This document shows positions 1-64,000 of a stretch of 64,000 bases of DNA, piece after piece. The stretch lies in assembly GCA_937921305.1 (NCBI GenBank), contig CAKZSU010000003.1, positions 38,831 through 102,830 of the forward strand. The letters run 5' to 3'. The stretch's first letter is position 1; the number at the start of each line of letters is the position of its first letter. The notes under the pieces were generated by a model. That model saw only the letters and a list, made by a program, of their open reading frames with translations, ran no database searches and was not told where the DNA came from. Source of the DNA: an uncultured Patescibacteria group bacterium (GTDB lineage Bacteria > Patescibacteriota > Microgenomatia > UBA10105 > UBA927). The position numbers and the translations under genes were made by a program.

Positions 1-54
1 ACGTTAAAGAGTAATGTATTTTTGAGACAGTGAAAGAGCGAAGTACTGTATTAT

Positions 55-130
55 TGGTCGGGGATGAGAGACTCGAACTCTCGACCTCACGCTCCCAAAG
101 CGCGCACTCTACCAACTGAGCTAATCCCCG
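55..130 (-). tRNA. tRNA-Pro, anticodon TGG. The CCA end appears to be encoded.
   Basis: Reverse complement folds as a cloverleaf. Acceptor is CGGGGAT/ATCCCCG. Anticodon stem CGCGC/GCGTG carries the loop TTTGGGA. T-arm reads GGTCGAGAGTTCGAGTCTCTC. Confidence 0.75.
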
Positions 131-134
131 AAGT

Positions 135-220
135 GTGCCGAGAGTGGGACTCGAACCCACACGACTGGTGAGGTCACAGGATTTTAAGTCCTGCGCGTCT
201 ACCAATTCCGCCATCCCGGC
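135..220 (-). tRNA. tRNA-Leu, anticodon TAA. Class II tRNA with a long variable arm.
   Basis: Reverse complement begins GCCGGGATGGCGGAATTGGTAGACGCG. Anticodon stem CAGGA/TCCTG carries the loop CTTAAAA. Long extra arm and a GGTTCGAGTCC T-loop. Confidence 0.75.
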
Positions 221-274
221 ACAAATCTTTTTGTATTGTATCATAAACCATAACGAGAAGATGAGATTCCATTG

Positions 275-1216
275 TTAGAAGGAAGACGATAGTTTTCTAA
301 GTTTTGCGATAAAAAATCCTTCGAATTCCTGTGACGGGAAAATTTTCTTCGTTTGAGGCATACCAATACCCGGCATCCATGGGATGCCGTCAAGATCGAT
401 CTCTTCCAGCGCTACCCTGCCCTGTTCTTTTTTAAGAATCCACGTAATGACATCTTCATTTTCCTGTTTTGATAGCGTGCATGTGGCATAGACAATGATA
501 CCGCCTGGTTTTGTCGAGCTAATACCGGAGCGAAGTAAGAATTTTTGCGTTTCTTGAAGATGTTTGACTTTTTTGATTGACCAATCGGTATAGGTTCGAG
601 GATCAGTTATTTGTATCCGTCCTACCATACTACATGGCGCATCAACAAGTGTTTTATCAAAATAATTTGGATATTTTTGCCACAATCCTTGACCGACTGA
701 TCGAAGAATTGTTGTGTTTATTACGCCAAGGCGTTTAAGGTTTGCGTCTAATCGATAGATTCGTGTGTGGCTAGCATCATTTGCGATGATTTCGCCGGTA
801 TTCTCTATCATCATGGCGAGTTGTGACGTTTTGCTTCCCGGCGCGGCGCAGAGATCAAGAATCCGTTCTCCTTTTTTTGGATTGAGGATAAGTGGTGGAA
901 GCATGCTTGAAAGACTTTGGACATAACACCAGCCGTCTTTGTAAAACCGTGTCTCAGAAAACACGCGAAGCGTCGGGGATCGCAAAATATATGCGAGTGG
1001 ATACCATGGAATCCGTTCCACGATCACGTGTTCATCGTTGGCGCGCTGTTCAAAGAGATCGGGGGATGTTTTGATTGTATTTACGCGAAGCGTCGTGTAC
1101 CGTTCTAACGAAAATCCTTCAAAGATTTTTTTCGTGTCCTGCTCGCTGTATGATTGCAGGAGGTGCTGTTTGAGCGTTGCGAGAATGTCTGTTGGATTGG
1201 TGTTTCGCCGAGGCAT
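275..1216 (-). CDS. RsmB/RsmF (NOL1/NOP2/Sun) family rRNA m5C methyltransferase. The start is uncertain because it overlaps the upstream gene by about 98 nt.
   Basis: 313-aa ORF with the SAM-binding motif ILDLCAAPGSKTSQLA and a DAPCS-like catalytic region. The family signature is clear. Confidence 0.8.
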   Translation of the reverse strand: MPRRNTNPTDILATLKQHLLQSYSEQDTKKIFEGFSLERYTTLRVNTIKTSPDLFEQRANDEHVIVERIPWYPLAYILRSPTLRVFSETRFYKDGWCYVQSLSSMLPPLILNPKKGERILDLCAAPGSKTSQLAMMIENTGEIIANDASHTRIYRLDANLKRLGVINTTILRSVGQGLWQKYPNYFDKTLVDAPCSMVGRIQITDPRTYTDWSIKKVKHLQETQKFLLRSGISSTKPGGIIVYATCTLSKQENEDVITWILKKEQGRVALEEIDLDGIPWMPGIGMPQTKKIFPSQEFEGFFIAKLRKLSSSF

Positions 1217-2591
1217 AATACACGATGGGATGTTTGCTAAATGTTAATGTTTCTCCTTTTTGTGGTGTATATACTGCCACATGAGGCCATCGAGTTTCAA
1301 TAGCGTTGCGGAGAACGGATCGCTGAGGATCTTCGCCATGCGTCAAACAGATTGCCGAAGGATGTTCCACATGAGACAGCCATTGTAGAAGTTTTGGCTG
1401 ATCCGCGTGGGAGGATAAACCGGACGATTTGCGGATTGTCGCGCGAACGGGAATAGTTTTCCCTTCAATTGGTATATTTTTTTGTCCATCGAGGAGCATT
1501 CGCCCAATCGTTCCTTCGGCTTGAAACCCAACCAATAAGAGTCTCGTCGTTGGAATTGGAAGGTATGTTTTTGCGTGGCGAAGTATTCTCCCGCCGGTCA
1601 TCATGCCGGAGCCTGCGATAATCACTTTTGGCCCCGGCAGATTGTCTAATTTACAGGATTCATTGTGAGACTCCACCATCGACAAGCCGGGAAACGTGAA
1701 GGGATCATCCATATGCGCGTGCTCCGCAAGTTCGTGATTATATAGATGTTTGTATCGCTGATACACATTCGTCACATGAATCGCAAGAACGCTATCAAGA
1801 AACACGCGGGTTTCCTCTTTTACTTTGCCGTCTTTTTTTAGATGATCAATGACATGAAGAATTTCTTGACTCCGTTCCACGGAGAATGCGGGAATGAGGA
1901 GTGTGCCTTTCGTTTCTTCGATCGTTTGTATTTCCTCCGTGATCACATCGTAAGGATTTTCGTTCGCGTGAGTTCTATCGCCATAAGTTGATTCCATAAC
2001 GATAATATCCGCATTTTGAATGAATTCTGTGTGTTGCACGAGTTCTTCTGGGTAGTTTCCTAGATCTCCGCTAAAGACAATCGTTTGTATGCCATCTTTT
2101 ATATGATGGTAAGAAATATGAAGAAGCGCAGATCCGAGAATGTGTCCAGCGTCGCGCAAAGTGATTGTGTAGTCGCTGATGGATACTGGTTTATGATAGT
2201 CTAGTGTTTTTGTGTGCGCGAGCGTCCACTGCACATCTCGTTCATCATATAGCAGGCGACCGTACTCTCTTTGTCTTGCCACATGGACCGCGTCCAACAA
2301 GGTGAGTTCCATAATCGATTTTGTCGCCGGCGTCATGTAAATAGAGCCTGTGTATCCGAGTTTTCGAAGCAAAGGGATTCTTCCGCAATGATCAAGATGC
2401 GCGTGCGTCAAAAATACGCCAAGAATATCAGATGGATGCAACGGGATCGTTTCGTCGTTATATGATTCTATATCTTTATTCCCTTGAAACATGCCCAGAT
2501 CGATAAGAATACCCTTTCCTGTTTCATCCGTTAGCATGTAAGACGAGCCTGTTACTGTGCCTGCCGCTCCCAAAAACTGAATTTTTCGCAT
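1119..2591 (-). CDS. MBL-fold metallo-hydrolase of the beta-CASP ribonuclease family (RNase J / CPSF-like)
   Basis: 490-aa ORF. N-terminal glycine-rich MBL start (FLGAAGTVTGSSYML) and the HAHLDHCG motif, with a downstream beta-CASP-like region. Confidence 0.7.
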   Translation of the reverse strand: MRKIQFLGAAGTVTGSSYMLTDETGKGILIDLGMFQGNKDIESYNDETIPLHPSDILGVFLTHAHLDHCGRIPLLRKLGYTGSIYMTPATKSIMELTLLDAVHVARQREYGRLLYDERDVQWTLAHTKTLDYHKPVSISDYTITLRDAGHILGSALLHISYHHIKDGIQTIVFSGDLGNYPEELVQHTEFIQNADIIVMESTYGDRTHANENPYDVITEEIQTIEETKGTLLIPAFSVERSQEILHVIDHLKKDGKVKEETRVFLDSVLAIHVTNVYQRYKHLYNHELAEHAHMDDPFTFPGLSMVESHNESCKLDNLPGPKVIIAGSGMMTGGRILRHAKTYLPIPTTRLLLVGFQAEGTIGRMLLDGQKNIPIEGKTIPVRATIRKSSGLSSHADQPKLLQWLSHVEHPSAICLTHGEDPQRSVLRNAIETRWPHVAVYTPQKGETLTFSKHPIVYYASAKHQSNRHSRNAQTAPPAIIQRAGHEKNL

Positions 2592-2659
2592 ACATCTTTT
2601 ATATCATGGTTTCTTGGGGTAAAATAGAGGACAAGAGATGAAGAGATTAAGAGAGGAAA

Positions 2660-2743
2660 GCCGAAGTGGCGGAATTGGTAGACGCGCACGCTTCAGGAGC
2701 GTGTCCAGTTATTTGGGTGGAGGTTCGAGTCCTCTCTTCGGCA
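2660..2743 (+). tRNA. tRNA-Leu, anticodon CAG. Class II tRNA with a long variable arm.
   Basis: Sequence GCCGAAGTGGCGGAATTGGTAGACGCG...TTCAGGA...GGTTCGAGTCCTCTCTTCGGCA. Anticodon stem CACGC/GCGTG. Confidence 0.75.
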
Positions 2744-2854
2744 CAAAATGTATCAAAGGAAGCATAATTTGCTTGGATTGTTTGGATGAATAACCAAAAG
2801 TTGAAGAAGATATATATGGTTTTAAAGGGAATCGTCTATAGAATGCATCAGTAT

Positions 2855-2936
2855 GCGGATGTGGTGAAATTGGTATACACGCAGTCTTGAGGAGGCTGTG
2901 CCGTAAGGCGTGGAGGTTCGAGTCCTCTCATCCGCA
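2855..2936 (+). tRNA. tRNA-Leu, anticodon GAG. Class II tRNA.
   Basis: Sequence GCGGATGTGGTGAAATTGGTATACACG, with the anticodon loop TTGAGGA. Long variable arm and a GGTTCGAGTCC T-loop. Acceptor is GCGGATG/CATCCGC. Confidence 0.7.
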
Positions 2937-2978
2937 CAAAAAGTCGCACAAAAGCTATTAAACAAAAATATGAACGTG

Positions 2979-3051
2979 GGACGATTAGCTCAGCTGGTAG
3001 AGCGTTTCATTTACACTGAAAAGGTCGGGGGTTCGAGTCCCTCATCGTCCA
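2979..3051 (+). tRNA. tRNA-Val, anticodon TAC
   Basis: GGACGATTAGCTCAGCTGGTAGAGC D-arm. Anticodon stem TTTCA/TGAAA carries the loop TTTACAC. T-loop GGTTCGAGTCC. Acceptor GGACGAT/ATCGTCC. Confidence 0.75.
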
Positions 3052-3099
3052 CAAAAAGAAAACACTCGTAAAACGCTGTATATTTGAAAAATATTTATT

Positions 3100-3172
3100 G
3101 CCAAGATAGCCAAGGTGGTCACGGCGCGTGTCTGAAAAACACGTTATACAGGTTCGACTCCTGTTCTTGGCA
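3100..3172 (+). tRNA. tRNA-Phe, anticodon GAA
   Basis: Sequence GCCAAGATAGCCAAGGTGGTCACGG. Anticodon stem CGTGT/ACACG carries the loop CTGAAAA. T-loop GGTTCGACTCC. Acceptor GCCAAGA/TCTTGGC. Confidence 0.75.
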
Positions 3173-3237
3173 CAAAACTTCTTATAATTTGACCTTTAAG
3201 TAAGATCGCGATATAGTTCTTTTATAAAAAAATTCAT

Positions 3238-3309
3238 GCGGCGGTAGTTCACCGGTAGAATGTCTCCTTGCCAAGGAGAAGGTAGAGGGTTCGATTCCCT
3301 TCCGCCGCT
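3238..3309 (+). tRNA. tRNA-Gly, anticodon GCC
   Basis: Sequence GCGGCGGTAGTTCACCGGTAGAA. Anticodon stem TCTCC/GGAGA carries the loop TTGCCAA. T-loop GGTTCGATTCC. Acceptor GCGGCGG/CCGCCGC. Confidence 0.75.
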
Positions 3310-3383
3310 CAATAAACAATGGAAGACGCTTTTTCTTGAGGAATAATGGCGTCTTTTTTAGTATAATTATCAAAAAATACTAT

Positions 3384-3459
3384 TGCCGGGTGGTGTAACG
3401 GTAACACGCCTGACTTTGGATCAGCGCGATTCTAGGTTCGAATCCTAGCCCGGCAGCCA
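3384..3459 (+). tRNA. tRNA-Gln, anticodon TTG, with an encoded 3' CCA
   Basis: Sequence TGCCGGGTGGTGTAACGGTAACACG. Anticodon loop CTTTGGA. T-loop GGTTCGAATCC. Acceptor TGCCGGG/CCCGGCA followed by G-CCA. Confidence 0.75.
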
Positions 3460-3490
3460 GTATGTAGAAGAAAGCCGCAAAGAGGTAGAG

Positions 3491-3537
3491 CTTGCCGCGC
3501 CCGCCTCCGCGGCAAGCGCGTCAAATCCTCCTTTTTT
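3491..3537 (+). terminator. GC-rich hairpin (CTTGCCGCG-CCCGCCTC-CGCGGCAAG) followed by a T6 run. It may terminate the tRNA operon or be an att-site remnant.
   Basis: Perfect 9-bp GC stem at 3491-3516 and a TTTTTT run at 3532-3537. The local GC content is far above the genome background. Confidence 0.35.
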
Positions 3538-3559
3538 GAAACTTGCGGACAGCCGCCGA

Positions 3560-4200
3560 TCCATTAAAAAGAAGTTCGAGCCGACAGTTTTTGCCATGAT
3601 TGATAAATCATGGCAACTATTTTTTGCATGCGCGATTTTGTGCGCTGAAAGCGCACTATTTACGAATTCACAAAAAGGTTCGAGCCACTCAACGCCGTTT
3701 TGGGAAATTTCCTTGATTTTGGAGCTAAGAAGTGATTTTGTTTCTACTAATTCGTTTTTCTTCTTTAGGTAGTCTTCGGGTGATATAACCCTGTCTAAAT
3801 ATCCCTCAAGTAGTCGGGTCAAGCTTTTCTTCGGATTCTTTGATTTTGAGTTGATAATCAGAAACAATGCTGGATGATTTTTGCTTTTCTAGATTCGCGT
3901 CTTTATCCGCCCACTCAAGAAACTTTTTGGCGGCATGCGGCGGTAAAGATGCTCGCAATACAATTTCTTTTAGTTGTTTCTCAATTTCAGTTTTATCAAT
4001 ATATTTTTGCGAGCAAGCTCCTTTCTTTTTAGAACAACGGTAGTATACATATTCAACTTTTCTATTTGTTCTCCTGTAGTACTTGGTGTGCTTTTCGGCG
4101 GTAATTGCGCCGCCGCATTCGCCGCACTTTACTAATCCTAAAAAATCAAATAAGTGCTTGTTGTTTTTGACCTTGCGACTTTTAAGTTTTACCACTTCTT
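3560..4200 (-). pseudogene. C-terminal remnant of a large serine recombinase (zinc beta-ribbon plus coiled-coil region). It is frameshifted and lacks the N-terminal resolvase catalytic domain.
   Basis: Two overlapping minus-strand ORFs, 3806..4369 and 3445..3867. The first carries LGLVKCGECGGAITAEK...YYRC, which is the recombinase zinc-ribbon motif. The second carries LEGYLDRVISPEDYLKKKNELVETK, a typical recombinase C-terminal coiled coil. No resolvase-domain sequence lies upstream. Confidence 0.55.
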
Positions 4201-4390
4201 GGCACTTAACAAAAAGTTTCTTGGAAATTAAAGGTGGGTGTTTTCCTTGGCAACAAAGAGCACAGGAAAGACAGGAAGCACGCCAAGAGAGAGTTGAAAA
4301 TCGGGTCAAAGACGCTGTGATATCGTTAACAATCGTATTGACGCGCGCATAAGTCATTACGAAGCACATTACAACGATGTTGAGGCACGC

Positions 4391-4729
4391 ATGGCCAGAG
4401 TAACGGAGCGAACAAACGAATTTATCAATCGTTTGGAAACCAAAGGATACGATGTTTCAAAAGTCAGAAGCGACCTTTCAACTCTGGAAGGAATGAGAAC
4501 AACCCGAAGAAGTTTATACACCGCATTTATTAATGTGCTTAAAGAAGCCAAACAATATGATTGCGGAGATTCGGAGGGAGCATTCAAAACAGCTATGGAT
4601 GAATCCAGAGCTGCTCTTGCCAAATGGAGAGATCAGATCAAGGCTAACAGAGAGTATATAAATACTACTCTACGCCCTGACCTGCAAGGTCTAAGAGGAC
4701 AAAATCCAAGTCCTGCTACAGCTGAGTAA
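4391..4729 (+). CDS. Hypothetical protein, 112 aa, charged and non-membrane
   Basis: ORF with sensible composition and a GAGG motif about 8 nt upstream. No recognisable family. Confidence 0.35.
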   Translation: MARVTERTNEFINRLETKGYDVSKVRSDLSTLEGMRTTRRSLYTAFINVLKEAKQYDCGDSEGAFKTAMDESRAALAKWRDQIKANREYINTTLRPDLQGLRGQNPSPATAE

Positions 4730-4809
4730 TCCTCTGCCATAGTGTGAAAGAAACGTCTGCAGGCGTTTCTTTCTCGGTATTTAGTAATTATGAATGGAGG
4801 TGATAATTA

Positions 4810-5103
4810 ATGAATAAATATTTACCATACGTAATTATCGGAGTTTTAGTTATTGTGGCGTTTGTGTTTGTGTCCGGCAGGCTAAACACAAAATCAAGTT
4901 TGATTGGCACGACACAAAATGAGGGGGTTATAACAGATACGGGCCCATCACCAATTCCTGTTTCTGAAGTTGTTTTAAATGACAAATCAGAAGTTAATGA
5001 TGCAATTGATGCCGAATTAAATCAGATTGATAAAGAGCTGAAAGGTGTAAATGATACCAACCTCGATGCGAGCGGTCTGTCTGATAAGCAGCTGGGTATG
5101 TAA
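4810..5103 (+). CDS. Hypothetical small membrane-anchored protein, 97 aa
   Basis: Strong Shine-Dalgarno sequence (GGAGGTGATAATTAATG). N-terminal TM helix YVIIGVLVIVAFVFV followed by an acidic, serine/threonine-rich tail. Confidence 0.5.
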   Translation: MNKYLPYVIIGVLVIVAFVFVSGRLNTKSSLIGTTQNEGVITDTGPSPIPVSEVVLNDKSEVNDAIDAELNQIDKELKGVNDTNLDASGLSDKQLGM

Positions 5104-5119
5104 TATGAGTTTTCCTAAA

Positions 5120-5220
5120 TTTTCGCCCTATGGGCGAGAAAATCGCGCGCGCAAAAAATAGCGGAGGCGCGGCGGGTTGGGGCGCCGCGCCGGAGCAAGC
5201 GAGCCGCGAAGCGGCGAGCT
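5120..5220. other. GC-rich cluster of hairpins in the convergent intergenic region. Candidate bidirectional terminator, structured RNA or element boundary.
   Basis: Three hairpins: TCGCCC-TAT-GGGCGA at 5123-5137, GGCGCGGCG-GGTTGGGG-CGCCGCGCC at 5166-5191, and GCCGC-GAA-GCGGC at 5203-5215. The region is strongly GC-skewed against an AT-rich background. Confidence 0.3.
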
Positions 5221-5265
5221 AACACATTGAAGTTCGACATTTTTTGTAAACGGCCAGCTATTGCT

Positions 5266-6618
5266 TCATTGTGTCAACATGCTTGTACGAATGATGGTGT
5301 ATGTTTTTGGATGGTAAAGAAAAATAGCAGGAATGTCTTCTGCGATAACCTTTTGAAAATCAGCGTATAGTTTCTTTCTTTTTTCTTGATCTGTTTCTAT
5401 TCGTCCGTCTTCCAAGAGTTTGTCAACTTTCAGGTTTGTATATCCCGTGATATTGTTTGGCGATTTGGAATGCCAGAACGGATATTGATCAGGATCTGGC
5501 GGCAAGTCTTGCGCGGTTAACAATACATCAAAATCATCTGTGAGCGAGTTCACCACTTGTACATTCGTCGGTATGCCAATCGCTGTCCATGATTGCGCAA
5601 TCGTATTTGCTTGATGAATGTATTGAGGAAATGTGGCGATAGTAATCGATGCTCTATTTTCAGGAAGCGGGATTGACTTTGCAAGTTTTTTCGCTTGTTC
5701 TTCGTTATACTCGTAATGCTTCGTTTTATCATTGTACGCCCATGATGTTTTTTGAATCGGCGAATGGGCGCGTTCTTCGTCTGAGAATATCGGTGTTCCA
5801 TACGCAAGCGCCTGACGAAGCGTTCTATTTTGAAATACCGACGATCTCATATTAAAAAAAAGCCCAACGATTCTATCGTATTTTACTTTTGCTCGAACCG
5901 TTGTTTGTTTCCAGTTCTCGAATGATTCTGGCGATGAAATATCCTCTACTCGATCGATCGATCCTCGTTTGTACGCAAGCGTCGCAAGTGACTCTGTTCT
6001 ATAAAAAAAATATTCTTTGATCGGTAGATTCGTATTTTGAGCTGGAGAAAGTCGGAGTGTATCTATTCGTCCTTCTTTTAATTTCATGCGATCAACTTTA
6101 TATGGTCCAACGCCAGTTAATCCAGCTTGAAGCAACGGTTTGGAAACCAACGCAGGAAATGGACTATACGGTTCGGGTAGCGTCGCTTTGATTGTTTGTT
6201 CATCGATGCTATCCCAGAGCACACCGGTAATATTATAATTAATATCGTTTGCTTGAACGCGATTGCCAGTATGCCATGTCATCGTTGCAAGAGTGAACAC
6301 GAAAGATTTCCCTCCTTCTTCCTGTGTCCATGACGTGGCGATGCCGGGTTCTGGGGTTCCATTTGAAGCAAGCGTCGTTAATCCCATGCTAATATCTCGT
6401 TGGATCGCCAAGGGAAGATCTGACGGTGTAAATTCGCCGATAATTCCTATTCGTTCAACCTTTTTTGTCAATGGAAGCATAACAACTGGAAGAAATCTTC
6501 CCGCAATGATGGTAACAAGCAATCCAACAATGAAGCCAAACACAAGAGACCGACTATACCGCTTGGTAAGGTCTTCCACAAACCATACAAAAACTCGTAT
6601 TCGCTTTGAGAGCTTCAT
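5266..6618 (-). CDS. ABC transporter substrate-binding protein, family 5 (Opp/Dpp-like), with an N-terminal membrane anchor
   Basis: 450 aa with an N-terminal TM segment. The length and overall pattern fit the SBP_bac_5 fold. Its start overlaps the secG stop by 4 nt. Confidence 0.6.
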   Translation of the reverse strand: MKLSKRIRVFVWFVEDLTKRYSRSLVFGFIVGLLVTIIAGRFLPVVMLPLTKKVERIGIIGEFTPSDLPLAIQRDISMGLTTLASNGTPEPGIATSWTQEEGGKSFVFTLATMTWHTGNRVQANDINYNITGVLWDSIDEQTIKATLPEPYSPFPALVSKPLLQAGLTGVGPYKVDRMKLKEGRIDTLRLSPAQNTNLPIKEYFFYRTESLATLAYKRGSIDRVEDISSPESFENWKQTTVRAKVKYDRIVGLFFNMRSSVFQNRTLRQALAYGTPIFSDEERAHSPIQKTSWAYNDKTKHYEYNEEQAKKLAKSIPLPENRASITIATFPQYIHQANTIAQSWTAIGIPTNVQVVNSLTDDFDVLLTAQDLPPDPDQYPFWHSKSPNNITGYTNLKVDKLLEDGRIETDQEKRKKLYADFQKVIAEDIPAIFLYHPKTYTIIRTSMLTQ

Positions 6619-6830
6619 CTCACTAGTATATTTGCAATAGAAGTAAGAAAAAAGAAGATAGCGACAATAAAAGTGCTGACAAACACAAACCGTTCCGCTC
6701 CGCGCTTACTACGATATATGATGTCTCCCCCGAACGATCTTCCTAATCCGCCTTTGCCGCTTTGAATTAAAATTAATCCGATGAGTAAGGAAGAAATAAT
6801 AAGATGAATACCAAGCAACAAAGATTTCAT
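6615..6830 (-). CDS. secG: Preprotein translocase subunit SecG
   Basis: 71 aa, two TM segments, and the LIQSGKGGGL signature. Confidence 0.8.
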   Translation of the reverse strand: MKSLLLGIHLIISSLLIGLILIQSGKGGLGRSFGGDIIYRSKRGAERFVFVSTFIVAIFFFLTSIANILVR

Positions 6831-7852
6831 AAGCTCATTCGCAACGTATCCATAATCTTCTCCGCGAGCTTTTCGCTGTCGTGGCGAATAAGACTTCGCA
6901 CCAGAACATCCGCGGACGATTTTGTCACAATATCATTTGACGCGATGTCTCCTGTTATTATCGTATAAGACGCGGAATTTGGCAAATCGTTGACAACGGG
7001 AAATTCGTGAGATTTTTCATATTCTCTCAGCGCTTCCTGGGGAAGCTGTCCTGTGTTAATGATGACGGTATCAATAGAATTTCCGATATGAGCATTTACC
7101 GTGTTGACATGATCTGTTGCAGTGAGTCCATAGGTTTGTCCGTATTTTGTCATCAGGTTCACGACAAACACTTTTTTCGCTTTCGATTTCTGAATTGCCT
7201 CTGGGATGCCTTTTACCAAAAGATTTGGAATGAGGCTTGTGTAGAGATCGCCTGGACCTAGCACAATGATGTCCGCTTCGACAATGGCTTTCATCGCGTC
7301 AGGGTTTGCTTCTGCTTCCGGAGACAGCCAAATTTTTGTTATTTTGAGTGTTCCGTCATGCTGTGGTTCGTCGATAAAGTGCTCTTCTGTTACGACGCTT
7401 CCGTCTTCATACTCCGCGAACAAATGCGTCGATGTATAAGAAACAGGAAGAATGGTCCCTTTGATTTTTAAGACTTTTCTTGTTTGTTTGATCGCCTCTT
7501 TTTGACTTCCAACAATATCTGTCAGCGCCGCCATAAAAAGATTACCAAAGGTCATACCTTTTATTCCTTGACCTTTGTCAAAGCGATACATGAAGAGTTT
7601 TCGCATAAGGCCCACTCCGCCATTTTCATCGGAAAGCGCGACAAAACACTGTCGAATATCAGAGGTTGGCAAAAGACCGAATTCATCGCGAATCCGTTTA
7701 TTCGATCCGCCGGAATCACTCATCGTGACAATCGCGGTAAGACTGACAGGATGATTTTTTAACCCTTTAAGCGTCACAAATGTTCCTGTCCCTCCGCCAA
7801 TACATACGACTTTTGGCAGTTTTGGTTTTTTTTGCGTGTTTATAGTTTTCAT
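6827..7852 (-). CDS. yvcK: YvcK / gluconeogenesis factor family protein (UPF0052, CofD-like)
   Basis: N-terminal VVCIGGGTGTF glycine loop and the TMSDSGGSNKRIRDEFG motif characteristic of the YvcK/CofD family. Confidence 0.8.
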   Translation of the reverse strand: MKTINTQKKPKLPKVVCIGGGTGTFVTLKGLKNHPVSLTAIVTMSDSGGSNKRIRDEFGLLPTSDIRQCFVALSDENGGVGLMRKLFMYRFDKGQGIKGMTFGNLFMAALTDIVGSQKEAIKQTRKVLKIKGTILPVSYTSTHLFAEYEDGSVVTEEHFIDEPQHDGTLKITKIWLSPEAEANPDAMKAIVEADIIVLGPGDLYTSLIPNLLVKGIPEAIQKSKAKKVFVVNLMTKYGQTYGLTATDHVNTVNAHIGNSIDTVIINTGQLPQEALREYEKSHEFPVVNDLPNSASYTIITGDIASNDIVTKSSADVLVRSLIRHDSEKLAEKIMDTLRMSL

Positions 7853-8253
7853 GATTCTGAGACGCTATGAAGTAAGTGCGATATAAGCGTAATTGCTCCC
7901 GTTACTGCCAATAGCGATCCAAAATAATTAAATTTGATAGATGGTATCACAAATCCCTGCCAAGAGAAACCGGGAAAAGTGAATGGCACAATTTGAATTT
8001 CTGGGAAAAGCAAGGTAAGCAAATATATTACAACAACATTAATAAACAATCCCGCGATCCCGAAGGTGAGGAAATTAAAAGGAATAAACAGGATTTTTAA
8101 CATTGGTTTAACGATGAGCATCAAGATACTGAGGATGCCTCCTCCAAGAAGCGTTGTAAGAATATCTCCTTGAATTCTTATTCCGGGAACAATTTCTGTC
8201 GTGATCCATAATGCGAATGTGTTAAATAAAAAAACGCGAAGTATATATTTCAT
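7849..8253 (-). CDS. Small multi-pass membrane protein, DUF360 / phage-holin-4_2-like
   Basis: 134 aa with 3-4 hydrophobic helices. The call rests on general resemblance and is weak. Confidence 0.4.
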   Translation of the reverse strand: MKYILRVFLFNTFALWITTEIVPGIRIQGDILTTLLGGGILSILMLIVKPMLKILFIPFNFLTFGIAGLFINVVVIYLLTLLFPEIQIVPFTFPGFSWQGFVIPSIKFNYFGSLLAVTGAITLISHLLHSVSES

Positions 8254-9569
8254 ATGAGATGCTTTGATCGTAACAATTTATGATAGGTAATTGCAAATCG
8301 ATGCGCTTCGTCTCGAAGCCGCATGATGAGTCGAAGCCCTTCATGCGAAAGAGGAAGACGAATGGTTTTCCATCTATCGGTAGATGGTACGATGATCTCC
8401 TCTTCTCGTTTTGCAAGTCCAATGATCGGAATCGTTGAGGGAACAACTGACCGCGCGGCAGAAACTTGGCCCTTTCCTCCATCAACTATAAGAAGATCGG
8501 GAAATTCCCACTCGGGATGACGAAAACGTCGTTGCAAGGCTTCCGTCATCATTGCGAAATCGTTTGGTTTGCCATCGCGGAGTATTTTAAATTTTCTATA
8601 TTCGCTTCGATCGATTTTTCCTTGAATCATAACTACCATGGACGCGGTTGCATGCTGTCCCATTGTGTTAGAAACATCAAAACATTCAATGCGACGAAGT
8701 TTTGTTAATCCCTCATAGTATGGTTGAAGCACTCGTAATAATGCTTGCTCTTCTTTTTCAAACAACTGTTCTATCATGGTGTCGCTTTGCATATAGAGCG
8801 TTGGACTGTACCGTTTGCCTCCAAGATATCGCAGTGCGTCGATTTGCGTTTTGATGAGCGCCGCTTCTTCAAACTTTTCTTGCTTCGCGAGCGATTCCAT
8901 TTCTTTTTCCATTTCTTTTAGGACAGTCATGGATTTTCCGGATAAAATATCTCGGAGCAGGAAGATGTTTTTTCTATAAGTTTGGGTTAGTTTCTTTTTA
9001 AGCGTTTCATCGTTCAATTTCGCGATATATGATGGACAAGGATTGCACAACCCAAGATGCGTATAAAAACATTTCTTGCCATTGCGTTGTTTTTGTGTGC
9101 AATACGGGATGATTCGTCGGAGCGATCGAAATAAATGCCGTGCGACGCTTCCAGATTGAAACGGACCGAAATATAAAATTTCTGATTCGTTATAGTTTTG
9201 TTCCTCTGTTTTTGGTTTTCTCGCAAGATAGACATGAGGCAACGGTTCATTCATCCTGATTGTGATATACAATGGGCTTTTATCGTCTTTCGCTATAGTA
9301 TTAAATTTTGGTTGATAGGTTTTGATCAGCTTTGCTTCAAGCAAGATTGCGTCGAGTTCGCTGATGGTTTCTATCGTTTCTATGTCCGCGATTTCCGAGA
9401 CAAGATGTTTTGTTTTTTCTCCTAATGCGTCGTCTCGTTGAAAATACTGTTTTACCCGTTTCGCGAGGTTGACCGCTTTTCCCACATAAATCACTTCCCC
9501 GTTGACGTTTTTATAGATGTACACGCCGGGCGTTGATGGAAGCGATGAGAGACGATCAGAAAGAGTCAT
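8250..9569 (-). CDS. uvrC: Excinuclease ABC subunit UvrC, short form that appears to lack the C-terminal HhH2 domain
   Basis: GIY-YIG motif (GVYIYKNVNGEVIYVGKAVNLAKRV). UVR domain (EKFEEAALIKTQIDALRYL). RNase H-like endonuclease domain (ECFDVSNTMG). The ORF ends about 60 aa short of a canonical UvrC. Confidence 0.8.
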   Translation of the reverse strand: MTLSDRLSSLPSTPGVYIYKNVNGEVIYVGKAVNLAKRVKQYFQRDDALGEKTKHLVSEIADIETIETISELDAILLEAKLIKTYQPKFNTIAKDDKSPLYITIRMNEPLPHVYLARKPKTEEQNYNESEILYFGPFQSGSVARHLFRSLRRIIPYCTQKQRNGKKCFYTHLGLCNPCPSYIAKLNDETLKKKLTQTYRKNIFLLRDILSGKSMTVLKEMEKEMESLAKQEKFEEAALIKTQIDALRYLGGKRYSPTLYMQSDTMIEQLFEKEEQALLRVLQPYYEGLTKLRRIECFDVSNTMGQHATASMVVMIQGKIDRSEYRKFKILRDGKPNDFAMMTEALQRRFRHPEWEFPDLLIVDGGKGQVSAARSVVPSTIPIIGLAKREEEIIVPSTDRWKTIRLPLSHEGLRLIMRLRDEAHRFAITYHKLLRSKHLI

Positions 9570-9572
9570 ACG

Positions 9573-11369
9573 TTATTTTCTTTTCCTGATGATTATAGCA
9601 AGACCGATAAGAATCCAAATAAAAAGAATTAAACCTGCGCCGACAAATATTAAAGGAATGATTGTCGCGCGGTGCTGGATTGTTGATCCATTGACAGAAG
9701 CGAATAACATCGCTTCTCGCAGAGTGCTTGTTGATGAAAGATTTGCTGAAAATGGAAGAGAAACAACGCCATAAGGCGGGATGAGCGGAATGTCTTTGCT
9801 AATTTGAATAGCGAGATCATCGCTTGAAACAGTCGCAAATGCTCGTTCGCTCGCGACATTGCCACGATTATGAATTAATACATTCCCTTGTGTGGCAAAT
9901 CCAGACACAATGCGCGAAGGAAATTGTATCACGGGGACAACATCAGCTGATTGTATCGGAAGGTTTCCTTCAAAAAACCTTGCCTCGATGTCTTTTCCTG
10001 TTTTGCCTGTTTGTCGATAAAATCCGGCTGGATACGGATAATCGTCTCGAATGCCGTTATAAACAAAGACAATATGGTTAAAATCCATTTTAGAAAAGTA
10101 ATCGATGCCTCCGGTTGTGTGTTTCCATGTGGGATCAACAGGAATCCATTGTTTTTTCTTTTCGTCGTAATACTCTGGCCATGCGTGCAAGATATCCGAA
10201 GAAAGCGATAATGGTCGAAGTCTTGGATTTGTTGTGTGCGCATATCCTACCGCTTGACGGGCTGGGATGCCTGCCGCTCGTGCAAGCGCTATAAACACAT
10301 CAGTGAATTCCATGCAGACCGCATTATCTGGAGACGCAAGCGCGCTTATTGCTCCTTTTCGTTCCGGTTGCTTGTCCACTTGATCATAGTTATATGACAG
10401 CGTATTTACGACAAAATCATAGATATTCTTTGGTGTTTTTAGGCGATTTGCTTCGTTTTGAATCCCTTGATCTTGGGCCTGCCAATAGCTCGTCGCGTGA
10501 CGATGCGGGTCTTTTGGTTCTGGATGAACATAGTCGCTTCGCGGATGAAGGAAAAGTTGCGCGATAATATCCGCGGAAATAGTGAGCATTGAATTCCCTT
10601 CCAATCTGTATCGAGCCAACCAATTTCCGTCGTCATCGACAACGACTGTTTCTGGTTTTGGATTTATCGATTGGATCGTTATATATTGATATGCTGTCGT
10701 TGGCGGCAACGCAATTTCCGTCATGACCGGATATGGTTTTGGGTTTTCCAAGAAATACGATAAAAGCAATTGAAACTGTTGCTCTTTACCAAACGCAAGA
10801 GATACTCCTCCATTAATCAACTTCTCTTTTGACCACACATAGGGCTTGTCTGGTTCTGGTGTCATCAGCGTGGGCGGTCCAAAAGTTTCAGGAATAGACA
10901 GTTTTACGGTATATTCGCCAAGTGTTGAATCTTCCTTCACGCCGGGAATAGAAACTTCCCAAATTGAACCGGTTTTTTTTGTGATGTTTTCATCTTCATA
11001 ATTAAGTTGAAATGATAAGATCTTGCCAAGACCGACGACTTCTTCGTTAAACACGAGACGGATTTCCGTTTTTTCATTTTCTCGTATCACTGATGGAACA
11101 ATCGGTCCTTTTCCGTCAGACGCGGAGATGTTTTTGATTTTATTGCTGTCTATCCGAATAGCGTATTCTTTTGCGTAAAGATTGGTTCGTTTATTGATGA
11201 GCGACACGCGTTGCGTGACAAATGTCGTTCCTTCGTTTGTAATCCGATATGAGATATCGTAGTTGACAACAAAGTCTTCTGCCATAATGTGTTGAGGAAA
11301 TCCAAAGATTGCAGCAATCGACAGTATGATTGCTAAAACATATCTGCCAAAAAGAGTTTGAAGATGCAT
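9573..11369 (-). CDS. Transglutaminase-like superfamily membrane protein
   Basis: Signal/TM at the N-terminus and a TM anchor at the C-terminus. Transglutaminase core with the Cys (CMEFTDVFIALARAAGIPAR), His (HAWPEYY) and Asp (VDPT) triad. Confidence 0.75.
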   Translation of the reverse strand: MHLQTLFGRYVLAIILSIAAIFGFPQHIMAEDFVVNYDISYRITNEGTTFVTQRVSLINKRTNLYAKEYAIRIDSNKIKNISASDGKGPIVPSVIRENEKTEIRLVFNEEVVGLGKILSFQLNYEDENITKKTGSIWEVSIPGVKEDSTLGEYTVKLSIPETFGPPTLMTPEPDKPYVWSKEKLINGGVSLAFGKEQQFQLLLSYFLENPKPYPVMTEIALPPTTAYQYITIQSINPKPETVVVDDDGNWLARYRLEGNSMLTISADIIAQLFLHPRSDYVHPEPKDPHRHATSYWQAQDQGIQNEANRLKTPKNIYDFVVNTLSYNYDQVDKQPERKGAISALASPDNAVCMEFTDVFIALARAAGIPARQAVGYAHTTNPRLRPLSLSSDILHAWPEYYDEKKKQWIPVDPTWKHTTGGIDYFSKMDFNHIVFVYNGIRDDYPYPAGFYRQTGKTGKDIEARFFEGNLPIQSADVVPVIQFPSRIVSGFATQGNVLIHNRGNVASERAFATVSSDDLAIQISKDIPLIPPYGVVSLPFSANLSSTSTLREAMLFASVNGSTIQHRATIIPLIFVGAGLILFIWILIGLAIIIRKRK

Positions 11370-11458
11370 ATGTAGGTATTATAAAATGCTTTTTTCATGA
11401 ATAGCTTGGAGCAGTCATTTTCAGGAAGTATTCAGCTGGTTGATTTATACTAAAACAT

Positions 11459-12142
11459 ATGAGAATTCTTGTTGTTGAAGACGACGTGGTGATCGCTCAA
11501 GCGATTAAAAAGGGATTAGAGCAAGAAAAAGGATTTGCGGTTGACATTGTACATGATGGGGAAAAAGGATATGATCTTGCCTCTTCAGAATCGTTTGATT
11601 GTATTATTCTTGATCGTATGATTCCAAAGATAGACGGACTTTCTCTTTGTCATATGCTTCGAAACGAACAGAATACCGTTCCCATTCTCATGCTTACTGC
11701 GAAAGGACAAACATATGAAAAGGTCGAAGGATTGAACGCCGGCGCTGACGACTATCTCCCAAAGCCGTTTTCATTTGACGAGTTAGTTGCTCGCGTCCGC
11801 GCATTGACAAGAAGACCAAAAACAATGATACCAGATCGCATCGTGATTGCGGATTTCGTTATGGACACAGTGTCATATGCCGTCTCTCGAGCTGGACAGA
11901 GCATTCCGTTGACGCAAAAAGAATACGCGGTTCTAAAATACCTTGCAATCCATTCGCCGAGCATAGTGACAAAAGATCAACTGATCGAGCATGTCTGGAG
12001 TTTTGACGCGGACATCTTGCCGAATACCGTGGAAGCGGTGATAAAAAATTTGAGAAAAAAAATTGACGATCCATTTCCTGAACCGATCATCCATACTGTT
12101 CGAGGGTTTGGATATAAAATATGTTCAAAAATGCGCGGATAA
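11459..12142 (+). CDS. Two-component response regulator, OmpR/PhoB family
   Basis: Receiver domain (MRILVVEDD...ILDRMIP...LTAK) and a winged-helix C-terminal trans_reg_C region. Confidence 0.9.
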   Translation: MRILVVEDDVVIAQAIKKGLEQEKGFAVDIVHDGEKGYDLASSESFDCIILDRMIPKIDGLSLCHMLRNEQNTVPILMLTAKGQTYEKVEGLNAGADDYLPKPFSFDELVARVRALTRRPKTMIPDRIVIADFVMDTVSYAVSRAGQSIPLTQKEYAVLKYLAIHSPSIVTKDQLIEHVWSFDADILPNTVEAVIKNLRKKIDDPFPEPIIHTVRGFGYKICSKMRG

Positions 12143-13143
12143 CGCTTACGTTTTGGTACACGATCGTGATCGTGATTGTTAGTGCGCTATTTAGCGTCGC
12201 GTTGTTTCATATGTCAAGCAGAGAATTAGATCGTGTCGAGCGAATGCACGCGCGACGAATTCGCCGATGGATGGATCTAGGCTTGCCTATTCCTGACGAT
12301 CCGTCTTCTCGTCGTCTTCTCCCATTTCAAGATCCAGAAATTATTCGCGATATGAAAGATCGTCTTGCATTTCAATTGATTGGCTTAAATGGTGTCATTT
12401 TGTTGATTTCAAGCGTTGGCGGGTATGTTTTGGCTGGAAAAACATTGCGTCCGATTCAAGATATGATGGAAGAACAAAAACAATTCATCTCCGACGCGTC
12501 TCATGAATTAAAAACGCCGATCACTGCATTGAAAACGACGCTTGAGGTATATCAACGAGATAAAAAGAAAACCATTGAGGAAGCAAATCGTGTGATTGAT
12601 CAAAGCCTTGAGCAAACGAATCGCATGCAACGGCTTATTCAACGTCTTCTTTCTCAATCGAAACTTGATTCGGATTATCATGAAGCTCATGCTCGTGTCG
12701 ATCTTCAGGATGTTGTGCGCGCAAGCATTCACAATATGAATCCATTGGCAAAAGCAAAAGGAATCATATTGGAAAATCAACTCAGTGAAGCGTTCATTAT
12801 GGGAGATCGAGAGCGTCTTGAGGAATTATTTGGCATTCTTATTGACAACGCTATAAAATATTCCCCTTCTTCTGCGATTATCCGCGTCGTTATGAAGCGA
12901 TCTCTTCGATCGGTGGATGTTTCTGTTATAGATACTGGTCCCGGCATTCCAAAATCTGAGCATGAGCGAATTTTTCGTCGGTTTTGTCGAGGAGACGCGT
13001 CGCGATCAAGCGAATCGGAAAGTTTTGGGCTTGGTCTTTCTATCGCAAAACGTATTGTCGATCTTCATCACGGTCGGATACGGGTGATAAGCGAAGAAGG
13101 AAACGGATCGACATTCGTTGTTTCATTGCCGATAACTTCATAA
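12121..13143 (+). CDS. Sensor histidine kinase
   Basis: Two TM segments, HisKA H-box (SHELKTPITAL), and HATPase_c G-boxes (DTGPGIP, GLGLSIAKRIV). Overlaps the response regulator gene by 22 nt. Confidence 0.85.
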   Translation: MFKNARITLTFWYTIVIVIVSALFSVALFHMSSRELDRVERMHARRIRRWMDLGLPIPDDPSSRRLLPFQDPEIIRDMKDRLAFQLIGLNGVILLISSVGGYVLAGKTLRPIQDMMEEQKQFISDASHELKTPITALKTTLEVYQRDKKKTIEEANRVIDQSLEQTNRMQRLIQRLLSQSKLDSDYHEAHARVDLQDVVRASIHNMNPLAKAKGIILENQLSEAFIMGDRERLEELFGILIDNAIKYSPSSAIIRVVMKRSLRSVDVSVIDTGPGIPKSEHERIFRRFCRGDASRSSESESFGLGLSIAKRIVDLHHGRIRVISEEGNGSTFVVSLPITS

Positions 13144-13205
13144 TTCTTCAGGTATTTTTCAGCTACGCATCGTATCGTACAAGGTAGAAAAGGAGGTGAG
13201 AACGA

Positions 13206-13673
13206 ATGAAAACATCACACATTATTGCCGTAGCGATTAGTCTTTCTGCGCTGCTCCCTGTGTCTCATGCGTACGCCTATGGCTATGGAGCTACGTCGCA
13301 TGATACCGTTGTCCAACGGATTGCGCAGAAGTTCGGATTGCAAAAATCAAGCGTTCAATCGGTGTTTGACGATATAAGAAAAGAACGACAAGCCGAGATG
13401 CAAAAGCAATTGGAAGAACGACTGACGCAAGCGGTAAAAGATGGCAAATTAACAGATGCCCAGAAGAATCTCATCCTCGCGAAGCATAAAGATATGCAAG
13501 CGAATCGAGAGAAAAATAGAGAGGCGTGGATGAAGATGACACCGGAAGAACGAAGAAATGAAAGACAAAAGACGCGAGCAGAATTTGAAGCGTGGGCAAA
13601 AACGAACAATATTCCCCCTGAGTGGGTTATGCCGTATGGACGAGGAGGCATGGGAATGGGTAGATGGAAGTAA
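13206..13673 (+). CDS. Secreted LTXXQ-motif protein, CpxP/Spy-like periplasmic chaperone family
   Basis: Signal peptide, LTDAQKNLI motif, a highly charged helical body and a Gly/Met-rich C-terminus. Located immediately downstream of the two-component pair. Confidence 0.45.
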   Translation: MKTSHIIAVAISLSALLPVSHAYAYGYGATSHDTVVQRIAQKFGLQKSSVQSVFDDIRKERQAEMQKQLEERLTQAVKDGKLTDAQKNLILAKHKDMQANREKNREAWMKMTPEERRNERQKTRAEFEAWAKTNNIPPEWVMPYGRGGMGMGRWK

Positions 13674-13683
13674 CCTCGTGAGC

Positions 13684-13730
13684 AAGGAGATCGGAATAGT
13701 AAGCGGTTTTATCGCTCTTCCGATCTCCTT
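13684..13730. terminator. Bidirectional intrinsic terminator hairpin between the LTXXQ gene and uvrA
   Basis: Perfect 13-bp inverted repeat AAGGAGATCGGAA / TTCCGATCTCCTT with a 21-nt loop. Followed by a T-rich tract on the plus strand and lying just 3' of the uvrA stop on the minus strand. Confidence 0.55.
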
Positions 13731-13752
13731 TTGCATATACTTTTGCATATAT

Positions 13753-16700
13753 TTATAGACACCGCTTCAAGAAATGTCCTGTATAAGATTGAGGATGATT
13801 TGCAACATCTTCTGGCGTTCCAATAGCAACGATTTCTCCGCCTGCGTCTCCCCCTTCTAGTCCAAGATCGATAATCCAATCGGCATTTTTAATAATATCA
13901 AGATTGTGCTCAATCACAATTACCGTGTTTCCTCTTTCTGTTAGTTTATGCAACACAGACAGCAATTTTTCTAAATCGGCAAAGTGCAATCCTGTTGTTG
14001 GTTCGTCAAGAATATACACAGTTTTTCCTGTCGATCGGCGAGATAATTCCGCCGCAAGTTTGACCCGTTGCGCTTCTCCTCCGGAAAGCGTCGGAGCCGG
14101 CTGACCAAGATGAATATATCCAAGGCCGACTTCTTCTATCGTGGACAATTTTTCTCGTAACGCAGGATGATGGGCAAAAAATTCTATCGCCTCTGACACG
14201 GTCATATCGAGGACTTGCGCGATGTTTTTTCCATGATAAAGGACTTCCAATGTTTCCTGATTGTATCGTGTTCCATGGCAAACTTCGCAGGTGATATAAA
14301 TATCCGATAGAAACTGCATTTCGATTTTTTTCTGCCCCTCTCCTTCACACGCTTCACATCGTCCGCCTTTCACATTAAAGGAGAAACGACCAGGTTTATA
14401 CCCTCGAAGCTTCGCTTCGGGAAGATTGCTAAATAAATCACGGATGAAGGAAAATATGCCGATATATGTTGCCGGATTGCTTCGAGGCGTTCTTCCGATC
14501 GGGGACTGATCAATCAAAATAACTTTATCGATATATTCTATGCCTTCAATCGCGTCGTATTTCCCCGGTGTCGCTTTGGAAAGCGAATTGAGTTTGCTCT
14601 GAAGCGCTGGGTACAATGTTTCGACCACAAGCGTTGATTTTCCCGATCCAGAGACTCCGGTGACGCAGATAAATGTTCCCAGTGGAAACTCGACAGTCAC
14701 ATGTTTTAGATTGTTTTCCGACGCGCCGACAAGACGAAGGACGCGCTGTTGTTCTTCTGATTCCAAGACTTTTCGTTTTCTTGGTCGATTGATTGTTTTT
14801 TTTCCCAAAAGATATGGTGCGGTGACAGAACGAGGATTCTTTAACACCTCCTGCAGTGTTCCCATTGACACAATTGTTCCTCCCTTCGCTCCTGCTCCTG
14901 GTCCAATGTCAACAAGAATATCCGAAGCCTCCATCGTGTCTCGATCGTGCTCTACGACCAACACGGTATTTCCTAAATCTCGAAGTTTTTTCAATGTTTC
15001 AATCAAGCGATAATTGTCTCGTTGGTGAAGCCCAATCGATGGTTCGTCGAGCACATATAAAACGCCGGAAAGTCCAGAGCCGATTTGAGACGCAAGACGG
15101 ATTCGTTGCGCTTCTCCTCCGGAAAGCGTCGTCGCGGTCCGAGACAATGTTAAGTAGTCCAAGCCGACTGATACCAAAAACTGAAGTCTCGCTTTGATTT
15201 CTTTGAGTATTGGACGCGCGATCATCATTTCTTGTTCGGATAATAGTTCTTCTTTTTTCGATTCGAGATGATCAATCCACGAAAGAGCCTGTTGAATAGA
15301 TTTTTCTGTCACATCGGCGATTGATTCTCCGTTGATTGTGATGGTTAGCGCTTCTTGTTTTAATCGCCTACCATGACATGTTCCGCACACTTCGTTGCGC
15401 ATGTATTTTTCGATTTCGCTTCTCATGTATTCTGATTCAGATTCAGCATATCGTCGTTTTAACTCCCCAACGATGCCGATGAATGGCTCCACAATCGTTG
15501 TCATTTCTCCTTGTTTGTTGGTGCCCGGAACGCGGTGTAGTTCGTCGCCGGTGCCGTAGAGCAATAGCTCTCGTTGTTTCTCTGTTATATACTTGAGCGG
15601 TTTTCTTGGATCTATGCAGATTTTTTTCGCGACAGTGAGCACGATGCGAGAAAACCATGTATCGTGAAAAAACATCTTTGCAAATGGCAAAATGCCTCCT
15701 TCGGAAATGGACAATTCTGGATTAATAACGAGTGATGGATCGACATTGAGGACATATCCAATACCGCTACAGGTAGGACACGCGCCATGAGGGGAGTTAA
15801 AGGAGAAGGTTCGAGGTTCGATCTCTGAAATGGAAATGTTATCAATTGGACAAGAAAATCGCTCGGAAAAAATATGATCTTTCAAGTTTTTTGGTTTCAC
15901 CGGGATATCAAATCCCGCGTCGTGAATCTCCGCCATGATCACCAATCCTTCGGATAAATTGACAGCTTGCTCAACCGCGTCGGCGATCCTTCCTCGAAAC
16001 GAGGAAAATGCCGCTTCGTCATGATTCGGCTGTTTAATAACTTTCGCGATTGATCCATCCACGCTGATTCGGTCAATTACCACATCGATGCTGTGTTTGT
16101 TGTTTTTTAGAAGCATGATATCTTCATCAAAAAGATCGATGATTGTTCCGTCAACGCGAACTTGGCGGTATCCTTTGGCACGAAGATTATCAAACAAGGA
16201 TGTAAATTCTCCTTTTCTGTCGCGAACCACCGGAGAAAGAATGAGGAAACGAAACATTTTGCTTCGTGTTTCTGCCATGCCCTGGATAATAAATTCGAGA
16301 ATTTTTTGAACAATTTGTTGGGGAGATTGCTTGCTGATTTCTCTTCCGCATATTGGACAATGCGGGTGACCGATTCTTGCGAACAAAAGACGAAGATAAT
16401 CATAAATTTCCGTTACAGTTCCGACGGTTGAGCGAGGATTGTGCGATGTGGATTTTTGATCAATCGAAATCGCTGGAGAAAGCCCTTCGATACTATCTAC
16501 ATCTGGTTTATCCATAACGCCAAGGAATTGGCGAGCATATGAAGAAAGAGACTCCACGTATCGTCGTTGACCTTCGGCGTAAATTGTGTCAAACGCCAGG
16601 GATGATTTGCCTGATCCTGACAATCCGGTAAACACGATCAGTTTGTTTTTGGGAAGTTCTATCGTGATGTTTTTGAGATTATGCTGTCGAGCACCTTTGA

Positions 16701-16770
16701 CAATAAGTCTATCCATACGAAAAGACCACCGATAGTTCTCCGTGGCAGGAGGTAGTATAGCATAAATCAT
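13753..16770 (-). CDS. uvrA: Excinuclease ABC subunit UvrA
   Basis: 1005 aa. Two ABC ATPase modules ([20 protein letters not shown]), zinc-finger CxxC pairs, and LSGGEAQR signatures. Confidence 0.95.
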
Positions 16771-17018
16771 GGCCTCTTACCTTTTTGTTTTTTACATTGT
16801 CATCCCGAACTCAGCTTCTGTTATCCTAAATTTGGTTCAGGATCTGGAGAGCCTCAAAGAAAGACTCTCTTTTTTTCAATCTCTATAAGATGCTGAAGTA
16901 AATTCAGTATGACATAAGAAAAACGAATGATATAACGAATTTACTGGAAAAAGATTATTAACAGCATGTTGTCTATCTTGTTTTCTATCATCTTTATATG
17001 AAACAATAGATACTATCT

Positions 17019-19445
17019 ATGATCTACGCATCGTCTAACACGCCTGAGAAACGATGGAAGCAAGGATATGGTGTCATTCGTCACACTTCCGCAACAAAAC
17101 GGATGGTTAATGCGATGATCGCCGCGTTGAAAAAACAAAATCTTCTCGCGTCAAATGTCGATCCATATGAAATACTGCACGCGGCAGATCTCATCGCAAG
17201 CGCGGCGATGTGGCTTGTTGTTCATTCTACGTATGCGAAACGGGTATATCTTGATGGCAGAATGTTAAAACAAGAAGACTTTAAGGAAGAACCAGAAGGA
17301 CATATCGGCGGATCGTTAAATGTTGTGCCGGGGTATGTTGCGTATTTGGCGGTCAACGCGTTGTTGGGAAAAACAAAAGCATGGACAATGGAGCAAGGGC
17401 ACGCGGTGGCGGCGATAGACGCGGTGAATCTTCTTGTTGGCAACATGAAGCCGGCGCATAGCGAACGATATACCATTTCTGACGAAGGACTGACGCGATT
17501 TGTTCAAGATTTTTATTCATATCGACTTAATCAATACGGAAAACAAGATTCTCCTCGCGGAAGCCATGTTAATCATTTTACCGGCGGCGGATTTATTGAA
17601 GGTGGATATCTTGGCTTTGTTTCAGTTCAATATGTCCATATTCCGCTTCCCGATGAAGAACTTGTCGTCTTTTTAAGCGATGGCGCATGGGAAGAACAAC
17701 GAGGAGGCGACTGGGCGCCTCGTTTCTGGAGAGCGGAAGATTCAGGTCTTGTTTTGCCAATTATGATCTTTAATGGAAGACGGATTGATCAACGATCAAC
17801 GGTTGATCAAACAGGAGGACCGGAGTGGTTTGCAAAGTATCTGAAATTGCATCATTTCTATCCAATCATCTTCGATGGAAGAGATCCAGCCGCGTTTATT
17901 TGGGCGATGTTGGAAATGGAAACGCGGTTGCGACGATATATGAAAGCGATTGATGGGCCGCGGGAATATCCTATCCTTCTTCCCTACGGCGTTGCGGTTG
18001 CTCCAAAAGGCGCGGGATTTTATGGAGAAGGAACAAACGACGCGCATAATCTTCCGCTTGGCGGAAATCCGTATCGTGATGAACTAGCTCGCGAACGGTT
18101 TAATTATCACGCGCGCCGATTATGGGTGCCGATGTCTCAGTTGTTTCTTGCTATTACCATCTTTAATAATCATCAAGAACAAGGACGAATAAAAGAAAAA
18201 GATCATCCTATCTCGAATAGAACCGTGTCGCTTCGTCATCATCCAGAACCGTTTTGTTATCCAGTGTCGGATGATCGATTCAATCTTTCTTCGGCATCCA
18301 AGCATTCTCCGATGGAAGCGATTGATAAAGGATTTGTAAATATCTTGAAAGCAAATCCTCATCTTCGTCCTCGAGTGGGGAATCCGGATGAAATTCGATC
18401 CAATAAAATGCTTGAAACATTGGAGTATCTCAAATTCCGCGCGGAGTCTCCCGAGGGAGGAAATATTGAATCAACATCGGGAGGCGTTATTACTGTTTTG
18501 AATGAAGAAGCGATTGCTGGAGCTGCGTTTGGCAACAAAGGAGGCATCAATCTTATCGCAACGTACGAAGCGTTTGCCTCAAAAATTTTTGGTCAAGCAA
18601 GACAAGAAGTTATCTTTTCCCAACATCTTAAGGAAACAAACCAAGGACCGCAGTGGTTGTCTGTTCCTATTATTCTTTCTTCGCATGTGTGGGAAAACGG
18701 AAAAAATGAACAGTCTCACCAAGACCCATCTATGGCAGAATCTATGTTTGGCGAAATGTCGTTTGTTTCCCGCGTTGTGTTTCCGGCGGATTATAATACC
18801 GCGTCGATTGTGATACACGAAGTCTATAAAACATACGGGCAACTATGGACGATTGTTGCGTCAAAACGACCAACTTATGATCTTTTTTCAAGACAAGAAG
18901 CTGAAGAACTGATGAAGAATGGCGGTATCCGCGTTTCATGGAGCGAATACAAACCAGAACGCTCGTCTCTTCTCTTTATCGCGATTGGTTCATATCAACT
19001 CATTGAAGTTTTGAAAGCGTCGCGGCGATTGCGAGAAAAACAGATTCCGCATGCGATTGTGTATCTTCTTGAACCTGGAAGATTTCGCAATCCGAGAAGC
19101 CAAGAAGAAGAATCGTTTCTTGCCGGATCGTTGGTTCGAGATCATCTTATTCTATCTCACATTGAACATATAGAACTTGTAACCCATACGCGTCCGGAGC
19201 CTATCGCCGGCGCGTTAAGCGGATGGTTTGGGAAACGATCAATCGCTTATCATGGCTTTATCAATCATGGGGGAACATTAGACGCTGACGGACTTTTGTT
19301 TGTCAACAAATCGTCATGGGTACACCTGTTGCGGTCAGCGGCAACGTATCTTGAGATAAACGAATCAACACTTCTTTTTCAAGAGGAACAAGACGCGCTA
19401 GATCGCAAACGAAGCCCGGATGGCGTTATCCGAATGATCGAATAA
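17019..19445 (+). CDS. xfp: Phosphoketolase (xylulose-5-phosphate / fructose-6-phosphate phosphoketolase family)
   Basis: 808 aa. Conserved phosphoketolase blocks: EGHIGGSLNVVPGY (matching GHWGTTPGLNF), IEGGYLGF (matching EGGELGY), LPIMIFNGRRI, and SSHVWENGKNEQSHQDPS (matching SSHVWRQDHNGFSHQDPG). Confidence 0.8.
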   Translation: MIYASSNTPEKRWKQGYGVIRHTSATKRMVNAMIAALKKQNLLASNVDPYEILHAADLIASAAMWLVVHSTYAKRVYLDGRMLKQEDFKEEPEGHIGGSLNVVPGYVAYLAVNALLGKTKAWTMEQGHAVAAIDAVNLLVGNMKPAHSERYTISDEGLTRFVQDFYSYRLNQYGKQDSPRGSHVNHFTGGGFIEGGYLGFVSVQYVHIPLPDEELVVFLSDGAWEEQRGGDWAPRFWRAEDSGLVLPIMIFNGRRIDQRSTVDQTGGPEWFAKYLKLHHFYPIIFDGRDPAAFIWAMLEMETRLRRYMKAIDGPREYPILLPYGVAVAPKGAGFYGEGTNDAHNLPLGGNPYRDELARERFNYHARRLWVPMSQLFLAITIFNNHQEQGRIKEKDHPISNRTVSLRHHPEPFCYPVSDDRFNLSSASKHSPMEAIDKGFVNILKANPHLRPRVGNPDEIRSNKMLETLEYLKFRAESPEGGNIESTSGGVITVLNEEAIAGAAFGNKGGINLIATYEAFASKIFGQARQEVIFSQHLKETNQGPQWLSVPIILSSHVWENGKNEQSHQDPSMAESMFGEMSFVSRVVFPADYNTASIVIHEVYKTYGQLWTIVASKRPTYDLFSRQEAEELMKNGGIRVSWSEYKPERSSLLFIAIGSYQLIEVLKASRRLREKQIPHAIVYLLEPGRFRNPRSQEEESFLAGSLVRDHLILSHIEHIELVTHTRPEPIAGALSGWFGKRSIAYHGFINHGGTLDADGLLFVNKSSWVHLLRSAATYLEINESTLLFQEEQDALDRKRSPDGVIRMIE

Positions 19446-19452
19446 CTGCCTC

Positions 19453-19638
19453 TTAATGATTGTGTGGAACATCTTCTTCTAAGAGTTCATAGCATTCAAC
19501 GAATTCATACATTTTTGTGAAAGGTTGATTTTTTTCCGTACAATCAATTGCTCCACATCGTGTGAGTCCATTGTTGTATTGTTCTTCTGATACCTTTGCG
19601 TGACAACTTCCTTTACATACATAGACTGGCGTATTCAT
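19453..19638 (-). CDS. Small cysteine-rich hypothetical protein, 61 aa, possible zinc ribbon
   Basis: Cysteines arranged as C-x3-C...C-x4-C. Lies immediately downstream of uvrB on the same strand. Confidence 0.3.
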   Translation of the reverse strand: MNTPVYVCKGSCHAKVSEEQYNNGLTRCGAIDCTEKNQPFTKMYEFVECYELLEEDVPHNH

Positions 19639-19662
19639 ATGATGTTCCTCCTTTTGTTTTTT

Positions 19663-21663
19663 TTATTGTATCGTATCCAGCGACTGGATCATATCTCGTA
19701 TTCTCGCGGCGAGTTCGAAATTGAGATTTTTCGCCGCTTCTTTCATCGCTCGTTGCAATTGTTTTTTATATGCGGCCCGATCTTGCGGCGTCATGCCTTC
19801 AAACGCTTTATCTCGAACTTCAAGCAACGAATTGATTCTCTGGTCTTGCTTTTCTGTCCGTTCTATCAATTTTTCTCGTATAGGTTTTTGAATCGTTTGT
19901 GGAGTAATGTTGTGTTTTTGATTGTACGCCATTTGATAGGATCTTCTTCGCTTCACTTCTTCAATCGCCGCTTGCATGGAATCGGTAATGGTGTCCGCGT
20001 ATAAAATAACTTTTCCTTCGTTGTGTCTTGCTGCTCTTCCCATGATTTGAATTAAACTTGTTCGACTTCGTAAAAATCCTTCTTTGTCTGCATCTAAAAT
20101 TGCAACAAGGGAAACCTCAGGGAGATCAAGTCCTTCTCGTAAAAGATTAATGCCCACGATCACATCGTATGTTCCTGTCCGAAAATCTGAAAGAATTTCG
20201 GTTCGATCGAGTGTATCTACATCTGAATGGAGGTATTGGACGCGTATTCCCTGCTCAGTGATAAACTTTGCAAGGTCCTCTGCCATTCGTTTTGTTAAGG
20301 TTAACACAAGAACGCGTTGTTTTTTTTCAATTCGAATTTTGATTTCATTTAAAAGATCGGTAATTTGTCCATCGGTTGGACGAACATCTACTTCCGGATC
20401 CAATAGTCCTGTCGGGCGAATGAGTTGTTCCACAATGTGCGGTTTCGATCGTTCTATTTCCCAATCATCCGGCGTTGCGGAGACATAAATCGTTTTTGGC
20501 ATCCGTCGAAGAAATTCATCAAACCGCAATGGACGGTTATCAAGCGCCGATGGAAGACGAAAACCAAAGTCAATAAGCGTTTGTTTTCTCGCTCGATCCC
20601 CGTTGTACATGCCTCGAATTTGCGGAATCGTAATATGCGATTCATCGATGACAAGGAGCCAATCATCGCCACCACATGCTTCTTGAAAATAATCAAATAA
20701 GCTGTACGGGGGGTCGCCGGGCTTTCTGCCGTCAAAATATCGCGAATAATTTTCAATGCCGTTCACATAGCCCATTTCTCGAATCATCTCAATGTCATGC
20801 TCTACCCGTTGTTTAATGCGATACGCTTCAATCGTTTTTCCTTGCGACTTGAAATACGCGACTTGTTGATCAAGATCGCGAAGAATTTCCTTAAATACTT
20901 CTTCATGTTTTGTTGGATCAGTCATATAGTGTTTTGCCGGATAAACAATGGTTCCGTTAAGCTCTTCCATGTGAGCGCCGGTAGCAGGATCAATTCGATA
21001 TAGCCGTTCTACTTTATTGGTTGTCACAATAATGCGAATCGATGTATCTTCATATGCTGGAAAAATATCAATCACATCGCCTCGCACGCGAAATGTCCCT
21101 CGATGAAATCCGTAATCAGACCGTTCGTATTGCAGTTGCACTAACCGATCAAAGATGGCGTCTCGTGAAACCGGCATGCCGGGCTTTAATTCAAGAACAA
21201 AATGACCATACTCCTTCGGCGATCCAATGTTGTAGATACACGACACAGAGGCAACGATAATCGTGTCTTTTCGGGTTAGAAGATTCGTTGTTGCGGCAAG
21301 ACGAAGTTTATCAATATCTTCATTAATTTCAGTTTCTTTTTCTATGTAGGTGTCGGTTTGTGGAACATACGCTTCCGGCTGATAGTAATCGTAGTACGAA
21401 ACAAAATAGGAAACTGCGTTATCAGGAAAAAAGTCTCGAAATTCTTGATACAGCTGCGCGGCAAGCGTTTTGTTGTGAGAGATAATTAACGTTGGTTTTT
21501 GGATTCGTTCAATCACATTTGCAAGGGTATATGTCTTCCCTGATCCGGTCACGCCAAGTAAAATTTGTTCTTTTACGCCTTTTTGAAGATTTTCTGTCAA
21601 TTTTTGAATCGCTTCTGGTTGATCTCCTGATGGTGTGTATGATGATTTGATATGAAATGACAT
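19663..21663 (-). CDS. uvrB: Excinuclease ABC subunit UvrB
   Basis: 666 aa. Helicase motifs (GVTGSGKT, DESH), the UvrB beta-hairpin region, and a C-terminal UVR domain. Confidence 0.95.
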   Translation of the reverse strand: MSFHIKSSYTPSGDQPEAIQKLTENLQKGVKEQILLGVTGSGKTYTLANVIERIQKPTLIISHNKTLAAQLYQEFRDFFPDNAVSYFVSYYDYYQPEAYVPQTDTYIEKETEINEDIDKLRLAATTNLLTRKDTIIVASVSCIYNIGSPKEYGHFVLELKPGMPVSRDAIFDRLVQLQYERSDYGFHRGTFRVRGDVIDIFPAYEDTSIRIIVTTNKVERLYRIDPATGAHMEELNGTIVYPAKHYMTDPTKHEEVFKEILRDLDQQVAYFKSQGKTIEAYRIKQRVEHDIEMIREMGYVNGIENYSRYFDGRKPGDPPYSLFDYFQEACGGDDWLLVIDESHITIPQIRGMYNGDRARKQTLIDFGFRLPSALDNRPLRFDEFLRRMPKTIYVSATPDDWEIERSKPHIVEQLIRPTGLLDPEVDVRPTDGQITDLLNEIKIRIEKKQRVLVLTLTKRMAEDLAKFITEQGIRVQYLHSDVDTLDRTEILSDFRTGTYDVIVGINLLREGLDLPEVSLVAILDADKEGFLRSRTSLIQIMGRAARHNEGKVILYADTITDSMQAAIEEVKRRRSYQMAYNQKHNITPQTIQKPIREKLIERTEKQDQRINSLLEVRDKAFEGMTPQDRAAYKKQLQRAMKEAAKNLNFELAARIRDMIQSLDTIQ

Positions 21664-21748
21664 AGATCTATCTACTTGAGTTTTCGGTAAAAATATCCGT
21701 ATATATATGTTAGGGTATATTTCAAAATACTATTATTTATAATCTATT

Positions 21749-22387
21749 TTGTTTATTTTTATGCCACCAATTCTCTATGATAAAGAACGCATGATTCTTG
21801 ATTATATCATGCAATTTATTGATAGATACGGATTCGCGCCGACACTTCGCGAAATTGGGGATGCGTGTGGTATGAGTTCTGCGGCGACTGTTCATGAACA
21901 TATTGAACGACTCCGACAAAAGGGGTTAATAAAAAAATTAGACGGCGCGTCTCGCGGATTGGAGGTTGTGCGTGAGAATTATCGCAACGATACAAACGCC
22001 TCCGCTCCACAACTCCCAATCATGGGATTCATTGCCGCTGGAAAACCATTGGAGCCGTACACTGATCCCAATGAATATCTTGCTGTTCCTCCTGGCATGA
22101 TTCCGCCAAACAAAACAGGATATATTTTGAAAGTCAAAGGAACATCGATGATCGAAGATGGGATTTTGGACGGCGATTATGTGGTTATTCAATATCAGGA
22201 GGATGCAAAAGATGGTGATATTGTCGTCGCGCTTCTTCCCAATGGACTTGCGACATTGAAGCGGATCTACTTTGAAAAAGATCGTATTCGTTTGATGCCG
22301 TCGAATAGCGAAATGTCTCCGATTTATGTGACACAAGTTAAAATTCAAGGTGTATGCGTCGGGCTTCTTCGCAGATATTCGCACTAA
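21749..22387 (+). CDS. lexA: LexA repressor (S24 peptidase). The start is either TTG at 21749 or ATG at 21761.
   Basis: N-terminal winged HTH (PTLREIGDACGMSSAATVHEHIERLRQKGLI). C-terminal S24 domain with Ser (GTSMIEDGI) and Lys (LATLKRI) residues. Confidence 0.85.
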   Translation: MFIFMPPILYDKERMILDYIMQFIDRYGFAPTLREIGDACGMSSAATVHEHIERLRQKGLIKKLDGASRGLEVVRENYRNDTNASAPQLPIMGFIAAGKPLEPYTDPNEYLAVPPGMIPPNKTGYILKVKGTSMIEDGILDGDYVVIQYQEDAKDGDIVVALLPNGLATLKRIYFEKDRIRLMPSNSEMSPIYVTQVKIQGVCVGLLRRYSH

Positions 22388-22409
22388 TAGATCGTGATAC
22401 AATGGTTTC

Positions 22410-23099
22410 ATGAGCGGTATCTTGTATCTTGTCTCGACGCCGATCGGCAATATTGACGATATATCTCTTCGAGCAATCAAGACACTTTGGTCTGTAGATG
22501 CTATCCTTTGCGAGGATACAAGAAGAACAGGCATGTTATTAAAAGAGCTTCACGAGCGGTATCCGAGCTTCGCTCCTAATCAAGATCACCGGTTTATCCC
22601 TTTTTACGATCAAATTGAAGAACAGAAACTTCCTGAAATTATCGAACAGCTTGAAGAAGGCAAACATATCGCGCTTGTGTCAGACAGTGGAACACCGCTT
22701 ATCAATGACCCGGGATTTCGTCTTGTAAACGAAGCAAGAAAACGATCGATTCAGGTGACCGCGATTCCTGGGCCAACGGCGGCAATCACCGCGCTTATTC
22801 TTTCTGGATTACCATGTCATACATTCACTTATCTCGGATTTCTTCCTGAATCATCATCCGCCCGAATCAAACGATTGCAAACATATGTGCACATTTCTTC
22901 TACATACATTCTCTATTGCGCTCCTCATAAAATCCGTCAAACGCTTCTTGATATACAACAAGTTCTTGGAGATATCGATATTGTCATTGCTCGAGAGTTG
23001 ACAAAATGTCATGAAGAAGTGCTTCAAGGAACAATTTCTTCATTTCTTGAGAGAGAGTTTAAGGGAGAGTTGGTGATTTTGTTCTCTTTGCGTCATTGA
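22410..23099 (+). CDS. rsmI: 16S rRNA (cytidine1402-2'-O)-methyltransferase RsmI
   Basis: Tetrapyrrole-methylase fold. N-terminal LYLVSTPIGNIDDISLRA and EDTR motifs. Confidence 0.85.
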   Translation: MSGILYLVSTPIGNIDDISLRAIKTLWSVDAILCEDTRRTGMLLKELHERYPSFAPNQDHRFIPFYDQIEEQKLPEIIEQLEEGKHIALVSDSGTPLINDPGFRLVNEARKRSIQVTAIPGPTAAITALILSGLPCHTFTYLGFLPESSSARIKRLQTYVHISSTYILYCAPHKIRQTLLDIQQVLGDIDIVIARELTKCHEEVLQGTISSFLEREFKGELVILFSLRH

Positions 23100-23130
23100 A
23101 TAATTCATACTTCGATGAAACAATAAAGCT

Positions 23131-24576
23131 ATGACATTCTCCCAAAGAATAAAAAAATTTTTTATTGCTGAACGATACGCTCTATTGCTTGTGTTTTTAC
23201 TCTTGCTTCACCTCCTTTTGAGAATTCCAACGTTTCTCGAACCAGCGCACAAAGATGATCCAAACTTTTTTATAACAGTAGGGAGATCAATGCTTCAAGG
23301 AAAAACTCTTTTTAGAGACATTGATGATATTGCTATTGCTCGTCCCGGACTTGCGTATATTATCGCTGGCATTGCAGGAAATCACGAGATTTTCCAATAT
23401 GCGACATTTGCGTTTAATATCATTTCGATACTCTTATTTTGGAGCATTACTCAAACTCTTTTACCGTCATTCATTATCTCTTTTGTGATTACATCGGGAT
23501 TTGTCATTTTTACTTCAACACCATTTTTAGAAGGAAACCATTCTATGAATGAATTATATTATCTTCCATTTGGATTAATGTCTTTATTATTTCTCTTTTA
23601 CGCCATTCAAAAACAATCTCGATTGTTCATGTATCAATTTCTGATTGGGTATTTTCTTGGTATTGGATTCTTGATAAAGATAACGGCAATATTTTATGCG
23701 ATCGCTATAGGAATAATTACTAGCATTCTTTTAAACAAAGAAAAATACTCTTTCTTCTTCATAATTCGTGCCATTTTTTATCAAATACTAGGATTTGTTA
23801 TTTCAGTTTTTATATTTTTCTTATCAGCGGTAGTTGAAGGAGCGAATCTTTCCAATATTGCTGAGTTAACTCGCATAACATTATCACTAAGCAATAATAA
23901 TATCCATATTCCCTTTTTCACATCATTCCTATTTAAGTTTTCTTCTGCTCTATTCCTTTCAGGAATTATTTATGCATTTCGAGATAAGCTGTCAAATAAT
24001 CTTATTATGTTAATTCTCTGGACTGCGTGGGCTATCTCAGGATCATATGTCATGAATATTATTGGTCTTCACTATACATTAATCGCTGTTCCTGGATTGC
24101 TTCTCACTGTGGGATACATATTATCTTCAAACAAACGAGAAGAGTGGATATTTGCATTTCTTCCAATAATATTTTTTATATTTGGTCATTTTGTTTATTC
24201 TGTCCGATATCCAAGTAATACGATAGACTATTATATTCGGGCGTATGATTATTTAACAGGAAAACTTTCCAAAGAAGAATATTACAGGACATTTTCTCCA
24301 TTTGTGTTAAGAAATTACGCGATTTCTGAAACATTGAAGCGCCTCGCTGAACCGAAGGAAGAAGTCCTTGTGTGGGGAATTTATGGTGAAATATACAATT
24401 TAAGCGAGACTCTTCCTGTTATTAAATATGTATGGCATGAGCACGTAGAAATGTTTGATTATTATGATGAAATGATTGCTGAGTTAGAAAAGAAACGAAC
24501 GCGATTTATTGTTATTACAAGAGAATATCCACAAGAAAAGGAACAGATGCTTTTTGATTATATGAATCATGTATAA
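23131..24576 (+). CDS. Polytopic integral membrane protein, possibly a GT-C-fold glycosyltransferase of the ArnT/PMT type
   Basis: 481 aa with more than ten predicted TM helices. An early extracytoplasmic loop contains acidic residues (HKDDP). No firm family signature was recognised. Confidence 0.4.
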   Translation: MTFSQRIKKFFIAERYALLLVFLLLLHLLLRIPTFLEPAHKDDPNFFITVGRSMLQGKTLFRDIDDIAIARPGLAYIIAGIAGNHEIFQYATFAFNIISILLFWSITQTLLPSFIISFVITSGFVIFTSTPFLEGNHSMNELYYLPFGLMSLLFLFYAIQKQSRLFMYQFLIGYFLGIGFLIKITAIFYAIAIGIITSILLNKEKYSFFFIIRAIFYQILGFVISVFIFFLSAVVEGANLSNIAELTRITLSLSNNNIHIPFFTSFLFKFSSALFLSGIIYAFRDKLSNNLIMLILWTAWAISGSYVMNIIGLHYTLIAVPGLLLTVGYILSSNKREEWIFAFLPIIFFIFGHFVYSVRYPSNTIDYYIRAYDYLTGKLSKEEYYRTFSPFVLRNYAISETLKRLAEPKEEVLVWGIYGEIYNLSETLPVIKYVWHEHVEMFDYYDEMIAELEKKRTRFIVITREYPQEKEQMLFDYMNHV

Positions 24577-24664
24577 TCGCATTTTATGCGAATGAAGAAG
24601 AAAAAGAAGAAGAATCAGCAGCGTTATATATTAGAAAAGACAGAATCCATGAATTATGACAAAG

Positions 24665-26779
24665 TCATGTTATTGATTCTAAAACAATCCTTGCATCTAA
24701 TATAACACCTCCTTTTCCATCTTCTCTTAATAAAAATGGATTGATATCGATCGATTCTATTGCTGGAATTTGAAGTGCGAGATAAGAAAGTTTAATGATG
24801 ATATCTCGTAAAACATTCAGATCTTTCTTTCGACTTCCTCGAAATCCGTATAATAATGGTTTTATTCTAAGTGATTCAATCATTTCATCAATATCCTGAT
24901 CGGTTAATGGAATAAATCGAAACACGACATCCCGTAACAATTCAACATATATTCCCCCAGCTCCAAGCATCATCATTGTTCCAAGATGTTGCTCTCGTTG
25001 TATCCCGAGGATTAATTCTTCTCCTTCATCTTCAATCATTTCACTAATCAGGATGCCATGCGTTTTTGCGTTTGGTGCGTTGAAGCGAGCCGCTTCGAGG
25101 ATCTCTTCAAATACCCTACCGACATCTTCTTGATGAACATTCAATCGAACACCGCCAAAGTCTGTTTTATGCGAAATATCCGGAGACACAATTTTCATCG
25201 CGACTCTTCCATGAAACATCTTCGCGATCGCCTCAGCTTCCTCTCGGGATTGCGCAAGTTTGCTTGTTACCATGGGAAATCCGCATTGTTGAAGGATCGA
25301 CCATGTCGTTTCAAGATTCACAAGATGAACGCGATGGTCCTGAAGTGAAGCAATGAGAGAAAAAACATCGTTTGGAATATCTATTGAAGGAAGATGATGC
25401 GATCCATAGGTTTTTTTTGTTATCTCGTAAAAATGAACAGCGTGTCCTACAGCTTGAATCGCGTCTTCTGGAAACTGCGCGTGTGGAACATCATGCGCGG
25501 CAAGGATATCGATTCCAGGTTTTACCAACGGTTCACCAATAAAACTCGCTGCAATAAGTTTATTTGTGGATTCTTTCACACGGACAATCGCTTCCGCGGT
25601 TTGTGGAATATCTGTCATGCTTTGCGGCGTCACGATTGTAACAACGCTTTCTACTGCGTCGTCTTTAACAATCGCTTGCAACGTCTGTTCATATCGATCG
25701 GACATAGCGTCCCCAAGAATATCTGTGGGATTTTCAATGTGCGCTCCTTTTGGAAGAATTGTTTGCAATGACTCTTGCGTTTTTTCTCCGAGATTCGCGA
25801 GTGTTAATCCTATCCGATCAGCTTCGTCTGTCGCGATAATGCCGGGTCCGCCGGCATTCGTGACTATTGCGATATTTCTACTTTTTGGCAGTCTTCCTGT
25901 TGCAAAAACAGCAGCGGCAGAAAGCATTTCATTCATCGTTTTTACACGGATAATTCCGGCTTGTTCTACAAGGGCTTGATATGCGACATCAGATCCAGCA
26001 AGCGATCCAGTGTGAGACGATGACGCGCGTTGACCAGCGGAAGTAACCCCAGCTTTTAAGAGAATAATCGGTTTTGGATGTTCGGATGCATTGTTTGTTC
26101 GCACAAGATGAATTAGTCTTTTCGCGTCTGTAAGTGATTCTGCATATAATAAAATTACTTTGGTAAATGGATCGGAGAAAAGGTATGGAAGCAATTCGTG
26201 TTCGCCGATCATCGCTTTATTTCCCACGCTGATCACTTTTGAAAAACCTAATTCTCGCTTTGTCGCAATATCTAATAGCGAACTGATGAGCGCGCCGCTC
26301 TGAGAAACAAACGCAAGAGTGCCAGCGCGAGGTATGACGGTTTCAAACGACGCGTTTAATCCACTATGCGGATTTACCACGCCAAGACAGTTTGGTCCAA
26401 CAAGGGATATGTGATATTTTGTGCAGATGTTCACGATTTCTTGTTCACGATATTTTCCTTCTGTTCCCGTTTCTTTGAATCCAGCGGATACAATAATGAT
26501 TGATCGAACGCCGATGGTTGCCAGCAAACGGACTTGTTCCACAACGAATGGCGAAGGAATAGCGATAATCGCGAGCTCTGGGATTTCTGGCAACTCACGA
26601 ACATCATGGAAGATTTTTTTTTCCAATAAAGTATCGGCTCGAGGATTGACGCCAAATATATTTCCCGTGTATGAAGAAGTGACGAGATTTTTAAATATAC
26701 TAAATCCAACACTCCGTTCATCTCTCGACGCCCCGATGAGCGCGACGCTTTTTGGTGAAAATATCGAGTCAATATTCAT
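24665..26779 (-). CDS. Acetyl-CoA synthetase (ADP-forming), fused alpha and beta subunits (NDP-forming acyl-CoA synthetase)
   Basis: 704 aa. N-terminal CoA-binding domain (SVALIGAS...GVNP), succinyl-CoA-synthetase-like flavodoxin domain, and a C-terminal ATP-grasp domain. Confidence 0.8.
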   Translation of the reverse strand: MNIDSIFSPKSVALIGASRDERSVGFSIFKNLVTSSYTGNIFGVNPRADTLLEKKIFHDVRELPEIPELAIIAIPSPFVVEQVRLLATIGVRSIIIVSAGFKETGTEGKYREQEIVNICTKYHISLVGPNCLGVVNPHSGLNASFETVIPRAGTLAFVSQSGALISSLLDIATKRELGFSKVISVGNKAMIGEHELLPYLFSDPFTKVILLYAESLTDAKRLIHLVRTNNASEHPKPIILLKAGVTSAGQRASSSHTGSLAGSDVAYQALVEQAGIIRVKTMNEMLSAAAVFATGRLPKSRNIAIVTNAGGPGIIATDEADRIGLTLANLGEKTQESLQTILPKGAHIENPTDILGDAMSDRYEQTLQAIVKDDAVESVVTIVTPQSMTDIPQTAEAIVRVKESTNKLIAASFIGEPLVKPGIDILAAHDVPHAQFPEDAIQAVGHAVHFYEITKKTYGSHHLPSIDIPNDVFSLIASLQDHRVHLVNLETTWSILQQCGFPMVTSKLAQSREEAEAIAKMFHGRVAMKIVSPDISHKTDFGGVRLNVHQEDVGRVFEEILEAARFNAPNAKTHGILISEMIEDEGEELILGIQREQHLGTMMMLGAGGIYVELLRDVVFRFIPLTDQDIDEMIESLRIKPLLYGFRGSRKKDLNVLRDIIIKLSYLALQIPAIESIDINPFLLREDGKGGVILDARIVLESIT

Positions 26780-28407
26780 AGCACATCGGCAAGAAGATTT
26801 TTCCCTGTCATGACCGGTGGCGTTGGAATACCCATGATATGCAAAATCGTTGGAGCAACATCGCCAAGTTTTCCGCTTGGAAGCGTTATCGCTTTTCCTT
26901 GCAACGCATTACTTATCACAATAAATGGCACGGGATAGGTGGAATGTTCGGTATCCATTTCTCCATCTGGACCAAGCATTTCTTCTACATTCCCATGGTC
27001 TGCGGTAATAACGCATGTTCCGTTATGTGAAAGCACCGCTAGAACGATTTTTCCAACGCATTCATCAATAACGTGACACGCTTTAATCGCGGCAGAAATA
27101 TTTCCCGTGTGTCCAACCATATCCGCGTTCGCGAAATTTGCAAGAATAAACGAATACACGCCAAGTTTTAGCCGATCTAATAATTTTTCGGTAATTTCAT
27201 ACGCGGACATTTCCGGTTTTAGATCATAGGTAGCAACTTTTGCCGATGGAACAATAAGGCGATCTTCTCCTGGCATCGGATCTTCTCGCATTCCATTAAA
27301 GTAATAGGTGACGAATCGCTCTTTTTCTGTTTCCGCCATGCGAAGCTGACGAAGACCGGCATCGGCGATGACTCTTCCTAATGGCGATTTGATCGATAAT
27401 GGCGGATATGCGACAACAACAGGAAGATCGCGTTCATATTCGGTCATTGTGACGAAGAAAAGTTCTTTTAAAACAATTTTTCTTTTAAACGGTTTTAATC
27501 GTGTGTCTTCTTCAATAATGTGTTTATGATAATAATTAACCGTATATGGATCAAACGCTTTTGACGTATGCGTTTCAAAGTTATCCAAGACAAATGCCTT
27601 CGTTAACTGTCTTGGTCTATCAATACGAAAATTAAAAAATATCACTGCATCATTGTGAGAAATGCGAGGATATGGATTCCCTTGTTCATCTTGAATAATC
27701 GTCGGTTCTATAAATTCATCGGTAATCCCTTTTTGATACGCTCGTTCTATTACGTCTTCAGGGCTTTTTGCTTGATTTGATATAAAAGAGGTTAATGCAT
27801 CATATGCTTTTTCTGTTCGTTCCCATCGTCTATCTCGATCCATCGCGTAATATCTTCCCATGATTGTGGCAATTGTTCCCACTTGGAATTCCGCCATTCT
27901 CTCCCGCAATTCTCGAAGAAACCGAATCGCTGAATTTGGAGGACTATCTCTTCCATCGGTAAAGATGTGAAGATATACACGGTTGTAATGATTAAATTGC
28001 TTTGCGGTTTTTAATAATGCATATAAATGTTCTCGACTTGAGTGCACCATTCCATCACTTAACAATCCCATAATATGAATATTTGTTCCATGTGTTTCTG
28101 CATACTTAAATGCGCCAATAAACGCTTCATTTTTTTCAAACGATTCATCAGCAATTGACATGTTAATTCTTGGAAGATCTTGATAAACAATTCTTCCAGC
28201 CCCGAGGTTAATATGACCTGTTTCTGTATTGCCATCTTCTCCAGCTGGTAATCCCACACCTTCCCCTGATGCGATAAGCTGCGTGTGAGGATAGCTTGCT
28301 TTATATTTTGGCATGTATTTGAGATTTGCAAGAGAAATCGCGTTACCTGGGCCAGGCGGAGCGATTCCCCATCCGTCAAGGACAAGCAATACAACGGGAT
28401 GTTTCAT
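26776..28407 (-). CDS. gpmI: 2,3-bisphosphoglycerate-independent phosphoglycerate mutase
   Basis: 543 aa. N-terminal LLVLDGWG motif and a metalloenzyme-domain pattern. Confidence 0.9.
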   Translation of the reverse strand: MKHPVVLLVLDGWGIAPPGPGNAISLANLKYMPKYKASYPHTQLIASGEGVGLPAGEDGNTETGHINLGAGRIVYQDLPRINMSIADESFEKNEAFIGAFKYAETHGTNIHIMGLLSDGMVHSSREHLYALLKTAKQFNHYNRVYLHIFTDGRDSPPNSAIRFLRELRERMAEFQVGTIATIMGRYYAMDRDRRWERTEKAYDALTSFISNQAKSPEDVIERAYQKGITDEFIEPTIIQDEQGNPYPRISHNDAVIFFNFRIDRPRQLTKAFVLDNFETHTSKAFDPYTVNYYHKHIIEEDTRLKPFKRKIVLKELFFVTMTEYERDLPVVVAYPPLSIKSPLGRVIADAGLRQLRMAETEKERFVTYYFNGMREDPMPGEDRLIVPSAKVATYDLKPEMSAYEITEKLLDRLKLGVYSFILANFANADMVGHTGNISAAIKACHVIDECVGKIVLAVLSHNGTCVITADHGNVEEMLGPDGEMDTEHSTYPVPFIVISNALQGKAITLPSGKLGDVAPTILHIMGIPTPPVMTGKNLLADVL

Positions 28408-28410
28408 AGA

Positions 28411-29688
28411 TTATTGCTTCCGTAGCATGTCTTGTTCAATCAAAAGGAGTCTATTATACTTTGCGACGCGTTCCCCGCGAGCAGGCGCGCCAAATTTCAC
28501 ATATTCTGATTGAATCCCTACCGCAATATCCGCGATATAACTATCATTCGTCTCGCCGCTTCTATGCGAAGTAATGCAGGTAATTCCATGTTTTTTTGCG
28601 ATGGCGACGACTTGTAAAAATTCTGTCAATGATCCAATTTGGTTTGGTTTCAGAAGAATCGCGGAGCATGCTTGTTCCTCAATTGCTTTTTGCAGTCTGT
28701 TTGGATTCGTCGCAAGAAGATCGTCTCCAATAATAAAAACTTCGTCCTTTAATAAATTCGTTATCTCTTTCCACGATTGCCAATCGTCTTCATCAAATGG
28801 ATCTTCGAGCAATAATAACCGATATTTTTCATGAATATCTTTCAAAAATTCTATGAATTCTTTCGAAGAAAATGGTCCGGATCGATCTTTTATTTCATAT
28901 CCGCGAGAGGTTTTGAAGTGCGATGCGGCGATATCAAGGCCAAGAAACACATCAACTGTCAATCGATATGGTGTTCGCCTTATCGCGTCTATAAGGATAT
29001 CCAATGCATCTGTATTTGTGTATAAATTTGGCGTGAATCCACCTTCGTCTCCCACAGAATGAGCGGCGTTTCTATCTTCTAACATCCGTTTCACCGCGTA
29101 ATAAATTTCATCGCCAATTCTTAACGCAAGAGAAAAAGGTTTATTGCTCGCTGGTAGCACATGAAATTCCTGAAAATCTAAATTGCCCGCGCCGTGCATG
29201 CCGCCATTGATTAAGTTAAATGTTGGCGTCGGCATGCGTTGAATCGGAATTGGCGACTGCATGAATGAAGAAAATACCGCGTTAATGTATCGATACAAAG
29301 GCATCCGTTGATAATTTGCCGCAGCAATAGCTGTTGCGATAGAAACACTCAAAATGGCGTTTGCTCCAAGCTTTGATTTATTCTCCGTTCCGTCAAGCTT
29401 AAGCATCAATGTATCGATTTCTTGTTGTTTCAACGCGTCTCGCCCGCGAAGTTTTGGCCCGATAATATTCATGACATTTGAGATCGCTTTCAACACGCCC
29501 ATGCCGTTATATCGTTTCTCATCGTTGTCTCGGAGTTCTACCGCTTCATATTTTCCGCGAGACGCTCCCGCGGGAACAGCTGCGGTTCCTCGATATCCGC
29601 TGTTCAGTACAACGGTTGTTTCTATGGTTGGATTTCCTCGAGAATCAAGAATTTCTCTCGCAACAATAGCGTAAATAGCGGAATTCAT
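28411..29688 (-). CDS. eno: Enolase
   Basis: 425 aa. N-terminal ILDSRGNPTIE motif and a conserved enolase C-terminal TIM-barrel region. Confidence 0.95.
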   Translation of the reverse strand: MNSAIYAIVAREILDSRGNPTIETTVVLNSGYRGTAAVPAGASRGKYEAVELRDNDEKRYNGMGVLKAISNVMNIIGPKLRGRDALKQQEIDTLMLKLDGTENKSKLGANAILSVSIATAIAAANYQRMPLYRYINAVFSSFMQSPIPIQRMPTPTFNLINGGMHGAGNLDFQEFHVLPASNKPFSLALRIGDEIYYAVKRMLEDRNAAHSVGDEGGFTPNLYTNTDALDILIDAIRRTPYRLTVDVFLGLDIAASHFKTSRGYEIKDRSGPFSSKEFIEFLKDIHEKYRLLLLEDPFDEDDWQSWKEITNLLKDEVFIIGDDLLATNPNRLQKAIEEQACSAILLKPNQIGSLTEFLQVVAIAKKHGITCITSHRSGETNDSYIADIAVGIQSEYVKFGAPARGERVAKYNRLLLIEQDMLRKQ

Positions 29689-29764
29689 ACAAGAATTTTC
29701 TTATTCACAGTGTATCATAGATCTCTTAAGAGAGAGAAGAGTAATGTCGAAAATAATATTTTAA

Positions 29765-32020
29765 TCACTTCTTCCCCAATCGTTGTTCAGCATTGAAGAT
29801 CGTTTCTCGGACATGGTAGATCGCGTCTGGATTGACGGAGACGCTTGTGATTCCCCATTCCACGAGTTTTTCAACCAAATCGGGATAATCCGATGGCGCT
29901 TGTCCACACATGGAAACCGTAATACTATGTTGAACGCATGTTTTTATCACTCGCTCAAACGCCCATAAGACCGCAGGATCGCGTTCAGAAAAATCATGTG
30001 CCACTTCGCTGTTGTCTCGATCCGTCCCAAGAATGAGCATCGTCAAATCATTTGATCCAATGGAAACGCCGTCAATCCCCACAGCGATGAAATCTTCTAA
30101 ACGAATCACATTTGTGGGAATCTCGCACATCAGCCACAATTTAAAATCATGACTCCGCTCCAGTCCTTCCTGCTCCATAATCCGTTGTACATCGCGCAAT
30201 TCTTCCGGCGTCCTCACAAATGGAATCATCATCCAAAGATTCGTATATCCAAATTCATTGCGGACCTTTTTTATCGCAGCAAGTTCCATGCGAAATACGC
30301 GCGGATCGGCAACATATCGAGCGGCTCCCCGAAATCCAAGCATAGGATTCGGCTCTTCCGGTTCAAAGGCATCTCCTCCTTTTAATCCTCGATATTCGTT
30401 TGTCTTAAAGTCTGTCGCTCGATACACGACCGGTTTTCCCTGAAACGCCTTGCAAAACACTTCTAGTTTTTCCGCGAGAGCAGAGACAAATGCATCTTCT
30501 TTTTGCTCTTCAATAAATTTCCTTGGATGAACTCCGATATCAGCGATCATAAACTCGGCTCGCAAGAGCCCAACGCCATCAACATGCATTTTGGAAACTG
30601 ATTCCGCTCTGCTTGGTTCCGCAAGATTGACATACACTTTTGTTGCTGTCTTTCGTTCTTCTCTCGGTATGGAAATTTTCGTTGTCTGCATATCAATTTT
30701 TCCTTCATAAATTTCTCCTCGGGTTCCATGTACCGTAATAACCATACCATCTTTTAATGTTGTCATCGCTCCTGTCGTTCCCACTACAGCGGGAATACCA
30801 AGCTCTCGCGAAACAATCGCCGCGTGAGAGGTCCTTCCGCCTCGCTCTGTCACAATCGCCACTGCTCTTCGCATCGCAGGAACAAAATCAGGATTTGTCT
30901 GTTCGGCAACCAATACATCCCCTTGTTCCACGCGATTGATTTCTTCCGCAGAACGAAGCACTTTCACAACTCCTGAAGCTACACCTGGACTTGCCGGATC
31001 ACCTTTTAATAAGACATGCAAAGACTTCTGAGATATTTCCTGATCGTTTGACGAAACCTGATGATCTATTGTCGTGACAGGTCGTGTTTGAACAATATAG
31101 AGTTTTCCTCCTTCCATCGCCCATTCAATATCCTGTGGAAAATAGTAATGCCGTTCCAGTCGGATGCCCAGATCCGCGAGTTGTTTTATGTGTTCATCGG
31201 ATAGCTTTTGTCGTTTTGCTTCTTCGGGATTGCACGAACGGATCAAGTTTCCTGTTCCTTGTTGCATCATCATCTTTTCTTGTTCTTTAACAATTTTTGT
31301 TAGAATCTCTCCTGTTTTTTTATCAACTTCATAATGATCGGGCGTTACCGCTCCTTGCACGATCATTTCTCCGAGCCCAATTATTGCTTCGATAATAATT
31401 TTTGTTTTGTCATTCGTTACAGGATCAACGGTAAACATAATCCCCGACGCTTCAGACTCGATCATTTTTTGCACCGGAACGGCAATTCCCACCTTAAAAT
31501 GATCAAATCGGTTGGTTGCTCGATAAAAGATAGCTCGGGCCGTAAAAAGAGAAGCCCACGCTTCTCGCACTTTGTCAACCACGTTCGCTTCGCCTTGAAC
31601 ATTTAAAAACGTTGATTGTTGTCCGGCAAACGACGCGCCAGGCAAATCTTCAGCCGTCGCTGATGAACGAACTGCAACCAACGCGTGACGAAACGGTCCG
31701 CTTAAAGTGAAATACGCGTTGATAATTTCTTTCGCAACATCTTTTGGAACGTTTGCATGAATAATCAAACTTTGAATCTTTCTCGCTATTTCTTCCAACG
31801 CGACCGTGTTGTTTACATCAAGAACAGATAACAGATCATGAATCTTGCTTCGAAGATGATCTTCTTCAAGAAATCGATAATACGCATGCGAAGTGACGAT
31901 AAATCCATTTGGTACAGGAAATCCCGCTTGAGCCATTTCTCCAAGATTTGCTCCCTTTCCGCCGACAAGATCGATATCTTCCTTATTTACATCTTTAAAC
32001 CATACCACATACTTCTCCAT
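29765..32020 (-). CDS. ppsA: Phosphoenolpyruvate synthase (pyruvate, water dikinase)
   Basis: 751 aa. N-terminal GGKGANLGEM and VPNGF motifs, RSSATAEDLPGASFAGQQ block, the phosphohistidine-domain motif RGGRTSHAAI, and a C-terminal PEP-utilizing TIM barrel. Confidence 0.9.
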   Translation of the reverse strand: MEKYVVWFKDVNKEDIDLVGGKGANLGEMAQAGFPVPNGFIVTSHAYYRFLEEDHLRSKIHDLLSVLDVNNTVALEEIARKIQSLIIHANVPKDVAKEIINAYFTLSGPFRHALVAVRSSATAEDLPGASFAGQQSTFLNVQGEANVVDKVREAWASLFTARAIFYRATNRFDHFKVGIAVPVQKMIESEASGIMFTVDPVTNDKTKIIIEAIIGLGEMIVQGAVTPDHYEVDKKTGEILTKIVKEQEKMMMQQGTGNLIRSCNPEEAKRQKLSDEHIKQLADLGIRLERHYYFPQDIEWAMEGGKLYIVQTRPVTTIDHQVSSNDQEISQKSLHVLLKGDPASPGVASGVVKVLRSAEEINRVEQGDVLVAEQTNPDFVPAMRRAVAIVTERGGRTSHAAIVSRELGIPAVVGTTGAMTTLKDGMVITVHGTRGEIYEGKIDMQTTKISIPREERKTATKVYVNLAEPSRAESVSKMHVDGVGLLRAEFMIADIGVHPRKFIEEQKEDAFVSALAEKLEVFCKAFQGKPVVYRATDFKTNEYRGLKGGDAFEPEEPNPMLGFRGAARYVADPRVFRMELAAIKKVRNEFGYTNLWMMIPFVRTPEELRDVQRIMEQEGLERSHDFKLWLMCEIPTNVIRLEDFIAVGIDGVSIGSNDLTMLILGTDRDNSEVAHDFSERDPAVLWAFERVIKTCVQHSITVSMCGQAPSDYPDLVEKLVEWGITSVSVNPDAIYHVRETIFNAEQRLGKK

Positions 32021-32085
32021 ATGCTTTTAGTATGGATGAAAGAGGCAAGATTTTGCAAGCAGTCAAAATGTGAATACAAAACACA

Positions 32086-33648
32086 TTAGGAGCATCGCAT
32101 TTCTCGATAATAAGAAAGTAATTGGTTGGTTGAGGAATCATACCGTGATGATGAAGATTCGATGAGAATATCTTGCACAATGCTCTTCGCAATCACTTTA
32201 CCATACTCCACGCCAAATTGATCAAATGAGTTAATATCCCACAGCGCGCCTTGCGTGAACACCTTGTGTTCATATATGGCAATCAGTTGCCCCAACGTCC
32301 TTGGCGTCAATTGAGTCGCAAGAAATGTTGTTGATGGACGATTTCCCGGTATGTCTTTGTGTGGTTCATCAGATGTTTTCCCAAACGCTAACACATGCGA
32401 TTGCGCAAAACAATTCGCGACCAGTTTCTCATGATGATCTCCGATAGGATACGCGCTCTTCGCAAAAACGATAAAATCAACCGGAAAAAATTTTGTTCCT
32501 TGATGAAGCAATTGAAAAAAGGAGTGTTGCGCGTTTGTTCCTGGCTCCCCCCAGACAATCGGTCCTGTTTCATAGGAAACTATAGATCCATCTTTTGTCA
32601 CTCGTTTCCCGTTGCTTTCCATATCTAATTGCTGAACATACGCCGGAAATCGGTGAAGATATTGTTCATATGGAATGATCGCGTATGTTTGCGCATTCCA
32701 CATATTGTTATACCAAAATCCAAGAAGGCCCAAAAGCAAAGGCACATTCCTCTCCATTGGCGTTGTTTTAAAATGTTGATCAATATCATAATATCCAGCA
32801 AGAAAATCTTTAAAATGATTCCATCCAATCGCGATCATGAGCGATAATCCAATCGCTGAAGGCAATGAATATCTCCCTCCAACCCAATCCCAAAATTCAA
32901 ACATGCGATCGGGCGATATTCCAAACCGAGCAACCTCTTCCGAATTTGTAGAAAGAGCTACAAAATGATCGGCAATCGCTTCTTCTGGCATTGACTGAAG
33001 AAACCAAGATCTTGCGCTTTTTGCGTTTGTCATCGTTTCATTCGTGGTAAATGTTTTAGAAGCAATAATAAACAATATTTCCTGTGGATGAATTTCTCGA
33101 ATCGCTTCATGCAAATGCGCGCTATCTACATTGCTCACAAATCGAACATCGATATTACGATCAGCGTATGCTTTCAGCGCTTCATATGCCATAACAGGTC
33201 CCAGATCAGACCCGCCAATACCGATATTGATTACATATTTTATTTTTTTCTCGCTTCGAATACGATCAGAAAATACGTGCATACGCTCAAGAACAGAATG
33301 AACATCCTCTGCAACATTTTTCCCATCGACTGTGATTGGTGTCTCTCCTTGATGCCGAAGAGCGATATGAAGAACAGATCGATGCTCTGTTGTATTTATC
33401 TTTTCCCCAGCAAACATCGCATCGCGAAGGGTTTCGATTCCTCTTGCTTTTGCAAGTGCAAACAAAAGATCAAGTGTCTTCTTTGTTATACGATGCTTTG
33501 AAATATCGACAATAAAATCTCCCGCTTGATAGGTAAATGTTTTTGCTCGTTCTTGATCATGAAAAAAAAGATCTCGAATATGAATGTTCTGTAGTTCTTC
33601 TACATGAGATTGAAGTTGCTTATATTCTGGCAGATCAATTAATACCAT
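32086..33648 (-). CDS. pgi: Glucose-6-phosphate isomerase
   Basis: 520 aa. SIS-domain pattern and PGI signature regions ([11 protein letters not shown]). Confidence 0.85.
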
Positions 33649-33655
33649 AAAATGG

Positions 33656-35020
33656 TTATCCCTTTCTTTTTCCGCCTAATTCTTCGATCGCTGAGATAAC
33701 TTCTGAAAGTTTCTCTTCAAGAATTTCTTTTGTGTCTGCTTCCATGTTGAGGCGAAGCAACGGTTCTGTTTTTGACGCTCTCACATTAAACCAATAGGTT
33801 TGATACCATACACTCACGCCGTCAATTTCGTCAACTGAATCCGCAGTTTTTCCAAATATTTCTTTCATGCTTGCGATTATCGCGTTTGCGTCTGGAACGA
33901 AAAAATTTATTTCTCCGCTGTCAGGGTAAATACTTAATTCATCAACATATTCCGATAACTTCTTTCCTTCTTGAGACAATAGCGAAAGAACCATCAATGC
34001 CGTTAGCACGCCGCTTTCAGCAAAAAAGAAATCCCGATGAAAATAATGACCAGAATGTTCTCCAGCAAAAATCGCATTTTCCTCTCTCATGTATTGTTTA
34101 ATATAACTATGTCCAACGCGAACTCGCCTCGATCTTCCGCCGTATTCAGCGATAACTTTTGGCACAACACGTCCGCAAATGACATTATATAAAATCATTT
34201 CTCCCGGGTGATGTTTCAAGATATATTTTGAGAGAATGGCGGTGGTAATCGTTCCGCTGACAAAACGGCCTTTGTCGTCAATTAAAAACATTCGATCCGC
34301 GTCTCCGTCAAACGCCATTCCGACATCGGCGTTTGATTGAAGAACGGTCTTCCTCAATTCTTCTGTATTTTCTTTGATAAGCGGATTGGGAATATGATTT
34401 GGAAATCTCCCGTCTAATTCCATATACATTCCTGTTACTTTGAATGGCAGATCGTTGAAAATAATTGGAACAAGTTTTCCCGCCATGCCATTTCCCGCAT
34501 CAACGACGACAGAGAGTGGCTTCAGGTTATCGAGATGAACAAGAGACAGAATTTTTTCTTTCCATGCTGGATATGGATCAATAGAAATCAAAGCCCCTTT
34601 CTTTTCGGCGTTTGAAAGTGGAGCATTGCTCAACGCGTCGCGGATATCAAATAATCCTGAATCGGATGTTACCGAAATCGCGCCTCGTTTTGTCAATTTT
34701 ATTCCGTTATACTCGGGTGGATTATGAGACGCGGAAATCATAAGAACCAAATCGTAATCATATGTCCCTGCAATAAAATAAGATAGTTCTGTTCCGCAAA
34801 GTCCTGCGTCATAGACATCAACGCCAAGATTGAGAAATGCTTCAGAAAATCCCTTAAATAACTCGTCTCCCGATGTTCGCATGTCGCGACAAATAGCGAT
34901 TGACGATGGACGAAACACAAGAACAATCGCGTGAGCTATAGCCGATGCGATCTGTCCATTTATTTGAGAGGGATACACTCCGCGAATGTCATAATCCTTA
35001 AAAATAGTTAAATCGTACAT
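33656..35020 (-). CDS. Phosphoglucomutase/phosphomannomutase (alpha-D-phosphohexomutase family)
   Basis: 454 aa. Active-site serine motif [13 protein letters not shown] and Mg-binding motif DGDADR. Confidence 0.85.
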
Positions 35021-35703
35021 AAAACCTCCATTAATTCATCTTCTGGGGTATACACTAATTGTCCAGAGTTTCTTTTATATTCTATCATTCGTATATTGGC
35101 ATATAAAGACAACAACTGTTTCAGCGTAAAGTGCTTCGCTTGATTTGTCAATCGAGCTTTTTGCCACCTTTGTAATTCTTGATAGTCTTTTCCGCACAGT
35201 ATAAATAGCAATTGTTTTACTCGTTTCTGTGTCATCGCAACAATAAATTCAGGAGATTGTTCTTTCATTACTATATGAGAAAGTTGCAAGATGTGTTTTT
35301 GATTCCCGGGTCGAATCGCGTCTAAAAATTGAAAGATAACTGTTGGAAGTTTAAACTGTTTTATCTGAGCTATCTTTTGCATGCTTTGAATGATTGATTT
35401 TGATACTTCTTTTTCTTCCCACAGGATGATTTCCGAACTATTTTTATATTCATTTAGTAACTCGAGATATTTTTGAGCATTTTTTTTCCTCTTTTCTTTT
35501 GAGGATAAAAATTGCTCTATGATCATCACTCGTTCTTGATCAAACAATGACGAAGAAGAAAGTGCTTGAATGTAGATGTCTTCTTGTATGGATTTTCCAT
35601 CAATGTAAATAATCTCTTTCCCTTCTCTTTTCGCATCTTCTTTTATGCGATTAAGTTCACTTCTTGACGCTGCAATATCATCGCCATGCAAAACAAGTAT
35701 CAT
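35008..35703 (-). CDS. Putative DNA polymerase III delta subunit (HolA-like), short form
   Basis: 231 aa. The N-terminal pattern resembles the delta subunit (ILVLHGDD...ID...SLF..ERVMIIEQ). Weak call. Confidence 0.4.
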   Translation of the reverse strand: MILVLHGDDIAASRSELNRIKEDAKREGKEIIYIDGKSIQEDIYIQALSSSSLFDQERVMIIEQFLSSKEKRKKNAQKYLELLNEYKNSSEIILWEEKEVSKSIIQSMQKIAQIKQFKLPTVIFQFLDAIRPGNQKHILQLSHIVMKEQSPEFIVAMTQKRVKQLLFILCGKDYQELQRWQKARLTNQAKHFTLKQLLSLYANIRMIEYKRNSGQLVYTPEDELMEVLCTI

Positions 35704-36119
35704 ATATGTTGTAGCGCTTCTTTGAAAACCTGCTCATTGGTTTCTTTATATCCCAACATTATAAGCGCTTCACTAATTGGAATCCACTCAACTTGAGAAA
35801 TTCCTTCTTCTTCTTGCGGCGTTACTTGCTCATTTCCTGTCGCGATAAAAAGAAAATACGAAACAGTTTTATGAATCTTTTGTCCATGTCGTATATACCA
35901 ATAGGTTATATCTTGTAATGGAATACCTCGCGATAAAGAAGAAATCCCCGTTTCTTCTCGAATTTCCCTTCGCGCTGCTTCTTCTTTTCCTTCTCCTTTG
36001 TCAATCAATCCTTTTGGAAATGTCCATTGTCCTTGCTTATCTTGAATGAGCAAGACATGCCATACATTTCCTATTTGTTTGAACACAATTCCACCAGCAG
36101 AATATTCGTTGTTCATCAC
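35700..36119 (-). CDS. NUDIX hydrolase
   Basis: 139 aa with the Nudix box GEGKEEAARREIREETGI. Confidence 0.8.
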   Translation of the reverse strand: MMNNEYSAGGIVFKQIGNVWHVLLIQDKQGQWTFPKGLIDKGEGKEEAARREIREETGISSLSRGIPLQDITYWYIRHGQKIHKTVSYFLFIATGNEQVTPQEEEGISQVEWIPISEALIMLGYKETNEQVFKEALQHI

Positions 36120-36228
36120 TTTTATTTTATACTATAAATCCTATCGGAACGCATAGCTTGCTAAATTTTTAAGAAAGTATCGAATTATCAGGAATTTTTA
36201 TTTCTTAAACGATAATATCTTTTATCTT

Positions 36229-37376
36229 TTAACACTTCCGGAAGGAGACTTGTCTTTGTGTACATATTATACCTTTTCCATATCCAAGTTCTTTCATGAG
36301 GGCTGTAGGAGCGCTACAAAGAGACAAAGGAATCGAAAGGTTTCCATAACGTTGAACATCCTGAATAGCCTCCATGATGGCGTCATAGGAACTTCGATCT
36401 TTTTTCTCGTTTGCAAGATATATTGTTCCAAACGACAACACAATGGTCGCTTCAGGATAGCCAATCTTATGACACGCGTCAAATACGGCGTTTGCCACAA
36501 CAAGTGCTGTTGGTTGAGCCATGCCAATATCTTCAGCAGCGAAAATAATCATCCGTCGAGCGATAAACAATGGGTCTTCTCCTCCTTCAACCATGCGAGC
36601 AAGGTAGTATAACGCGGCGTTAACATCCGACGCACGCATGCTTTTTATAAACGCTGAAATCGTGTTGTAATGCTCATCGCCTGCTTTATCGTATGAAAGG
36701 TATGGTGTTTGAAGCGCTTGTAAAATTATTTTTTGAGTAATTTCATTGCTCTTCACGAGAGAAATAGCGATTTCTAGTATCGTAAGCAATTGTCTCGCAT
36801 CGCCATTCGCAAACTCAACAAGTTTTCTTTGAGCATCTTTTGTTATCGTTTTATTGAATAACTTTAATGCTCGATCAATAAGAATATTCATATGATAATG
36901 TTCAAGTCGTTTTAATAGAAAAATTTTTACTCGAGAAAGCAACGCGTTCTGTATCTCAAATGAAGGATTTTCCGTTGTTGCACCAATAAGCGTTATCGTT
37001 CCTTGTTCAACATAGGGGAGCAACGCGTCTTGTTGTCCTTTATGAAATCTATGAATTTCATCAAGAAAAAGAATTGTTCGTTGAGATCGTTGTTTCGCCT
37101 CTCGTATGGTATCCCGAATGTCATCAAGAAGCCCACTCGTGATAGCAGATTTCCACGCAATATGCGCGTCAACTTCATGAGCAATGAGATGAGCAAGTGT
37201 TGTTTTCCCCACGCCGGGCGGTCCCCAAAAATGAGCGACGGAAGATGTCCCGTGCGGATCATTTGAAGTAAAATCCCACTTGAACCAACAAGATGTTCTT
37301 GTCCAACGAACTCATCAAGTGTCTTTGGTCGCAATCGATCAGCTAATGGTTGATACGGATGATTCATAGTGCTCAC
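36229..37376 (-). pseudogene. rarA: Recombination-associated AAA+ ATPase RarA/MgsA, interrupted by a -1 frameshift in a homopolymer run just before the Walker A motif
   Basis: N-terminal fragment (MSTMNHPYQPLADRLRPKTLDEFVGQEHL...LPSLIF) and the remainder (W)GPPGVGKTTLAHLIA... lie in different frames. They meet at the A5/C4 run at 37223-37231 (T5G4 on the coding strand). Confidence 0.7.
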
Positions 37377-37449
37377 TTATAATACTATGTTTTTCCTGCA
37401 AAATCATGGATATTGAATGATACAACGCTCTTAAGTAAAGTAGAAACAT

Positions 37450-37806
37450 ATGGACAATAATTTCATTCAAGCGCTTATTCAAGCATTAAAAGGAATATTC
37501 GCGACAAAAGACGACCTTAAAAAATTCGCGACAAAGAATGACCTTAAAAGATTTGCCACAAAAGAAGACCTTGTAGAATTAAAGGAGGAATTGCAACAAT
37601 ATATCGATGACCGATTATCTCACTTGCCAACAAAAGAAGAATTTTTTGAACGAGTGTATATGCTTATCGGTCAACTCCGAAAAACAGACAAGGAACAGAT
37701 TTTACAATCAGGACGATTATCAGAACATGACGATATTCTTGACAATCATGAACAACGGATCACTCGTCTTGAACGAACAAGTAAAACAGTGACATCGCCA
37801 TCCTAA
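37450..37806 (+). CDS. Hypothetical coiled-coil protein with three in-frame tandem 27-bp (9-aa) repeats
   Basis: Repeats ATKDDLKKF / ATKNDLKRF / ATKEDLVEL are encoded at about 37501-37581. Confidence 0.45.
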   Translation: MDNNFIQALIQALKGIFATKDDLKKFATKNDLKRFATKEDLVELKEELQQYIDDRLSHLPTKEEFFERVYMLIGQLRKTDKEQILQSGRLSEHDDILDNHEQRITRLERTSKTVTSPS

Positions 37807-37876
37807 TACGTAATAAGCAAGCACAACACTTCTTTTCTTTTATAAAATTTGCTACAATATTTCCTATAAACATGTC

Positions 37877-37950
37877 GCCCCGTTCGTCTAGCGGCCTAGG
37901 ACTCGTGGTTTTCAGCCACGCAATCGCCGGTTCGAATCCGGCACGGGGTA
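37877..37950 (+). tRNA. tRNA-Glu, anticodon TTC
   Basis: Sequence GCCCCGTTCGTCTAGCGGCCTAGGAC. Anticodon stem CGTGG/CCACG carries the loop TTTTCAG. T-loop GGTTCGAATCC. Closely resembles canonical bacterial tRNA-Glu. Confidence 0.75.
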
Positions 37951-37953
37951 CAA

Positions 37954-38655
37954 ATGGAAGACATTAACACAAAAATTATCGCCACGATTGGTCCCGCAAC
38001 ACTTAACTTCAACATCTTTCAAGAACTTGTAATCGCTGGCATTGATTATATTCGTATCAATACAGCCTATGGAGATACCACCCAATACGATCTTATTTTA
38101 GAAAACAGACGAAAGCTTCCTAATCATCGACATATCCCGGTAGTATTTGATATTAAACATGAAGATATTATGGATTATTTTGTTGAAAAACAACTCGAGG
38201 TTGTCGCATTATCATTTACGGAACGAGCGGCACAAATTGAACGGATACGGCAAAAAGCGCCTCATGCATTTGTGATCGCGAAAATTGAATCAAAAGAAGG
38301 CGTTAAGCATTTTGACGAAATTCTTGAATCAGCAGATGGCATTATGGTCGCAAGAGGCGATCTCGGAAAAGCGGAGTCATTGGAAAAAGTGCCACCGCTG
38401 CAAAAGACATTCACTAGAAAAACGTTGGAAAAAGGGAAATTTTTAGTGACAGCCACAGAAATGCTTCTCTCCATGACAAAAAATCCTCAACCAACACACG
38501 CGGAAGTCTCTGATGTGGCGAATGCGGTGTTTGACGGCACATCAGCGGTGATGCTTTCAGAAGAAACAGCAATTGGAAAATATCCTGTTGAAACAGTCTA
38601 TTTTATGAGACGAATCATCGAAGAAGCGGAACGGTGGAAAAAGATAGATTATTGA
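37954..38655 (+). CDS. Pyruvate-kinase-like protein that keeps only the catalytic TIM-barrel (A) domain. The B/lid and C-terminal domains are absent.
   Basis: 233 aa. Carries pyruvate-kinase catalytic motifs: TKIIATIGP, IAKIESKEGVKHFDEILESADGIMVARGDLG, TATEMLLSM, and PTHAEVSDVANAVFDGTSAVMLSEETA. Confidence 0.6.
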   Translation: MEDINTKIIATIGPATLNFNIFQELVIAGIDYIRINTAYGDTTQYDLILENRRKLPNHRHIPVVFDIKHEDIMDYFVEKQLEVVALSFTERAAQIERIRQKAPHAFVIAKIESKEGVKHFDEILESADGIMVARGDLGKAESLEKVPPLQKTFTRKTLEKGKFLVTATEMLLSMTKNPQPTHAEVSDVANAVFDGTSAVMLSEETAIGKYPVETVYFMRRIIEEAERWKKIDY

Positions 38656-38726
38656 TAAAAATAACATTTATTGAATTCTTTCTTTGTGTTATTCAAGAAT
38701 TTTTCTTCAATAAGAAGAAAACGTTT

Positions 38727-39815
38727 TTATTTACAAAACGCAGCGACATCTCCGTGATATACTAAACGCATTGTTGTTAATTGACACAATGGTGATGAAA
38801 ATTGTTCGCGAAAAGCGATTGTAGCTAATCGCGATTCTAAAAGACTCTTGAAAAAACCTTTATTTGGAGATTCTTCAACAATAGAGAATGCATCTTCGGA
38901 GATATTCGCTCGTTTTGCTAACTCCTTATACGCATCTTCTTTATTCATCACTGCGTCGATGAGATTTTTTTCTTTGCTCATCTTCGTGTCATACACAAGC
39001 GCGCCAATCGAATCTCGCAACGTTCCTTTGTTTATGTTTCTTCGAGACGACACATACTCGAGGAATCCATCATATTCATTGTTTACCATTGTTTGCATTG
39101 TTGCCAGTTCTTCTTTTGTAAGCTTTCTAAATGGATTTCCTAAATCTTTATATTTTCCTGCGGTTATAAACGTCGTTTCTATGCCATTTTGAGTTACTAC
39201 GCCTCCATCTAATATTCCGCCATCTTGCGCAATAACTTTGTCATAGAATTGATACGGACCAGAAATTACTCCAATGCTTCCTATACTCGTTCCTGCGTCT
39301 GCAAACACGCTATCTCCCGAAACAGCGACCCAATATCCACCAGACGCCGCAATACCTGAAATAAAAGAGATTACGGGTTTTCCAGATATTCGCTTATATT
39401 CCGCCACCCCATCCGCAATCGCTTTCGCTCCATAGATTGTTCCTCCAGGAGAGTTTATCGAAAGAACAACGCCATGAATGTCTTTGTTTTGAGCAAGCTC
39501 TCGAAGTTTCTTTTTTACATCATAGCCATAGGCAAGCGAATCGCTCATCAATCCAAATGGATCAGAAATATCCGATGTATCGCCAACAATCACGCCGTGA
39601 ATAGGAATTGACGCAAATTTATATGGAGCGTCTTCCTTTCCATATAAAACTTTTCTGCTCCCTTGTGCACTTTCCAAAGATGACGCAGCTTGCCCCAAAA
39701 TGATTCCAAAAATAACAAAGAATACGATTATTGATCCTCCAAGTGTTATGCTGACAATGATCGTTGCAAGAAATACTTTAAGAGAAAATGTAACAAAACG
39801 TTTGAAGATACCCAT
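38727..39815 (-). CDS. sppA: Signal peptide peptidase SppA (S49 family, 36K type)
   Basis: N-terminal TM segment and an S49 ClpP-like fold with GVVLSINSPGG and ASGGYW motifs. Confidence 0.8.
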   Translation of the reverse strand: MGIFKRFVTFSLKVFLATIIVSITLGGSIIVFFVIFGIILGQAASSLESAQGSRKVLYGKEDAPYKFASIPIHGVIVGDTSDISDPFGLMSDSLAYGYDVKKKLRELAQNKDIHGVVLSINSPGGTIYGAKAIADGVAEYKRISGKPVISFISGIAASGGYWVAVSGDSVFADAGTSIGSIGVISGPYQFYDKVIAQDGGILDGGVVTQNGIETTFITAGKYKDLGNPFRKLTKEELATMQTMVNNEYDGFLEYVSSRRNINKGTLRDSIGALVYDTKMSKEKNLIDAVMNKEDAYKELAKRANISEDAFSIVEESPNKGFFKSLLESRLATIAFREQFSSPLCQLTTMRLVYHGDVAAFCK

Positions 39816-39848
39816 GAAATTAAGTCTATCACTCTTTTGTTACAATAG

Positions 39849-42800
39849 TCAAACGTGTTGAGGTTTCATCCATTGATAGTACACAACAGGAATAAATAGC
39901 AACATAATTGTTGACGCGATCAATAATCCTGAAATAATCGATCCTCCCAAGCCACGCCAAAGTGGATCTGACAATGTAATTGGAATCAAACCAAGCACTG
40001 TGGTTAATTTTGTAAGCAATATTGGCTCCAATCTGCTTTCTCCGGCATCGACAATAGATTCTTCAAACGACATCCCTTCATTTTGATTTAGATTAATTTT
40101 ATCTACGATAAACATTGAATTTTTCACAATAATTCCGAAAAGCGACAAAATGCCAATCAACGCTGGAAACGATAACGGCGTTCCGGTAAGCGCGAAGGCA
40201 TAAAAGATCGAAGAAACAGCAAGCGGAATAACTAATAAAACAATAATCGCCTGTCGAAACGATCCAAATTGAATCACCATTGTAACCAGAATAAGAATAA
40301 ACGCGATTCCCATCGCTTGCAAAATCGATCGTACCGACCGAGCGTTTTCTTCATTCACTCCTCCTGTTCTCCATGAATATCCAGAAGGAAGATTGAGTTT
40401 GTTTGCGTATGATTCAAATGATCTATTGATGGTGCTCACAGAATATCCAGGCAACACATCGGCAGTAACTATGATCGTTCGTTTTCCATTTTCTCGTGTT
40501 ATTTTTGTTGGATTTGTTTGCAATTCAAGTGATCCTAATGACAATAACGGAATTGCTCCTCGTTGCGTTGGTATAGAAAGTTTTCCTAATGATTCAGCGT
40601 CTGGAGATTCACTATTAAAAGAAAAACGAATTGGTATTTTATCGCTTCCATCTTTTTCAAAATTCACTTCTCCTAAAGAAAATCCAGATCCATATAGTCG
40701 CGTCCAGAATCCTATTGTTTCCATAGAAAGACCAGCGCGAGCAACTAAATCGAGATTTGGCGTAAAGACAAGAGCGCTTGTTCCCTCTTGAATTGATATT
40801 TTTGGATTAACAACACCAGGGGTATTTTTTAGATAGTCAACAAGTTTATCTCCATATAAAGAGAGTGTGGATAAATCATCTCCGCTAATCGTCATTTGAA
40901 GATCAGAGCCAGCAGGAGGACCGCCAGAAACTTCCACTACCGATATTGCTTGGTTGTCTGCAAATTCTGTTCTTAACTTTTCAGAAAGATTTATGCTTGA
41001 AAATTTCTTTTCATCAATTCGTAATGTGAATAACGCGACATTTGTTTCTTCCGCGTCTTGATTTCCACCCCCCACAGGGGCTCGTTTGCCGAGTTCTGCA
41101 GTGACAAATTCAGCTTCTGGCGTCTCCTTGATACGCTGAAATATCGTCAGCATTTCTCTATATGTTTGTTCCAATGTTGTTCCTTGAGGAAGAGAAAGCT
41201 CAATATACACTCTATCTGTGTCTGTCTTTGGAAAGAATTCATTGTTCACAAACCCAAGAGGAAGCAGTAAAAATCCTATAAACGCATATGAAATAATCGC
41301 AATCACAACGCGTCTCCTATTGTGCTTTGAAGAAATAACTCGAGCAAGTACTCGCCTATACCATGACGATAAACGAGATAAAGAAATAAAGCTTTTGTTA
41401 GTAGATGTTTTGATACGCGAGACAATCGTTGAAATCATTGGAATGCGATTGTATCGCTTTTTTCTTATAGACAGAACAATACGATAGATAATAAAAATCC
41501 ATATACAGTAGAGACCTGCAATGAAAAGAAATAACGCATTTTCTCGGAATAACGCGAAGAGGATTCCCAAAAGAACTACAAGACCAATAATTTTTCCAAG
41601 AATAATGACTCTTTGTGGAATATTTGGTTTCAGAATTACCATCATTATAGGAAGCGTTACTAATACAGCAATCGTTGTTGACGAAATCATGGTAATCGTT
41701 ACCACAACAGGAATTGGTTTAATAAATTCTCCAATGATTCCTGTCGCAAGAAGCAAAGGAACAAACGACCAGATTGTTGTTATTGTTGTTGACCAAATCG
41801 GCACAATTGTGTCTCTCCACACAAGCAAACCAGTTTCCAGCGGGGTAAATTTTCTTGTTCGATAATATGCGGTCATAGTTGAAATAATCACGATGGTGTC
41901 ATCGACAAGGAGTCCAAGTGTGAGAAGAAGCGCGAAAAGCGTAAGAAAATTTATTGACATACCAAGATATTGCATAAACGCAAACGCAGAAAGAAATGTA
42001 AGAGGAATCGTGAATGACGCAATCATAGCTTGTCGAATACCAAGAAACACAAGCAATGAACCAAATAATAAAAGAAGCGTGCTGCGAAATTCTCGAAGTA
42101 AATCATTGAACTGCTCTGAAATCTGATCAGCGGTATTCACGATTGTTTTTACTTGAAACCTTATTCCGTAAGCGTTTATTTCTTTATCGACGATATCTTT
42201 TCCTCGTTTCGCTGCGTCAGTAATCGTAGCATTTCTTGTTTTAAAAATGCTTAATATTATCGCTTCTCTTCCTTCTTCTCCTTTTCTTCCAATATACGCG
42301 ACGCGTTGTTTTGGTTTGCTTCGTTCTGAAACAATCGCAATATCTCCGAGCGATACAAAAGAACCTTGAATAGAAAGCCGTATATTCCGAATATCATTAA
42401 GCGACTGTATTGTTGGTTGAATAGTGAATGAAAACGCGTGCTTTGTTGTTTCTATTGTTCCTGAAGGATAAGAAGCAATACCGCTTCTGATCGCTTGCGC
42501 AACAATCAACGGATTAAATCCAAGCTCGGCAACTTTTTCTTGATTCATTTCAACAATAATTTCTCGTTCTTCAAGACCAACCATGGTCACTCTGTCAATT
42601 TTTGGATCGTCTTCCAGTTTTTTTTGCAATGCTTTGGCGAACAATTGAAGCGATCCGATGTCTTCTGTTGTTGAAATTGCCACTTGCCAAATTGGCGTGT
42701 TTTCAAAGTCAAGCGCGGTAACAACAGGATCCCTCGCGTCTGAAGGCAAAGACACGGTTTCAACTTGCGATTGCACTTGATCTTTCGCTCTCTCTCTGTC

Positions 42801-43148
42801 GGTTCCAGAAACAAATTGCACAGAGATAGCCGAAATATTATCCCGAGAAGTTGATTGAATTCTGTCAATACCAGCTAATGACTGAATGGCGTTTTCTAGA
42901 GGAATAGTCACAAGGGATTCAACATCTTCTGGGCCAGCGCCGGGAAGAACAGTCACCACCGTAACAATTGGTATATTTACTTCTGGATTTAATCGACGAG
43001 GAAGATTAAGAAAACTTACAACACCAAGAAACACGATGCTTACAACAAGAAGAATCGTCAAACGAATATTTTTGAGATACGATGCGACTGGTCCTTTTAG
43101 AAGATTTGGATCAAATGTTAAACGAGAAAGATAGGATTGTTCCATCAA
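39849..43148 (-). CDS. RND family efflux transporter permease (AcrB-like, HAE-type)
   Basis: 1099 aa with 12 TM helices, two large periplasmic loops, and an AcrB-like N-terminus. Confidence 0.85.
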   Translation of the reverse strand: MMEQSYLSRLTFDPNLLKGPVASYLKNIRLTILLVVSIVFLGVVSFLNLPRRLNPEVNIPIVTVVTVLPGAGPEDVESLVTIPLENAIQSLAGIDRIQSTSRDNISAISVQFVSGTDRERAKDQVQSQVETVSLPSDARDPVVTALDFENTPIWQVAISTTEDIGSLQLFAKALQKKLEDDPKIDRVTMVGLEEREIIVEMNQEKVAELGFNPLIVAQAIRSGIASYPSGTIETTKHAFSFTIQPTIQSLNDIRNIRLSIQGSFVSLGDIAIVSERSKPKQRVAYIGRKGEEGREAIILSIFKTRNATITDAAKRGKDIVDKEINAYGIRFQVKTIVNTADQISEQFNDLLREFRSTLLLLFGSLLVFLGIRQAMIASFTIPLTFLSAFAFMQYLGMSINFLTLFALLLTLGLLVDDTIVIISTMTAYYRTRKFTPLETGLLVWRDTIVPIWSTTITTIWSFVPLLLATGIIGEFIKPIPVVVTITMISSTTIAVLVTLPIMMVILKPNIPQRVIILGKIIGLVVLLGILFALFRENALFLFIAGLYCIWIFIIYRIVLSIRKKRYNRIPMISTIVSRIKTSTNKSFISLSRLSSWYRRVLARVISSKHNRRRVVIAIISYAFIGFLLLPLGFVNNEFFPKTDTDRVYIELSLPQGTTLEQTYREMLTIFQRIKETPEAEFVTAELGKRAPVGGGNQDAEETNVALFTLRIDEKKFSSINLSEKLRTEFADNQAISVVEVSGGPPAGSDLQMTISGDDLSTLSLYGDKLVDYLKNTPGVVNPKISIQEGTSALVFTPNLDLVARAGLSMETIGFWTRLYGSGFSLGEVNFEKDGSDKIPIRFSFNSESPDAESLGKLSIPTQRGAIPLLSLGSLELQTNPTKITRENGKRTIIVTADVLPGYSVSTINRSFESYANKLNLPSGYSWRTGGVNEENARSVRSILQAMGIAFILILVTMVIQFGSFRQAIIVLLVIPLAVSSIFYAFALTGTPLSFPALIGILSLFGIIVKNSMFIVDKINLNQNEGMSFEESIVDAGESRLEPILLTKLTTVLGLIPITLSDPLWRGLGGSIISGLLIASTIMLLFIPVVYYQWMKPQHV

Positions 43149-44599
43149 AACCTCACTTCATCGCCGGCAATCACATTTCTCGTCACAATAATCTGATCTT
43201 CCGCGTTAATTCCCTTCACTATCTCGACAAACGATCCAAATACCTGTCCAAGCGTCACAACTCGTCCGCTTGCAGTCCATTGTCCTTCTGTTGACTGTGT
43301 TGCAACATAAACAATAGAGGATCGTTGCGTCTGAAACACTGCATCAATTGGAATATACGGAATGGATGATAACGATCGAGGATTTCCCACAGGGATATGC
43401 ACTGATACAATCTCATCTTCTCCAAGTTTATCGGTAAATTCCTGAGGAATATCAAACAATACCGCATAAAGCGTCCCATCTGTCGGTTCTTGAGAGATAT
43501 ATCGAGGCAATAAAGAAATGGATTGATCTTTTCTCGTTATCACGCTTTGCTCAAAGCGAGAGATATGTTCAACAACATCTTTCGGAACTAGCACAACAAG
43601 ATTTGTGGCGTTAGTATCGCATCGAATACTCGCCAACGGTTGACCGGGATTAACCACTGTTCCAAATTGCGGATAGATTCTATCGATGACTCCATTACAT
43701 GGAGAAGCGGGAAACATCAATGATTCTGTGATTTGTGCAATAAGAAGATTTAATCGTGCTATTTCTTTTCCTGACTCCAATGCTTTTTCTTCAATTTCCA
43801 ATTGTTTCAACGCGACTTCTCTCGCTAAATCAGATAATCGAGCTTGAGGATTGCCCTCCCCAGAGGTGTATTCGGCGTTTCGAAGCGATGTTTCAAGACC
43901 GTTTAATCCGGATAGTACGCCTGCTTTTGCTTGTTTTGCTTGAAGAATCAACGCATTATTTGATCCGCCGACATTGGTATCTTCAAGTGTTTTAATATTA
44001 TCGTTGATCGTTGCAAGAATTTCTCGGTTAAGATTGATAAGCTGTTTTGTGTTCTGAATTGAATCATTCGTAATTCTTCTCATGTCGTCAGCCATCGCGT
44101 CGTTTTTCTCAGCTATTTCTCTTCGTTTTGCAATAAGTTCTTTTTGAATTGGATAATGTTCCTCTGTCAATGTTTTGTTTCGTTGAGCGATTTGTCTACT
44201 TAATGATGGGGTTGTGCCGCCTTGATAATTTGTTGAAAGATGTAGCAATATAGTTCCGCGCGACACACGAGCTCCCTCTGCTCTGTGAATTGTCTGCACC
44301 ACGCCAGCGGATTGCGCGACAATTTTTACTACGCCGCTTTTTTCAACTCGTCCCGAAAATGATATCTTTGGCGATGTCCCAATGCTAAAAATTTCAACAT
44401 TTTTTACAATGTTTTTCTCTTCTTTCTTTTCTTGCCTTGGTTTTCTTAGTGTGTTTCCTATCGCGATAACGCCAACAAGAAGAGTGAGGACAACAAAAAA
44501 ACTTATAAGCGGGTACGAATCAATAAAGCGAAGCGCTTTCTTTTTTAGCGACTTTACAAATATATGAATTGATATAAGAGTCTTTTTTATGGTATCCAT
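43145..44599 (-). CDS. RND efflux periplasmic adaptor (membrane fusion protein, HlyD-like)
   Basis: 484 aa. N-terminal TM anchor, a long coiled-coil hairpin region, and C-terminal beta domains. Its stop overlaps the RND permease start by 4 nt. Confidence 0.6.
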   Translation of the reverse strand: MDTIKKTLISIHIFVKSLKKKALRFIDSYPLISFFVVLTLLVGVIAIGNTLRKPRQEKKEEKNIVKNVEIFSIGTSPKISFSGRVEKSGVVKIVAQSAGVVQTIHRAEGARVSRGTILLHLSTNYQGGTTPSLSRQIAQRNKTLTEEHYPIQKELIAKRREIAEKNDAMADDMRRITNDSIQNTKQLINLNREILATINDNIKTLEDTNVGGSNNALILQAKQAKAGVLSGLNGLETSLRNAEYTSGEGNPQARLSDLAREVALKQLEIEEKALESGKEIARLNLLIAQITESLMFPASPCNGVIDRIYPQFGTVVNPGQPLASIRCDTNATNLVVLVPKDVVEHISRFEQSVITRKDQSISLLPRYISQEPTDGTLYAVLFDIPQEFTDKLGEDEIVSVHIPVGNPRSLSSIPYIPIDAVFQTQRSSIVYVATQSTEGQWTASGRVVTLGQVFGSFVEIVKGINAEDQIIVTRNVIAGDEVRF

Positions 44600-44638
44600 A
44601 GTGATTGGGACGGTAATTATATCAAATCCTATAAAATT

Positions 44639-44657
44639 TTTCTAGAATATACTAGAA
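44639..44657. promoter_or_regulatory. Inverted repeat TTCTAG-N6-CTAGAA upstream of the divergent MFP/RND operon. Candidate operator.
   Basis: Perfect 6-bp arms seen directly in the intergenic region. A third CTAG half-site lies about 15 nt downstream. Confidence 0.25.
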
Positions 44658-44729
44658 ACTTTCTAAAAACTAGCGATACGGTATTCATACTCTTGATTTC
44701 TTGCAAAAGTTTTGTCATAGTGTCAAAAT

Positions 44730-45185
44730 ATGGAAGATCAAACACAAGTTACACAACACCAATCATCCCAACAAACACAGGATGATCAACCAAATACCGA
44801 GGTATCTCTCTTGTTGAATTTAGAATCGCTGATCAAATCGCATATTTCCGGACTTCAACAACGAAAAGAGGAGTTAAAACAATTAAAAGAGATGATGCAG
44901 TCCGCATTTCAGAACGATTCTTTGTATCAAGAAGCGGAATTGGCGGTAAAAGAAGCGAATAAGAAAAAGCGCGACGCGAAAGCCAGACTCATGAAGCTCG
45001 CGGAAGTTCGATCGGTTCAAGACAAAGCAAACGATATTGCTGCTGAGATCAAAGAAATGGATGCGGCACTCTCAGATTATCTTCGGGAATATCAACGACT
45101 TTCCGGTTCTAATGAAATTGTCGATGATCAAGGCAACGTGCATGAAATCACCTATATCGCCAAGCTGATAAAAAAGGGAAGATAA
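44730..45185 (+). CDS. Hypothetical coiled-coil protein, 151 aa, with a glutamine-rich N-terminus
   Basis: ORF lying 16 nt upstream of the CofE-like gene. No recognisable family. Confidence 0.4.
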   Translation: MEDQTQVTQHQSSQQTQDDQPNTEVSLLLNLESLIKSHISGLQQRKEELKQLKEMMQSAFQNDSLYQEAELAVKEANKKKRDAKARLMKLAEVRSVQDKANDIAAEIKEMDAALSDYLREYQRLSGSNEIVDDQGNVHEITYIAKLIKKGR

Positions 45186-45200
45186 AGTATACTAAAGCTC

Positions 45201-45944
45201 ATGCGCGTTACTTCTCTTAAAACATCTCCTGTAATGCATCAAGGCGATATCTTCGCATTTCTCGATGAATGGATTCACGCGTTGGAAGAGCGAACAATTG
45301 TCGTTATCACCTCAAAAGTTGTGAGTATTTTAGAAGGCAATGTCAGAGAAAAAACGATCTCAAAAGAGGATCTCATCAAACAAGAAGCGGGATATTACAT
45401 CGAAGATGAATGGCTGTGGAAATACTACCGATTATTTATCACAAGAAAAAACGATATCATTATTGCAAACGCCGGCATCGACGAATCAAACGCAAACGAT
45501 CGGTATGTGTTGTGGCCAAAAAATCCGTTTGAAACAGCGGAACGCGTATGGAGACATCTAAAAACGAAACACACTCTATCTTCGTTGGGCGTTATTATTT
45601 CCGATAGTAGAATCACGCCGTTGCGGTGGGGAACGATTGGAATAGGCATTGCGTGGTGCGGATTCCAGCCTCTCAATGATTATCGAGGAGCGCCAGATAT
45701 TTTCGGCAGATCTCTTCGCGTCACAAAAGCGGGGATCTTGGATGGATTAGCCGCTTCCGCCGTCCTTGTTATGGGAGAAGGAAAAGAACAAACGCCAATT
45801 GCGATGATTACCGATGTTCCATTTGTTACATTCGTCGATCATCCGCCGACCGAAGAAGAACAACAATCGATGCGAATTGATGTAAAAGATGATATTTACG
45901 CGCCTCTTATGACAGCAGCGCCATGGCAAAAAGGTGGCAAATAA
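45201..45944 (+). CDS. CofE-like protein (F420-0:gamma-glutamyl ligase family)
   Basis: Block-wise similarity to CofE: NAGIDESNAN (NAGIDASNVE in CofE), LGVIISDSRITPLRWGTIGIGIAW (VGVIITDTNGRCFRRGVVGFAIG), DIFGRSLRVT (DLYGRELEVT), and VLVMGEGKEQTPIAMI (NLLMGEGGDGIPAVVV). Confidence 0.6.
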   Translation: MRVTSLKTSPVMHQGDIFAFLDEWIHALEERTIVVITSKVVSILEGNVREKTISKEDLIKQEAGYYIEDEWLWKYYRLFITRKNDIIIANAGIDESNANDRYVLWPKNPFETAERVWRHLKTKHTLSSLGVIISDSRITPLRWGTIGIGIAWCGFQPLNDYRGAPDIFGRSLRVTKAGILDGLAASAVLVMGEGKEQTPIAMITDVPFVTFVDHPPTEEEQQSMRIDVKDDIYAPLMTAAPWQKGGK

Positions 45945-45956
45945 CTCAGGGGAGAT

Positions 45957-46718
45957 ATGAATATTCTTTCTTTGATTGTAGGCGTTATTCTTAACCTCTT
46001 TGGTGGAGTTTCCTCTCCTGAAAGAATGCAGCAACATCAGAAACCAACCCCATCTCAGAAACAACAAAAAACTATAACGTATAACAACACATCATATGGC
46101 TATTCGATGCTCGGTCCTATTCCAAGAACATCAATCACGCTTTATAGCAATTTGCCGGTAAAAAAAACAGGAAAAGAAATACAGGAAATATATCAATGTA
46201 AATATCTTATAAATGGAGGATTTTATACAAAAGAGAATACCCACTTAGGACTGCTTGTAACGGAAGAAGGAACAAAAAGTCAACGAATAAAACACTCGCT
46301 ATTTCATGGATTTTTTTTCAAAACAAACGATGGATCAATACATATTGATCGCATGATTCCAGAAAAACCATTAGGATTTGCGCTTCAATCCGGTCCATTG
46401 CTGATTGTTAAAGGAGAACCGGTAATATTAAAGATTATTCAAGATGAACAAGCAAGACGGATCGCTGTTGGTCTTGATGAGTTTTCCAATGTGTATTTTT
46501 TTGCATTTTATGACACAAACAATCCGTTTCACGGACCATTTCTTGCGGATATGCCAGAAATTCTTCAAAAAACTGGAGAAGCGGAGGGGATCGCAATTCA
46601 GAACGCGATAAATCTTGACGGTGGAAGTCATTCGGCATTTTATGGATCAGATATAACGCTTACCGAACTTTCGCCGATTGGAAGTTTCTTTTGTATCAAA
46701 AGTAGAATCGATCGGTAA
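45957..46718 (+). CDS. Phosphodiester glycosidase family protein (NAGPA-like domain) with an N-terminal TM/signal segment
   Basis: YLINGGFY motif and AINLDGGSHSAF motif, both typical of the phosphodiester glycosidase domain. Confidence 0.65.
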   Translation: MNILSLIVGVILNLFGGVSSPERMQQHQKPTPSQKQQKTITYNNTSYGYSMLGPIPRTSITLYSNLPVKKTGKEIQEIYQCKYLINGGFYTKENTHLGLLVTEEGTKSQRIKHSLFHGFFFKTNDGSIHIDRMIPEKPLGFALQSGPLLIVKGEPVILKIIQDEQARRIAVGLDEFSNVYFFAFYDTNNPFHGPFLADMPEILQKTGEAEGIAIQNAINLDGGSHSAFYGSDITLTELSPIGSFFCIKSRIDR

Positions 46719-46982
46719 TTGTTGTATCTCATTTCGTTACCAGAAGAATCGCTTTGACTCTGAGAGAGGGTATTTCTTATTCCATAGGAAAAGTTCGAAT
46801 TGCCGCCGTTTCTTCGGATCTATTGTATCACGAATCTTTGACCAGTATCGTTTCAATTCTTCGAGAGAAATTTTTTCTCGACCCATACATGATAATTTCT
46901 ACAATTTCCCAGATTCGTTTTTCCGTTTCATCATTAAATTTGTTTACTCAGTATTCCAATTTTTCATATATCACAATTCTTC

Positions 46983-48224
46983 TTATCTTCTCACAAACAA
47001 AATCGCGTTTGGGATGTTTCTCCCAGGTCCAACCTTGTATCCTCCGTACCATAATGCCGTTGATCCGCCGGAATCAAGATTCAACGCGTTATCCATGCCA
47101 AGCGTTTTCATAACATGCGCGTTCTCCGCGACTGTCGCGTTATGCGTAACGCCGATATACACCAACGCGCCTTTATTTGCAACAAAACTTCTCGGTCCCC
47201 TGCTCCCTTTTTTGGGATCGCCGTCGTCTCCGTACGCAATGTCCCCGCCAAACACTAATAATCCTTGATTTGCAATCATGCTATCAATTCCTGTATCCCT
47301 GCCCCATTCCAATGATTTTTGAACAAATCGAACAGAGTTTCCAAGAAATATCACCGCCGGAACAACGCTATATACATTATTTTCAGAGTTAAAATAGACT
47401 TTATCTTTGTTCATAAGCAGCGTGTCAAATGAATTCGTTTTGCCTGCGCAAGATGGATATGATGAAGGACAAAAATATGATCCATTAATTCCAGCGTACG
47501 CACCATTTCTCGATACATACTCCGCGAGAGACAACACAGGACACTCGTTTCGACAATCGTTTGACGACGCGGTATCAACAATCACTCTTGTAGATGATAG
47601 ATCGCCCGCAACAATGTCAACCATATACTGTTGACCCAACGCAGACACTACTTGTCTACTATACCCATACCCGGGAGGTGTATTGCTTTCCTTCGCAGAT
47701 GTAGGATGAGGCTGTGATGATTTCGCAATGTAATCGTTTATTTTATAAATTTCTTGAGAAAGTGCGCGCAATTTTTCTTGTGCTGTTTTATAGTCTCTTT
47801 TGCCAAGAAGGACTAAAATTGTCGCGAATTGTTCGTCGAGTTTCTGCGTCTTTTGCGACAATTCTCGAATCTTTAGTATTTCTTCATAAGACTGAATTGT
47901 TTGCTGATACGTAGAGCGAATCTGTTCCAATTCTTCTTTTAATTCTTGATTAATTTTTCTCTGATCTTCTTGTTTTATTCGTTCAAGTTCCGCGCTGACG
48001 CTTGCAAGCTCATTTTGAAGTATCAATGCTTGAAGCTCGTATCGATCTCGTTCTTTTCTTAACGCGACGATTTGTTGCATTGTTTGTTCTTTCTCATCGG
48101 AGTAAAACAATACGATAAATAACCCTATAAAACATGCAGTGATCAGTATAACAATAAAAACTAATGCTTTGAGGCGATGAGAAGCAATCATTTGCTTTAC
48201 CATGCTTTTCTCTTCCTGTATCAT
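46983..48224 (-). CDS. Membrane-anchored coiled-coil protein with a C-terminal phosphodiester glycosidase domain
   Basis: N-terminal TM segment, a coiled coil of about 150 aa, then AGINGSYF...ALNLDSGGSTALWY motifs. Confidence 0.6.
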   Translation of the reverse strand: MIQEEKSMVKQMIASHRLKALVFIVILITACFIGLFIVLFYSDEKEQTMQQIVALRKERDRYELQALILQNELASVSAELERIKQEDQRKINQELKEELEQIRSTYQQTIQSYEEILKIRELSQKTQKLDEQFATILVLLGKRDYKTAQEKLRALSQEIYKINDYIAKSSQPHPTSAKESNTPPGYGYSRQVVSALGQQYMVDIVAGDLSSTRVIVDTASSNDCRNECPVLSLAEYVSRNGAYAGINGSYFCPSSYPSCAGKTNSFDTLLMNKDKVYFNSENNVYSVVPAVIFLGNSVRFVQKSLEWGRDTGIDSMIANQGLLVFGGDIAYGDDGDPKKGSRGPRSFVANKGALVYIGVTHNATVAENAHVMKTLGMDNALNLDSGGSTALWYGGYKVGPGRNIPNAILFVRR

Positions 48225-48226
48225 AA

Positions 48227-48764
48227 TTCAGCGTATATGATTCGGAAACGAAAGAAAAGCCCAGTTATTCCTGGCGTCATATCGCTTATTAGCGCGCTTG
48301 TTCTCACAATATACGCTCTGTACACCAATCAGGGAGAAACGGAACAACGCGATGTTTTACCATCATCTTTCGCAACGCACCGCGTTGCGAAAGTGATCGA
48401 CGGCGATACAATTGTATTGGAGAATGGAGAAAAAGTTCGATACATTGGCATCAATGCGCCGGAAATAACCAAAAAACGGGACTGCTTTAGCAGTGAAGCA
48501 AAAAAGAAAAATGAATCATTGGTTCTTCATAAAGAAGTGCTTTTGGAAAAAGATGTGTCAGAGCGAGACAAATACAACCGTCTCTTGCGCTATGTGTACC
48601 TAACCGATGGAACCTTCATGAACAAAACGCTTGTGGAAGAAGGATACGCGTATGCGTCATCATATCCTCCTGACATATCAAGACAAGAAGAACTTCTGGA
48701 AGCGCAGCGAGAGGCACAGAAGAATAAGAAGGGATTATGGGGGGCATGTCCTAAACCTCGATAA
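48227..48764 (+). CDS. Thermonuclease (staphylococcal nuclease, SNase-like) family protein, membrane anchored
   Basis: N-terminal TM segment. SNase motif VAKVIDGDTIVLENGEKVRYIGINAPE with downstream RYV and YA residues. The start was chosen at the internal ATG at 48227 to avoid overlap with the divergent gene. Confidence 0.7.
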
Positions 48765-48768
48765 GTAC

Positions 48769-49389
48769 TTATCCTAAATGAGATTGATCATTCCATGTTA
48801 TAAGTCTCCAACGATTGTCAGTCCATTCGCAAACAGTTAATCCAGTATTGCCGATACGAAGCGCGTGATAAAAATCAAGAGCCATTCGCTGATTCAACGA
48901 TAAATCAAATATCATGACAGAGAGAATAACTTTTATAAAATCTGCATGAGACACCACAAGAATATATGTTTCTTTCATGGATATGACATGATGAAGAAAC
49001 AATAAAGCGCGATCTCGAAGATCAAAGAATGTTTCTTCGTCAGAATGACGAAATGTCGGATCATGAAATCGTTCATGAATCTGTTGCTTTATCGCAACAG
49101 CTTCAGGTTGATCATAGAGCATACCTTCAATAATTGTGGGACGTTTAACTTCAACAAGCAATGGCGTCCATCGAATCGGTTTTTTAATAACTGCTTGAAT
49201 AATCTCTGCTGTTTGTTTTGCCCTTTGCAAGGGGCTTGCAAGAATGACATCGATATCGATAGAACGAAACCGTTCAGCGAGTTTCTTTGCTTGATGAACG
49301 CCATGTGGAGACAACTCAGCTTCTTTTGGTTGATGAATACTTTTTGCGTTGAATGGCGTTTCTCCATGGCGCACCATGTACAGTTTCAT
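48769..49389 (-). CDS. Histidine phosphatase family protein (phosphoglycerate-mutase-like)
   Basis: N-terminal RHGET catalytic motif (MVRHGETPFN) and a later histidine. Confidence 0.75.
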   Translation of the reverse strand: MKLYMVRHGETPFNAKSIHQPKEAELSPHGVHQAKKLAERFRSIDIDVILASPLQRAKQTAEIIQAVIKKPIRWTPLLVEVKRPTIIEGMLYDQPEAVAIKQQIHERFHDPTFRHSDEETFFDLRDRALLFLHHVISMKETYILVVSHADFIKVILSVMIFDLSLNQRMALDFYHALRIGNTGLTVCEWTDNRWRLITWNDQSHLG

Positions 49390-49413
49390 GAGATATATTA
49401 TAATCGATCTATC

Positions 49414-50307
49414 ATGCGAACCATAGCAAAAGGACTTATTCGACTAACCCGTTACCAAGAATATTTAATGTTCGTTGTGATTAACACGTTGTTAGGATTT
49501 CTCTTCGCAAATCCAACAATCACGATCGATGTAATTGTTCATTTATGTATTGTTTTTATCGCGAATATGTTAAGCGCTGGATTCTCGTTTATGATCAACG
49601 ATGTGGAAGACGCTCCAGACGACGCAATCAGTCCCCAAAAGGCAAAACGAAATCCAATTTCAGCCGGAACTGTTTCAAGAAAAACTGGATTATTGGCGTC
49701 TCTTGGCGTTGCCGTCATCTCGATTGGAGCATATTATCCCCTTGGAACGCTACCATTTATCGGCGGCGTAGCGACGATTATTTTAGGATTTCTTTATTCA
49801 TGGAAACCAATACGATTAAAACGCATTCCTGTCATAGATCTTGTCAGTCATGGCTTGATGTTGTCAGGATTGCAATTTCTCTGCTCGTTTTTTACATTTT
49901 CTCCGTTTGTCGGATTCACTCCTGAACTCATACTTCCATTTATCTTTATCACCACAATTAGCATGTATGGAGAGCTATATAACGAAATTCGAGACTTCAC
50001 CTACGATAAAATCGCTGGTATTACACATACCGCAAGTGTCATTGGAAAAGCGAACACCCATATCCTAATGTATGCTCTTCTTTCGTTTGCGATGATTACG
50101 TTGCTTTATAGCGTTTTTCTTCATCTTATTCCCATGTGGTTTATTGCGTTATTTTTATTTGTTGGAGGAATATTTTTTCTAAATATCCTTCGAGGCATAT
50201 TCCTCTATAAACAACGTCTTCATATGGATATTATTCAAGATTATATCCTTTTGACGACCGGAATTTCGTTGATGTGTTGGGCTGGAAGCAGAATGCTAGA
50301 AATCTGA
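49414..50307 (+). CDS. UbiA family prenyltransferase
   Basis: Polytopic membrane protein with the aspartate-rich motif NDVEDAPDD. The start was set at the ATG at 49414, because the longer ORF in the track overlaps the convergent phosphatase gene. Confidence 0.7.
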   Translation: MRTIAKGLIRLTRYQEYLMFVVINTLLGFLFANPTITIDVIVHLCIVFIANMLSAGFSFMINDVEDAPDDAISPQKAKRNPISAGTVSRKTGLLASLGVAVISIGAYYPLGTLPFIGGVATIILGFLYSWKPIRLKRIPVIDLVSHGLMLSGLQFLCSFFTFSPFVGFTPELILPFIFITTISMYGELYNEIRDFTYDKIAGITHTASVIGKANTHILMYALLSFAMITLLYSVFLHLIPMWFIALFLFVGGIFFLNILRGIFLYKQRLHMDIIQDYILLTTGISLMCWAGSRMLEI

Positions 50308-50332
50308 TGTATCGCCATGCTATACTAACCGC

Positions 50333-51535
50333 ATGTCATATACACCACCAGATGATATCCTCAAACAATATGCAGCTGTCCTTATTGAATTCGCGTTGGG
50401 AGGCGGAAAAGGAATCGCGAAACGAGATGTTGTATTTCTTCAAGTTCTAGAATGCGCGAAACCACTGCTCATTCATCTTCGTCGATCTGTTCTAAAATTA
50501 GGAGGATTTCCAATTATTCAATATCTGCCAGATAACATCGCGAGAGATTTTTTTGAATATGCCAACGATGAACAGCTTGCGTTTTTCCCTGACAAATATC
50601 TTCGAGGAAAAGTTGATCAAATGGATCATGTCGTTCATATCATCGCTGAAACCAATAAACACGAACTCGAAGGTATCGATCCGAAAAAACTCATGATTGC
50701 GCAAGAAGCCATGAAACCATATAAAGATTGGCGAGACGAGAAAGAAAATGCGGGAAAACTGACCTGGACATTAGCGCTTTATGGAACAGACGCCATGGCA
50801 AGAGAAGCAAATATGACCATTGAAGAATACTGGGAACAAATTATTACGGCGTGTTTTCTTGATACATCAGATCCTATAACAACATGGAAAAAAATAATGG
50901 CTGAGATAGATCGAGTCAAACATGCGTTGAACGCATTATCCATTGAATCCCTTCATGTAGAAGCTCCGGACACAAACTTGACAATCAAACTTGGAAAACA
51001 GAGACAATGGATGGGCGGGTCGGGAAGGAATATTCCAAGTTTTGAAGTCTTCATATCCCCAGATTGGAGAGGAACAGAAGGACGCATTCGTTTTACCGAA
51101 CCGTTGTATGTGTATGGCAATCTCATCAAAAATGTGTATGTGGAATTTACCAAGGGAGTTGTCACACATGTGTCAGCAACGGAAGGAGAACAGGTGCTCC
51201 AAGAAATGATAAAAGTAAAGAACGCGGATAAAATTGGAGAATTTTCTTTAACAGATTCAAGGTTGTCGCGGATTACGAAATTTATGGCTGAAACTCTGTT
51301 TGATGAGAATGTAGGCGGTCCATATGGCAATACCCATATTGCCTTAGGATCGGCATATAAAGATTCATATCCCGGGGATCCATCAACAGTTACAGAAGAA
51401 CAATGGCACGCGATGGGATACAATGAGAGTGTCATCCATACCGACATTGTCGCGACTTCCGATAGAATTGTCACCGCAACGCTCCCATCTGGAGAAAAGA
51501 AGGTGATTTACAAAAACGGCATATTTACGATATAA
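50333..51535 (+). CDS. Aminopeptidase, M29 (AmpS/PepS thermophilic metalloprotease) family
   Basis: 400 aa. Family-level resemblance only. Confidence 0.55.
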   Translation: MSYTPPDDILKQYAAVLIEFALGGGKGIAKRDVVFLQVLECAKPLLIHLRRSVLKLGGFPIIQYLPDNIARDFFEYANDEQLAFFPDKYLRGKVDQMDHVVHIIAETNKHELEGIDPKKLMIAQEAMKPYKDWRDEKENAGKLTWTLALYGTDAMAREANMTIEEYWEQIITACFLDTSDPITTWKKIMAEIDRVKHALNALSIESLHVEAPDTNLTIKLGKQRQWMGGSGRNIPSFEVFISPDWRGTEGRIRFTEPLYVYGNLIKNVYVEFTKGVVTHVSATEGEQVLQEMIKVKNADKIGEFSLTDSRLSRITKFMAETLFDENVGGPYGNTHIALGSAYKDSYPGDPSTVTEEQWHAMGYNESVIHTDIVATSDRIVTATLPSGEKKVIYKNGIFTI

Positions 51536-51542
51536 CACGCTT

Positions 51543-51881
51543 ATGCTTGCTACAAAACGATGCGTTCCCTGCGAAGGGCATACCGCTCCAATGACTGAAG
51601 ATGAGATCACTTATCATCTTTCTCTTGTCTCTGGCTGGCGATATATTTCTGAAAAACGAGCAATAGCAAAACAATTTATCTTCAAGAATTTCGCCGAGTC
51701 AATGCGTTTTGTGAACACTATTGCAAACATAGCGGAAGAAGAAGGGCATCATCCCGACATATATCTGCACGATTGGAAGTATGTTGACATCACGCTCTCA
51801 ACGCATGCAATAAACGGATTGTCAGAAAACGATTTTATTCTCGCCGCAAAAATTGATATCGCCACTTCTTCACATTCATGA
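51543..51881 (+). CDS. Pterin-4-alpha-carbinolamine dehydratase (PCD/DCoH)
   Basis: 112 aa. EEGHHPDI active-site motif and the typical length. Confidence 0.8.
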   Translation: MLATKRCVPCEGHTAPMTEDEITYHLSLVSGWRYISEKRAIAKQFIFKNFAESMRFVNTIANIAEEEGHHPDIYLHDWKYVDITLSTHAINGLSENDFILAAKIDIATSSHS

Positions 51882-52702
51882 CTATCGGGTTGGTTACCTA
51901 TAACGATCTTCGGACTGTTCCCAAAAGCCATGTTCCGCTTCTTGAAGCGGGAAAAAGACAAGGAATATCGATCATTCCTGCTCCGTGGGATAATCCCGCG
52001 ATCGATTGGACGCGTTTTAACGGATTAATCGCGTTCTGTTGTTGGAACTATTATCATAACTATGCATCGTTTCTTTCATGGCTTGCATATCTGGAATCAA
52101 TCAACGCCTCAATTATAAATCCGATCAAAACGCTTCGATGGAATAGTCACAAACAATATCTTCTCGATCTTGAACAACGAGGCGTAAACATCATTCCAAC
52201 AATCCTTGTAAAAAGAGAAACAACAATGGATATTGATATGTGGTTTGAAGCGTTTAACAATGATCATCTTGTGATAAAACCAGCAGTAAGCGCCGGAGGA
52301 AATCAGATTGTTCATCTTCTTAAATACCATCACGCAAACAAGAATAAGGTCATAGCCATGCTGCAAAAAGGAGATATACTTATTCAACCATATATAGAAG
52401 AAATCAATCATGAAGAAAGATCGTTTATTTTTTTAGGAAACGAATGGTCTCACGCGATCATCAACCGTCATGGAAGAAAAAAACGATATACCCCGTCGGA
52501 TCAAGAACTTTCTGAAGCTCATCATCTTCTTTCGCTTATTCCATATGACCATGTATACGCAAGAATTGATGGTGCGATCATCAACGATACATTCTCTGTT
52601 TCGGAGGTGGAACTTCTTGAGCCAGATTTATACTTCCCCATGAACCCAAAAAGCGGTGATATGTGCATTGCTTACGCTCGTTCTTTTTTCTTGCTCCATT
52701 GA
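51878..52702 (+). CDS. Hypothetical protein, possibly an ATP-grasp fold enzyme
   Basis: 274 aa. VIKPAVSAGGNQIV resembles an ATP-grasp nucleotide-binding segment. It overlaps the PCD gene by 4 nt. Weak call. Confidence 0.35.
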   Translation: MTIGLVTYNDLRTVPKSHVPLLEAGKRQGISIIPAPWDNPAIDWTRFNGLIAFCCWNYYHNYASFLSWLAYLESINASIINPIKTLRWNSHKQYLLDLEQRGVNIIPTILVKRETTMDIDMWFEAFNNDHLVIKPAVSAGGNQIVHLLKYHHANKNKVIAMLQKGDILIQPYIEEINHEERSFIFLGNEWSHAIINRHGRKKRYTPSDQELSEAHHLLSLIPYDHVYARIDGAIINDTFSVSEVELLEPDLYFPMNPKSGDMCIAYARSFFLLH

Positions 52703-53328
52703 GGATATTCAGGGCATAGATCGTCAAGGGGACAATCCTCGCAAGTATGCGGTCTTGCGATACACTTGTATCGACCGTGAAGCGTCAACATGCTTCCAAA
52801 TCCAATCCATGTTTCTCGAGGAAGCATCTTCATCAGTTCTCGCTCTATTACCACGGGATCTTTTGAATGAACTAATCCAAGTTTATTGGATAATCGTACG
52901 CCATGTGTATCAATTACAATACCTTCCGCTTTTCCAAATGCGTGACTTAAGACCACATTCGCGGTCTTCCTCGCGACACCAGGCAACGCGTCCAATGCTT
53001 CCATTGTGTTTGGAACATTCCCACCGTGCTTCTCAGCGATAATACGACATGCGTCTCGAATGTTTTTCGCTTTATTCGCATAAAATGTGACGCTTTTTAT
53101 ATACGGAACAATTTCCTCGACAGACGCATTCGTAAAGTCTTCCGCTGTTTTGAACCGTTCAAATAACGCCGGCGTCACTTTGTTGACCAATTTATCGGTA
53201 CATTGAGCGGATAATATTGTAGCGACAAGAAGCTGTAAAGGATTCTGAAAATGCAATTCAACAATTGGTTTGGGGTATACTTTCTGAAGCCTTTTGTGCA
53301 CTTCCAACGCTTTTTCTTGAGAGGTCAT
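52672..53328 (-). CDS. nth: Endonuclease III
   Basis: HhH-GPD domain (LPGVARKTANVVL) and a C-terminal 4Fe-4S cysteine cluster (C-x6-C-x2-C-x5-C). Confidence 0.9.
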   Translation of the reverse strand: MTSQEKALEVHKRLQKVYPKPIVELHFQNPLQLLVATILSAQCTDKLVNKVTPALFERFKTAEDFTNASVEEIVPYIKSVTFYANKAKNIRDACRIIAEKHGGNVPNTMEALDALPGVARKTANVVLSHAFGKAEGIVIDTHGVRLSNKLGLVHSKDPVVIERELMKMLPRETWIGFGSMLTLHGRYKCIARPHTCEDCPLDDLCPEYPQWSKKKERA

Positions 53329-53347
53329 AGATTATTCCAATTTTTTG

Positions 53348-53419
53348 TGAGCCCGCAGGGGATCGAACCCTGGACCAACTGCTTAAAAGGCAGCTGCTCT
53401 ACCACTGAGCTACAGGCCC
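53348..53419 (-). tRNA. tRNA-Lys, anticodon TTT
   Basis: Reverse complement begins GGGCCTGTAGCTCAGTGGTAGAGCAG. Anticodon loop CTTTTAA. T-loop GGTTCGATCCC. Confidence 0.8.
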
Positions 53420-53609
53420 CACATTCACTCGTCTCTTTTATTGTGTACCTATCTCTTGTAAACTGCGTAAATCCGCTACTTGGCGGATTATAAGAAATAT
53501 TTTGCTTGCCTTCAGCTATTTGCTTACGGCACAGATCCTCATATTTTACTTTATATAACCAAAGACAGATTCAACTTCTATATCTTAATTTATTATAACA
53601 AACAGTGTA

Positions 53610-54038
53610 TTAGGATGGAAGAGATGGAGATGATTGTGAAGGTGGGATGTTTTGTGATCCCCCAACGCGTTGCGCCGCTTTCCCAACTTTCCCTCGGAGG
53701 TAATATAACTTAGCTCGTCGGACATCGCCATATCTTTTCACTTCAAGTTTTTTAATCCATGGAGAATACAATGGAAATATTCGCTCCACACCGATGCCTC
53801 CAGCGCCAATTTTTCTTACCGTGAACATCCGTTGTGTTCCGCGATTTTTTATCGCAATCACAATTCCTTCAAATACCTGGATACGCTCCCGAACTGTTTC
53901 TTTTACTTCTTTTTTTGTCCTTCCTGCAGTTTTTTCTTTCTCAATTAGCTTGTAATGCACGCGAACCGTATCGCCGACATGAAACTCGACTGGTTGAATT
54001 CCTTCTTCTGATGAAACCCATGTTGCAATATTTGCCAT
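53610..54038 (-). CDS. rplS: 50S ribosomal protein L19
   Basis: [28 protein letters not shown] and RRAKLYYLR blocks. Carries a C-terminal extension of about 25 aa. Confidence 0.85.
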
Positions 54039-54060
54039 ACAATTTTAATTGTAACAAGTT

Positions 54061-55713
54061 TTATCGCATTTCACAAGCTCTAATGAAGCCAATGAACAAT
54101 GGATGAGGGGACAATGGCCGAGATCGATATTCTGGATGATATTGCGTGCCGATAAAGAATGGATGCTTTTCTTTCGGCAACTCAATAATTTCCACCAAAT
54201 GCTCAATCTTTGATCGTCCTGCAATGATGAGCCCTGCTTGCTCTACTTGATTCGCGTACTCGTCGTTGAATTCGTATCTATGCCGATGGCGCTCTCCGAC
54301 AATTCGTTCATTTGGATTGTCGTAATACGAGTATTTTTGATATAAGAGATCTGCTTGCGTGTCTTCTTTCACCACGCACTCCCATTTCCCCAGCCTCATC
54401 GTTCCGCCATATGCGCGACGACGAATAAACTCTTCTTGTCCTTCAATCATGTGAATTATCGGATGTGGGGTGTGCGGATCGCATTCTGTCGTATGCGCTT
54501 CTTCTAGACCAAGAACATGCCGAGCAAACTCTACCACCGCAAGCTGCATGCCGTAGCACAATCCAAGGTAGGGAACACCTTTTTCCCGCGCGTATCGTAT
54601 CGCGGAAATTTTTCCTTCAACCCCTCTCGATCCCCATCCAATCGGGACAATAATGCCATGCGTTCCGTCCAATAACGATACATCTCCTGATTCTAACAAT
54701 TCTGCTTGAATCCACTGAACGCGAACGTCAATATTTTCTTTCCACGCCGCGTGATCAATCGCGTCCATAAGCGCCGCGTAACTATCGCGGAGCTGATAGT
54801 CGCCTGTGGCAAAATATTTTCCGACAACTGCGATTTCCACTGTTGATCGTTTTGGCGCGTAAATAGTTTTGACCATATCTTCCCATGGAGACAAGCACAA
54901 TTCTCGAAGTGGAAGAGAAAATAACTGCAGAATTTTCTCATCAAATTTTTGTTCGGCAAACGATATGGGTACTTCATATGGACTTTTCATATCGACGCTA
55001 TCAATCACATGATCCGGCTCGACATTGCAAAACAACGCGAATCGCTCTCGCCGGCGATCGTCGATCGGTTGTTCCGAACGAGTTACAATAAAATCTGGCT
55101 GAATTCCCATGGAATTTAATGTTTTTACCGATAGTTGCGTTGGCTTGGTTTTTGGTTCTCCGAGATGCGTCGGTGTTGGAAGATAGCTAACATGCACATG
55201 AACAACCTTGTTGTCTTTATGCAGTTTCATAATTCTCGATGCTTCATAAAACAACACATTTTGATACTCTCCCGCTGTTCCCCCAAGTTCGACGATCACA
55301 ATATCCGCGTTTTCTTTCTCTCCGACGGTCATGATCCTCCGAATAATTTCGTCTGTCACATGAGGAATCGCCTCTACATCTTCTCCGCCATATTCAAAGT
55401 TTCGTTCTCGTTCAATGACTTTTTTATAAATTTGTCCCATCGTCACGAAGTTGTCTTGCGTCATATTTTTTCCGAGATATTTTTCATATGTCCCAAGATC
55501 CATGTCTGCTTCTGTCCCATCATCCATCAAAAACGGATCGCCATGCTCGATAGGATTGATAAGTCCGGCGTCGATATTTAAGTAATTTTCACATTTCACT
55601 ATTGTCACTCGGTATCCGCGAGATTGAAGAAGAAGCGCAATAGAAGCGGTCGTGACGCCTTTTCCTAATCCAGAGATGACTCCACCGGAAACGAAGATAA
55701 AATTTTGAAGCAT
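54061..55713 (-). CDS. pyrG: CTP synthase
   Basis: 550 aa. N-terminal synthetase domain (FVSGGVISGLGKG) and a C-terminal glutamine amidotransferase domain (GLCYGMQ). Confidence 0.95.
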   Translation of the reverse strand: MLQNFIFVSGGVISGLGKGVTTASIALLLQSRGYRVTIVKCENYLNIDAGLINPIEHGDPFLMDDGTEADMDLGTYEKYLGKNMTQDNFVTMGQIYKKVIERERNFEYGGEDVEAIPHVTDEIIRRIMTVGEKENADIVIVELGGTAGEYQNVLFYEASRIMKLHKDNKVVHVHVSYLPTPTHLGEPKTKPTQLSVKTLNSMGIQPDFIVTRSEQPIDDRRRERFALFCNVEPDHVIDSVDMKSPYEVPISFAEQKFDEKILQLFSLPLRELCLSPWEDMVKTIYAPKRSTVEIAVVGKYFATGDYQLRDSYAALMDAIDHAAWKENIDVRVQWIQAELLESGDVSLLDGTHGIIVPIGWGSRGVEGKISAIRYAREKGVPYLGLCYGMQLAVVEFARHVLGLEEAHTTECDPHTPHPIIHMIEGQEEFIRRRAYGGTMRLGKWECVVKEDTQADLLYQKYSYYDNPNERIVGERHRHRYEFNDEYANQVEQAGLIIAGRSKIEHLVEIIELPKEKHPFFIGTQYHPEYRSRPLSPHPLFIGFIRACEMR

Positions 55714-55719
55714 AGTTTA

Positions 55720-56355
55720 CTATAGCACGGATTTTGTCTTTGATTCAAGATATGCGCGACCATGGCCAACGGTTGTATTTACAGGAATCCCTTGCGCGCA
55801 GAACGGACATGACGCTTCATCAAACGCTTCCGCTTTAAGAATGCCAAGCGACGAAAACGGCGCGTCAAAGAGCTGATCATTCACCAATTCAGGATTTCTA
55901 TTCACCATCACTGCTACCGCAGCAACGCGTCCGCCGACAGCGCGAACACGTTCAACAACCTTTAACACAGATCCTCCCGTTGTCGTTAAGTCTTCTACGA
56001 CAAGAACGCGTTTATTTTGAACAAATCGATCATATCCTCGCGTAAATATGTGATGTTTATTCGCGTCTTTTTCCGTGTATACTCCAAACACTTCTTTCTT
56101 TTTTAAAATAGATAAATGATACGCAGTCCATTGAGAAAGAATAATCCCGCCTAACGCCGGACCGACCACCACATCAATATCCATTGATTGATAACGCTCC
56201 GCAAACATTTTCCCAACCATAGAGGCGAGTTCCGTATGCGGATATAACGCGTCTTTATTTACATACACGCTCCCGTGTTTTCCTGATGTATAAACAAAAT
56301 GATCATCGGTAAGCACCGCGCCAACAGAACGAAGTATATTAATAATGTCCATCAT
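55720..56355 (-). CDS. pyrE: Orotate phosphoribosyltransferase
   Basis: 211 aa with the PRPP-binding motif VLVVEDLTTTGGS. Confidence 0.8.
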   Translation of the reverse strand: MMDIINILRSVGAVLTDDHFVYTSGKHGSVYVNKDALYPHTELASMVGKMFAERYQSMDIDVVVGPALGGIILSQWTAYHLSILKKKEVFGVYTEKDANKHHIFTRGYDRFVQNKRVLVVEDLTTTGGSVLKVVERVRAVGGRVAAVAVMVNRNPELVNDQLFDAPFSSLGILKAEAFDEASCPFCAQGIPVNTTVGHGRAYLESKTKSVL

Positions 56356-56367
56356 ATATGTTCCTCC

Positions 56368-57147
56368 TTAGATTGTCGATCTATATATATTAATTTCTTC
56401 TCGAAGTGACATGGTCGCACTTCTTGGATCGCTAGCTTCTAGAATAGATCGAGATGCAGAGATAATAAGACGACCCTTTTTATCGCGTGTTATTCCTGAC
56501 GCGACCACGCGTTGTACTTCTCCTCCCTGCACACCGATACCGGGGACCAATAATGTCATATCACCAACAATTTGTCGAACATGATTCAATTCCTCTGGAA
56601 ATGTCGCGCCAACAACTAATAAACAATTTCCGTACCGCTTGTGCCATCCTGCGACATGTTCGGCAACATGCTGATATAATGGTTTGCCATCAATCATAAG
56701 ATCTTGAAACTCTTCACTTCCGAGGTTTGATGTTCGACAAAGGATGATGCATCCTTTGTCTGACCGTTCTAAAAACGGTCGCAGAGAATCTTCGCCGAGG
56801 TATGGATGAAGCGTAATCGCATCCGCTTTAATATAGTCAAATGCGAATGTTGCATATTGCTGGTTCGTATGCGACACATCGCCTCGTTTTGCGTCAATAA
56901 TAATCGGAAGATGAGGATATGTTTGAGCGATATAATCGCAGGTTTTTTTCATCTCATCGATATGTCCGGCTTCATAAAATGCGGAATTTATTTTATACGC
57001 GCAAACAAGATCATTCGTCGCGTCTATAATCCGTTTATTAAACGCAAACTGATCGTCCTGAACAATGTTTGAATCTGTATCAAGCCCAACACATACCAGT
57101 GAATCGTTGCGATCCATTGCGAATGAAAGTTTATCAAGGAATCTCAT
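56368..57147 (-). CDS. pyrF: Orotidine 5'-phosphate decarboxylase
   Basis: 259 aa with the IIIDAKRGD active-site region. Confidence 0.75.
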   Translation of the reverse strand: MRFLDKLSFAMDRNDSLVCVGLDTDSNIVQDDQFAFNKRIIDATNDLVCAYKINSAFYEAGHIDEMKKTCDYIAQTYPHLPIIIDAKRGDVSHTNQQYATFAFDYIKADAITLHPYLGEDSLRPFLERSDKGCIILCRTSNLGSEEFQDLMIDGKPLYQHVAEHVAGWHKRYGNCLLVVGATFPEELNHVRQIVGDMTLLVPGIGVQGGEVQRVVASGITRDKKGRLIISASRSILEASDPRSATMSLREEINIYRSTI

Positions 57148-58448
57148 ACAATCGCTTGATGAACGATTTGATCGTATTCGTCTTCAGACACTGTGCCTTT
57201 TTCGATTATGACATCACGAAATGATCTTTCTGTGTCAACGCACTCTTTAACAATTTTACTGATTGTTTCATATCCAAACTTTGGTATAAACAGCACAGCG
57301 ACTGCCGTAGAATGATTCAAATGTCTTTTGCACATATTCTCATTCGCTTCAAGCGAATCAATACACAAGAAACGAAACACGGTTGTTCCTTCTATGGCGA
57401 GGCGAAACGAATGAATACAGGAATCTGCAAGTATAGGAAACATGTTCGCCAATTCAAGCTGAGCTGATGTTGCTGCAAGTTGAACAGTCAACGCTTTTCC
57501 GGCAACAAGAAAATACAGTTGATTAATTGCTTCAGGAATTATTGGATTCACTTTTCCAGGCATAATCGTTGATCCTTTTTGCAATTCTGGAATTCGAAGC
57601 TCTGCTAATCCCCCGCGCGGACCACTTGCCATAAGACGGATATCATTTGCAATCTTTGAAAGATCCGCAAGATAGGCAACAAGCGCGTTGATAGACGCAA
57701 GAAAATCTCCTTGACTACTTGTCTCTGCCATCAAATTTTCCGCCGGAATAACGGGAATTTGAAGATGTTCCCGAAGAGCCTCGTATACCGCTTGTCTGTA
57801 TAGCTCAGACGCGTTGATGCCGTTGCCAATCGCTGTCCCCCCAAGATTAAGACGATAAAATATCTGGATCATATCTTTAAGTCGATCTCGATGTTTTTCG
57901 CAAATGGAAGCATACGCGGAAAACTCTGCGCTCAACGTGGTTGGCACCGCGTCTTGCAGATGCGTTCGTCCAAGTTTGCCAACAGTTTTCCATGTGTTTG
58001 CTTTTCTCAAAAACGCTTCCACGAGTTGATCCATAGACGAAACAAGAGATCTCAGAAGACGAATCATAACAATTTTTAACGCCGACGGATTAACATCGTT
58101 TGTTGATTGAGACGCGTTTACATGATCAAGTGGATGAATCGTGATGTTCGCGACTTCAGAAGCTATGGAAGCAATAACTTCATTCACATTCATATTGATC
58201 GATGTTCCAGCTCCACCTTGAAGCGCGCAAGTGACAAATTGATCGTCATACTTTCCATCGAGAATCATCTCGCACGCGGAAACAATTCCCGAAGATATGT
58301 CTTTAGAAATCCGACCATCGCGTTCATTCGCTATCGCCGCGGCTTTTTTTATCGCGACAATTGCGTATATCAATACTTTATCCACTCTATGGTAACTGAA
58401 TGGAAAATTTGCAATGGCTTGTGTTGTTTGTTCTCCGTAATATTTCAT
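57144..58448 (-). CDS. Class II fumarate hydratase / aspartate ammonia-lyase family lyase
   Basis: 434 aa. Fumarate-lyase signature GSTIMPGKVNP, QGGAGTSINMNVNEV block, and an N-terminal YGEQTTQAIANF region. Confidence 0.65.
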   Translation of the reverse strand: MKYYGEQTTQAIANFPFSYHRVDKVLIYAIVAIKKAAAIANERDGRISKDISSGIVSACEMILDGKYDDQFVTCALQGGAGTSINMNVNEVIASIASEVANITIHPLDHVNASQSTNDVNPSALKIVMIRLLRSLVSSMDQLVEAFLRKANTWKTVGKLGRTHLQDAVPTTLSAEFSAYASICEKHRDRLKDMIQIFYRLNLGGTAIGNGINASELYRQAVYEALREHLQIPVIPAENLMAETSSQGDFLASINALVAYLADLSKIANDIRLMASGPRGGLAELRIPELQKGSTIMPGKVNPIIPEAINQLYFLVAGKALTVQLAATSAQLELANMFPILADSCIHSFRLAIEGTTVFRFLCIDSLEANENMCKRHLNHSTAVAVLFIPKFGYETISKIVKECVDTERSFRDVIIEKGTVSEDEYDQIVHQAIV

Positions 58449-59602
58449 ATCATCCGCTGAATTTCATCGGCAAGTGTAGGACGCCACATTGCTCCGACAG
58501 CCGATTGAACTGCGTCAACGCCTCGTTTCATGTACGCGATATAATCATCGGGAGACACAACGCCCCCCACGCCAACAACAACAAAATCCCTCCATCCATG
58601 TTTTTGTTTTACCGAAACGATTCGCTCCACGGTTTCCAATCCGGCCCATTTAATCGCAACGCCGCAGATTCCACTCACTCGCCGAACCGGAGATCCGGGA
58701 AGCGCTTGATTTCCGTATTCATCAAGAACAACTGCGGGAATTGTATTGATCGCAACCACACCATCAGCAAATGTATGAATTCTATCAAGTAACGCCTCCA
58801 AATCATCTTGACGATCGTAAGGAAAATAGCCAATTTTGACTAATAACGGCGTATTCTTTTTCGCTCCATGCAACGCCTCCAGAACATCGGACGACATCTG
58901 AAGATCATGGCAAATTAACCCTTCCGATCCAAAATTGGGACACGATAAATTTACTTCATAAATTTGCGCGCCTGTTTCTTGCGAAAGACGGTACGTATTT
59001 ACGAAATCTTTAATATACTCATCTCGAGACATTGACTCTTTTTTCAATCCCATAAAACTGAGAATACATATGCGTCCCAATGACATATGATCAATTGCCA
59101 AACGAACATCCTGTTGCCACACTTCCGGCGGTTTAGATGGAACACCAAAGGAATTCGTTACACCTTCTTTTTCAACATCAATATCGTTTGTTGGCGGTAA
59201 TCCAATCACTGTCTCTTGCGGGTGAATATCATTAGTCGAGCTTTTTACGGGAATAACATTTGGAAATGGATGACAAGGATACACTTCGCTTCGGACTGTT
59301 TTGTAGGTATTCACGCAAAATCCTGCTCGCCACGCGGCGATCATAAACCTGCTATTCAAAAGTGGTCCTGCGGGAATGCCAAACGGCAAATCCACGGCGA
59401 ACCCGAGAAACGACAAGGAAGACTTTTTCTTTATTTCAACAACGAACGATGGGTCCGCAAATAAGCCAAACGGACCGTGATCATAGTTTTCTTCATAGGA
59501 TTTTGTCGCATCATAGAACGCGTTCATATAAGAAACCTCCCATCCTGATAGATCGTCGCTCCGCGAAAGACAACACGACGGACCTTTCCATAGGCTTCCC
59601 AT
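58445..59602 (-). CDS. pyrD: Dihydroorotate dehydrogenase. The true start is likely internal, because the listed ORF overlaps pyrC by about 79 nt.
   Basis: TIM-barrel DHODH pattern with YEVNLSCPN and GGV motifs. Confidence 0.7.
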   Translation of the reverse strand: MGSLWKGPSCCLSRSDDLSGWEVSYMNAFYDATKSYEENYDHGPFGLFADPSFVVEIKKKSSLSFLGFAVDLPFGIPAGPLLNSRFMIAAWRAGFCVNTYKTVRSEVYPCHPFPNVIPVKSSTNDIHPQETVIGLPPTNDIDVEKEGVTNSFGVPSKPPEVWQQDVRLAIDHMSLGRICILSFMGLKKESMSRDEYIKDFVNTYRLSQETGAQIYEVNLSCPNFGSEGLICHDLQMSSDVLEALHGAKKNTPLLVKIGYFPYDRQDDLEALLDRIHTFADGVVAINTIPAVVLDEYGNQALPGSPVRRVSGICGVAIKWAGLETVERIVSVKQKHGWRDFVVVGVGGVVSPDDYIAYMKRGVDAVQSAVGAMWRPTLADEIQRMI

Positions 59603-60561
59603 CCATCAAACGGAGACCATTGACATTTTGTGAAATATCCGTCTTCTCCAATGCGATATGGCTCGTCTGGATCGCATGTTACATATGTATCTTTTTGATC
59701 CGGCACAGAAAAAATACGCTTTGGACGATCATACAACAACGCCAACACAATCTTCATCGGAAGTCGTTTATCATGAACCGCCCGAAGCAATAATCCAAGC
59801 GTCGTTTCAAGTCCGGGCATACCATACGCAGGCTCAGCAACTGTTTTTTCTTCTTTTGTATGGGGCGCGTGATCGCTTTCAACAATATCGATCGTGCCGT
59901 CATGAATCCCTTCCCACAGCGCATCTTGATCGTCCTGATTTCCAATTGGCGGTTTCACTCGAAAAAAACCGCTAAGACGAGACTCGTCATCGGTCGTTAA
60001 AAATAGATGATGTGGGCAGACGCCACAGGTAATCTGATCGTAGATCGCTTTTTCTTTTTGAATAATTTGCACATCTTCCGCTGTTGCCACATGGCACACA
60101 TGAATCCTCCGTTGATGTTTTCTCGCAAGAAAAAGCATTTTTGGAAGCATGTTCCCCTCGGCGTGAACTAGAATCGGTTTTAATGAACGCCACGCGGCAA
60201 AAATCCGATCTAAAAGTTCTTCTTCGGTAACCACGTACTTCCCGGTTGTTTCATTGCAATAAATTTTCAATCCAAACACTGCAGAGTCATTCCATGCCTG
60301 CGGAAATGTATCAAGATTATTTCCGTCTGTTCCGTAGTGAAATCCGATGTCGCATCGCGCTTTTTCTTTACTCAACGAAACTTTTTGTTCCAACGCTTCA
60401 ATTGAAAATGTGGGAATAGGATTGTTTGGCATGTCAAGAATATAGGTAAATCCTCCGGCAATTGCCGCGCTGCTTCCTGTCAAAAAATCCTCTTTGTGTG
60501 TCGCACCCGGCTCGCGCAAATGCACATGAATATCAATCAAGCCGGGTAATTGAACAATCAT
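59524..60561 (-). CDS. pyrC: Dihydroorotase (cyclic amidohydrolase)
   Basis: N-terminal metal-binding motif DIHVHLREPG and DHAPH motif, in a pyrimidine-operon context. Confidence 0.7.
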   Translation of the reverse strand: MIVQLPGLIDIHVHLREPGATHKEDFLTGSSAAIAGGFTYILDMPNNPIPTFSIEALEQKVSLSKEKARCDIGFHYGTDGNNLDTFPQAWNDSAVFGLKIYCNETTGKYVVTEEELLDRIFAAWRSLKPILVHAEGNMLPKMLFLARKHQRRIHVCHVATAEDVQIIQKEKAIYDQITCGVCPHHLFLTTDDESRLSGFFRVKPPIGNQDDQDALWEGIHDGTIDIVESDHAPHTKEEKTVAEPAYGMPGLETTLGLLLRAVHDKRLPMKIVLALLYDRPKRIFSVPDQKDTYVTCDPDEPYRIGEDGYFTKCQWSPFDGWEAYGKVRRVVFRGATIYQDGRFLI

Positions 60562-61526
60562 ATAGACACCTCGGGCAACAGAACAGATGCAAGAAGGGCC
60601 ATGCGCGCATACATGCCGTTTTTCATCTGATCTCGCAGATAGACCGCTCGCTCATCATTATCAACAGCTTCGTCGATCTCCCCTAAGCGAGGAAACGGAT
60701 GCATAATAATGCTTTGTTTTTTCATCTTTTTTACCATTTCCATGTCAACTTTATACGCTCCCTGCACCTGAGCATATAAATCTTCAGACATGTACTCTTT
60801 TTTTACTCGAGTTACATACAACACATCAATATCCGATAAAATTTCATCTACTGATTCCAATTCAAAAAATTTCATGTGATGGTTGAGTAAATATGATTGA
60901 ACACGCTCTTGAATACCAACGCCTTTTGGTGAAACAAAATATAACTGAACATTCGGGAAATGAACAAGCGCTTTCGCCAAGGAATTTACTGGTCGATAAT
61001 GAAATAAATCGCCAAGCATTGCGATCTTCAAGCCATCAATACTACCCAGTGCATCCTGTATTGTAAAGAGATCTTGAAGACATTGCGTCGGGTGCTCGCC
61101 GATCCCGTCTCCAGCGTTTATCACTGGACATGGAGCAATATCCGCGGCTCGTTGCGCTAACCCAACATCGGGATGACGAAGAACGATAACATCGGCGTAA
61201 TTTGCGAATGTTTGAATCGTATCGTCAAAAGTCTCTCCTTTTTGCAACGATGTGTGAGCCATGCCATGCATGGGAATAAATCCGCCGCCAAGACGCTGCA
61301 TCGCGGTGATAAATGAACTAAATGTTCTGCTTGATGGCTCAAAAAATAACGCGGCGAGAATTTTATGCGAAAGAATAGACACACCGCCAAACTTTGTCGC
61401 AATATCTTTCATGCGCTGTGTGAGCGCAAGGATGTACGTAATATCGTCTTTTATATACTCTTCAGAAGACACAATGTCTTTCTGAAAGAATGGATTATTC
61501 ATAGTTTTTGTATATACCATGACCAT
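60558..61526 (-). CDS. pyrB: Aspartate carbamoyltransferase catalytic subunit
   Basis: STRT carbamoyl-phosphate-binding motif (FFEPSSRTFSSF) and HPTQ motif. Confidence 0.9.
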   Translation of the reverse strand: MVMVYTKTMNNPFFQKDIVSSEEYIKDDITYILALTQRMKDIATKFGGVSILSHKILAALFFEPSSRTFSSFITAMQRLGGGFIPMHGMAHTSLQKGETFDDTIQTFANYADVIVLRHPDVGLAQRAADIAPCPVINAGDGIGEHPTQCLQDLFTIQDALGSIDGLKIAMLGDLFHYRPVNSLAKALVHFPNVQLYFVSPKGVGIQERVQSYLLNHHMKFFELESVDEILSDIDVLYVTRVKKEYMSEDLYAQVQGAYKVDMEMVKKMKKQSIIMHPFPRLGEIDEAVDNDERAVYLRDQMKNGMYARMALLASVLLPEVSI

Positions 61527-64000
61527 GGATATACATTCACCGATTTTTCTGTATAAGAAAGAATAGATCGCAAGAATACTTCAAATTTTCTTCTGTTTGT
61601 GAACAACGGAATTCCTTTATCAATACTCATCCTTCGTATTATATACCCATCGGAGATCATATCGCGACTTGGAGAAAACCCCTTTGTTTTATCAGAAATC
61701 ACCACGGCGACATCAATAGATTGAAAACGGAAAAGATCTTCCACTGTTGGACGAAGAGACTCATAAATTTTTCCTATAACCCCAGACGGTATGCCATATT
61801 TCTGAAGAAATGCCGATGTTCCGGAAGTAGCGTAAATCGCAAATCCATGCTCAAACAATGTTTTTGCAATAGGAACAAATTGTTGTTTTTCTTCGTCTCC
61901 GCCAACGCTTATAAAGACTTTTTTATGCAGAGGATATTTTACGCCTGTCGCAAGAATTGCTTTTAAAAACGCTTCTTCAAGCGTTTCTCCGAATGCGGCG
62001 ACCTCACCGGTAGATGTCATCTCCACGCGAGGCAACGGATCAGCGCCACGAAGTTTATGATACGAAAATTGAGGCGCTTTTACGCAGACATATGGAATAT
62101 GTGTTTTTTCATGAAAAGAAACATGTTTTTCGAGCAGTACATCTGCCGCAATCGAAATAAAATTTATATCCATTGCCTTGCTCACGAAAGGAAAACTTCG
62201 AGACGCCCTTGCGTTGCATTCAATAACATATGGTACATCGTCAACAATAAGATATTGAATATTAAATGTACCGTGAAGCCCTAGCGATTGGATAATCTTG
62301 CTTGTTTGCTCTCGAAGCGTCGATTGAAGACTCTTTGACAATGAATAAGGAGGAAAGACTAGTGTTGAATCTCCAGAATGCACTCCAGCTTCTTCAATAT
62401 GCTCTGAAATTGCAAACGCGACAACATCGCCGTGCTGGGCGACGCCATCCACATCGCATTCTTTTGCATGAGGATAAAATTTGCTAATAACTAGTTTATA
62501 TGAAAAAATATGCTCTTTGTATATCGTCAAATAGGAGATCAACTCTTCATCAGAATATATAATACTCATAGATTTTCCTGATAGCACAAAAGACGGTCTA
62601 ATGATAATTGGATATCCAATCTCATTCGCTGCTCGAATCGCTTGCTCGTCAGAAACGCATTCTCTCCACGGCGGTTGATGAACACTTAATTCATCAAGCA
62701 ACGCGCTAAATTCTTGTCTATTTTCGGCTTTTCTAATAACTTTTGGAGACGTTCCCAATATGGGAATCTCATAAACCGAAAGATGGGGCGCGAGATTATT
62801 TGCTATCTGACCACCAACAGACACAACAATCGGCGCTTGTTCGTGTTCATAAATATCGAGAATGCGTTCAAGCGTCAATTCTTCAAAATACAAAACATCA
62901 GACATGTCGAAATCCGTGGATACTGTTTCTGGATTGCAATTCACAACGATTGTTTTCATTCTTTGTTGACGAAACGACTGAACCAATGTAACCGCAGACC
63001 AATCAAATTCCACCGATGTCCCGATCGAGTATGGACCACACCCTAACACAATCGCCTTCCGTTCTTGATCGTCTGACTCTCTATAATGTTCAGACACGCT
63101 CCCTCCGTATGTCATATAGAGATAATTCGTTTTCGCTGGAAATTCTCCTGCTGTCGTATCGATAACATGAACGACAGGCTCAATACGCGATGCTTTTCTC
63201 ATGCGACGAATGTCATCTTCTGTTTTTTCTAAACAATCAGCGATTTGCTCGTCTGAAAATCCATGTTGTTTTGCGAGACGAAGCGTTTGCTCTGAGAGAT
63301 TCTCTTTTTCTGACACCATCATCTTATATACATCCACAATCCGTTTGAGTTGAGATAAAAACCACGGATCGATATCAGTAAGCGCGTGAATTTCTTCGAT
63401 TGATATGCCAGCATACAAAGCCGAGCAAATCGTAAACGGACGAAGCGATGTTGGACACTGCAACATCGTTGTTAATTCTTCCTTCGTATAGTAAAGAAAT
63501 CGCTTATCAATAAGCCCTTTATACCCATCATTCAGCATGCGAGCGGCTTTTTGGATCGCTTCTGGAAACGACCTCGCAATACTCATCACTTCTCCAACGC
63601 TTTTCATTTCACTTCCAATCGTTACTTCAACAAGGTCAAACTTATCTAAATCCCATCGCGGCATCTTTACCACAATATAATCTAACGCGGGCTCAAAAAA
63701 TGCCGTCGTCTTTTTGGTAATATGATTTTGAAGGTCAGGAAGCGTTTTGCCGATCGCGAGTTTCGCCGCGACATACGCGAGAGGATAGCCAGTCGCTTTT
63801 GACGCAAGAGCAGAAGAACGAGATAAACGAGCATTTACTTCAATCACGCGAACCTCACCATTCTTTGGATTTAAGGCGAATTGAATATTACACTCTCCCA
63901 CAACCCCTAAATCTCGAATCACATCAATCGCTTTTTGACGAAGTCCATAATACTCCTCATTGGTTAATGTTTGCGACGGAGCAACAACAATTGATTCACC
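61499..64000 (-). CDS. carB: Carbamoyl-phosphate synthase large subunit. The 5' part of the gene lies beyond the window end.
   Basis: ORF runs open to the window edge. Matches the CarB ATP-grasp, oligomerisation and second ATP-grasp regions (IQFALNPKNGEVRVIEVNARLSRSSALASKATGYPLA) and the C-terminal MGS-like domain. Confidence 0.9.
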   Translation of the reverse strand, partial: GESIVVAPSQTLTNEEYYGLRQKAIDVIRDLGVVGECNIQFALNPKNGEVRVIEVNARLSRSSALASKATGYPLAYVAAKLAIGKTLPDLQNHITKKTTAFFEPALDYIVVKMPRWDLDKFDLVEVTIGSEMKSVGEVMSIARSFPEAIQKAARMLNDGYKGLIDKRFLYYTKEELTTMLQCPTSLRPFTICSALYAGISIEEIHALTDIDPWFLSQLKRIVDVYKMMVSEKENLSEQTLRLAKQHGFSDEQIADCLEKTEDDIRRMRKASRIEPVVHVIDTTAGEFPAKTNYLYMTYGGSVSEHYRESDDQERKAIVLGCGPYSIGTSVEFDWSAVTLVQSFRQQRMKTIVVNCNPETVSTDFDMSDVLYFEELTLERILDIYEHEQAPIVVSVGGQIANNLAPHLSVYEIPILGTSPKVIRKAENRQEFSALLDELSVHQPPWRECVSDEQAIRAANEIGYPIIIRPSFVLSGKSMSIIYSDEELISYLTIYKEHIFSYKLVISKFYPHAKECDVDGVAQHGDVVAFAISEHIEEAGVHSGDSTLVFPPYSLSKSLQSTLREQTSKIIQSLGLHGTFNIQYLIVDDVPYVIECNARASRSFPFVSKAMDINFISIAADVLLEKHVSFHEKTHIPYVCVKAPQFSYHKLRGADPLPRVEMTSTGEVAAFGETLEEAFLKAILATGVKYPLHKKVFISVGGDEEKQQFVPIAKTLFEHGFAIYATSGTSAFLQKYGIPSGVIGKIYESLRPTVEDLFRFQSIDVAVVISDKTKGFSPSRDMISDGYIIRRMSIDKGIPLFTNRRKFEVFLRSILSYTEKSVNVYPWSWYIQKL

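Follow-up and report, generated by a model that had tools for sequence, protein, structure and literature searches.

The integrase of myxophage Mx8 is a tyrosine recombinase whose attP lies inside the int gene, so that integration alters the C-terminus of the enzyme. Among serine recombinases, Hin/Gin, IS607 and Tn4451 TnpX represent inversion switches and serine transposons. Tyrosine-recombinase islands and the Prochlorococcus tycheposons are small cargo-carrying elements at tRNA 3′ ends, which restore the tRNA gene and have a repeat of the tRNA terminus on either side. Among 937 tycheposons, 27 carry a large serine recombinase (LSR). Studied serine integrases, which include the phage-type enzymes of Listeria A118/LI, φC31, Bxb1 and SPβ, have att sites of 40–50 bp. 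In serine integrases the zinc-ribbon motif is placed 5 bp farther out in attP than in attB (PMC3783163). Serine integrases are generally held not to use tRNA genes, and a 2020 survey remarked of serine integrases using t(m)RNA genes that this 'has not been reported previously' (PMC7192596).

Within the window (the whole 64-kb stretch of DNA analysed here), a 1.8-kb remnant lies between a tRNA-Gln gene and a transporter gene. We interpret this segment (~3458–5258) as a defunct copy, with an internal deletion, of a compact LSR-mobilised integrative element, and assign this reading a probability of about 0.88. The host is a Microgenomates/Gottesmanbacteria-like bacterium within the Patescibacteria. 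The initial annotation of the sequence had proposed an integrative-element remnant beside tRNA-Gln, and this proposal is now supported by an HMM match, insertion behaviour and end modules that all agree. It had placed the remnant at 3460–5230; a bounded segment is indeed present, but its far edge is at ~5258 and not at 5230. The element ends are still sharply bounded even though the interior is gutted. Our comparison set consisted of 80 related metagenomic loci.

The target gene is tRNA-Gln(ttg) (3384–3459, plus strand; identified with ARAGORN and Rfam), the final member of a six-tRNA array and the only one of the six genes with an encoded CCA. The recombinase fragment lies directly 3′ of the array, as first described. 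The last tRNA-Gln bases (…cagCCA) are at or past the presumed crossover, and the encoded CCA was therefore probably supplied by the element. On the other side, the host flank is a solute-binding protein gene (SBP; Pfam SBP_bac_5; 5266–6618, minus strand) whose stop codon is 7 nt from the element edge. In a close relative of the host, with an SBP gene 88.7% identical at the nucleotide level, similarity ends entirely at window position 5270, within about 12 nt of that edge. In L091, homology ends at the element edge and the neighbour there is a different gene rather than tRNA-Gln, while in L093 another element copy occupies the same place. A tRNA-Gln in an unrelated genomic context (L004) carries the same element type, which, together with the break at 5270, supports the reading of the segment as an insertion; tandem arrangements of elements were also seen among relatives. 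No empty site (a tRNA-Gln and SBP junction lacking the element) was recovered in related genomes, and a search for the orthologous locus among genome-collection contigs with the β-CASP neighbour returned one distant Spirochaetia match only.

The LSR pseudogene (3445–4253, minus strand) retains the end of the Recombinase domain, a zinc ribbon, a putative coiled-coil region and a tail. The zinc β-ribbon of a serine recombinase that had been read from the minus strand was recovered by Pfam: residues 77–135 of the ORF at 3806–4369, equivalent to 3965–4141, match Zn_ribbon_recom (PF13408) with E = 6.1e-12 and 46.2 bits against a cut-off of 25.3. A protein search showed the fragment to be 84–88% identical to many recombinase proteins, and the putative coiled-coil region aligns with relatives along its entire length. 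The catalytic domain is missing, as had been noted, and almost the whole Recombinase domain is gone too. Codons 1 to ~236 are deleted, and homology to intact genes begins at their nucleotide ~707, which corresponds to window ~4248–4253. The Resolvase catalytic domain with its nucleophilic serine (PF00239) is absent from the window copy, and the Recombinase domain (PF07508) gives no Pfam match in the window fragments, with only its last residues (GKHPPLISKKLF) left. The two halves are in different frames, again as annotated, and the cause is one surplus C (a +1 frameshift) in the run at 3816–3818, which reads GACCCGA compared with GA-CCGA in the intact L011, L012 and L016. The closest full-length relatives carry all three domains, Resolvase, Recombinase and Zn_ribbon_recom (Resolvase E = 2.7e-21 in L019 and 7.8e-21 in L090).

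Many database proteins of 250–300 aa, 84–88% identical to the fragment, begin near the same position, as might be expected if the truncated recombinase had been domesticated as a functional DNA-binding protein (zinc ribbon plus coiled coil) under selection. However, the frameshift of the window copy is identical in all three independent assemblies (L001–L003), and the truncated copy in L004, which arose independently, breaks off at another point and contains both an in-frame stop and a frameshift. At identities of at least 82% (L011–L026), most loci are full-length on DNA, the only exceptions being L020 and L024, and the recombinase gene of L024 begins at the edge of the retrieved locus sequence. 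The short protein entries come mostly from short contigs and so may be cut by contig ends. We consider domestication to have next to no likelihood.

The recombinase and cargo homologies meet at a deletion junction at 4245–4253, where they overlap in CCTTGGCAA, as seen by tblastn with P0238 and in alignments with L019 and L011. One deletion at this point would have removed the catalytic half of the LSR together with the internal att copy and would have beheaded the first cargo gene, with later frameshifts striking both truncated genes. The first of two ORFs initially listed as possible orphans (4391–4729) is the 5′-truncated, frameshifted rest of a gene for a 193-aa secreted-protein family (21 homologues, 55–96% identity). 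Frame analysis extends this cargo pseudogene to 4245–4729 on the plus strand, with residues 33–54 in one frame at 4245–4310 and residues 54–193 in another at 4307–4726. Its first 32 codons are lost, its signal peptide and promoter are missing, and it is truncated by the same deletion as the recombinase. The second supposed orphan (4810–5103, plus strand, from the ORF list) is a member of a small conserved family of 14 clusters; it encodes a 97-aa protein with an N-terminal hydrophobic stretch and is apparently intact. In L097, a 99-aa gene occupies the corresponding position beside a 191-aa gene. There the cargo pair adjoins host-like two-component genes and the left module is degenerate, so a host origin of these two genes keeps some small probability.

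The ends are marked by a 4-nt direct repeat of the tRNA terminus, by hairpins and by an inverted 23-mer. The shared core 'cagc', read from the sequence, lies at the tRNA-side junction (3454–3457, plus strand) and is repeated at 5255–5258. The right-end arm (P′; 3458–3565, minus strand) comprises a spacer, the GC-rich hairpin H3 (3488–3519) and the conserved CGGCGGCT motif, and also encodes the C-terminal tail of the recombinase. The inner right-end module (3571–3656, minus strand) lies entirely inside the recombinase reading frame and contains the motif GTCGGCTCGAACTTC (3571–3585), H2 (3591–3616), the 22/23-mer (3617–3639) and H1 (3640–3656). The left-end module (P arm; 5123–5258, plus strand), delimited with homologous modules in 30 loci (alignment A3), contains H1′ (5123–5137), the inverted 22/23-mer (5139–5161), GC hairpins G1 (5167–5190) and G2 (5199–5219), a T-loop-like box GAAGTTCGACATTTTTTGTAAAC (5229–5251) and the acceptor-end mimic GGCCAGC (5252–5258).

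The GC-rich hairpin regions are as unusual as had been suspected: 40-nt windows of at least 75% GC occur in the whole 64 kb only at 3474–3523 and 5154–5223, and the hairpin at 3488–3519 folds at −14.1 kcal/mol (z = −3.8). Folding of the left module as a whole shows no gain over shuffled sequences (z = −0.75 and −1.1), owing to its high GC content in any case. The nonamer reported in inverted orientation is present: the window contains three copies of GCGGAGGCG where 0.27 would be expected, and those at 3502–3510 (minus) and 5161–5169 (plus) form an inverted pair. The short direct motif proposed alongside it fails as an end marker, as CCGCGGCAAGCG and CCGGAGCAAGCG agree at 10/12 positions, which alone is not above chance. 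A far stronger repeat, overlooked in the initial annotation, is the 23-mer itself, inverted between 3617–3639 (minus) and 5139–5161 (plus), with 0 matches expected by chance. Each GC-rich region is homologous to a conserved end module of 25–60 other loci, which identifies the two regions as both ends of the element. The idea of decayed attL/attR-like ends therefore holds for the presence of two element ends but not for their decay: they are about 90–97% identical to the ends of relatives (~88–97% for the left end) and are the best-preserved part of the element.

Alternatively, the GC-rich hairpins could be mere intrinsic terminators of the tRNA array and the SBP gene, with an unrelated recombinase fragment and no bounded element. 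Both GC-rich regions are located at the 3′ ends of convergent transcription units, and H2 followed by CTATTTTTTG on the plus strand, which is the tRNA-sense strand, scores as a terminator. This is the only terminator-like site that a consensus scan found in 3300–5400; H3, G1 and G2 do not score under its rule, which calls for a GC-rich stem directly before a T-tract. In contrast to what terminators alone would predict, dozens of unrelated loci, with tRNA genes of 12 isotypes alongside, combine this LSR family with the same modules and the inverted invariant 22-mer, the right-hand hairpins fall inside the recombinase reading frame and host homology breaks at the module edge. We regard terminators alone as very unlikely, while terminator function is compatible with an integrative element and may be part of it. 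In an integrated element, H2 with its T-tract and the GC hairpins would probably also block host transcription from entering. Both ends survived the deletion, and they may have been retained because they now terminate transcripts of the tRNA array and of the SBP gene at their 3′ ends.

The related loci point to a large family of Patescibacteria elements whose insertion site is the extreme 3′ end of tRNA genes. The family is apparently undescribed, as we found no earlier account of it. Intact elements of 2.7–5.1 kb lie between a tRNA 3′ end and host DNA and contain an LSR, one to four unrelated cargo genes transcribed opposite to the LSR, and both end modules, in which the hairpins covary and the invariant 22-mer is inverted. 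Across 61 LSR–tRNA pairs covering 12 isotypes, the LSR reads toward the tRNA, and its 3′ end is 76–132 nt from the convergent tRNA 3′ end (106 or 108 nt in 42 of 61). The last ~230 nt of the LSR gene double as the right-end module, which runs in the order H1, 22-mer, H2, TCGAAC box, H3 and spacer and is conserved at the nucleotide level in an alignment of 48 non-redundant loci. The LSR frame is open through the right-end arm in 60/60 loci and lacks a stop codon; translation would end only in the antisense tRNA across the junction or in the other arm. In about 30 loci, the left module with the inverted 22-mer lies upstream of the LSR at a distance of 1.1–3.5 kb, and its order is H1′, inverted 22-mer, GC hairpins, T-loop-like TCGAAC box and a copy of the tRNA terminal bases. 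Cargo genes of 10 intact relatives have Pfam matches to HD, hydrolase, ABC ATPase, racemase, aldo/keto reductase or aminotransferase families, or to none. The ORFs of the window were also considered as cargo common to the family; this was rejected, as the other 80 loci contain no homologue.

An integrase fragment adjoining a tRNA gene might also come from a large prophage or conjugative element that inserted at tRNA-Gln and has since shrunk to 1.8 kb. Temperate phages typically carry LSRs, and the annotated proteins closest to the family enzymes are phage integrases, with ~24–26% identity to those in GenBank. Such an origin fits poorly with the size of the intact two-ended relatives (just 2.7–5.1 kb), whose cargo consists of single metabolic or housekeeping-type genes; the cargo of the 10 intact relatives includes no phage, replication or transfer genes, and the IMG/VR viral collection contains no relative by protein or by 22-mer. 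We therefore judge a decayed prophage or conjugative element to be highly improbable.

The junctions suggest how the elements of this family recognise their targets. In 12 relatives, a core of 4–10 nt equal to the tRNA terminus is present at both element ends (automatic core finding by longest common substring misfired in about one-third of loci, including the window, and these were read by eye). The distance from the TCGAAC box to the core is 14–17 nt in the element arm and 10–12 nt in the tRNA. The left-arm box is thus farther from the core than the tRNA T-loop box by an offset that depends on the alignment of a duplicated TGGC and for which 4–5 nt is the defensible figure. Assuming that TCGAAC is the zinc-ribbon contact, the direction and size of this offset would match the attP/attB shift of serine integrases (cf. 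PMC3783163). CCA is encoded by 41/61 element-adjacent tRNAs compared with 8/53 other tRNAs of the same loci (Fisher p = 1.7e-8). The most likely working mode, as far as sequence comparison can indicate, is recombination between an attP, formed by the joined ends of the excised circle, and an attB consisting of the T-arm and acceptor end of the tRNA gene. The crossover made by the LSR would fall within the CCA or a few bases ahead of it, leaving the tRNA intact and often with a newly acquired encoded CCA. The clade apparently reads the universal T-loop box and the acceptor end; recognition of this kind would account for the movement of close relatives among the 12 isotypes.

In these respects the family shares features with several described systems. 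Intact relatives have the domain order of phage-type large serine integrases, and the element ends likewise appear to behave as attL/attR with a short shared core. In contrast to the phage-type systems, the targets are the tRNA 3′ ends of many isotypes, the end modules span ~110 nt on the left and ~230 nt on the right, and the elements, at 3–5 kb, lack phage genes. Tyrosine-recombinase islands and tycheposons use another enzyme family and chemistry; the islands duplicate a long tRNA segment, whereas here the repeat is merely 4–10 nt and the element end mimics the T-loop instead.

The canonical serine-integrase mechanism does not account for the covarying hairpins. H2 and H3 are 88.9% paired, compared with 30–46% when the partners are slid, and show 133 double-sided changes against 41 in shuffles (0/500 shuffles reach 133). 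H1 (58% paired on alignment A2) was left out of this formal count because MAFFT sets the subfamilies in different registers. RNAalifold mispredicted H1 as well, and its suggestion that the two invariant GGCTCGAAC boxes pair over a long range was rejected because that pairing showed no covariation.

Such strong covariation raised the possibility that the end modules encode a structured, guide- or bridge-like RNA that overlaps the recombinase 3′ end and specifies the tRNA target. The ωRNAs of TnpB/IscB have a similar placement, overlapping the gene 3′ end and abutting the target, and closely related LSRs of the family are found at different tRNAs. However, wobble pairs show no strand bias (12 and 18 G–U on one strand, 6 and 14 on the other), an asymmetry so negligible that the hairpins cannot be assigned to an RNA of either strand, and the right module is translated in frame in 60/60 loci. 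Spacers of the same type serve several tRNAs sharing only the …CACCA end and the T-loop, so generic tRNA features suffice for targeting. There is also no Rfam match: with Rfam 15 over 2500–6000, only tRNAs reach threshold, and the best non-tRNA match in the ends, to tfoR, is noise (16.7 bits, where the gathering score is 70). Lastly, the hairpin loops are often C-GAA-G, a loop known for very stable DNA mini-hairpins. A target-specifying RNA is accordingly an unlikely explanation.

Further features concern the interior of the intact relatives, where LSR and cargo modules are each assembled in both orientations. Inside these relatives the joined ends recur in inverted orientation, the right arm, core and left arm being fused exactly (in L090, for instance, at 99–100% identity), which is an addition to the phage-type arrangement; joined-end junctions also follow the LSR in L026, L050 and L057. 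The internal fusion site is absent from the window itself. As in Hin/Gin, IS607 and Tn4451 TnpX, a serine recombinase is combined with inverted repeats and segments in both orientations, but here the repeats are ~100-nt copies of att arms and insertion is site-specific rather than promiscuous. As in Mx8, the recombination site appears to lie within the recombinase coding sequence, with the difference that Mx8 Int is a tyrosine recombinase whereas the family enzyme is a serine recombinase devoid of its own stop in 60/60 loci.

A tentative and, in our estimation, rather doubtful extension is that the family represents undescribed serine-integrase 'cassette carriers', specific for tRNA 3′ ends, with a three-site architecture, flipping modules and a tail-swap switch. 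The inverted attP inside the element, a short distance upstream of the recombinase gene, would duplicate both ~100-nt att arms, so that recombinase and cargo modules could each flip. Flipping or excision would swap the C-terminal tail between a version encoded by the antisense tRNA and one encoded by the arm, and this swap could replace a separate recombination directionality factor as the switch. Formation or presentation of the sites would require the hairpins, whose C-GNA-G loops are stable.

Taken alone, the window copy is an island of an ordinary, pseudogenised kind. The family is of wider interest: serine integrases are highly valued in genome engineering, and a clade that uses tRNA genes systematically would offer a natural example of how their target can be retuned. 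How directionality is controlled in a system with no obvious accessory factor becomes a testable question in view of its invertible modules, its internal inverted attP and a reading frame that lacks a stop. In Patescibacteria, which have small genomes and few known mobile elements, the family would be a main vehicle of single-gene traffic.

Directly beyond tRNA-Gln(ttg) (3384–3459), the last gene of a six-tRNA array, two overlapping minus-strand ORFs (3806–4369 and 3445–3867) hold the remnant of a large serine recombinase (LSR). The first matches Pfam Zn_ribbon_recom (E = 6e-12) and the second has no Pfam match; when conceptually joined, the fragment is 84–88% identical to many database proteins over all 266 residues, and the alignment retains the very end of the Recombinase domain, followed by zinc ribbon, coiled-coil region and C-terminal tail. 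Relative to intact members, the reading frame is shifted by one extra C at 3816–3818, which three separate assemblies of this organism share. Nucleotide homology begins only at position ~707 of the intact gene, so the gene has lost ~236 codons and with them the entire catalytic domain. With its zinc ribbon, frameshift and missing catalytic domain, this is the dead LSR that the initial annotation described. On the other side lies a solute-binding protein (SBP) gene, whose homologues carry the labels Gottesmanbacteria or Patescibacteria.

The GC content of the window is 41%, and 40-nt stretches at ≥75% GC occur across all 64 kb only at 3474–3523 and 5154–5223. A repeat search also recovered a feature missed by the initial annotation: the 23-mer AAAATCGCGCGCGCAAAAAATAG at 5139–5161 on the plus strand, with an inverted, two-mismatch copy at 3617–3639 on the minus strand (0 expected by chance). 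The recombinase alignment was used to search metagenomic contigs, and the segment was compared with the 80 related loci recovered, most of which hold full-length genes.

An LSR adjoins a convergent tRNA gene in 61 cases spanning 12 tRNA isotypes. The conserved GSNFF motif ends 76–132 nt from the tRNA 3′ end, at 106 or 108 nt in 42 of the 61. Over the last ~230 nt before the tRNA, nucleotide conservation is far above that expected from 45–60% protein identity, and a right-end module is found that comprises, in order toward the tRNA, a GGCTCGAACC box, hairpin H1, a 22-mer, hairpin H2, a GTCGGCTCGAACTTCTTTTT box, a CGGCGGCT motif, the GC-rich hairpin H3 and a ~30-nt spacer. H2 and H3 covary: 88.9% of cells are paired versus 30–46% when partners are slid, and double-sided changes number 133 versus 41 in shuffles (0 of 500 shuffles as high). 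In about 30 loci a second, inverted 22-mer lies 1.1–3.5 kb upstream of the recombinase start, within a left-end module of ~150 nt (H1′, the 22-mer, G1 (GCGCGGCGGGTGGGGGCGCCGCGC), a covarying G2, a GAAGTTCGAC-T-tract box and a short terminal sequence), after which similarity between loci ends. Window 5123–5258 is a complete left-end module, about 88–97% identical to the left ends of relatives. Given this homology, the two hairpin regions that had been proposed as element ends are indeed ends, namely right-arm H3 and left-arm G1/G2, and the inverted GCGGAGGCG nonamer noted with them belongs to the hairpin regions of both arms.

In relatives, both ends have 4–10 nt in common, corresponding to the tRNA 3′ terminus (on the recombinase-sense strand, GTGAAC for tRNA-Val, TGGTGCCC for tRNA-Arg, TGGCTGG for tRNA-Gln and TTTGGTCG for tRNA-Pro). 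The window core is ‘cagc’ at 3454–3457 and 5255–5258, which delimits an element of ~1.8 kb with its left edge 7 nt from the SBP stop codon. Three comparisons are evidence that this segment is an insertion: in a close host relative (88.7% identical in the SBP region) similarity ceases entirely at window 5270; L093, syntenic but more distantly related, has another left-module copy at the same place; and L004 carries, at a lone tRNA-Gln with unrelated surroundings, a copy that decayed independently, its recombinase having a different truncation point plus an in-frame stop and a frameshift. No clean empty site was recovered among the relatives compared. L093 also carries, at 9434–11900, a cargo segment including a trypsin-like protease between two inverted left arms that are 93% identical; no recombinase was seen before the contig end and tRNA-Gly is inverted relative to the window, a layout that suggests rearrangement via the left arms.

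CCA is encoded by 41 of the 61 element-adjacent tRNAs versus 8 of 53 other tRNAs at the same loci (p = 1.7e-8), and tRNA-Gln is the only CCA-encoding member of the window's six-tRNA array. This pattern fits a crossover just upstream of CCA, in which the element would supply the CCA. Among eight window tRNAs examined, the only other one to encode CCA is tRNA-Pro(tgg) (55–130), which might mark the footprint of a former Pro-subtype element.

Both short ORFs inside the element, regarded as possible orphans by the initial annotation, turned out to have relatives. ORF 4391–4729 matches a family of ~193-aa signal-peptide proteins (21 matches, 55–96% identity); compared with the closest member, residues 33–54 are encoded at 4245–4310, residues 54–193 in another frame at 4307–4726, and residues 1–32 are missing. 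ORF 4810–5103 encodes 97 aa and has full-length relatives in 14 clusters. The cargo truncation point (4245) meets the end of recombinase homology (~4253), with an overlap of CCTTGGCAA; because the two truncation points coincide, a single deletion removed the 5′ parts of both divergent genes together with everything between them. Both cargo genes, and a degenerate version of the end module beside them, are found again in L097, a locus from another assembly, at 90.7% nucleotide identity and with no recombinase near the gene pair. The truncated cargo gene is followed directly by a 21-nt perfect-adjacent inverted repeat (GAAAGAAACGTCTG/CAGGCGTTTCTTTC, 4739–4780), which is conserved in L097 and resembles an ordinary terminator separating the two cargo genes.

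Elements with both ends measure 2.7–5.1 kb and encode recombinases with the full Resolvase, Recombinase and zinc-ribbon set, which are only 24–26% identical to GenBank phage integrases. Each carries one to four ordinary-looking cargo genes that vary by element (HD phosphohydrolase, α/β-hydrolase, ABC ATPase, JAB, class-V aminotransferase, Asp/Glu racemase and aldo/keto reductase among the kinds found), and the window cargo resembles none of that at the other 80 loci. No phage, replication or transfer genes were found in intact elements, and no relatives in a viral collection. In Candidatus Curtissbacteria GCA_000995995.1 (L007:9245–11968), an IS110-family transposase gene breaks a full-length member close to the member's 3′ end, with tRNA-Gln(ctg) beyond the insertion. 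L006:936–3047 is another truncated member, with a zeta-toxin gene between the recombinase fragment and tRNA-Gln(ctg).

Upstream sequence was sufficient for about 52 full-length recombinase genes, and in 46 of these the gene's own right arm is repeated in inverted orientation shortly before the start codon (near edge 27–107 nt upstream in 44, about 490–600 nt in L015 and L017), mostly at 95–100% identity. This copy joins an inverted left-arm copy through the core, forming an exact attP-like joined-end site flanked by a 21-nt inverted repeat (TAAAATTTTTGCGTTTTTCTT), as in L090:2723–2977, L019:2000–2240, L066:3842–4099 and 43 further loci; the window copy has lost it. Possible roles for the site are as operator, second attP, inversion site or fold-back splint. 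L055, L064, L072 and L089 have a flipped cargo module, and L050 (1766–3760) has a flipped recombinase module; in L050, tRNA-Ser lies upstream of the recombinase, in the same direction, and leads into the inverted right arm, and the recombinase 3′ end is followed by a joined-end site and then cargo; L057 (1321–1650) has the same 3′ layout. All flipped modules lie between ~100-nt inverted arm copies, and these variants could be genuine inversion isomers, produced by the recombinase or by homologous recombination, or else choices made by the assembler at 100-nt repeats. Tandem elements occur in L026, L036, L043, L060, L073 and L074; at L026:1617–1850 the right arm of one element directly abuts the left arm of a different one, which fits insertion into the resident element's tRNA-mimicking arm.

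The hairpins display no wobble-pair strand bias, so either DNA or RNA could be their active form. Many have C-GAA-G loops, which are known from very stable DNA mini-hairpins. A similar ~25–33-nt insert (…GGGCACATTCGGCAAGCTCAGTGTAAAGGCGCC…) is present in the G1 loop of five unrelated elements (L015, L023, L053, L055 and L089), with a related but divergent version also in the right-arm H3 loop of L023 (3440–3470); the insert resembles a very small mobile insertion or a variable module within the loop. The only terminator-like site in window 3300–5400 is H2 followed by the 22-mer T-tract on the tRNA-sense strand. Stopping host transcripts may thus be a further role of the ends, and could explain why they are intact beside a rotted interior.

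The recombinase frame is open across the whole right arm into the antisense tRNA at 60 of 60 loci, and each of the other two frames is closed before the tRNA in 47 of 60, indicating that the att arm is also coding. The frame has no stop of its own at these loci (window 3445–3570) and ends 4–197 nt into or beyond the antisense tRNA, so the C-terminal tail of the enzyme is set by the DNA joined to the element. The left-arm terminus imitates the 3′ part of a tRNA, with a T-loop-like GTTCGA(A/C) box followed by an acceptor-like terminus, and the box lies 14–17 nt from the core versus 10–12 nt for a real T-loop. A comparable shift is seen in a Listeria integrase, whose zinc-ribbon-bound motif is 5 bp closer to the centre in attB than in attP (PMC3783163). 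On the simplest reading of this analogy, the T-loop box would be the motif bound by the zinc ribbon, the tRNA 3′ end would be attB and the joined element ends attP. Recombinases 78–85% identical to P0049, a full-length reference recombinase, occur at Lys, Glu, Arg, Val, Leu and Ile tRNAs, which have only the T-loop and the …CACCA end in common; recognition of the box would explain how such close enzymes come to be at six isotypes.

No account of elements like these turned up in full-text literature searches. A 2020 integrative-element survey stated that t(m)RNA gene use by serine integrases had not been reported previously, and counted only 14 of 297 candidates (PMC7192596). The family is a serine-integrase integrative element in a new form, and the window feature is one of its dead members.

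Follow-up and report, generated by a model that had tools for sequence, protein, structure and literature searches.

The pyruvate kinase (PK) homologue encoded in the window, that is, in the whole 64-kb stretch of DNA that was analysed, lacks both the lid and the C-terminal domain of its canonical counterparts. It is not peculiar to the source genome and belongs to a family conserved across CPR bacteria. In the standard enzyme, catalysis takes place in a cleft whose walls are the A barrel and the mobile lid formed by the B domain, and regulation is exerted via the C domain. With moderate confidence, we read this gene as encoding a constitutive, non-allosteric minimal PK. The first-pass annotation had left two options, that the protein works as a stripped-down PK or that its PK fold serves some other reaction, and the catalytic residues together with the enolase context of related genes would favour the former. 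What was already known of such a protein is its membership of PF00224 and its database label “pyruvate kinase”; the query departs from canonical PK in three defining features, having no lid, no C domain and too low an equivalog score. The gene lies as follows:

37954-38655 (stop codon included), + strand: lid-less, C-domain-less PK homologue of 233 aa, open reading frame with an ATG start

That this reading frame encodes a PK homologue of about half the usual length, without lid and C domain, had been proposed from the sequence motifs (TKIIATIGP, MVARGDLG, ATEMLLSM and others), all of which were found in its translation. Pfam, solved structures and the alignment with E. coli PykF all bear this out. 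The Pfam search called for in the first-pass annotation assigned the protein to the PK barrel (PF00224; E=1.7e-58; 198.7 bits, cut-off 30) through two matching segments with the lid region left out between them, and gave no match to PK_C (PF02887) in the 233-aa protein. In NCBIfam, PK models rank first, each below its trusted cut-off; for the equivalog model TIGR01064, the query scored 250.4 bits against a cut-off of 306.4. Such sub-cut-off scores are what one would expect of half a protein. Sequence matches among solved structures were all PKs, with E values down to 4e-48. In the alignment with the Geobacillus stearothermophilus enzyme (2E28), residues 5-78 of the query align with residues 4-79 and residues 61-225 with residues 168-336. 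From these ranges, the 2E28 lid (about 80-167) and everything past about 340 are absent from the query. Likewise, PykF residues ~73-176 (lid) and all those after ~345 (C domain) have no counterpart. Over the barrel, the query is 38-45% identical to PKs.

An AlphaFold2 model built from a 44-sequence family alignment (hereafter A1) has a pLDDT of 94.4 and a pTM of 0.91, with eight strands and eight helices, and predicts for the query a full (beta/alpha)8 barrel that corresponds to the A domain. In this model, only two residues separate strand beta3 (residues 63-67) from helix alpha3 (residues 70-78), at the usual insertion point of the lid, and a B domain of about 100 residues is missing there. 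When the model was compared with the PDB using Foldseek, the top 50 matches were all PKs (TMq 0.89-0.92, identity 34-41%). They include 7QDN, a human liver PK from which the B domain was deleted by engineering; no natural lid-less PK was present among the solved structures matched. Structure prediction, another check that had been suggested, thus bears out the loss of both domains. The junction and the functional residues of the barrel are located as follows:

38053-38085, + strand: R34 and N36 (PykF R32 and N34; phosphate and monovalent-cation site), then Y39 and Q44 (invariance in A1, mapping on PykF)
38149-38163, + strand: lid-excision junction, D66 and K68 at the end of beta3 with a 2-residue link to alpha3 (PykF alignment, AlphaFold2 model)
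38281-38289, + strand: K110-I-E112 (PykF K220 and E222), catalytic Lys and Mg2+ ligand, invariant in the clade
38359-38361, + strand: D136 (PykF D246), Mg2+ ligand in the MVARGDLG motif, invariant in the clade
38455-38469, + strand: T168 (PykF T278), common to canonical PKs, then clade-specific E169 and L172 (PykF alignment, column comparison)
38557-38565, + strand: S202-E203-E204 (PykF S312-G313-E314), Ser and Glu as in canonical PKs, with clade-specific E203 in place of Gly

Nine catalytic or ligand residues (R34, N36, D66, K110, E112, D136, T168, S202 and E204) correspond to PykF R32, N34, D66, K220, E222, D246, T278, S312 and E314; they are invariant in the lid-less clade and common to lid-bearing PKs. 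The cation-site Ser (PykF S36) is Ala in the query and varies across the clade. We then compared, column by column, 131 lid-less sequences, which are phylogenetically non-independent, with 111 lid-bearing PKs, a sample skewed to sequences resembling the query profile. Six positions (Y39, Q44, N51, E169, L172 and E203) reach 90% conservation or more among the lid-less sequences and are rare (<25%) among the lid-bearing ones. Y39 stands for the canonical His (rabbit H77), Q44 for the canonical Glu of helix A-alpha2 (PykF E42), E169 for the Gln of ATQML, L172 for Glu or Asp, and E203 for the Gly of MLSGETA. The E169/E203 pair occurs in 128 of the 132 lid-less sequences that were parsed, one of which (P0134, 633 aa) is a motif-parsing artefact, versus none of 120 lid-bearing PKs. 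Each of the two changes, Gln to Glu or Gly to Glu, was also found singly in lid-bearing PKs, so neither is incompatible with normal PK chemistry.

Nucleotide complexes of the Streptococcus pneumoniae enzyme help to place these substitutions. E64, which aligns with Q44, contacts the base; a Thr and a Ser that align with T168 and S202 hold the nucleotide-Mg2+ waters together with a lid Asp, and a lid Lys binds the ribose (bioRxiv 10.1101/2024.06.25.600556). The lid residues that contact the nucleotide ribose and phosphate (rabbit K206, equivalent to S. pneumoniae K184, and lid Asp153) are absent from the query. The clade-specific changes thus appear to fall mostly on the rim that faces the acceptor and the lid, with the PEP/Mg2+ half of the site unchanged.

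The architecture recurs in many relatives. Among 5.8 billion proteins, the best 120 relatives are 219-274 aa long, carry no PK domain other than PF00224 and share 59-100% identity with the query. Their named sources are mostly Patescibacteria group, Microgenomates, Woesebacteria, Levybacteria and Saccharimonadales, and they are usually labelled “pyruvate kinase” in databases. The 43 other members of A1 share 58-84% identity with the query and all of its clade-specific residues. We defined the lid-less, A-only clade by a length of about 220-275 aa, PF00224 as the only domain, a direct beta3-alpha3 junction of the form D-[IL]-K-x-x, the motifs ATEML and MLSEETA, and a Tyr replacing the canonical His after R-x-N, all of which are found in the query. 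The clade is large, widespread in Patescibacteria and under strong purifying selection. A profile search, exhaustive over 1.84 billion cluster representatives, showed that the close family falls into few clusters at 50% identity and therefore forms a tight clade. The same search returned other A-only lid-less proteins of 221-259 aa and lid-less proteins of 349-387 aa that combine the A and C domains (A+C), with PF02887 confirmed. It also returned an A-only barrel fused to a LOG/“Lysine_decarbox” domain (P0121), a fusion seen again in a Parcubacteria MAG (L015).

Among the GTDB species genomes, those with a lid-less gene span many Patescibacteria lineages, and lid-less A+C forms were also detected in Dehalococcoidia (L031, L033) and in one GC-rich MAG of the Solirubrobacterales (L052); these loci were found through the patterns VMLSEETA and ATEMLLSM, so that motif frequencies are not estimable from them. 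A rough neighbour-joining tree of the A-domain columns, drawn without support values, grouped the query with lid-less proteins only, in a clade of 53 terminals (43 A-only proteins, two fusions and eight A+C proteins) without any lid-bearing PK, and placed the other lid-less A+C proteins nearest to full-length PKs. This topology suggests that the lid was lost several times independently and that, in the CPR clade, it was lost before the C domain. The differing junction sequences among lid-less forms agree with independent losses.

A second A-only subgroup provides a genomic context. At its six independent species-level loci (L032, L039, L057, L066, L073 and L082), an enolase gene adjoins the minimal PK gene on the same strand, with gaps that range from overlap up to about 55 nt. 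Further neighbours encode a cofactor-independent phosphoglycerate mutase (iPGM) at L066, a glycerate kinase-type protein (DUF4147 and MOFRL) at L073, and a D-2-hydroxyacid dehydrogenase at L032, L057 and L082. The gene order at these loci could be read as a path from 3-PG or glycerate through 2-PG and PEP to pyruvate and a reduced product, in which the minimal barrel takes the role of PK. Neither a lid barrel nor a C domain is present in these proteins, which keep a DLPGPR hinge and a loop of about 20 residues and are 36-39% identical to the query. Given this level of identity and the differing hinge loop, the enolase-operon argument extends to the query by homology alone.

Around the query gene itself, the following features were located in the window:

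29765-32020, - strand: PEP synthase PpsA, with PPDK_N, mobile His domain and PEP-utilizers_C (Pfam)
32086-33648, - strand: PGI (Pfam)
33656-35020, - strand: PGM/PMM (Pfam)
37850-37858, + strand: extended -10-like element TGCTACAAT, about 20 nt upstream of tRNA-Glu, conserved in L007 and L008 (alignment A3)
37877-37951, + strand: tRNA-Glu(UUC) (ARAGORN)

The tRNA-Glu previously noted upstream of the reading frame is indeed there, and stops 2 nt before the ATG. The same 2-nt junction is present in the syntenic locus L007, and the two genes are probably co-transcribed. The element TGCTACAAT, the sole candidate, may be the promoter that they share; a scan for consensus -35/-10 elements upstream of the tRNA and PK genes called no promoter, TGCTACAAT included. 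On the other side, a gene for an S49 peptidase (38727-39815, - strand) converges with the PK gene, 72 nt downstream, and a histidine-phosphatase-family protein is encoded 10 kb downstream. The mgsA/rarA gene (36229-37376), near the PK gene, is split by a frameshift. The PEP synthase that the first-pass annotation had placed in the same organism was found as PpsA, an enzyme that interconverts PEP and pyruvate by the reverse or an alternative route. The proximity to a glycolytic gene cluster stood only in part: PpsA, PGI and PGM/PMM are present, but they lie 3-8 kb away on the opposite strand, with other genes between. Synteny with PGI, PGM, MgsA, S49 and AcrB genes holds only in the close relatives L007 and L008, so the tie of the query to the adjacent glycolytic genes is weak. 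The neighbourhoods of P0035, P0045 and P0009 are unrelated and do not show this synteny, and no conserved operon was seen for the clade of the query. Clustering of the flanking open reading frames of 32 lid-less A-only loci revealed no universal neighbour or partner gene, and hence no sign of a lid supplied in trans.

Compared with canonical PK (EC 2.7.1.40; PF00224 and PF02887; TIGR01064; e.g., PykF and 2E28), the query has a homologous A barrel (40-45% identity) with the same PEP, Mg2+ and catalytic residues. The canonical enzyme is about 470 aa long and carries a B lid and a C domain for effectors and tetramer formation, whereas the 233-aa query lacks both, differs at the rim (His to Tyr, Glu to Gln, Gln to Glu, Glu/Asp to Leu, Gly to Glu) and falls below the TIGR01064 cut-off. 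The human liver construct 7QDN and the related ligand series 5SC8-5SDT also have a lid-less A domain (TMq ~0.9, 39% identity); 7QDN is, however, an artificial crystallisation construct that keeps its C domain, while the query is natural, conserved and devoid of the C domain as well. In natural lid-less A+C PKs (P0130, P0164, P0184, P0210, L031/L033 and L052), the lid is likewise excised between beta3 and alpha3, and at least one of the changes Gln to Glu and Gly to Glu is present, as in the query. These proteins keep PF02887, are 349-391 aa long, and several of them group with full-length PKs in the rough tree.

The enolase-linked minimal PKs of Paceibacterota and Saccharibacteria resemble the query in consisting of the A domain only and in their MLSEET motif; they differ by having ATQM instead of ATEM, by the DLPGPR hinge with its loop of ~20 residues, and by the enolase operon. 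The short PK NF005234/PRK06739 (model length 352) also lacks the C-terminal domain but keeps the lid, as judged from the model length and the position of the query match; the query scored 143.9 bits against a cut-off of 564. Finally, the PEP-utilizers_C barrel (PF02896) of PEP synthase, PPDK and Enzyme I belongs to the same PEP/pyruvate TIM-barrel superfamily and is lid-less, and PpsA, 6 kb away, contains one such barrel. Its relationship to the query is distant, with no significant sequence match between the query and PF02896, and it hands phosphate to a phospho-His domain tethered to it and not to a nucleotide in solution.

As a minimal PK, the protein would have arisen by clean excision of the B domain (~100 residues) between beta3 and alpha3, and by termination after alpha8. 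At an open site without a lid, it would pass the phosphoryl group from PEP to a nucleoside diphosphate, giving pyruvate and NTP in the last step of lower glycolysis. Lacking an effector domain, it would be constitutive and free of allosteric control, and it would probably oligomerise at most through A-A contacts. Contacts with the nucleotide could come from R34, K110, the metals and the re-modelled rim (Y39, Q44, E169 and E203). The substitutions Tyr39, Gln44, Glu169, Leu172 and Glu203 may offset the lost lid residues (rabbit R119, K206 and D177), and the two new carboxylates, E169 and E203, may hold the hydrated nucleotide-Mg2+ that is normally positioned in part by the lid Asp. In the Mycobacterium tuberculosis enzyme, substrate binds without lid movement (PMC8835810). 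Since lid closure is not universal and lid loss appears to recur in nature, a working lid-less PK is plausible. Several points weigh against this reading. Affinity for NDP and reaction rate could be poor without the nucleotide-contacting lid residues, and the PEP synthase of the same genome could cover the interconversion of PEP and pyruvate. In addition, the clade of the query has no conserved glycolytic neighbour, and the query reaches the trusted cut-off in none of the NCBIfam PK models.

It is possible, though in our view unlikely, that the lid-less barrel has been neo-functionalised, still binding PEP or pyruvate with Mg2+ and using another acceptor or reaction. Options could be phosphotransfer to a small molecule or to a protein or domain, as in the PEP-utilizers_C barrel, PEP hydrolysis, or oxaloacetate decarboxylation. 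The last of these is a side activity of PK. Such a change would fit the loss of the lid residues that hold the nucleotide, and the six clade-specific substitutions alter the acceptor-facing rim, including the highly conserved His (rabbit H77), Gln (ATQML) and Gly (MLSGETA). It would also fit the fusion of the barrel, in one lineage (P0121, L015), to a LOG/SLOG nucleotide-binding domain, the PEP synthase already present in the genome, and the score under the PK equivalog cut-off. However, the Gln to Glu and Gly to Glu changes each occur singly in ordinary lid-bearing PKs, the conserved Gln44 and the Tyr at the base-binding position suggest that a nucleotide site is kept, no partner gene is conserved over the 32 loci, and related minimal forms hold the PK position in enolase operons. 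This last point also argues against a non-catalytic or regulatory remnant that would bind PEP or pyruvate without turnover, a reading that we consider highly improbable. The lid-deleted human PK 7QDN, which exists as a structural tool, is a point in its favour; against it, the catalytic and metal residues stay invariant although identity falls to ~58% within the close family and further among distant lid-less representatives, a pattern typical of an active enzyme.

Two further readings had been named at the outset as ways in which the assignment to PK could fail. One is that the open reading frame is a fragment of a normal PK gene, created by a frameshift, an assembly error or pseudogenisation, and the frameshift in mgsA/rarA indicates that sequence errors or decay do occur in this region. 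All six frames of the 64-kb window were therefore searched by tblastn with whole PykF (from an annotated record), with its lid residues 70-175 and with its C domain, residues 340-470. The sole matches of PykF were to the open reading frame itself (E=2e-39 and 1.7e-5); no lid or C-domain coding was detected elsewhere in any frame of the window, all other matches having E>0.6. For a second PK in the genome, the 10 kb past the right end of the window were read as well; genes for carbamoyl-phosphate synthase and F1 ATP synthase lie there, but none for a PK. The open reading frame is also bounded by the tRNA and the convergent S49 peptidase gene, the lid is absent from within one continuous reading frame, and at least 120 close relatives, as well as more distant representatives, have the same architecture. 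Taken together, the tblastn search, the gene boundaries, the continuous frame and the relatives effectively refute a fragment, which we regard as extremely improbable. The other is that the query belongs to a different TIM-barrel family of the PEP/pyruvate superfamily, such as HpcH/HpaI aldolase, citrate lyase beta or PEP mutase. A weak match to HpcH_HpaI (PF03328; 20.7 bits, E=2.7e-4) and very weak GarL matches (E about 0.04) point in that direction, but the former is below the gathering cut-off of 25 and compares with 198.7 bits for the PK barrel. The barrel identity to PKs and the presence of all PK-specific motifs are also against it, and Pfam, the solved-structure matches and Foldseek refute a placement to which we give practically no credence.

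A full-text literature search of incomplete coverage retrieved no published description of a natural lid-less PK, and the literature searched contained no activity data for the engineered lid-deleted human enzyme. CPR genome papers list PK without comment (e.g., PMC7143001), and one large survey, based on HMM thresholds, detected PK in only about one third of CPR genomes and noted that divergent enzymes could escape those thresholds (PMC7304191). Because the query scores under the NCBIfam equivalog cut-off, minimal PKs may be under-counted or accepted uncritically. A natural family without lid and C domain would establish the smallest catalytic unit of an enzyme of central metabolism, would reveal rim substitutions that compensate for the lid, and would give a small unregulated PK scaffold. 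It also bears on the ATP gain of CPR/Patescibacteria from lower glycolysis. A broader proposal, which we hold to be evenly balanced, is that PK catalysis needs no lid and that a radiation of ultra-small bacteria ends glycolysis on a bare, unregulated, half-size TIM barrel, the lid having been lost repeatedly along with acidic re-modelling of the rim (Glu169/Glu203). In its bolder version, the open barrel would have switched to another phosphoryl acceptor or would require a partner; either way, HMM-threshold surveys in which PK is patchy or absent in many CPR genomes would in part reflect minimal forms that were missed.

Several contigs labelled Woesearchaeota or Nanoarchaeota (DPANN) also carry a lid-less gene. 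Their neighbouring genes encode UvrC, UvrD and a LeuRS with a PF13603 editing domain, which do not confirm an archaeal origin; this editing domain is associated with LeuRS of the bacterial type.

The pyruvate-kinase (PK)-like gene directly follows a tRNA gene. Only 2 nt separate the 3' end of tRNA-Glu(UUC), which has no encoded CCA, from the ATG of the PK-like gene (window 37850-37956), and the sole Shine-Dalgarno-like GGGG upstream of the gene lies within the tRNA acceptor stem. An identical junction was found in the syntenic relative L007 (5924-6003), unlike the related locus L008 (5757-6001), where a spacer of ~165 nt is present. An extended -10-like element, TGnTA(C/G)AAT, is conserved ~20 nt 5' of tRNA-Glu. 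Together with the junction layout, this element suggests that tRNA-Glu and the PK-like gene could be transcribed as one tRNA-mRNA unit, from which processing of the tRNA 3' end would release an mRNA with almost no leader.

Minimal PK genes were also found within compact lower-glycolysis operons in Paceibacterota/Saccharibacteria (loci L032, L039, L057, L066, L073 and L082), at about 2960-3810 in most of them. In these operons, whose genes overlap or almost abut, the minimal PK is preceded by iPGM, a glycerate kinase-type DUF4147+MOFRL protein or a D-2-hydroxyacid dehydrogenase, and is followed by enolase. In one Parcubacteria lineage, two sequences (the 448-aa homologue P0121 and locus L015, 2977-4347; barrels roughly 75-80% identical to each other) carry a LOG/"Lysine_decarbox" nucleotide-binding domain (PF03641, SLOG) at the C-terminus of a lid-less, A-only PK barrel. 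This fusion may connect the barrel with the binding or metabolism of nucleotides.

Lid-less A+C PKs, retaining a tail of PK_C length with the lid excised, were detected at three loci outside the CPR:

L031, 2956-4131, Dehalococcoidia
L033, 2995-4137, Dehalococcoidia
L052, ~2880-4010, Solirubrobacterales (GC-rich actinobacterial MAG)

The hosts are non-CPR bacteria with larger genomes. In a rough neighbour-joining tree without support values, the nearest neighbours of these three forms are full-length PKs, which implies that their lid loss was probably independent.

The taxonomic labels of some carrier contigs are questionable. Lid-less A-only PK genes were found on five contigs labelled Woesearchaeota/Nanoarchaeota (L022, L025, L026, L027 and L030), and an archaeal origin was supported for none of them by the neighbouring UvrC, UvrD, LeuRS (PF13603 editing domain) and AlaRS genes; mis-binning, mislabelling or CPR-DPANN transfer could account for these carriers. 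A lid-less PK with 64% identity to the query is encoded by L010 (CAZDOJ010000001.1, 1.32 Mb) and L011 (OZ246394.1, a 1.61 Mb chromosome), both titled "uncultured Gammaproteobacteria bacterium". The gene neighbourhood of this protein (P0035; locus L001) does not look obviously gammaproteobacterial, and the label may be wrong.

The contig that contains the window carries a full de novo pyrimidine cluster and F1 ATP synthase genes, so that its metabolic repertoire is rather rich by CPR standards. Other genes of this CPR-like genome include a PF01996 gene next to two NAGPA-domain genes, and a broken mgsA/rarA:

54061-63922 and L090 (right of the window end), CPSase small and large subunits, ATCase, dihydroorotase, DHODH, OMP decarboxylase, a phosphoribosyltransferase, CTP synthase
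54061-63922 and L090, F1 ATP synthase alpha/gamma/beta/epsilon
45201-45944 (+), F420-0:gamma-glutamyl ligase family (PF01996) protein
45957-46718 (+), NAGPA phosphodiester-glycosidase-domain protein
46983-48224 (-), NAGPA phosphodiester-glycosidase-domain protein
36229-37376 (-), mgsA/rarA (AAA+ replication-associated recombination protein), two overlapping frames of 127 aa and 327 aa

The mgsA/rarA break lies at the Walker A region; the gene is unbroken in the syntenic relatives L007 and L008 (388-390 aa). The split is a frameshift, and the gene is thus a pseudogene unless the sequence itself is in error.

Follow-up and report, generated by a model that had tools for sequence, protein, structure and literature searches.

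The CT611 protein of Chlamydia, termed FolC2, complements an E. coli folC mutant and is the prototype of its subfamily (PMC1971073, PMC4161248). FolC2, which has been shown to replace FolC in Chlamydia, is an enzyme of the CofE fold and takes on the task of the canonical FolC, attaching gamma-linked glutamate to folate or to dihydropteroate. Ligases of the CofE type target a carboxylate and not a phosphodiester, with the reaction described in PMC1971073. The Lactobacillus paralog that also bears the name FolC2 is a canonical FolC-family protein, unrelated to the FolC2 of the CT611 type. In CPR bacteria, the genes folA, glyA and folD are common and other cofactor-biosynthesis pathways are few, and CPR folA genes complement E. 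coli folA (PMC11974145). We found no paper on a ligase of the CT611 type in Patescibacteria. A second described system with a counterpart at the locus reported here is the NAGPA "uncovering enzyme"/DUF2233 family (PF09992; structures 6PKU, 3OHG and 5H3K), for which a catalytic Asp and a DGGGS motif have been described, the motif being reported as invariant (PMC13474241). Our literature search found no bacterial member of the NAGPA family with a defined substrate.

We analyzed a 64,000-nucleotide stretch of DNA (hereafter, the window) from a Patescibacteria/Microgenomates bacterium, in which three tightly packed genes are encoded on the plus strand. The first gene (44730..45185) is an ORF for a helical conserved hypothetical protein of 151 aa, termed cc151. 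The second (45201..45944) encodes a predicted FolC2-type (CofE-like, COG1478) gamma-glutamate ligase of 247 aa, recognized by PF01996 and TIGR04132, and the third (45957..46718) encodes a potential phosphodiester glycosidase of the NAGPA/DUF2233 family, 253 aa in length, recognized by PF09992 and by AF2/Foldseek. Publicly available gene calls, made independently on this sequence, gave identical products of 151, 247 and 253 aa, in agreement with the three-gene arrangement of the original prediction; the gaps, given there as 16 and 13 nt, are in fact 15 nt (45186-45200) and 12 nt (45945-45956). With gaps of only 12-15 nt, the three genes are probably co-transcribed. A divergent intergenic region of 130 nt (44600..44729) between cc151 and a minus-strand HlyD-like gene presumably holds the promoter of the trio. 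The consensus promoter scan of this region placed its sole promoter-like site on the minus strand (44644-44616) and found none on the plus strand; since the site counts of the promoter and terminator scans were not above those of shuffled sequence, the promoter role of the region is one that we infer. A pterin-4a-carbinolamine dehydratase and an ATP-grasp ligase are encoded 5 kb from the trio, inside the window.

The CofE-like character assigned earlier to the middle gene was confirmed at the level of the fold. The ligase matches the Pfam F420_ligase family PF01996 (E=2e-35, 122.7 bits, cut-off 25), its PDB matches are the Archaeoglobus CofE structures 2G9I, 2PHN and 7ULD (E about 7e-18, residues 7-204), and the previously listed motifs NAGIDESNA, GVIISDSR...GIGIAW, DIFGRSLRVT and VLVMGEGKEQTPIAMI are all present. 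The ligase and the A. fulgidus CofE (TIGR01916) have a homologous catalytic core with the NAGIDxSN, DS/DT and MGEG motifs, whereas signatures specific to the ligase family, such as PLRWG, EQTP and the conserved C-terminal residues F211, P216, E220, D231 and W242, are not seen in CofE. The top model for the ligase was TIGR04132, "putative folate metabolism gamma-glutamate ligase", with 285.8 bits over residues 1-244 (model positions 1-241 of 241). This alignment includes the C-terminal extension, which is covered partly or not at all by the matches to CofE models. The score is lower than the NCBI curated cut-off of 350, as are those of every CPR member tested (275-294 bits), among them the CPR ligases encoded directly 3' of DHFR-like genes (275-288 bits), and also those of the Chlamydiae and Cardinium members (328-348 bits; environmental Chlamydiae, 330-348).

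Together with FolC2/CT611 of C. trachomatis, the ligase belongs to the fold family PF01996 and to COG1478, and it is 45-47% identical to the Chlamydiae members. Over the branches of the ligase family as a whole, 47 positions reach a conservation of at least 90%, and these are shared with FolC2/CT611; when conservation is counted outside its own clade, the window ligase retains 46 of the 47, with T134S as the sole change, and no clade-specific substitutions were found at its conserved positions. We collected 3493 homologues, many of which have the JGI names "putative folate metabolism gamma-glutamate ligase" or "DHFS/FPGS". The family is found across host-dependent bacteria with reduced genomes, and the genome of the window host is reduced as in Chlamydia. 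Judged by these sequence matches, the middle gene is a member of the already described FolC2/CT611 family, common in tiny symbiotic bacteria, and not an orphan CofE.

An ordinary CofE, making polyglutamylated coenzyme F420, would also match the Pfam F420_ligase family and have the Archaeoglobus enzymes as its closest solved structures, and the automatic NCBI name of some homologues is "coenzyme F420-0:L-glutamate ligase". However, the CofE equivalog models gave scores of 127 bits (TIGR01916, cut-off 180.65), 126.6 bits (NF009809, cut-off 274) and 86.4 bits (NF009810, cut-off 304), all below their cut-offs. The sole CofD-family match in the window (6827-7852) is YvcK, which scored 308.6 bits, above the cut-off, with TIGR01826 and only 27 bits with the F420 CofD model. 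No other cof/fbi gene was detected among the ORFs scanned in the window, and none neighbors the ligase in any of 80 ligase loci (79 genome loci plus the window). The spread of the family through host-dependent bacteria with reduced genomes also argues against F420. We rejected a genuine CofE/F420 identity on the basis of the model scores and of the CofD-family match being YvcK, leaving it next to no probability. The earlier view that this bacterium is unlikely to make F420 is in line with these results.

The genes surrounding the ligase in relatives point to folate. Of the 80 ligase loci, 33 contain one or more folate-type neighbors (DHFR-like, Vut_1, FolKP, FolD or CADD), which supports a link of the family to folate. 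A RibD_C/DHFR-like gene is found near the ligase in 23 loci, mostly directly upstream on the same strand, a Vut_1 transporter in 11, FolKP in six, FolD in five, and a CADD/PqqC-like gene in four. The cluster of Vut_1, DHFR-like and ligase genes recurs in other CPR lineages and looks like a compact salvage module. By comparison, cc151 or the glycosidase is near the ligase in only eight of the 80 loci, all from one Gottesmanbacteria-like clade, with neither gene nearby in the other 72, and no locus combines the two types of neighbors. In a neighbor-joining tree of the ligases, built from BLOSUM distances without support values, those found with cc151/NAGPA group into a single clade, which is nested among CPR ligases linked to DHFR/Vut_1. 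The window ligase differs from FolC2/CT611 in its location, between cc151 and the NAGPA-type glycosidase and not in a folate gene cluster, as well as in scoring 285.8 bits with the family model against the cut-off of 350. Using the neighbors from relatives as tblastn queries, we detected no DHFR-like, Vut_1, FolKP or FolD gene in the 64-kb window, a result that, like the score below the TIGR04132 cut-off, weighs against the folate reading. A Mur-ligase-type FolC was not found in the window. By homology to CT611 and by the folate-gene neighborhoods of relatives, the most likely substrate of the ligase is folate. Folate use by the source organism is our assumption, made from 64 kb of a contig of at least 565 kb. 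Since the organism probably salvages folate and does not make it, we infer that the main role of the ligase would be that of a folylpolyglutamate synthase and not that of a dihydrofolate synthase.

The CPR branch could instead act on another pterin-like or deazapurine-like cofactor, for example one imported by Vut_1 and reduced by a RibD_C-type enzyme, and the family name would then be misleading for Patescibacteria. Queuosine precursors are the cargo of characterized Vut_1 relatives (YhhQ), the reductase that accompanies the CPR ligases is a better match to RibD_C than to DHFR_1, and the scores of all tested CPR members below the TIGR04132 cut-off, as well as the pterin-4a-carbinolamine dehydratase and ATP-grasp ligase genes near the trio, would fit such a substrate. 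We nevertheless regard another cofactor as unlikely, given that the CPR ligases have a sequence identity of 45-49% with members from Chlamydiae, Cardinium and Rickettsia, some of which are encoded in folKP/CADD/DHFR-like clusters, that the 47 conserved positions extend over all branches, and that CPR folA is functional in place of E. coli folA (PMC11974145).

The assignment of the third gene to the NAGPA type was supported by both sequence and structure. The 253-aa protein matches Pfam NAGPA PF09992 in an HMM search (E=8e-14, 52.6 bits, cut-off 25), and its AF2 model (pLDDT 91.9) matched the vertebrate NAGPA catalytic domains 6pku/6pky in Foldseek (E about 1e-11, 7e-12 for 6pku_A; TM 0.62-0.67), with further matches to 3ohg and 5h3k. 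The fold and the Asp-Gly-Gly of the catalytic loop are common to the protein and the family, and D221, G222 and G223 do not vary among 37 homologues. Of the two motifs named in the original prediction, INGGFY is present, but the supposed NLDGGSS reads NLDGGSHS; the DGGSHS of this active-site loop is one Gly shorter than the DGGGS of NAGPA, and the bacterial 5H3K aligns to it with DGGSS. In contrast to NAGPA, the protein is a minimal single domain with an N-terminal anchor only. A hydrophobic helix at residues 3-15 is predicted to be a signal peptide or membrane anchor, and its presence suggests that the glycosidase is probably exported or membrane-anchored and would act on the cell envelope. 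A second, distant NAGPA paralog of 413 aa (46983..48224, minus strand) lies outside the operon, convergent with the trio, and is composed of an N-terminal hydrophobic segment, a coiled coil and a NAGPA domain (PF09992, E=2e-14, residues 240-410). A recent duplication of the two NAGPA genes was rejected, as the 413-aa and 253-aa proteins share only a 40-residue match.

The cc151 protein has a disordered, Q/acidic-rich N-terminus (residues 1-20) followed in the predicted structure by long helices (21-62, 64-88 and 91-125) and a short beta hairpin (129-139), and it carries the invariant C-terminal motif ALSDYLREYxRLSGxNEI...G...EI.Y.AKL. No family match was obtained in Pfam or NCBIfam, a sequence search of the PDB returned nothing, and Foldseek of the AF2 model (pLDDT 84.6, pTM 0.46) against the PDB gave nothing below E=3 and no meaningful structural match. 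The 323 homologues are without a curated Pfam assignment, one of them carrying a precomputed Seryl_tRNA_N match; the few source names among them are from Microgenomates/Patescibacteria. When 25 members were scanned against Pfam under relaxed settings, the matches, to TerB_C, Seryl_tRNA_N, DUF2203 and YlqD, were all below threshold, and we read them as coiled-coil noise. We also discarded a PHROGs assignment, for which the matches were weak and inconsistent, with a different family for each homologue, and an origin of cc151 as a split-off coiled coil of the neighboring 413-aa NAGPA protein, as the two are unrelated (BLASTP E=0.29).

To describe the arrangement of the trio in relatives, we used 68 metagenome loci with a readable gene after cc151. 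In 17 of these, cc151 is followed by the ligase, in 16 directly by the glycosidase, and in 35 by another gene. Where cc151-ligase loci extend far enough, the glycosidase comes next in nine of ten, and all 25 glycosidase matches sit right after cc151 or after cc151-ligase. One ligase-free locus, with the gene order dus-cc151-NAGPA (L089), was inspected by eye. Since the glycosidase follows cc151 with or without the ligase, the stable pair is cc151 and the glycosidase, and the ligase is dispensable for this pair. Ligase-containing and ligase-free loci interleave on the cc151 tree, and the losses of the ligase can be counted only approximately, since this tree, like that of the ligases, was made by neighbor joining without support values. 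The combination of cc151 with a minimal NAGPA-type glycosidase is a conserved, uncharacterized pair specific to Microgenomates.

The explanation that we favor, with a probability of about 0.75, is that the middle gene encodes a FolC2-type folate ligase and that its placement between the members of a separate cc151-glycosidase pair reflects a lineage-specific gene order and no shared pathway. The synteny of the trio in relatives, expected by the original prediction, was observed within one Microgenomates clade. It is kept with different outer flanks (the window, L001, L006 and L047), and the ligase and glycosidase genes of relatives often overlap, by 4-34 nt; varied flanks and overlapping genes are also the expected appearance of a functional operon and count against a mere lineage-specific order. 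The same observations, along with the tight gaps in the window and the glycosidase as the next gene in nearly all sufficiently long cc151-ligase loci, would fit a single pathway, in which the ligase attaches an amino acid, glutamate or another, to a phosphodiester-containing glycoconjugate that is not a folate, or to its precursor, the glycosidase trims the product extracellularly, and cc151 serves as a scaffold. A glycoconjugate pathway of ligase and glycosidase had been the central proposal of the original prediction, and it is not sustained, in view of the membership of the ligase in a described folate subfamily, the folate neighbors of its relatives, and the persistence of the pair without it. 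In particular, cc151 and the glycosidase are adjacent without the ligase in the 16 loci interleaved with ligase-containing relatives, neither partner is near the ligase in most of its loci, and its conserved positions show no clade-specific changes. Moreover, the ligase, which carries no signal sequence, is expected to be a cytoplasmic protein, in contrast to the glycosidase with its N-terminal hydrophobic helix. The further argument, that phosphodiester substrates are common to both families, is weak, as CofE-type ligases act on a carboxylate. On balance, a single pathway appears very improbable. There is also a very small chance that the Gottesmanbacteria-like ligase was recruited to the cc151-NAGPA operon as a functional partner, for instance glutamylating a phosphate-linked, non-folate precursor of the envelope for later processing by the exported glycosidase; if true, the CofE fold would have found a new use in the cell-envelope chemistry of Patescibacteria.

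Under the favored folate-ligase reading, cc151 and the glycosidase would form a separate, older pair conserved in Microgenomates, inside which the ligase lies in the Gottesmanbacteria-like clade, and the link between ligase and glycosidase is probably one of co-transcription only. The ligase would most likely polyglutamylate salvaged folate and thereby retain the cofactor in a form that folate-dependent enzymes can use. This fits the view of CPR bacteria as folate users with few cofactor pathways of their own (PMC11974145). The trio opens no long-standing question, and the practical value of the finding is correct annotation. Public pipelines give many of these Patescibacteria genes the label "coenzyme F420-0:L-glutamate ligase", which would wrongly imply an F420 metabolism that their hosts almost certainly lack. 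The data support folate glutamate ligases that replace FolC.

The trio lies on the plus strand and comprises a 151-aa helical protein (cc151, 44730-45185), a 247-aa CofE-like ligase (45201-45944) and a 253-aa NAGPA-type phosphodiester glycosidase (45957-46718). The ORFs, the family matches and public gene calls on an identical sequence (ENA ERZ6864144, a 565-kb contig), which yield the same three products, confirm that all three genes are real and were assigned to the correct families. The genes are tightly spaced, as in the original prediction, with gaps of 15 nt and 12 nt, each one nucleotide below the figure first given. We infer co-transcription from this spacing only, since a promoter and terminator scan was uninformative, its site counts not exceeding those in shuffled sequence. 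Divergent HlyD-like and AcrB-like genes are located 5' of the trio. On the 3' side, a convergent minus-strand gene (46983-48224) encodes a second PF09992 (NAGPA family) protein of 413 aa, in which an N-terminal hydrophobic segment is followed by a coiled coil of about 130 residues and the NAGPA domain. It and the 253-aa glycosidase are only distant relatives, and thus the small genome has two adjacent envelope glycosidases of the NAGPA family. Homologues of all three trio proteins are found in Patescibacteria (Microgenomates group, Gottesmanbacteria, Levybacteria and others).

The motif-by-motif likeness of the ligase to CofE was borne out by a PF01996 match (E=2e-35) and by the nearest solved structures, which are those of Archaeoglobus CofE (E ~7e-18, residues 7-204). 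A role in F420 synthesis, already doubted from the sequence, was rejected: the CofE equivalog models score 86-127 bits, each under its cut-off, and the window's sole CofD Pfam match belongs to a UDP-GlcNAc-binding protein of the YvcK type (6827-7852, minus strand; TIGR01826, 308.6 bits, above cut-off; F420 CofD model, 27 bits), whose gene could mislead motif-based searches for F420 genes. Within the 64 kb, no further F420 gene and no canonical FolC were seen. The top curated model for the ligase is TIGR04132, "putative folate metabolism gamma-glutamate ligase" (285.8 bits), aligned end to end (residues 1-244 on 1-241 of 241). The same name, or "dihydrofolate synthase / folylpolyglutamate synthase", is carried by many homologues in JGI. 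The family was described in 2007 from Chlamydiae, which lack folC and have a COG1478 (CofE-like) gene in their folate cluster. The score falls below the NCBI cut-off of 350, which is strict: members from CPR (Patescibacteria) lineages directly 3' of DHFR-like genes (L005, L008 and L077; 275-288 bits), environmental Chlamydiae (330-348 bits) and Cardinium (329 bits) also score under it. We conclude that the ligase falls into an already described family, the folate glutamate ligases of FolC2 type (COG1478/TIGR04132; prototype Chlamydia CT611; PMC1971073, PMC4161248), with folate as the predicted substrate.

A scan for the ligase family, with one genome per species, gave 80 loci (L001-L080) from CPR lineages, host-associated bacteria (Chlamydiae, Cardinium, Rickettsia, Holosporaceae, Finniella, Odyssella and Francisellaceae) and a small number of Chloroflexi. 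Of these loci, 79 yielded the ligase ORF, and the window brought the number analysed to 80. Proteins encoded within four genes of the ligase were clustered without prior labels, and the clusters were then annotated by Pfam. The recurrent neighbours were a RibD_C/DHFR_1-type reductase (23/80 loci, most often directly upstream on the same strand), a Vut_1 transporter (11/80), an HPPK-DHPS fusion, FolKP (6/80), FolD (5/80), a CADD/PqqC-like protein (4/80), cc151 (7/80) and the 253-aa-type glycosidase (6/80). At least one folate-type neighbour occurs at 33 of the 80 loci and cc151 or the glycosidase at 8; the two kinds never occur together. In L009, L012 and L020, the gene immediately 5' of the ligase, in the same orientation, encodes a carboxypeptidase-like protein of the MATCAP/DUF1704 type (PF08014, E=2e-24); the pairing of a peptidase with a glutamate ligase could point to turnover of glutamate tails.

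The gene-neighbourhood check found the trio conserved in relatives and confined to one clade. The order cc151-ligase-glycosidase is present in the window, L001, L006 and L047, and with one inserted gene in L037; L002 has ligase-glycosidase without cc151, and in L003 and L007 cc151 is one to three genes from the ligase. The outer flanks vary between these loci, indicating that the block moves as a unit. The three nearest ligase relatives (62-68% identity) are on contigs of 33,426, 78,910 and 20,453 bp, equal in size to those with the closest cc151 and glycosidase homologues, which by inference suggests the same arrangement there. On a neighbour-joining tree all ligases in cc151/glycosidase context group together in one clade, which sits within the DHFR/Vut_1-linked CPR ligases and adjoins the FolC2 branch of intracellular bacteria. 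The window ligase keeps 46 of the 47 alignment columns that are at least 90% conserved in 71 ligases outside this clade, the sole exception being T134S, and the comparison found no positions fixed differently within the clade; no sign of functional change in the ligase was found there. L037 and the window have the common order AcrB, HlyD, cc151, ligase, NAGPA, UbiA, M29 peptidase (38-70% identity). MAG records labelled 'uncultured Gammaproteobacteria' or 'Pseudomonadales' (L037, L007, L010, L012 and others) hold Microgenomates-type genes, which, together with the window-like gene order of L037, makes those labels look wrong.

Linkage was also assessed with cc151 as the anchor. The protein has 323 homologues without a curated family (one has a precomputed Seryl_tRNA_N match), the few named sources being Microgenomates and other Patescibacteria. 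Its AF2 model (pLDDT 84.6, pTM 0.46) predicts a disordered segment (1-20), three helices (21-62, 64-88, 91-125) and a short beta hairpin (129-139), with uncertain helix packing because of the low pTM. Eighty metagenome loci were fetched, with the next gene readable in 68: it is the ligase in 17, the glycosidase directly in 16 and another gene in 35. The 17 cc151-ligase pairs are followed by the glycosidase in 9 loci, a contig end in 7 and a different gene in 1. All 25 glycosidase matches stand immediately after cc151 or after cc151-ligase. In L089, a metagenome locus checked by eye, dus, cc151 and NAGPA are consecutive, separated by 3 and 16 nt, and the ligase is absent. The commonest gene 5' of cc151 resembles, by sequence inspection, a tRNA-dihydrouridine synthase (14 loci, including L089 4047-6240) and represents housekeeping context. 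Thus, cc151 and the glycosidase are the stable pair, to which the ligase is dispensable. Since ligase-bearing and ligase-free loci interleave on the cc151 tree while the ligases form one clade, the data are most simply explained by a single ancestral cc151-ligase-glycosidase arrangement followed by several ligase losses, a number that is approximate because the trees carry no support values.

The glycosidase matches PF09992 with 52.6 bits. Foldseek pairs its AF2 model (pLDDT 91.9) with vertebrate NAGPA catalytic domains (E ~1e-11, TM 0.62-0.67), as well as with the bacterial DUF2233 structure 3OHG and Slr0280 (5H3K). A hydrophobic helix at residues 3-15 is predicted to serve either as a signal peptide or as a membrane anchor. 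In the catalytic loop, the Asp and two glycines do not vary across 37 homologues; the loop reads DGGSHS, slightly different from the NLDGGSS first reported, and has one glycine fewer than DGGGS, a motif reported to be invariant (PMC13474241). A literature search found no bacterial NAGPA-family member with a defined substrate.

Elsewhere the window encodes glycolysis enzymes, a phosphoketolase, an acetyl-CoA synthetase (ADP-forming)-type protein, a pyrimidine operon, uvrABC and lexA, in keeping with the proposed streamlined fermentative bacterium. A pterin-linked pair is located 5 kb from the ligase: a pterin-4a-carbinolamine dehydratase gene (51543-51881, plus strand; Pterin_4a, E=8e-30) shares a 4-nt overlap with the gene of an ATP-grasp ligase (51878-52702, plus strand), which has weak similarity, far under all cut-offs, to DcsG, glutathione synthase and MptN, the tetrahydromethanopterin:glutamate ligase. 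A pyruvate kinase ORF (37954-38655, plus strand; 233 aa, barrel domain only) and an MgsA-like ORF (36229-37212, minus strand), which begins within the AAA domain at a GTG start, may reflect gene truncation, frameshifts or start codons that were missed. Beyond a six-tRNA cluster (2660-3459, plus strand), the ORF at 3806-4369 (minus strand) has a recombinase zinc-ribbon domain (PF13408), and no catalytic recombinase domain was detected in it; it may be a remnant of an integrated element.

The proposal of a new pathway that joins ligase and glycosidase on a phosphodiester-containing glycoconjugate is unsupported, as the cc151-glycosidase pair occurs without the ligase and the ligase belongs to the FolC2-type family; that it stands between cc151 and the glycosidase is most simply read as a lineage-specific arrangement from which the ligase was lost repeatedly. 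In other CPR lineages, the FolC2-like ligase clusters on one strand with a RibD_C/DHFR-like reductase and a transporter of the Vut_1 family (L005, L008, L018, L021, L029, L052, L054, L057 and L060, in the genes just upstream of the ligase at ~10001); the cluster looks like a compact salvage module that would import, reduce and glutamylate folate or a related pterin. CPR bacteria are reported to carry folA, glyA and folD and to lack most other cofactor-biosynthesis pathways, and CPR folA genes complement E. coli (PMC11974145); with this gene content, an enzyme standing in for FolC to trap salvaged folate makes biological sense.

Follow-up and report, generated by a model that had tools for sequence, protein, structure and literature searches.

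A tiny, non-respiring Patescibacteria (CPR) bacterium carries, embedded in its operon for de novo pyrimidine synthesis, a gene for an aspartase-type lyase that overlaps the gene for a divergent dihydroorotate dehydrogenase (DHOD). We propose, giving this reading about half of our confidence, that the lyase turns aspartate into fumarate and that fumarate serves as the oxidant for dihydroorotate in a host devoid of a TCA cycle and a respiratory chain. If this is true, a scheme known physiologically in enterobacteria has been hard-wired into one operon.

Organization of the operon

The operon lies on the minus strand of the 64-kb window (the whole stretch of DNA analysed here), and all the genes named in the original prediction are present (Table 1). 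The chain carB-pyrB-pyrC-pyrD-lyase-pyrF is joined by 4-nt ATGA overlaps at all five junctions, and pyrE, pyrG and rplS follow after gaps of 12 nt (pyrF-pyrE), 6 nt (pyrE-pyrG) and 22 nt (pyrG-rplS). This confirms the co-directional arrangement first described, with 4-nt overlaps on both sides of the lyase and rplS after pyrG. The start of pyrD was placed at 59527, the source-contig call, and not at the upstream ATG of a 385-aa ORF; the start of pyrB was corrected to 61502. The pyrG...rplS order is also found at two other loci (L086 and L096).

Table 1. Genes of the pyrimidine operon and its downstream flank, with the model scores on which each call is based.
Feature	Coordinates	Strand	Evidence and remarks
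carB, carbamoyl-phosphate synthase large subunit	61499..64000, runs past window	-	3' 807 codons; TIGR01369 935 bits, NF003671 859 bits
pyrB, aspartate carbamoyltransferase catalytic chain, 314 aa	60558..61502	-	TIGR00670 303.8 bits, above cut-off 237
pyrC, dihydroorotase, 345 aa	59524..60561	-	TIGR00857 257.8 bits and many DHOase equivalogs, each below its cut-off
pyrD, putative dihydroorotate dehydrogenase, 360 aa, divergent family PyrD360	58445..59527	-	Pfam DHO_dh 53.7 bits
Lyase, predicted aspartase-type, 434 aa, short CPR clade	57144..58448	-	Lyase_1 and FumaraseC_C; NF008909 482.5 bits
pyrF, OMP decarboxylase, 259 aa	56368..57147	-	TIGR02127 212 bits, above cut-off 110.6
pyrE, orotate phosphoribosyltransferase, 211 aa	55720..56355	-	TIGR01367 122 bits, TIGR00336 84.5 bits
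pyrG, CTP synthase, 550 aa	54061..55713	-	NF003792 645 bits, above cut-off 308
rplS, ribosomal protein L19	53610..54038	-	TIGR01024 119 bits
tRNA after rplS	53348-53419		71.4 bits

On the source contig, carB encodes 1070 aa, the first ~270 of which fall outside the window; directly 5' of it sits carA, again with a 4-nt overlap (L001 2680-3741). The reported lack of carA came from where the window happens to end, and the operon comprises the complete canonical pyrimidine pathway. Neither pyrI, the gene for the small ATCase regulatory subunit, nor a gene for a PyrR protein was found in the window and its flank, in line with the original note, and no PyrR RNA element was found either. The window also holds a fermentative gene set.

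The embedded lyase

The lyase belongs to the aspartase/fumarase superfamily, as first suggested (Pfam Lyase_1, 256.6 bits against a cut-off of 27; FumaraseC_C, 36.1 against 32.5). Among NCBIfam models, the AspA subfamily NF008909 scores above fumC_II (TIGR00979); the AspA models are the best-scoring families, yet all stay below their curated cut-offs (NF008909, 482.5 against 510; TIGR00839, 431.7 against 681.2; NF011092, 374 against 876). Compared with PDB sequences, the lyase matches aspartases at 315-335 bits and named fumarases at no more than 290 bits. The 13 best matches in a fold search are aspartases (TM 0.92-0.97, with 39-41% identity to solved aspartases), and the fold is common also to FumC (TM 0.92-0.95). 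Sequence identity amounts to 38% with E. coli AspA, 41-42% with Bacillales aspartases of ansAB-type loci, and 34% with E. coli FumC, and in a neighbor-joining tree the lyase groups with the aspartases, well away from E. coli FumC.

The active site points the same way. When aligned with aspartases from Bacillales and with AspA and FumC of E. coli, the lyase clade proves to carry the AspA-type signatures GGAGTS, QSTND, DAVP, and NPxxPE, where the FumC-type counterparts are GSGTQS, SSND, DATP, and NPTQCE. The catalytic set T82, S115, T116, N117, T162, H163, S293, K299, and N301 is invariant in 41 CPR homologues and corresponds to the AspA-type residues Thr101, Ser140, Thr141, Asn142, Thr187, His188, Ser318, Lys324, and Asn326, in AspB numbering. 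The SS loop reads GSTIMPGKVNP, as initially reported, with Thr in place of the second Ser of the clade consensus GSSIMPGKVNP and of the superfamily signature GSSxMPxKxN.

The ORF and the alignment both bear out the earlier remark that the protein is shorter than canonical aspartases (~468-478 aa). No ORF longer than these 434 aa is possible, since the first start codon after the upstream stop is the one used, and the protein falls about 35-40 aa short: the ~20 N-terminal residues of canonical aspartases are missing (the match begins at about AspA residue 22), and at the C-terminal end, too, the chain stops well before theirs. The same holds for its relatives, a short clade spread across CPR/Patescibacteria; the median length is about 440 aa in this clade and 476 aa in non-CPR aspartases.

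Adenylosuccinate and argininosuccinate lyases were rejected as identities (purB, 75.2 bits against a cut-off of 326; argH, 66 against 279.5), as was FumC (TIGR00979, 357.5 against 664.75; NF009089, 282.5 against 840), all four motifs being the AspA variant. The classification by HMM and tree that the original prediction had called for thus assigns the lyase, on its sequence, to the aspartase type and not to FumC, PurB, or ArgH. With aspartate ammonia-lyases (AspA, AspB, and B. subtilis AnsB; EC 4.3.1.1) it shares the fold, the three conserved regions, the SS-loop catalytic Ser, and the signatures; it differs from them in length, in its sub-threshold score, in the SS-loop Thr, and in its setting, which is a pyr operon or the neighborhood of a DHOD rather than an asparaginase gene (ansAB) or DcuA. 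With FumC it shares the superfamily, the fold, the SS-loop signature, and a His at position 188, but the FumC-specific residues are absent.

A dihydroorotate dehydrogenase outside the known classes

The product of the pyrD gene, here named PyrD360, occupies the position of pyrD in a complete operon and has the hallmarks of the DHOD superfamily: a DHO_dh domain (PF01180, with the score in Table 1 against a cut-off of 27), an FMN TIM-barrel fold (AF2 model, pLDDT 92.8), and the Lys/Asn residues together with a catalytic base in N-x-S-[CS]-P-N. The invariant residues are K76, N125, N193, C196, N198, K231, and N261, of which the Lys and Asn positions presumably bind orotate and FMN, as judged by L. 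lactis DHODA numbering. The base motif, NLSCPN, has the Cys of class 1 enzymes.

The original prediction asked whether PyrD is a class 1A, 1B, or 2 enzyme, and made the fumarase role conditional on class 1A; the protein fits none of the three. Class-specific NCBIfam models give 21-60 bits, where their cut-offs range from 267 to 619, the top hit among PDB sequences reaches only E = 3e-5, and the structure is equidistant from all known DHOD classes. For class 1A, the dihydroorotate oxidase model NF002702 scores 46 bits against 301. PyrD360 resembles class 1A enzymes (L. lactis PyrDa, S. cerevisiae Ura1, trypanosomatid DHODH) in its Cys base, in its full Lys/Asn set, and, within the DNA seen, in having no electron-transfer subunit. 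It is unlike them in its 18% identity to L. lactis DHODA, in being ~50 aa longer and equally distant from 1B, 2, and DPD, and in two additional segments, an N-terminal extension that is strongly conserved (FYDxxKxYEENYxxGPFG) and an insertion of ~27 aa. Class 1B is contradicted by the scores (TIGR01037, 60 against 270; NF005574, 56.5 against 269) and by the lack of a PyrK homologue in the window; the true class 1B pairs of other CPR loci exceed both cut-offs. Class 2 is contradicted by the Cys in place of Ser and by a best model score of 51.6 against 267, and the motif of the N-terminal extension is conserved and polar, unlike the hydrophobic class 2 helices at L014 and L016. We therefore regard PyrD360 as a separate, uncharacterised DHOD family outside classes 1A, 1B, and 2, as far as sequence comparison can tell. 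Fusions to OPRT occur among relatives (P0244).

Neither the 64-kb window with its flank nor the surroundings of the 11 sampled PyrD360 loci contain a gene for a PyrK, Frd, or Fe-S partner. The lack of a partner subunit fits a stand-alone enzyme using a small soluble acceptor.

Linkage of the lyase to dihydroorotate dehydrogenases

A DHOD gene lies within the fetched flanks of 14 of 50 CPR lyase loci; a naive binomial test, calculated for 52 loci and uncorrected for shared ancestry, gives P of about 3e-15. The 14 loci show at least six architectures and both gene orders, and three non-orthologous kinds of DHOD stand beside the lyase: PyrD360, class 1B PyrD with PyrK, and a class-2-like enzyme. 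Of the 14 DHODs, 13 carry the Cys motif N.SCPN, and four of those 13 have the scaffold of class 2; a Ser-type class 2 enzyme is found at L014. At two loci (L095 and L097), PyrD360 and the lyase form a pair without other pyr genes, in L097 with a 4-nt overlap. A DHOD is also the sole pyr neighbor in L027/L030 and L016/L018/L022/L036; overall, it is the commonest pyr neighbor of the lyase and the sole one in at least nine loci.

Pyr neighbors were seen at none of 32 non-CPR aspartase loci, nine of which, in Bacillales, we read as the ansR-ansA-aspartase arrangement. The pyr linkage is thus conserved within CPR, and it supports the functional tie to the pathway that was originally suggested.

Proposed role of the lyase

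Class 1A DHODs use fumarate (PMC5881531). Anaerobic PyrD function in Enterobacteriaceae and Pasteurellaceae needs fumarate, which comes from L-aspartate deaminated by AspA (PMC10634366), and Patescibacteria have no TCA cycle, oxidative phosphorylation, or respiratory chain (PMC11665869). In the scheme we favor, the embedded aspartate ammonia-lyase would convert L-aspartate to fumarate and ammonium, and PyrD360, a single-subunit, Cys-type enzyme, would pass two electrons from dihydroorotate to fumarate, yielding succinate. With the aspartase as the fumarate source, aspartate would be used twice per UMP, as the ring precursor taken by PyrB and as the source of the oxidant. The sole redox step of pyrimidine synthesis would become independent of quinones, the respiratory chain, and the TCA cycle, and the ATGA translational coupling would keep the ratio of the DHOD to the fumarate-producing lyase constant. 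We infer both which way the lyase runs and that PyrD360 hands its electrons to fumarate. This role is supported by the aspartase-like character of the lyase, by the Cys base of PyrD360, by the linkage of the lyase specifically to DHOD genes, by the lack of pyr linkage at non-CPR aspartase loci, and by the fermentative gene set of the window. A putative fumarate reductase in the same setting also speaks for it: at L004 and L032, a TfrA/FrdA-like flavoprotein and an FrdB-like Fe-S protein are encoded within the pyr operon beside the lyase. The presence beside the lyase of class 1B enzymes, which are NAD-linked through PyrK, and of the Ser-type class 2 enzyme of L014 argues against it, as neither is expected to reduce fumarate directly.

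The enterobacterial AspA sink (PMC10634366) would have the same outcome as the scheme proposed here, in that aspartate-derived fumarate finally takes the electrons of dihydroorotate without O2 or nitrate respiration. That route is indirect, running from a class 2 PyrD through menaquinone to the membrane-bound FrdABCD, and its genes are dispersed and co-regulated, whereas in the CPR operon the aspartase would be translationally coupled to a soluble Cys-type DHOD, and the DNA seen shows no sign of a quinone or Frd system.

The first alternative, which we consider somewhat unlikely, is that the aspartase runs in the amination direction, making L-aspartate from fumarate and NH4+ to feed PyrB, and perhaps also recycling the fumarate that reactions of the PurB/ArgH type set free. 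An aspartase-type active site is identical for either direction, and the reaction is reversible, its equilibrium favoring amination at high ammonium, which counts against the fumarate role. So does the carA-carB-pyrB-lyase arrangement of L008 and L074, where no DHOD is nearby. The flavoprotein pair of L004 and L032, if read as SdhAB-like, would fit a path from succinate through fumarate to aspartate, but succinate oxidation requires a high-potential acceptor, which is missing in these organisms. The window shows no fumarate-producing gene, and in bacteria lacking a TCA cycle (PMC11665869) a net source of fumarate is not evident. PyrB supply was one of the two roles originally put forward and is now the less supported, as the DHOD and not PyrB is the most frequent, and sometimes the sole, pyr neighbor.

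A general-purpose CPR aspartase, serving aspartate catabolism or nitrogen handling, owing its place in the operon to common use of the aspartate pool or to an inherited order, and not coupled to any one pyr enzyme, is in our view unlikely. About 60% of the CPR lyase loci (~30 of 50) have no pyr context, many of them lying in a conserved syntenic block of housekeeping genes (ddl, an rnhB-like gene, hsp20, ftsK, and recA), so the lyase has a more general role too. Likewise, 7 of the 11 sampled PyrD360 loci (L082, L083, L086, L087, L089, L094, and L096) have no adjacent lyase; both observations weigh against the fumarate role. One ancestral order, however, does not easily explain the diversity of architectures, the two gene orders, the three DHOD types, and the stand-alone pairs, and such adjacency is absent from all 32 non-CPR loci.

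That the lyase is a class II fumarase, interconverting fumarate and malate for a fumarate-dependent DHOD, is very unlikely. A malic enzyme gene lies directly upstream of the lyase in seven loci, which fits a fumarase and is unexplained by an aspartase; the order DHOD-malic enzyme-lyase at L014 would give a path from pyruvate through malate and fumarate to succinate. The fold and the conserved His at the FumC H188 position are also compatible with it. Against it stand the fumC_II score, the tree, the fold ranking, and the clade-wide replacements (S98 to A, SSND to STND, DATP to DAVP, NPTQCE to NPxxPE), which extend to the malic-enzyme-linked members. From the original proposal of a fumarase serving a class 1A PyrD, the comparative data favor keeping the fumarate link to PyrD; the enzyme itself is aspartase-type by sequence and would make fumarate from aspartate rather than exchange it with malate.

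A drift of the truncated lyase towards an N-substituted aspartate, such as N-carbamoyl-aspartate split into fumarate and urea in a bypass or salvage of the early steps, is highly improbable: the superfamily includes several such enzymes, the clade is distinct, truncated at both ends, and just under the AspA subfamily cut-off (features that also weigh against the fumarate role), and some related operons without carAB/pyrB carry odd ArgG-like or AsnA-like MGS fusions, yet the canonical pathway is complete in the window operon, and the substrate-contact residues, presumed from the AspB-aspartate structure, are all invariant in the clade, the window protein differing only at S319 (Thr), so that a larger N-substituent would not obviously fit.

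Operon layout and regulation

The minus strand at the end of the window encodes carB (truncated where the window ends), pyrB, pyrC, pyrD, a Lyase_1/FumaraseC_C protein (the lyase), pyrF, pyrE, pyrG, and rplS, with pyrD and pyrB starting as called on the source contig. The carB/pyrB, pyrB/pyrC, pyrC/pyrD, pyrD/lyase, and lyase/pyrF junctions each read as an ATGA overlap, and spacers of 12, 6, and 22 nt separate pyrF-pyrE, pyrE-pyrG, and pyrG-rplS, respectively. These gene models and junctions bear out the original prediction of a pyr operon with an embedded lyase and short overlaps. Its remark that carA is not seen holds for the window but not for the operon: carA lies immediately 5' of carB on the source contig, with another 4-nt overlap, and appeared to be missing because the window edge cuts before it. 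That contig, a metagenomic one of 565 kb in ENA/NCBI, contains the identical lyase sequence.

An Rfam scan of the window returned tRNAs only, with no PyrR element or riboswitch, and consensus promoter and terminator counts were at or below the shuffled expectation. A CBS-pair protein of ~150 aa, which may be a nucleotide-sensing regulator, stands ahead of the pyr operon in three loci of Patescibacteria (CPR): L001, which is the window's own contig just past the window end, L017, and L086. In L001, the interval from it to carA additionally encodes a DUF6909 protein of 545 aa.

Positions of features in the window and in homologous loci
Sequence	Position	Strand	Feature
Window	2660-3456		Six tRNA genes
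Window	17019-32020		Fermentative cluster
Window	49045-50307		UbiA-family prenyltransferase
Window	53.6-64.0 kb	-	pyr operon
Window	57144-58448	-	Lyase, 434 aa
Window	58445-59527	-	pyrD, 360 aa
Window	from 61502	-	pyrB, 314 aa
L001	503-2663		CBS-pair and DUF6909 protein region
L017	2677-3138		CBS-pair protein
L086	3169-3627		CBS-pair protein
L017	3281-5886		Synthase-like/MGS-like fusion, amidohydrolase
L086	4428-6997		Synthase-like/MGS-like fusion, amidohydrolase
L003	4474-6984		PyrD360 fusion with MGS domain
L004	1688-4045		Flavoprotein and FrdB-like protein
L032	3312-5641		Flavoprotein and FrdB-like protein
L027	10061-10978		D-2-hydroxyacid dehydrogenase
L038	9163-10167		D-2-hydroxyacid dehydrogenase
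L045	1246-2151		D-2-hydroxyacid dehydrogenase
L016	3719-4831		Class-2-like DHOD, NISCPN
L018	11188-12300		Class-2-like DHOD, NISCPN
L022	10538-11650		Class-2-like DHOD, NISCPN
L036	8846-9985		Class-2-like DHOD, NISCPN
L097	718-4064		VKOR-DHOD fusion, NiFe-hydrogenase subunits

Identity of the lyase

The top NCBIfam models for the lyase are aspartate ammonia-lyases (NF008909, 482.5 bits, narrowly missing formal membership at the cut-off of 510; TIGR00839, 431.7 bits), while the class II fumarase model gives 357.5 bits against a cut-off of 665. The scores for purB (75 bits) and argH (66 bits) rule out both of these families. Matches among PDB sequences reach 315-335 bits for aspartases but no more than 290 for named fumarases; identity is 41-42% to Bacillales aspartases, whose loci we take to have an ansR-ansA-aspartase arrangement, and, for the E. 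coli enzymes, 38% to AspA and 34% to FumC. In a neighbor-joining tree rooted on FumC, the CPR lyases form one clade on the aspartase side, and the whole clade carries the aspartase state of the discriminating motifs: QGGAGTS (TGSGTQS in FumC), QSTND (SSND), DAVP (DATP), and NPxxPE (NPTQCE). The equivalents of AspB T101, S140, T141, N142, T187, H188, S318, K324, and N326, as numbered in the AspB literature, are invariant across 41 CPR homologues. The AF2 model (pLDDT 93.7) has aspartases as all 13 of its best PDB matches, with TM scores of 0.92-0.97. The reading frame cannot be extended; relative to canonical aspartases, ~20 N-terminal residues and a portion of the C-terminal tail are missing, a clade trait (CPR median 440 aa versus 476 aa). 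By every sequence criterion, the lyase is AspA-like, and we conclude that it belongs to a distinct CPR clade of short, predicted aspartase-type enzymes; the earlier choice among FumC, AspA, PurB, and ArgH falls, on HMM scores and phylogeny, to the AspA type.

A divergent dihydroorotate dehydrogenase family

The window PyrD passes Pfam DHO_dh weakly (53.7 bits), scores 21-60 bits against all class-specific NCBIfam models for dihydroorotate dehydrogenase (DHOD), whose cut-offs are 267-619, and finds its best PDB sequence match at E = 3e-5 over half of the protein. Its family, PyrD360, comprises 568 or more clusters at 50% identity, most of them from Patescibacteria (profile search, E <= 1e-30), and some members are fused with OPRT or with AsnA-like/MGS modules. 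An N-terminal extension with strong conservation and an insertion of ~27 aa mark the family; 60 homologues of 357-372 aa are invariant at K76, N125, N193, C196, N198, K231, and N261, which are spaced like K43, N67, N127, C130, N132, K164, and N193 of L. lactis DHODA. In the sampled loci, the neighbours are always pyr genes, or PRPP synthetase and riboflavin kinase, and a PyrK-type subunit, the electron-transfer partner of class 1B, is never adjacent; tblastn found no hidden PyrK, Frd, or malic enzyme within the window.

Classes 1A, 1B, and 2 were each tested and none is satisfied at the family level, so the suggestion of a class 1A enzyme keeps only its Cys-type class 1 chemistry. Because of the pyr-gene neighbours and the conserved DHOD residues, we read PyrD360 from its sequences as the pathway's DHOD, with class-1-type Cys chemistry and outside the three known classes. 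Fungal 'class 1A-like' dihydrouracil oxidases have been described (PMC10395836); for PyrD360, the operon position and OPRT fusions argue for a DHOD.

Members P0123, P0238, P0160, and P0221 bear the NCBI names 'diguanylate cyclase', 'hypothetical protein', or 'dihydroorotate oxidase', the first being a likely propagating misannotation. The OPRT fusion (P0244) measures 552 aa. Fusions of PyrD360 with an AsnA/class-II-aaRS-like domain and an MGS domain (L003, P0243, P0254) have sizes of 836 and 807 aa, or 1134 aa where a PRT-like C-terminus is added.

Linkage of lyase and DHOD genes

A genome scan with the lyase yielded 50 CPR loci and 30 in other phyla; a further two (L066, L067) group with non-CPR aspartases, bringing the non-CPR total to 32, and none of these 32 has pyr genes nearby. 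A DHOD lies inside the fetched flanks in 14 of the 50 CPR loci, and at least four more have other pyr genes near the lyase. The linked DHODs are of three kinds, confirmed with NCBIfam: PyrD360 (L003, L017, L020, L033, L034), class 1B PyrD with PyrK (L002, L027, L030, L038), and class-2-like (L014, L016, L018, L022, L036). Gene order varies, with the lyase upstream in some loci and downstream in others, and the gap between DHOD (or PyrK) and lyase is under ~110 nt wherever they are direct neighbours. Sampled from the PyrD360 side, the lyase is directly downstream in 4 of 11 loci (the window, L084, L095, L097); in L095 and L097, the pair stands with no further pyr gene. Of the 14 lyase-adjacent DHODs, 13 have Cys in N-x-S-C-P-N, four of them on a class 2 scaffold, whose catalytic base is normally Ser.

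These four (L016, L018, L022, L036) share the class 2 N-terminus, and the L016 protein, the only one scanned, passes the NCBI class 2 (quinone) model; in three of the loci, only a small cupin gene separates DHOD and lyase. L097 also encodes a 513-aa fusion of a VKOR domain and a class-2-like DHOD with a Cys base, beside NiFe-hydrogenase small and large subunits and 2 kb from the isolated pair.

A possible source of fumarate for dihydroorotate oxidation

Dihydroorotate oxidation is the sole redox step of pyrimidine synthesis, and its balancing is a classic limit on anaerobic growth; most Patescibacteria are thought unable to make nucleotides. To our knowledge, nothing but fumarate is established as connecting an aspartase biochemically with a DHOD. 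Fumarate is reduced by class 1A DHODs (PMC5881531), and in enterobacteria and Actinobacillus the deamination of L-aspartate by AspA supplies the fumarate needed by anaerobic PyrD (PMC10634366). The closest relatives of the lyase and PyrD are from Patescibacteria, e.g., Gottesmanbacteria, Levyibacteriota, Roizmanbacteria, and Saccharimonadales. Elsewhere in the window are genes for phosphoketolase, ADP-forming acetyl-CoA synthetase, iPGM, enolase, PPDK, and UvrABC, with no TCA or respiratory genes among the remaining window genes, which fits the description of the phylum as fermentative, without respiration, a TCA cycle, or a respiratory chain (PMC11665869). In a cell of this kind, an aspartase encoded in the operon would be the obvious supplier of fumarate.

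The operon aspartase would turn aspartate into fumarate, the oxidant for the DHOD step, and aspartate would be used doubly, as building block and as oxidant source. We put the chances about level that the lyase supplies aspartate-derived fumarate as electron acceptor for dihydroorotate oxidation. This reading draws on an adjacency of DHOD and lyase that is specific and has arisen repeatedly, on the pairs that stand alone, on the Cys bases, on PyrD360 having no partner subunit, and on sister operons that carry a pair resembling fumarate reductase. In these sister operons (L004, L032), pyrB and a long DHOase flank a flavoprotein of TfrA/FrdA-like type (610 bits, cut-off 718) and an Fe-S protein of the FrdB family, next to the lyase, and neither locus has a DHOD; the pair could act for the pathway as a soluble fumarate reductase, or even replace the DHOD. 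The FrdB-like protein is a short 2Fe-2S protein, and the DHOase there has 452 aa. From textbook midpoint potentials (~ -258 mV for orotate/dihydroorotate and ~ +31 mV for fumarate/succinate), the conversion of dihydroorotate and fumarate to orotate and succinate is calculated to be strongly exergonic, at roughly -56 kJ/mol. The predicted fumarate link to PyrD is favoured by the linkage pattern, but through an aspartase-type lyase and not a fumarase.

In a more tentative extension, PyrD360 would be a fourth, hitherto unrecognised DHOD class, a soluble dihydroorotate:fumarate oxidoreductase with a dedicated truncated aspartase, forming a self-contained aspartate-fuelled redox module with which pyrimidines could be made in bacteria that have neither a respiratory chain nor a TCA cycle. 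PyrD360 and lyase would possibly form a physical complex, and the stand-alone pairs could have a role extending past pyrimidine synthesis, as a fumarate-reductase or electron-sink module driven by aspartate.

Several observations sit poorly with the fumarate reading: the lyase also has PyrD+PyrK pairs and, once, a Ser-type class 2 DHOD as neighbours, many PyrD360 operons have no lyase, and most CPR lyase genes lie away from pyr genes. An unlikely alternative, to which the carAB-pyrB-lyase loci L008 and L074 lend support, is that the lyase works in the amination direction and feeds PyrB; it is somewhat less likely still that it is a general aspartate enzyme riding in the operon. The FumC-type fumarase of the original prediction was weighed seriously, as malic enzyme stands immediately upstream of the lyase in seven Paceibacteria-type loci (L007, L014, L028, L029, L035, L040, L042), an adjacency that aspartase activity alone leaves unaccounted for and that a fumarase would explain better; the signature residues, tree, and fold ranking make it improbable as the main reading. 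A new N-substituted-aspartate lyase is the least probable, and very much so.

A full-text literature search turned up no account of an aspartase within a pyr operon, an aspartase-DHOD link, or a PyrD360-type DHOD in CPR. Fumarate-dependent DHODs and aspartate as a fumarate source are already known; new are their hard-wiring in an operon, the clade of truncated aspartases, and a DHOD family outside the existing classes. If correct, supply of fumarate by the lyase would give a concrete answer to redox balance in pyrimidine-making Patescibacteria lineages, delineate a large DHOD family so far without annotation, sharpen the metabolic reconstruction of CPR genomes, and suggest aspartate supply as a cultivation variable. 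If wrong, there is still an ordinary pyr operon with an attached aspartate-pool enzyme.

Other neighbouring genes

A D-2-hydroxyacid dehydrogenase accompanies the lyase and a PyrD(1B)-PyrK module in L027, L038, and L045, which hints at a redox-balancing gene set. In L017 and L086, one fusion protein joins an argininosuccinate-synthase-like part to an MGS-like domain (the allosteric domain of CarB); this gene and that of the amidohydrolase of 316-328 aa that follows precede PyrD360-pyrF-pyrE-pyrG. These operons are without carAB, pyrB, and pyrC, and the gene set may offer some CPR a different way to dihydroorotate. The window has a UbiA-family prenyltransferase gene within a few kb of its pyr genes, and so do the Levyibacteriota-type PyrD360 loci L087 and L089. 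The fermentative genes of the window (phosphoketolase to PPDK) are mixed with uvrA, uvrB, and lexA, and the six tRNA genes at 2.7-3.5 kb stand in a row.
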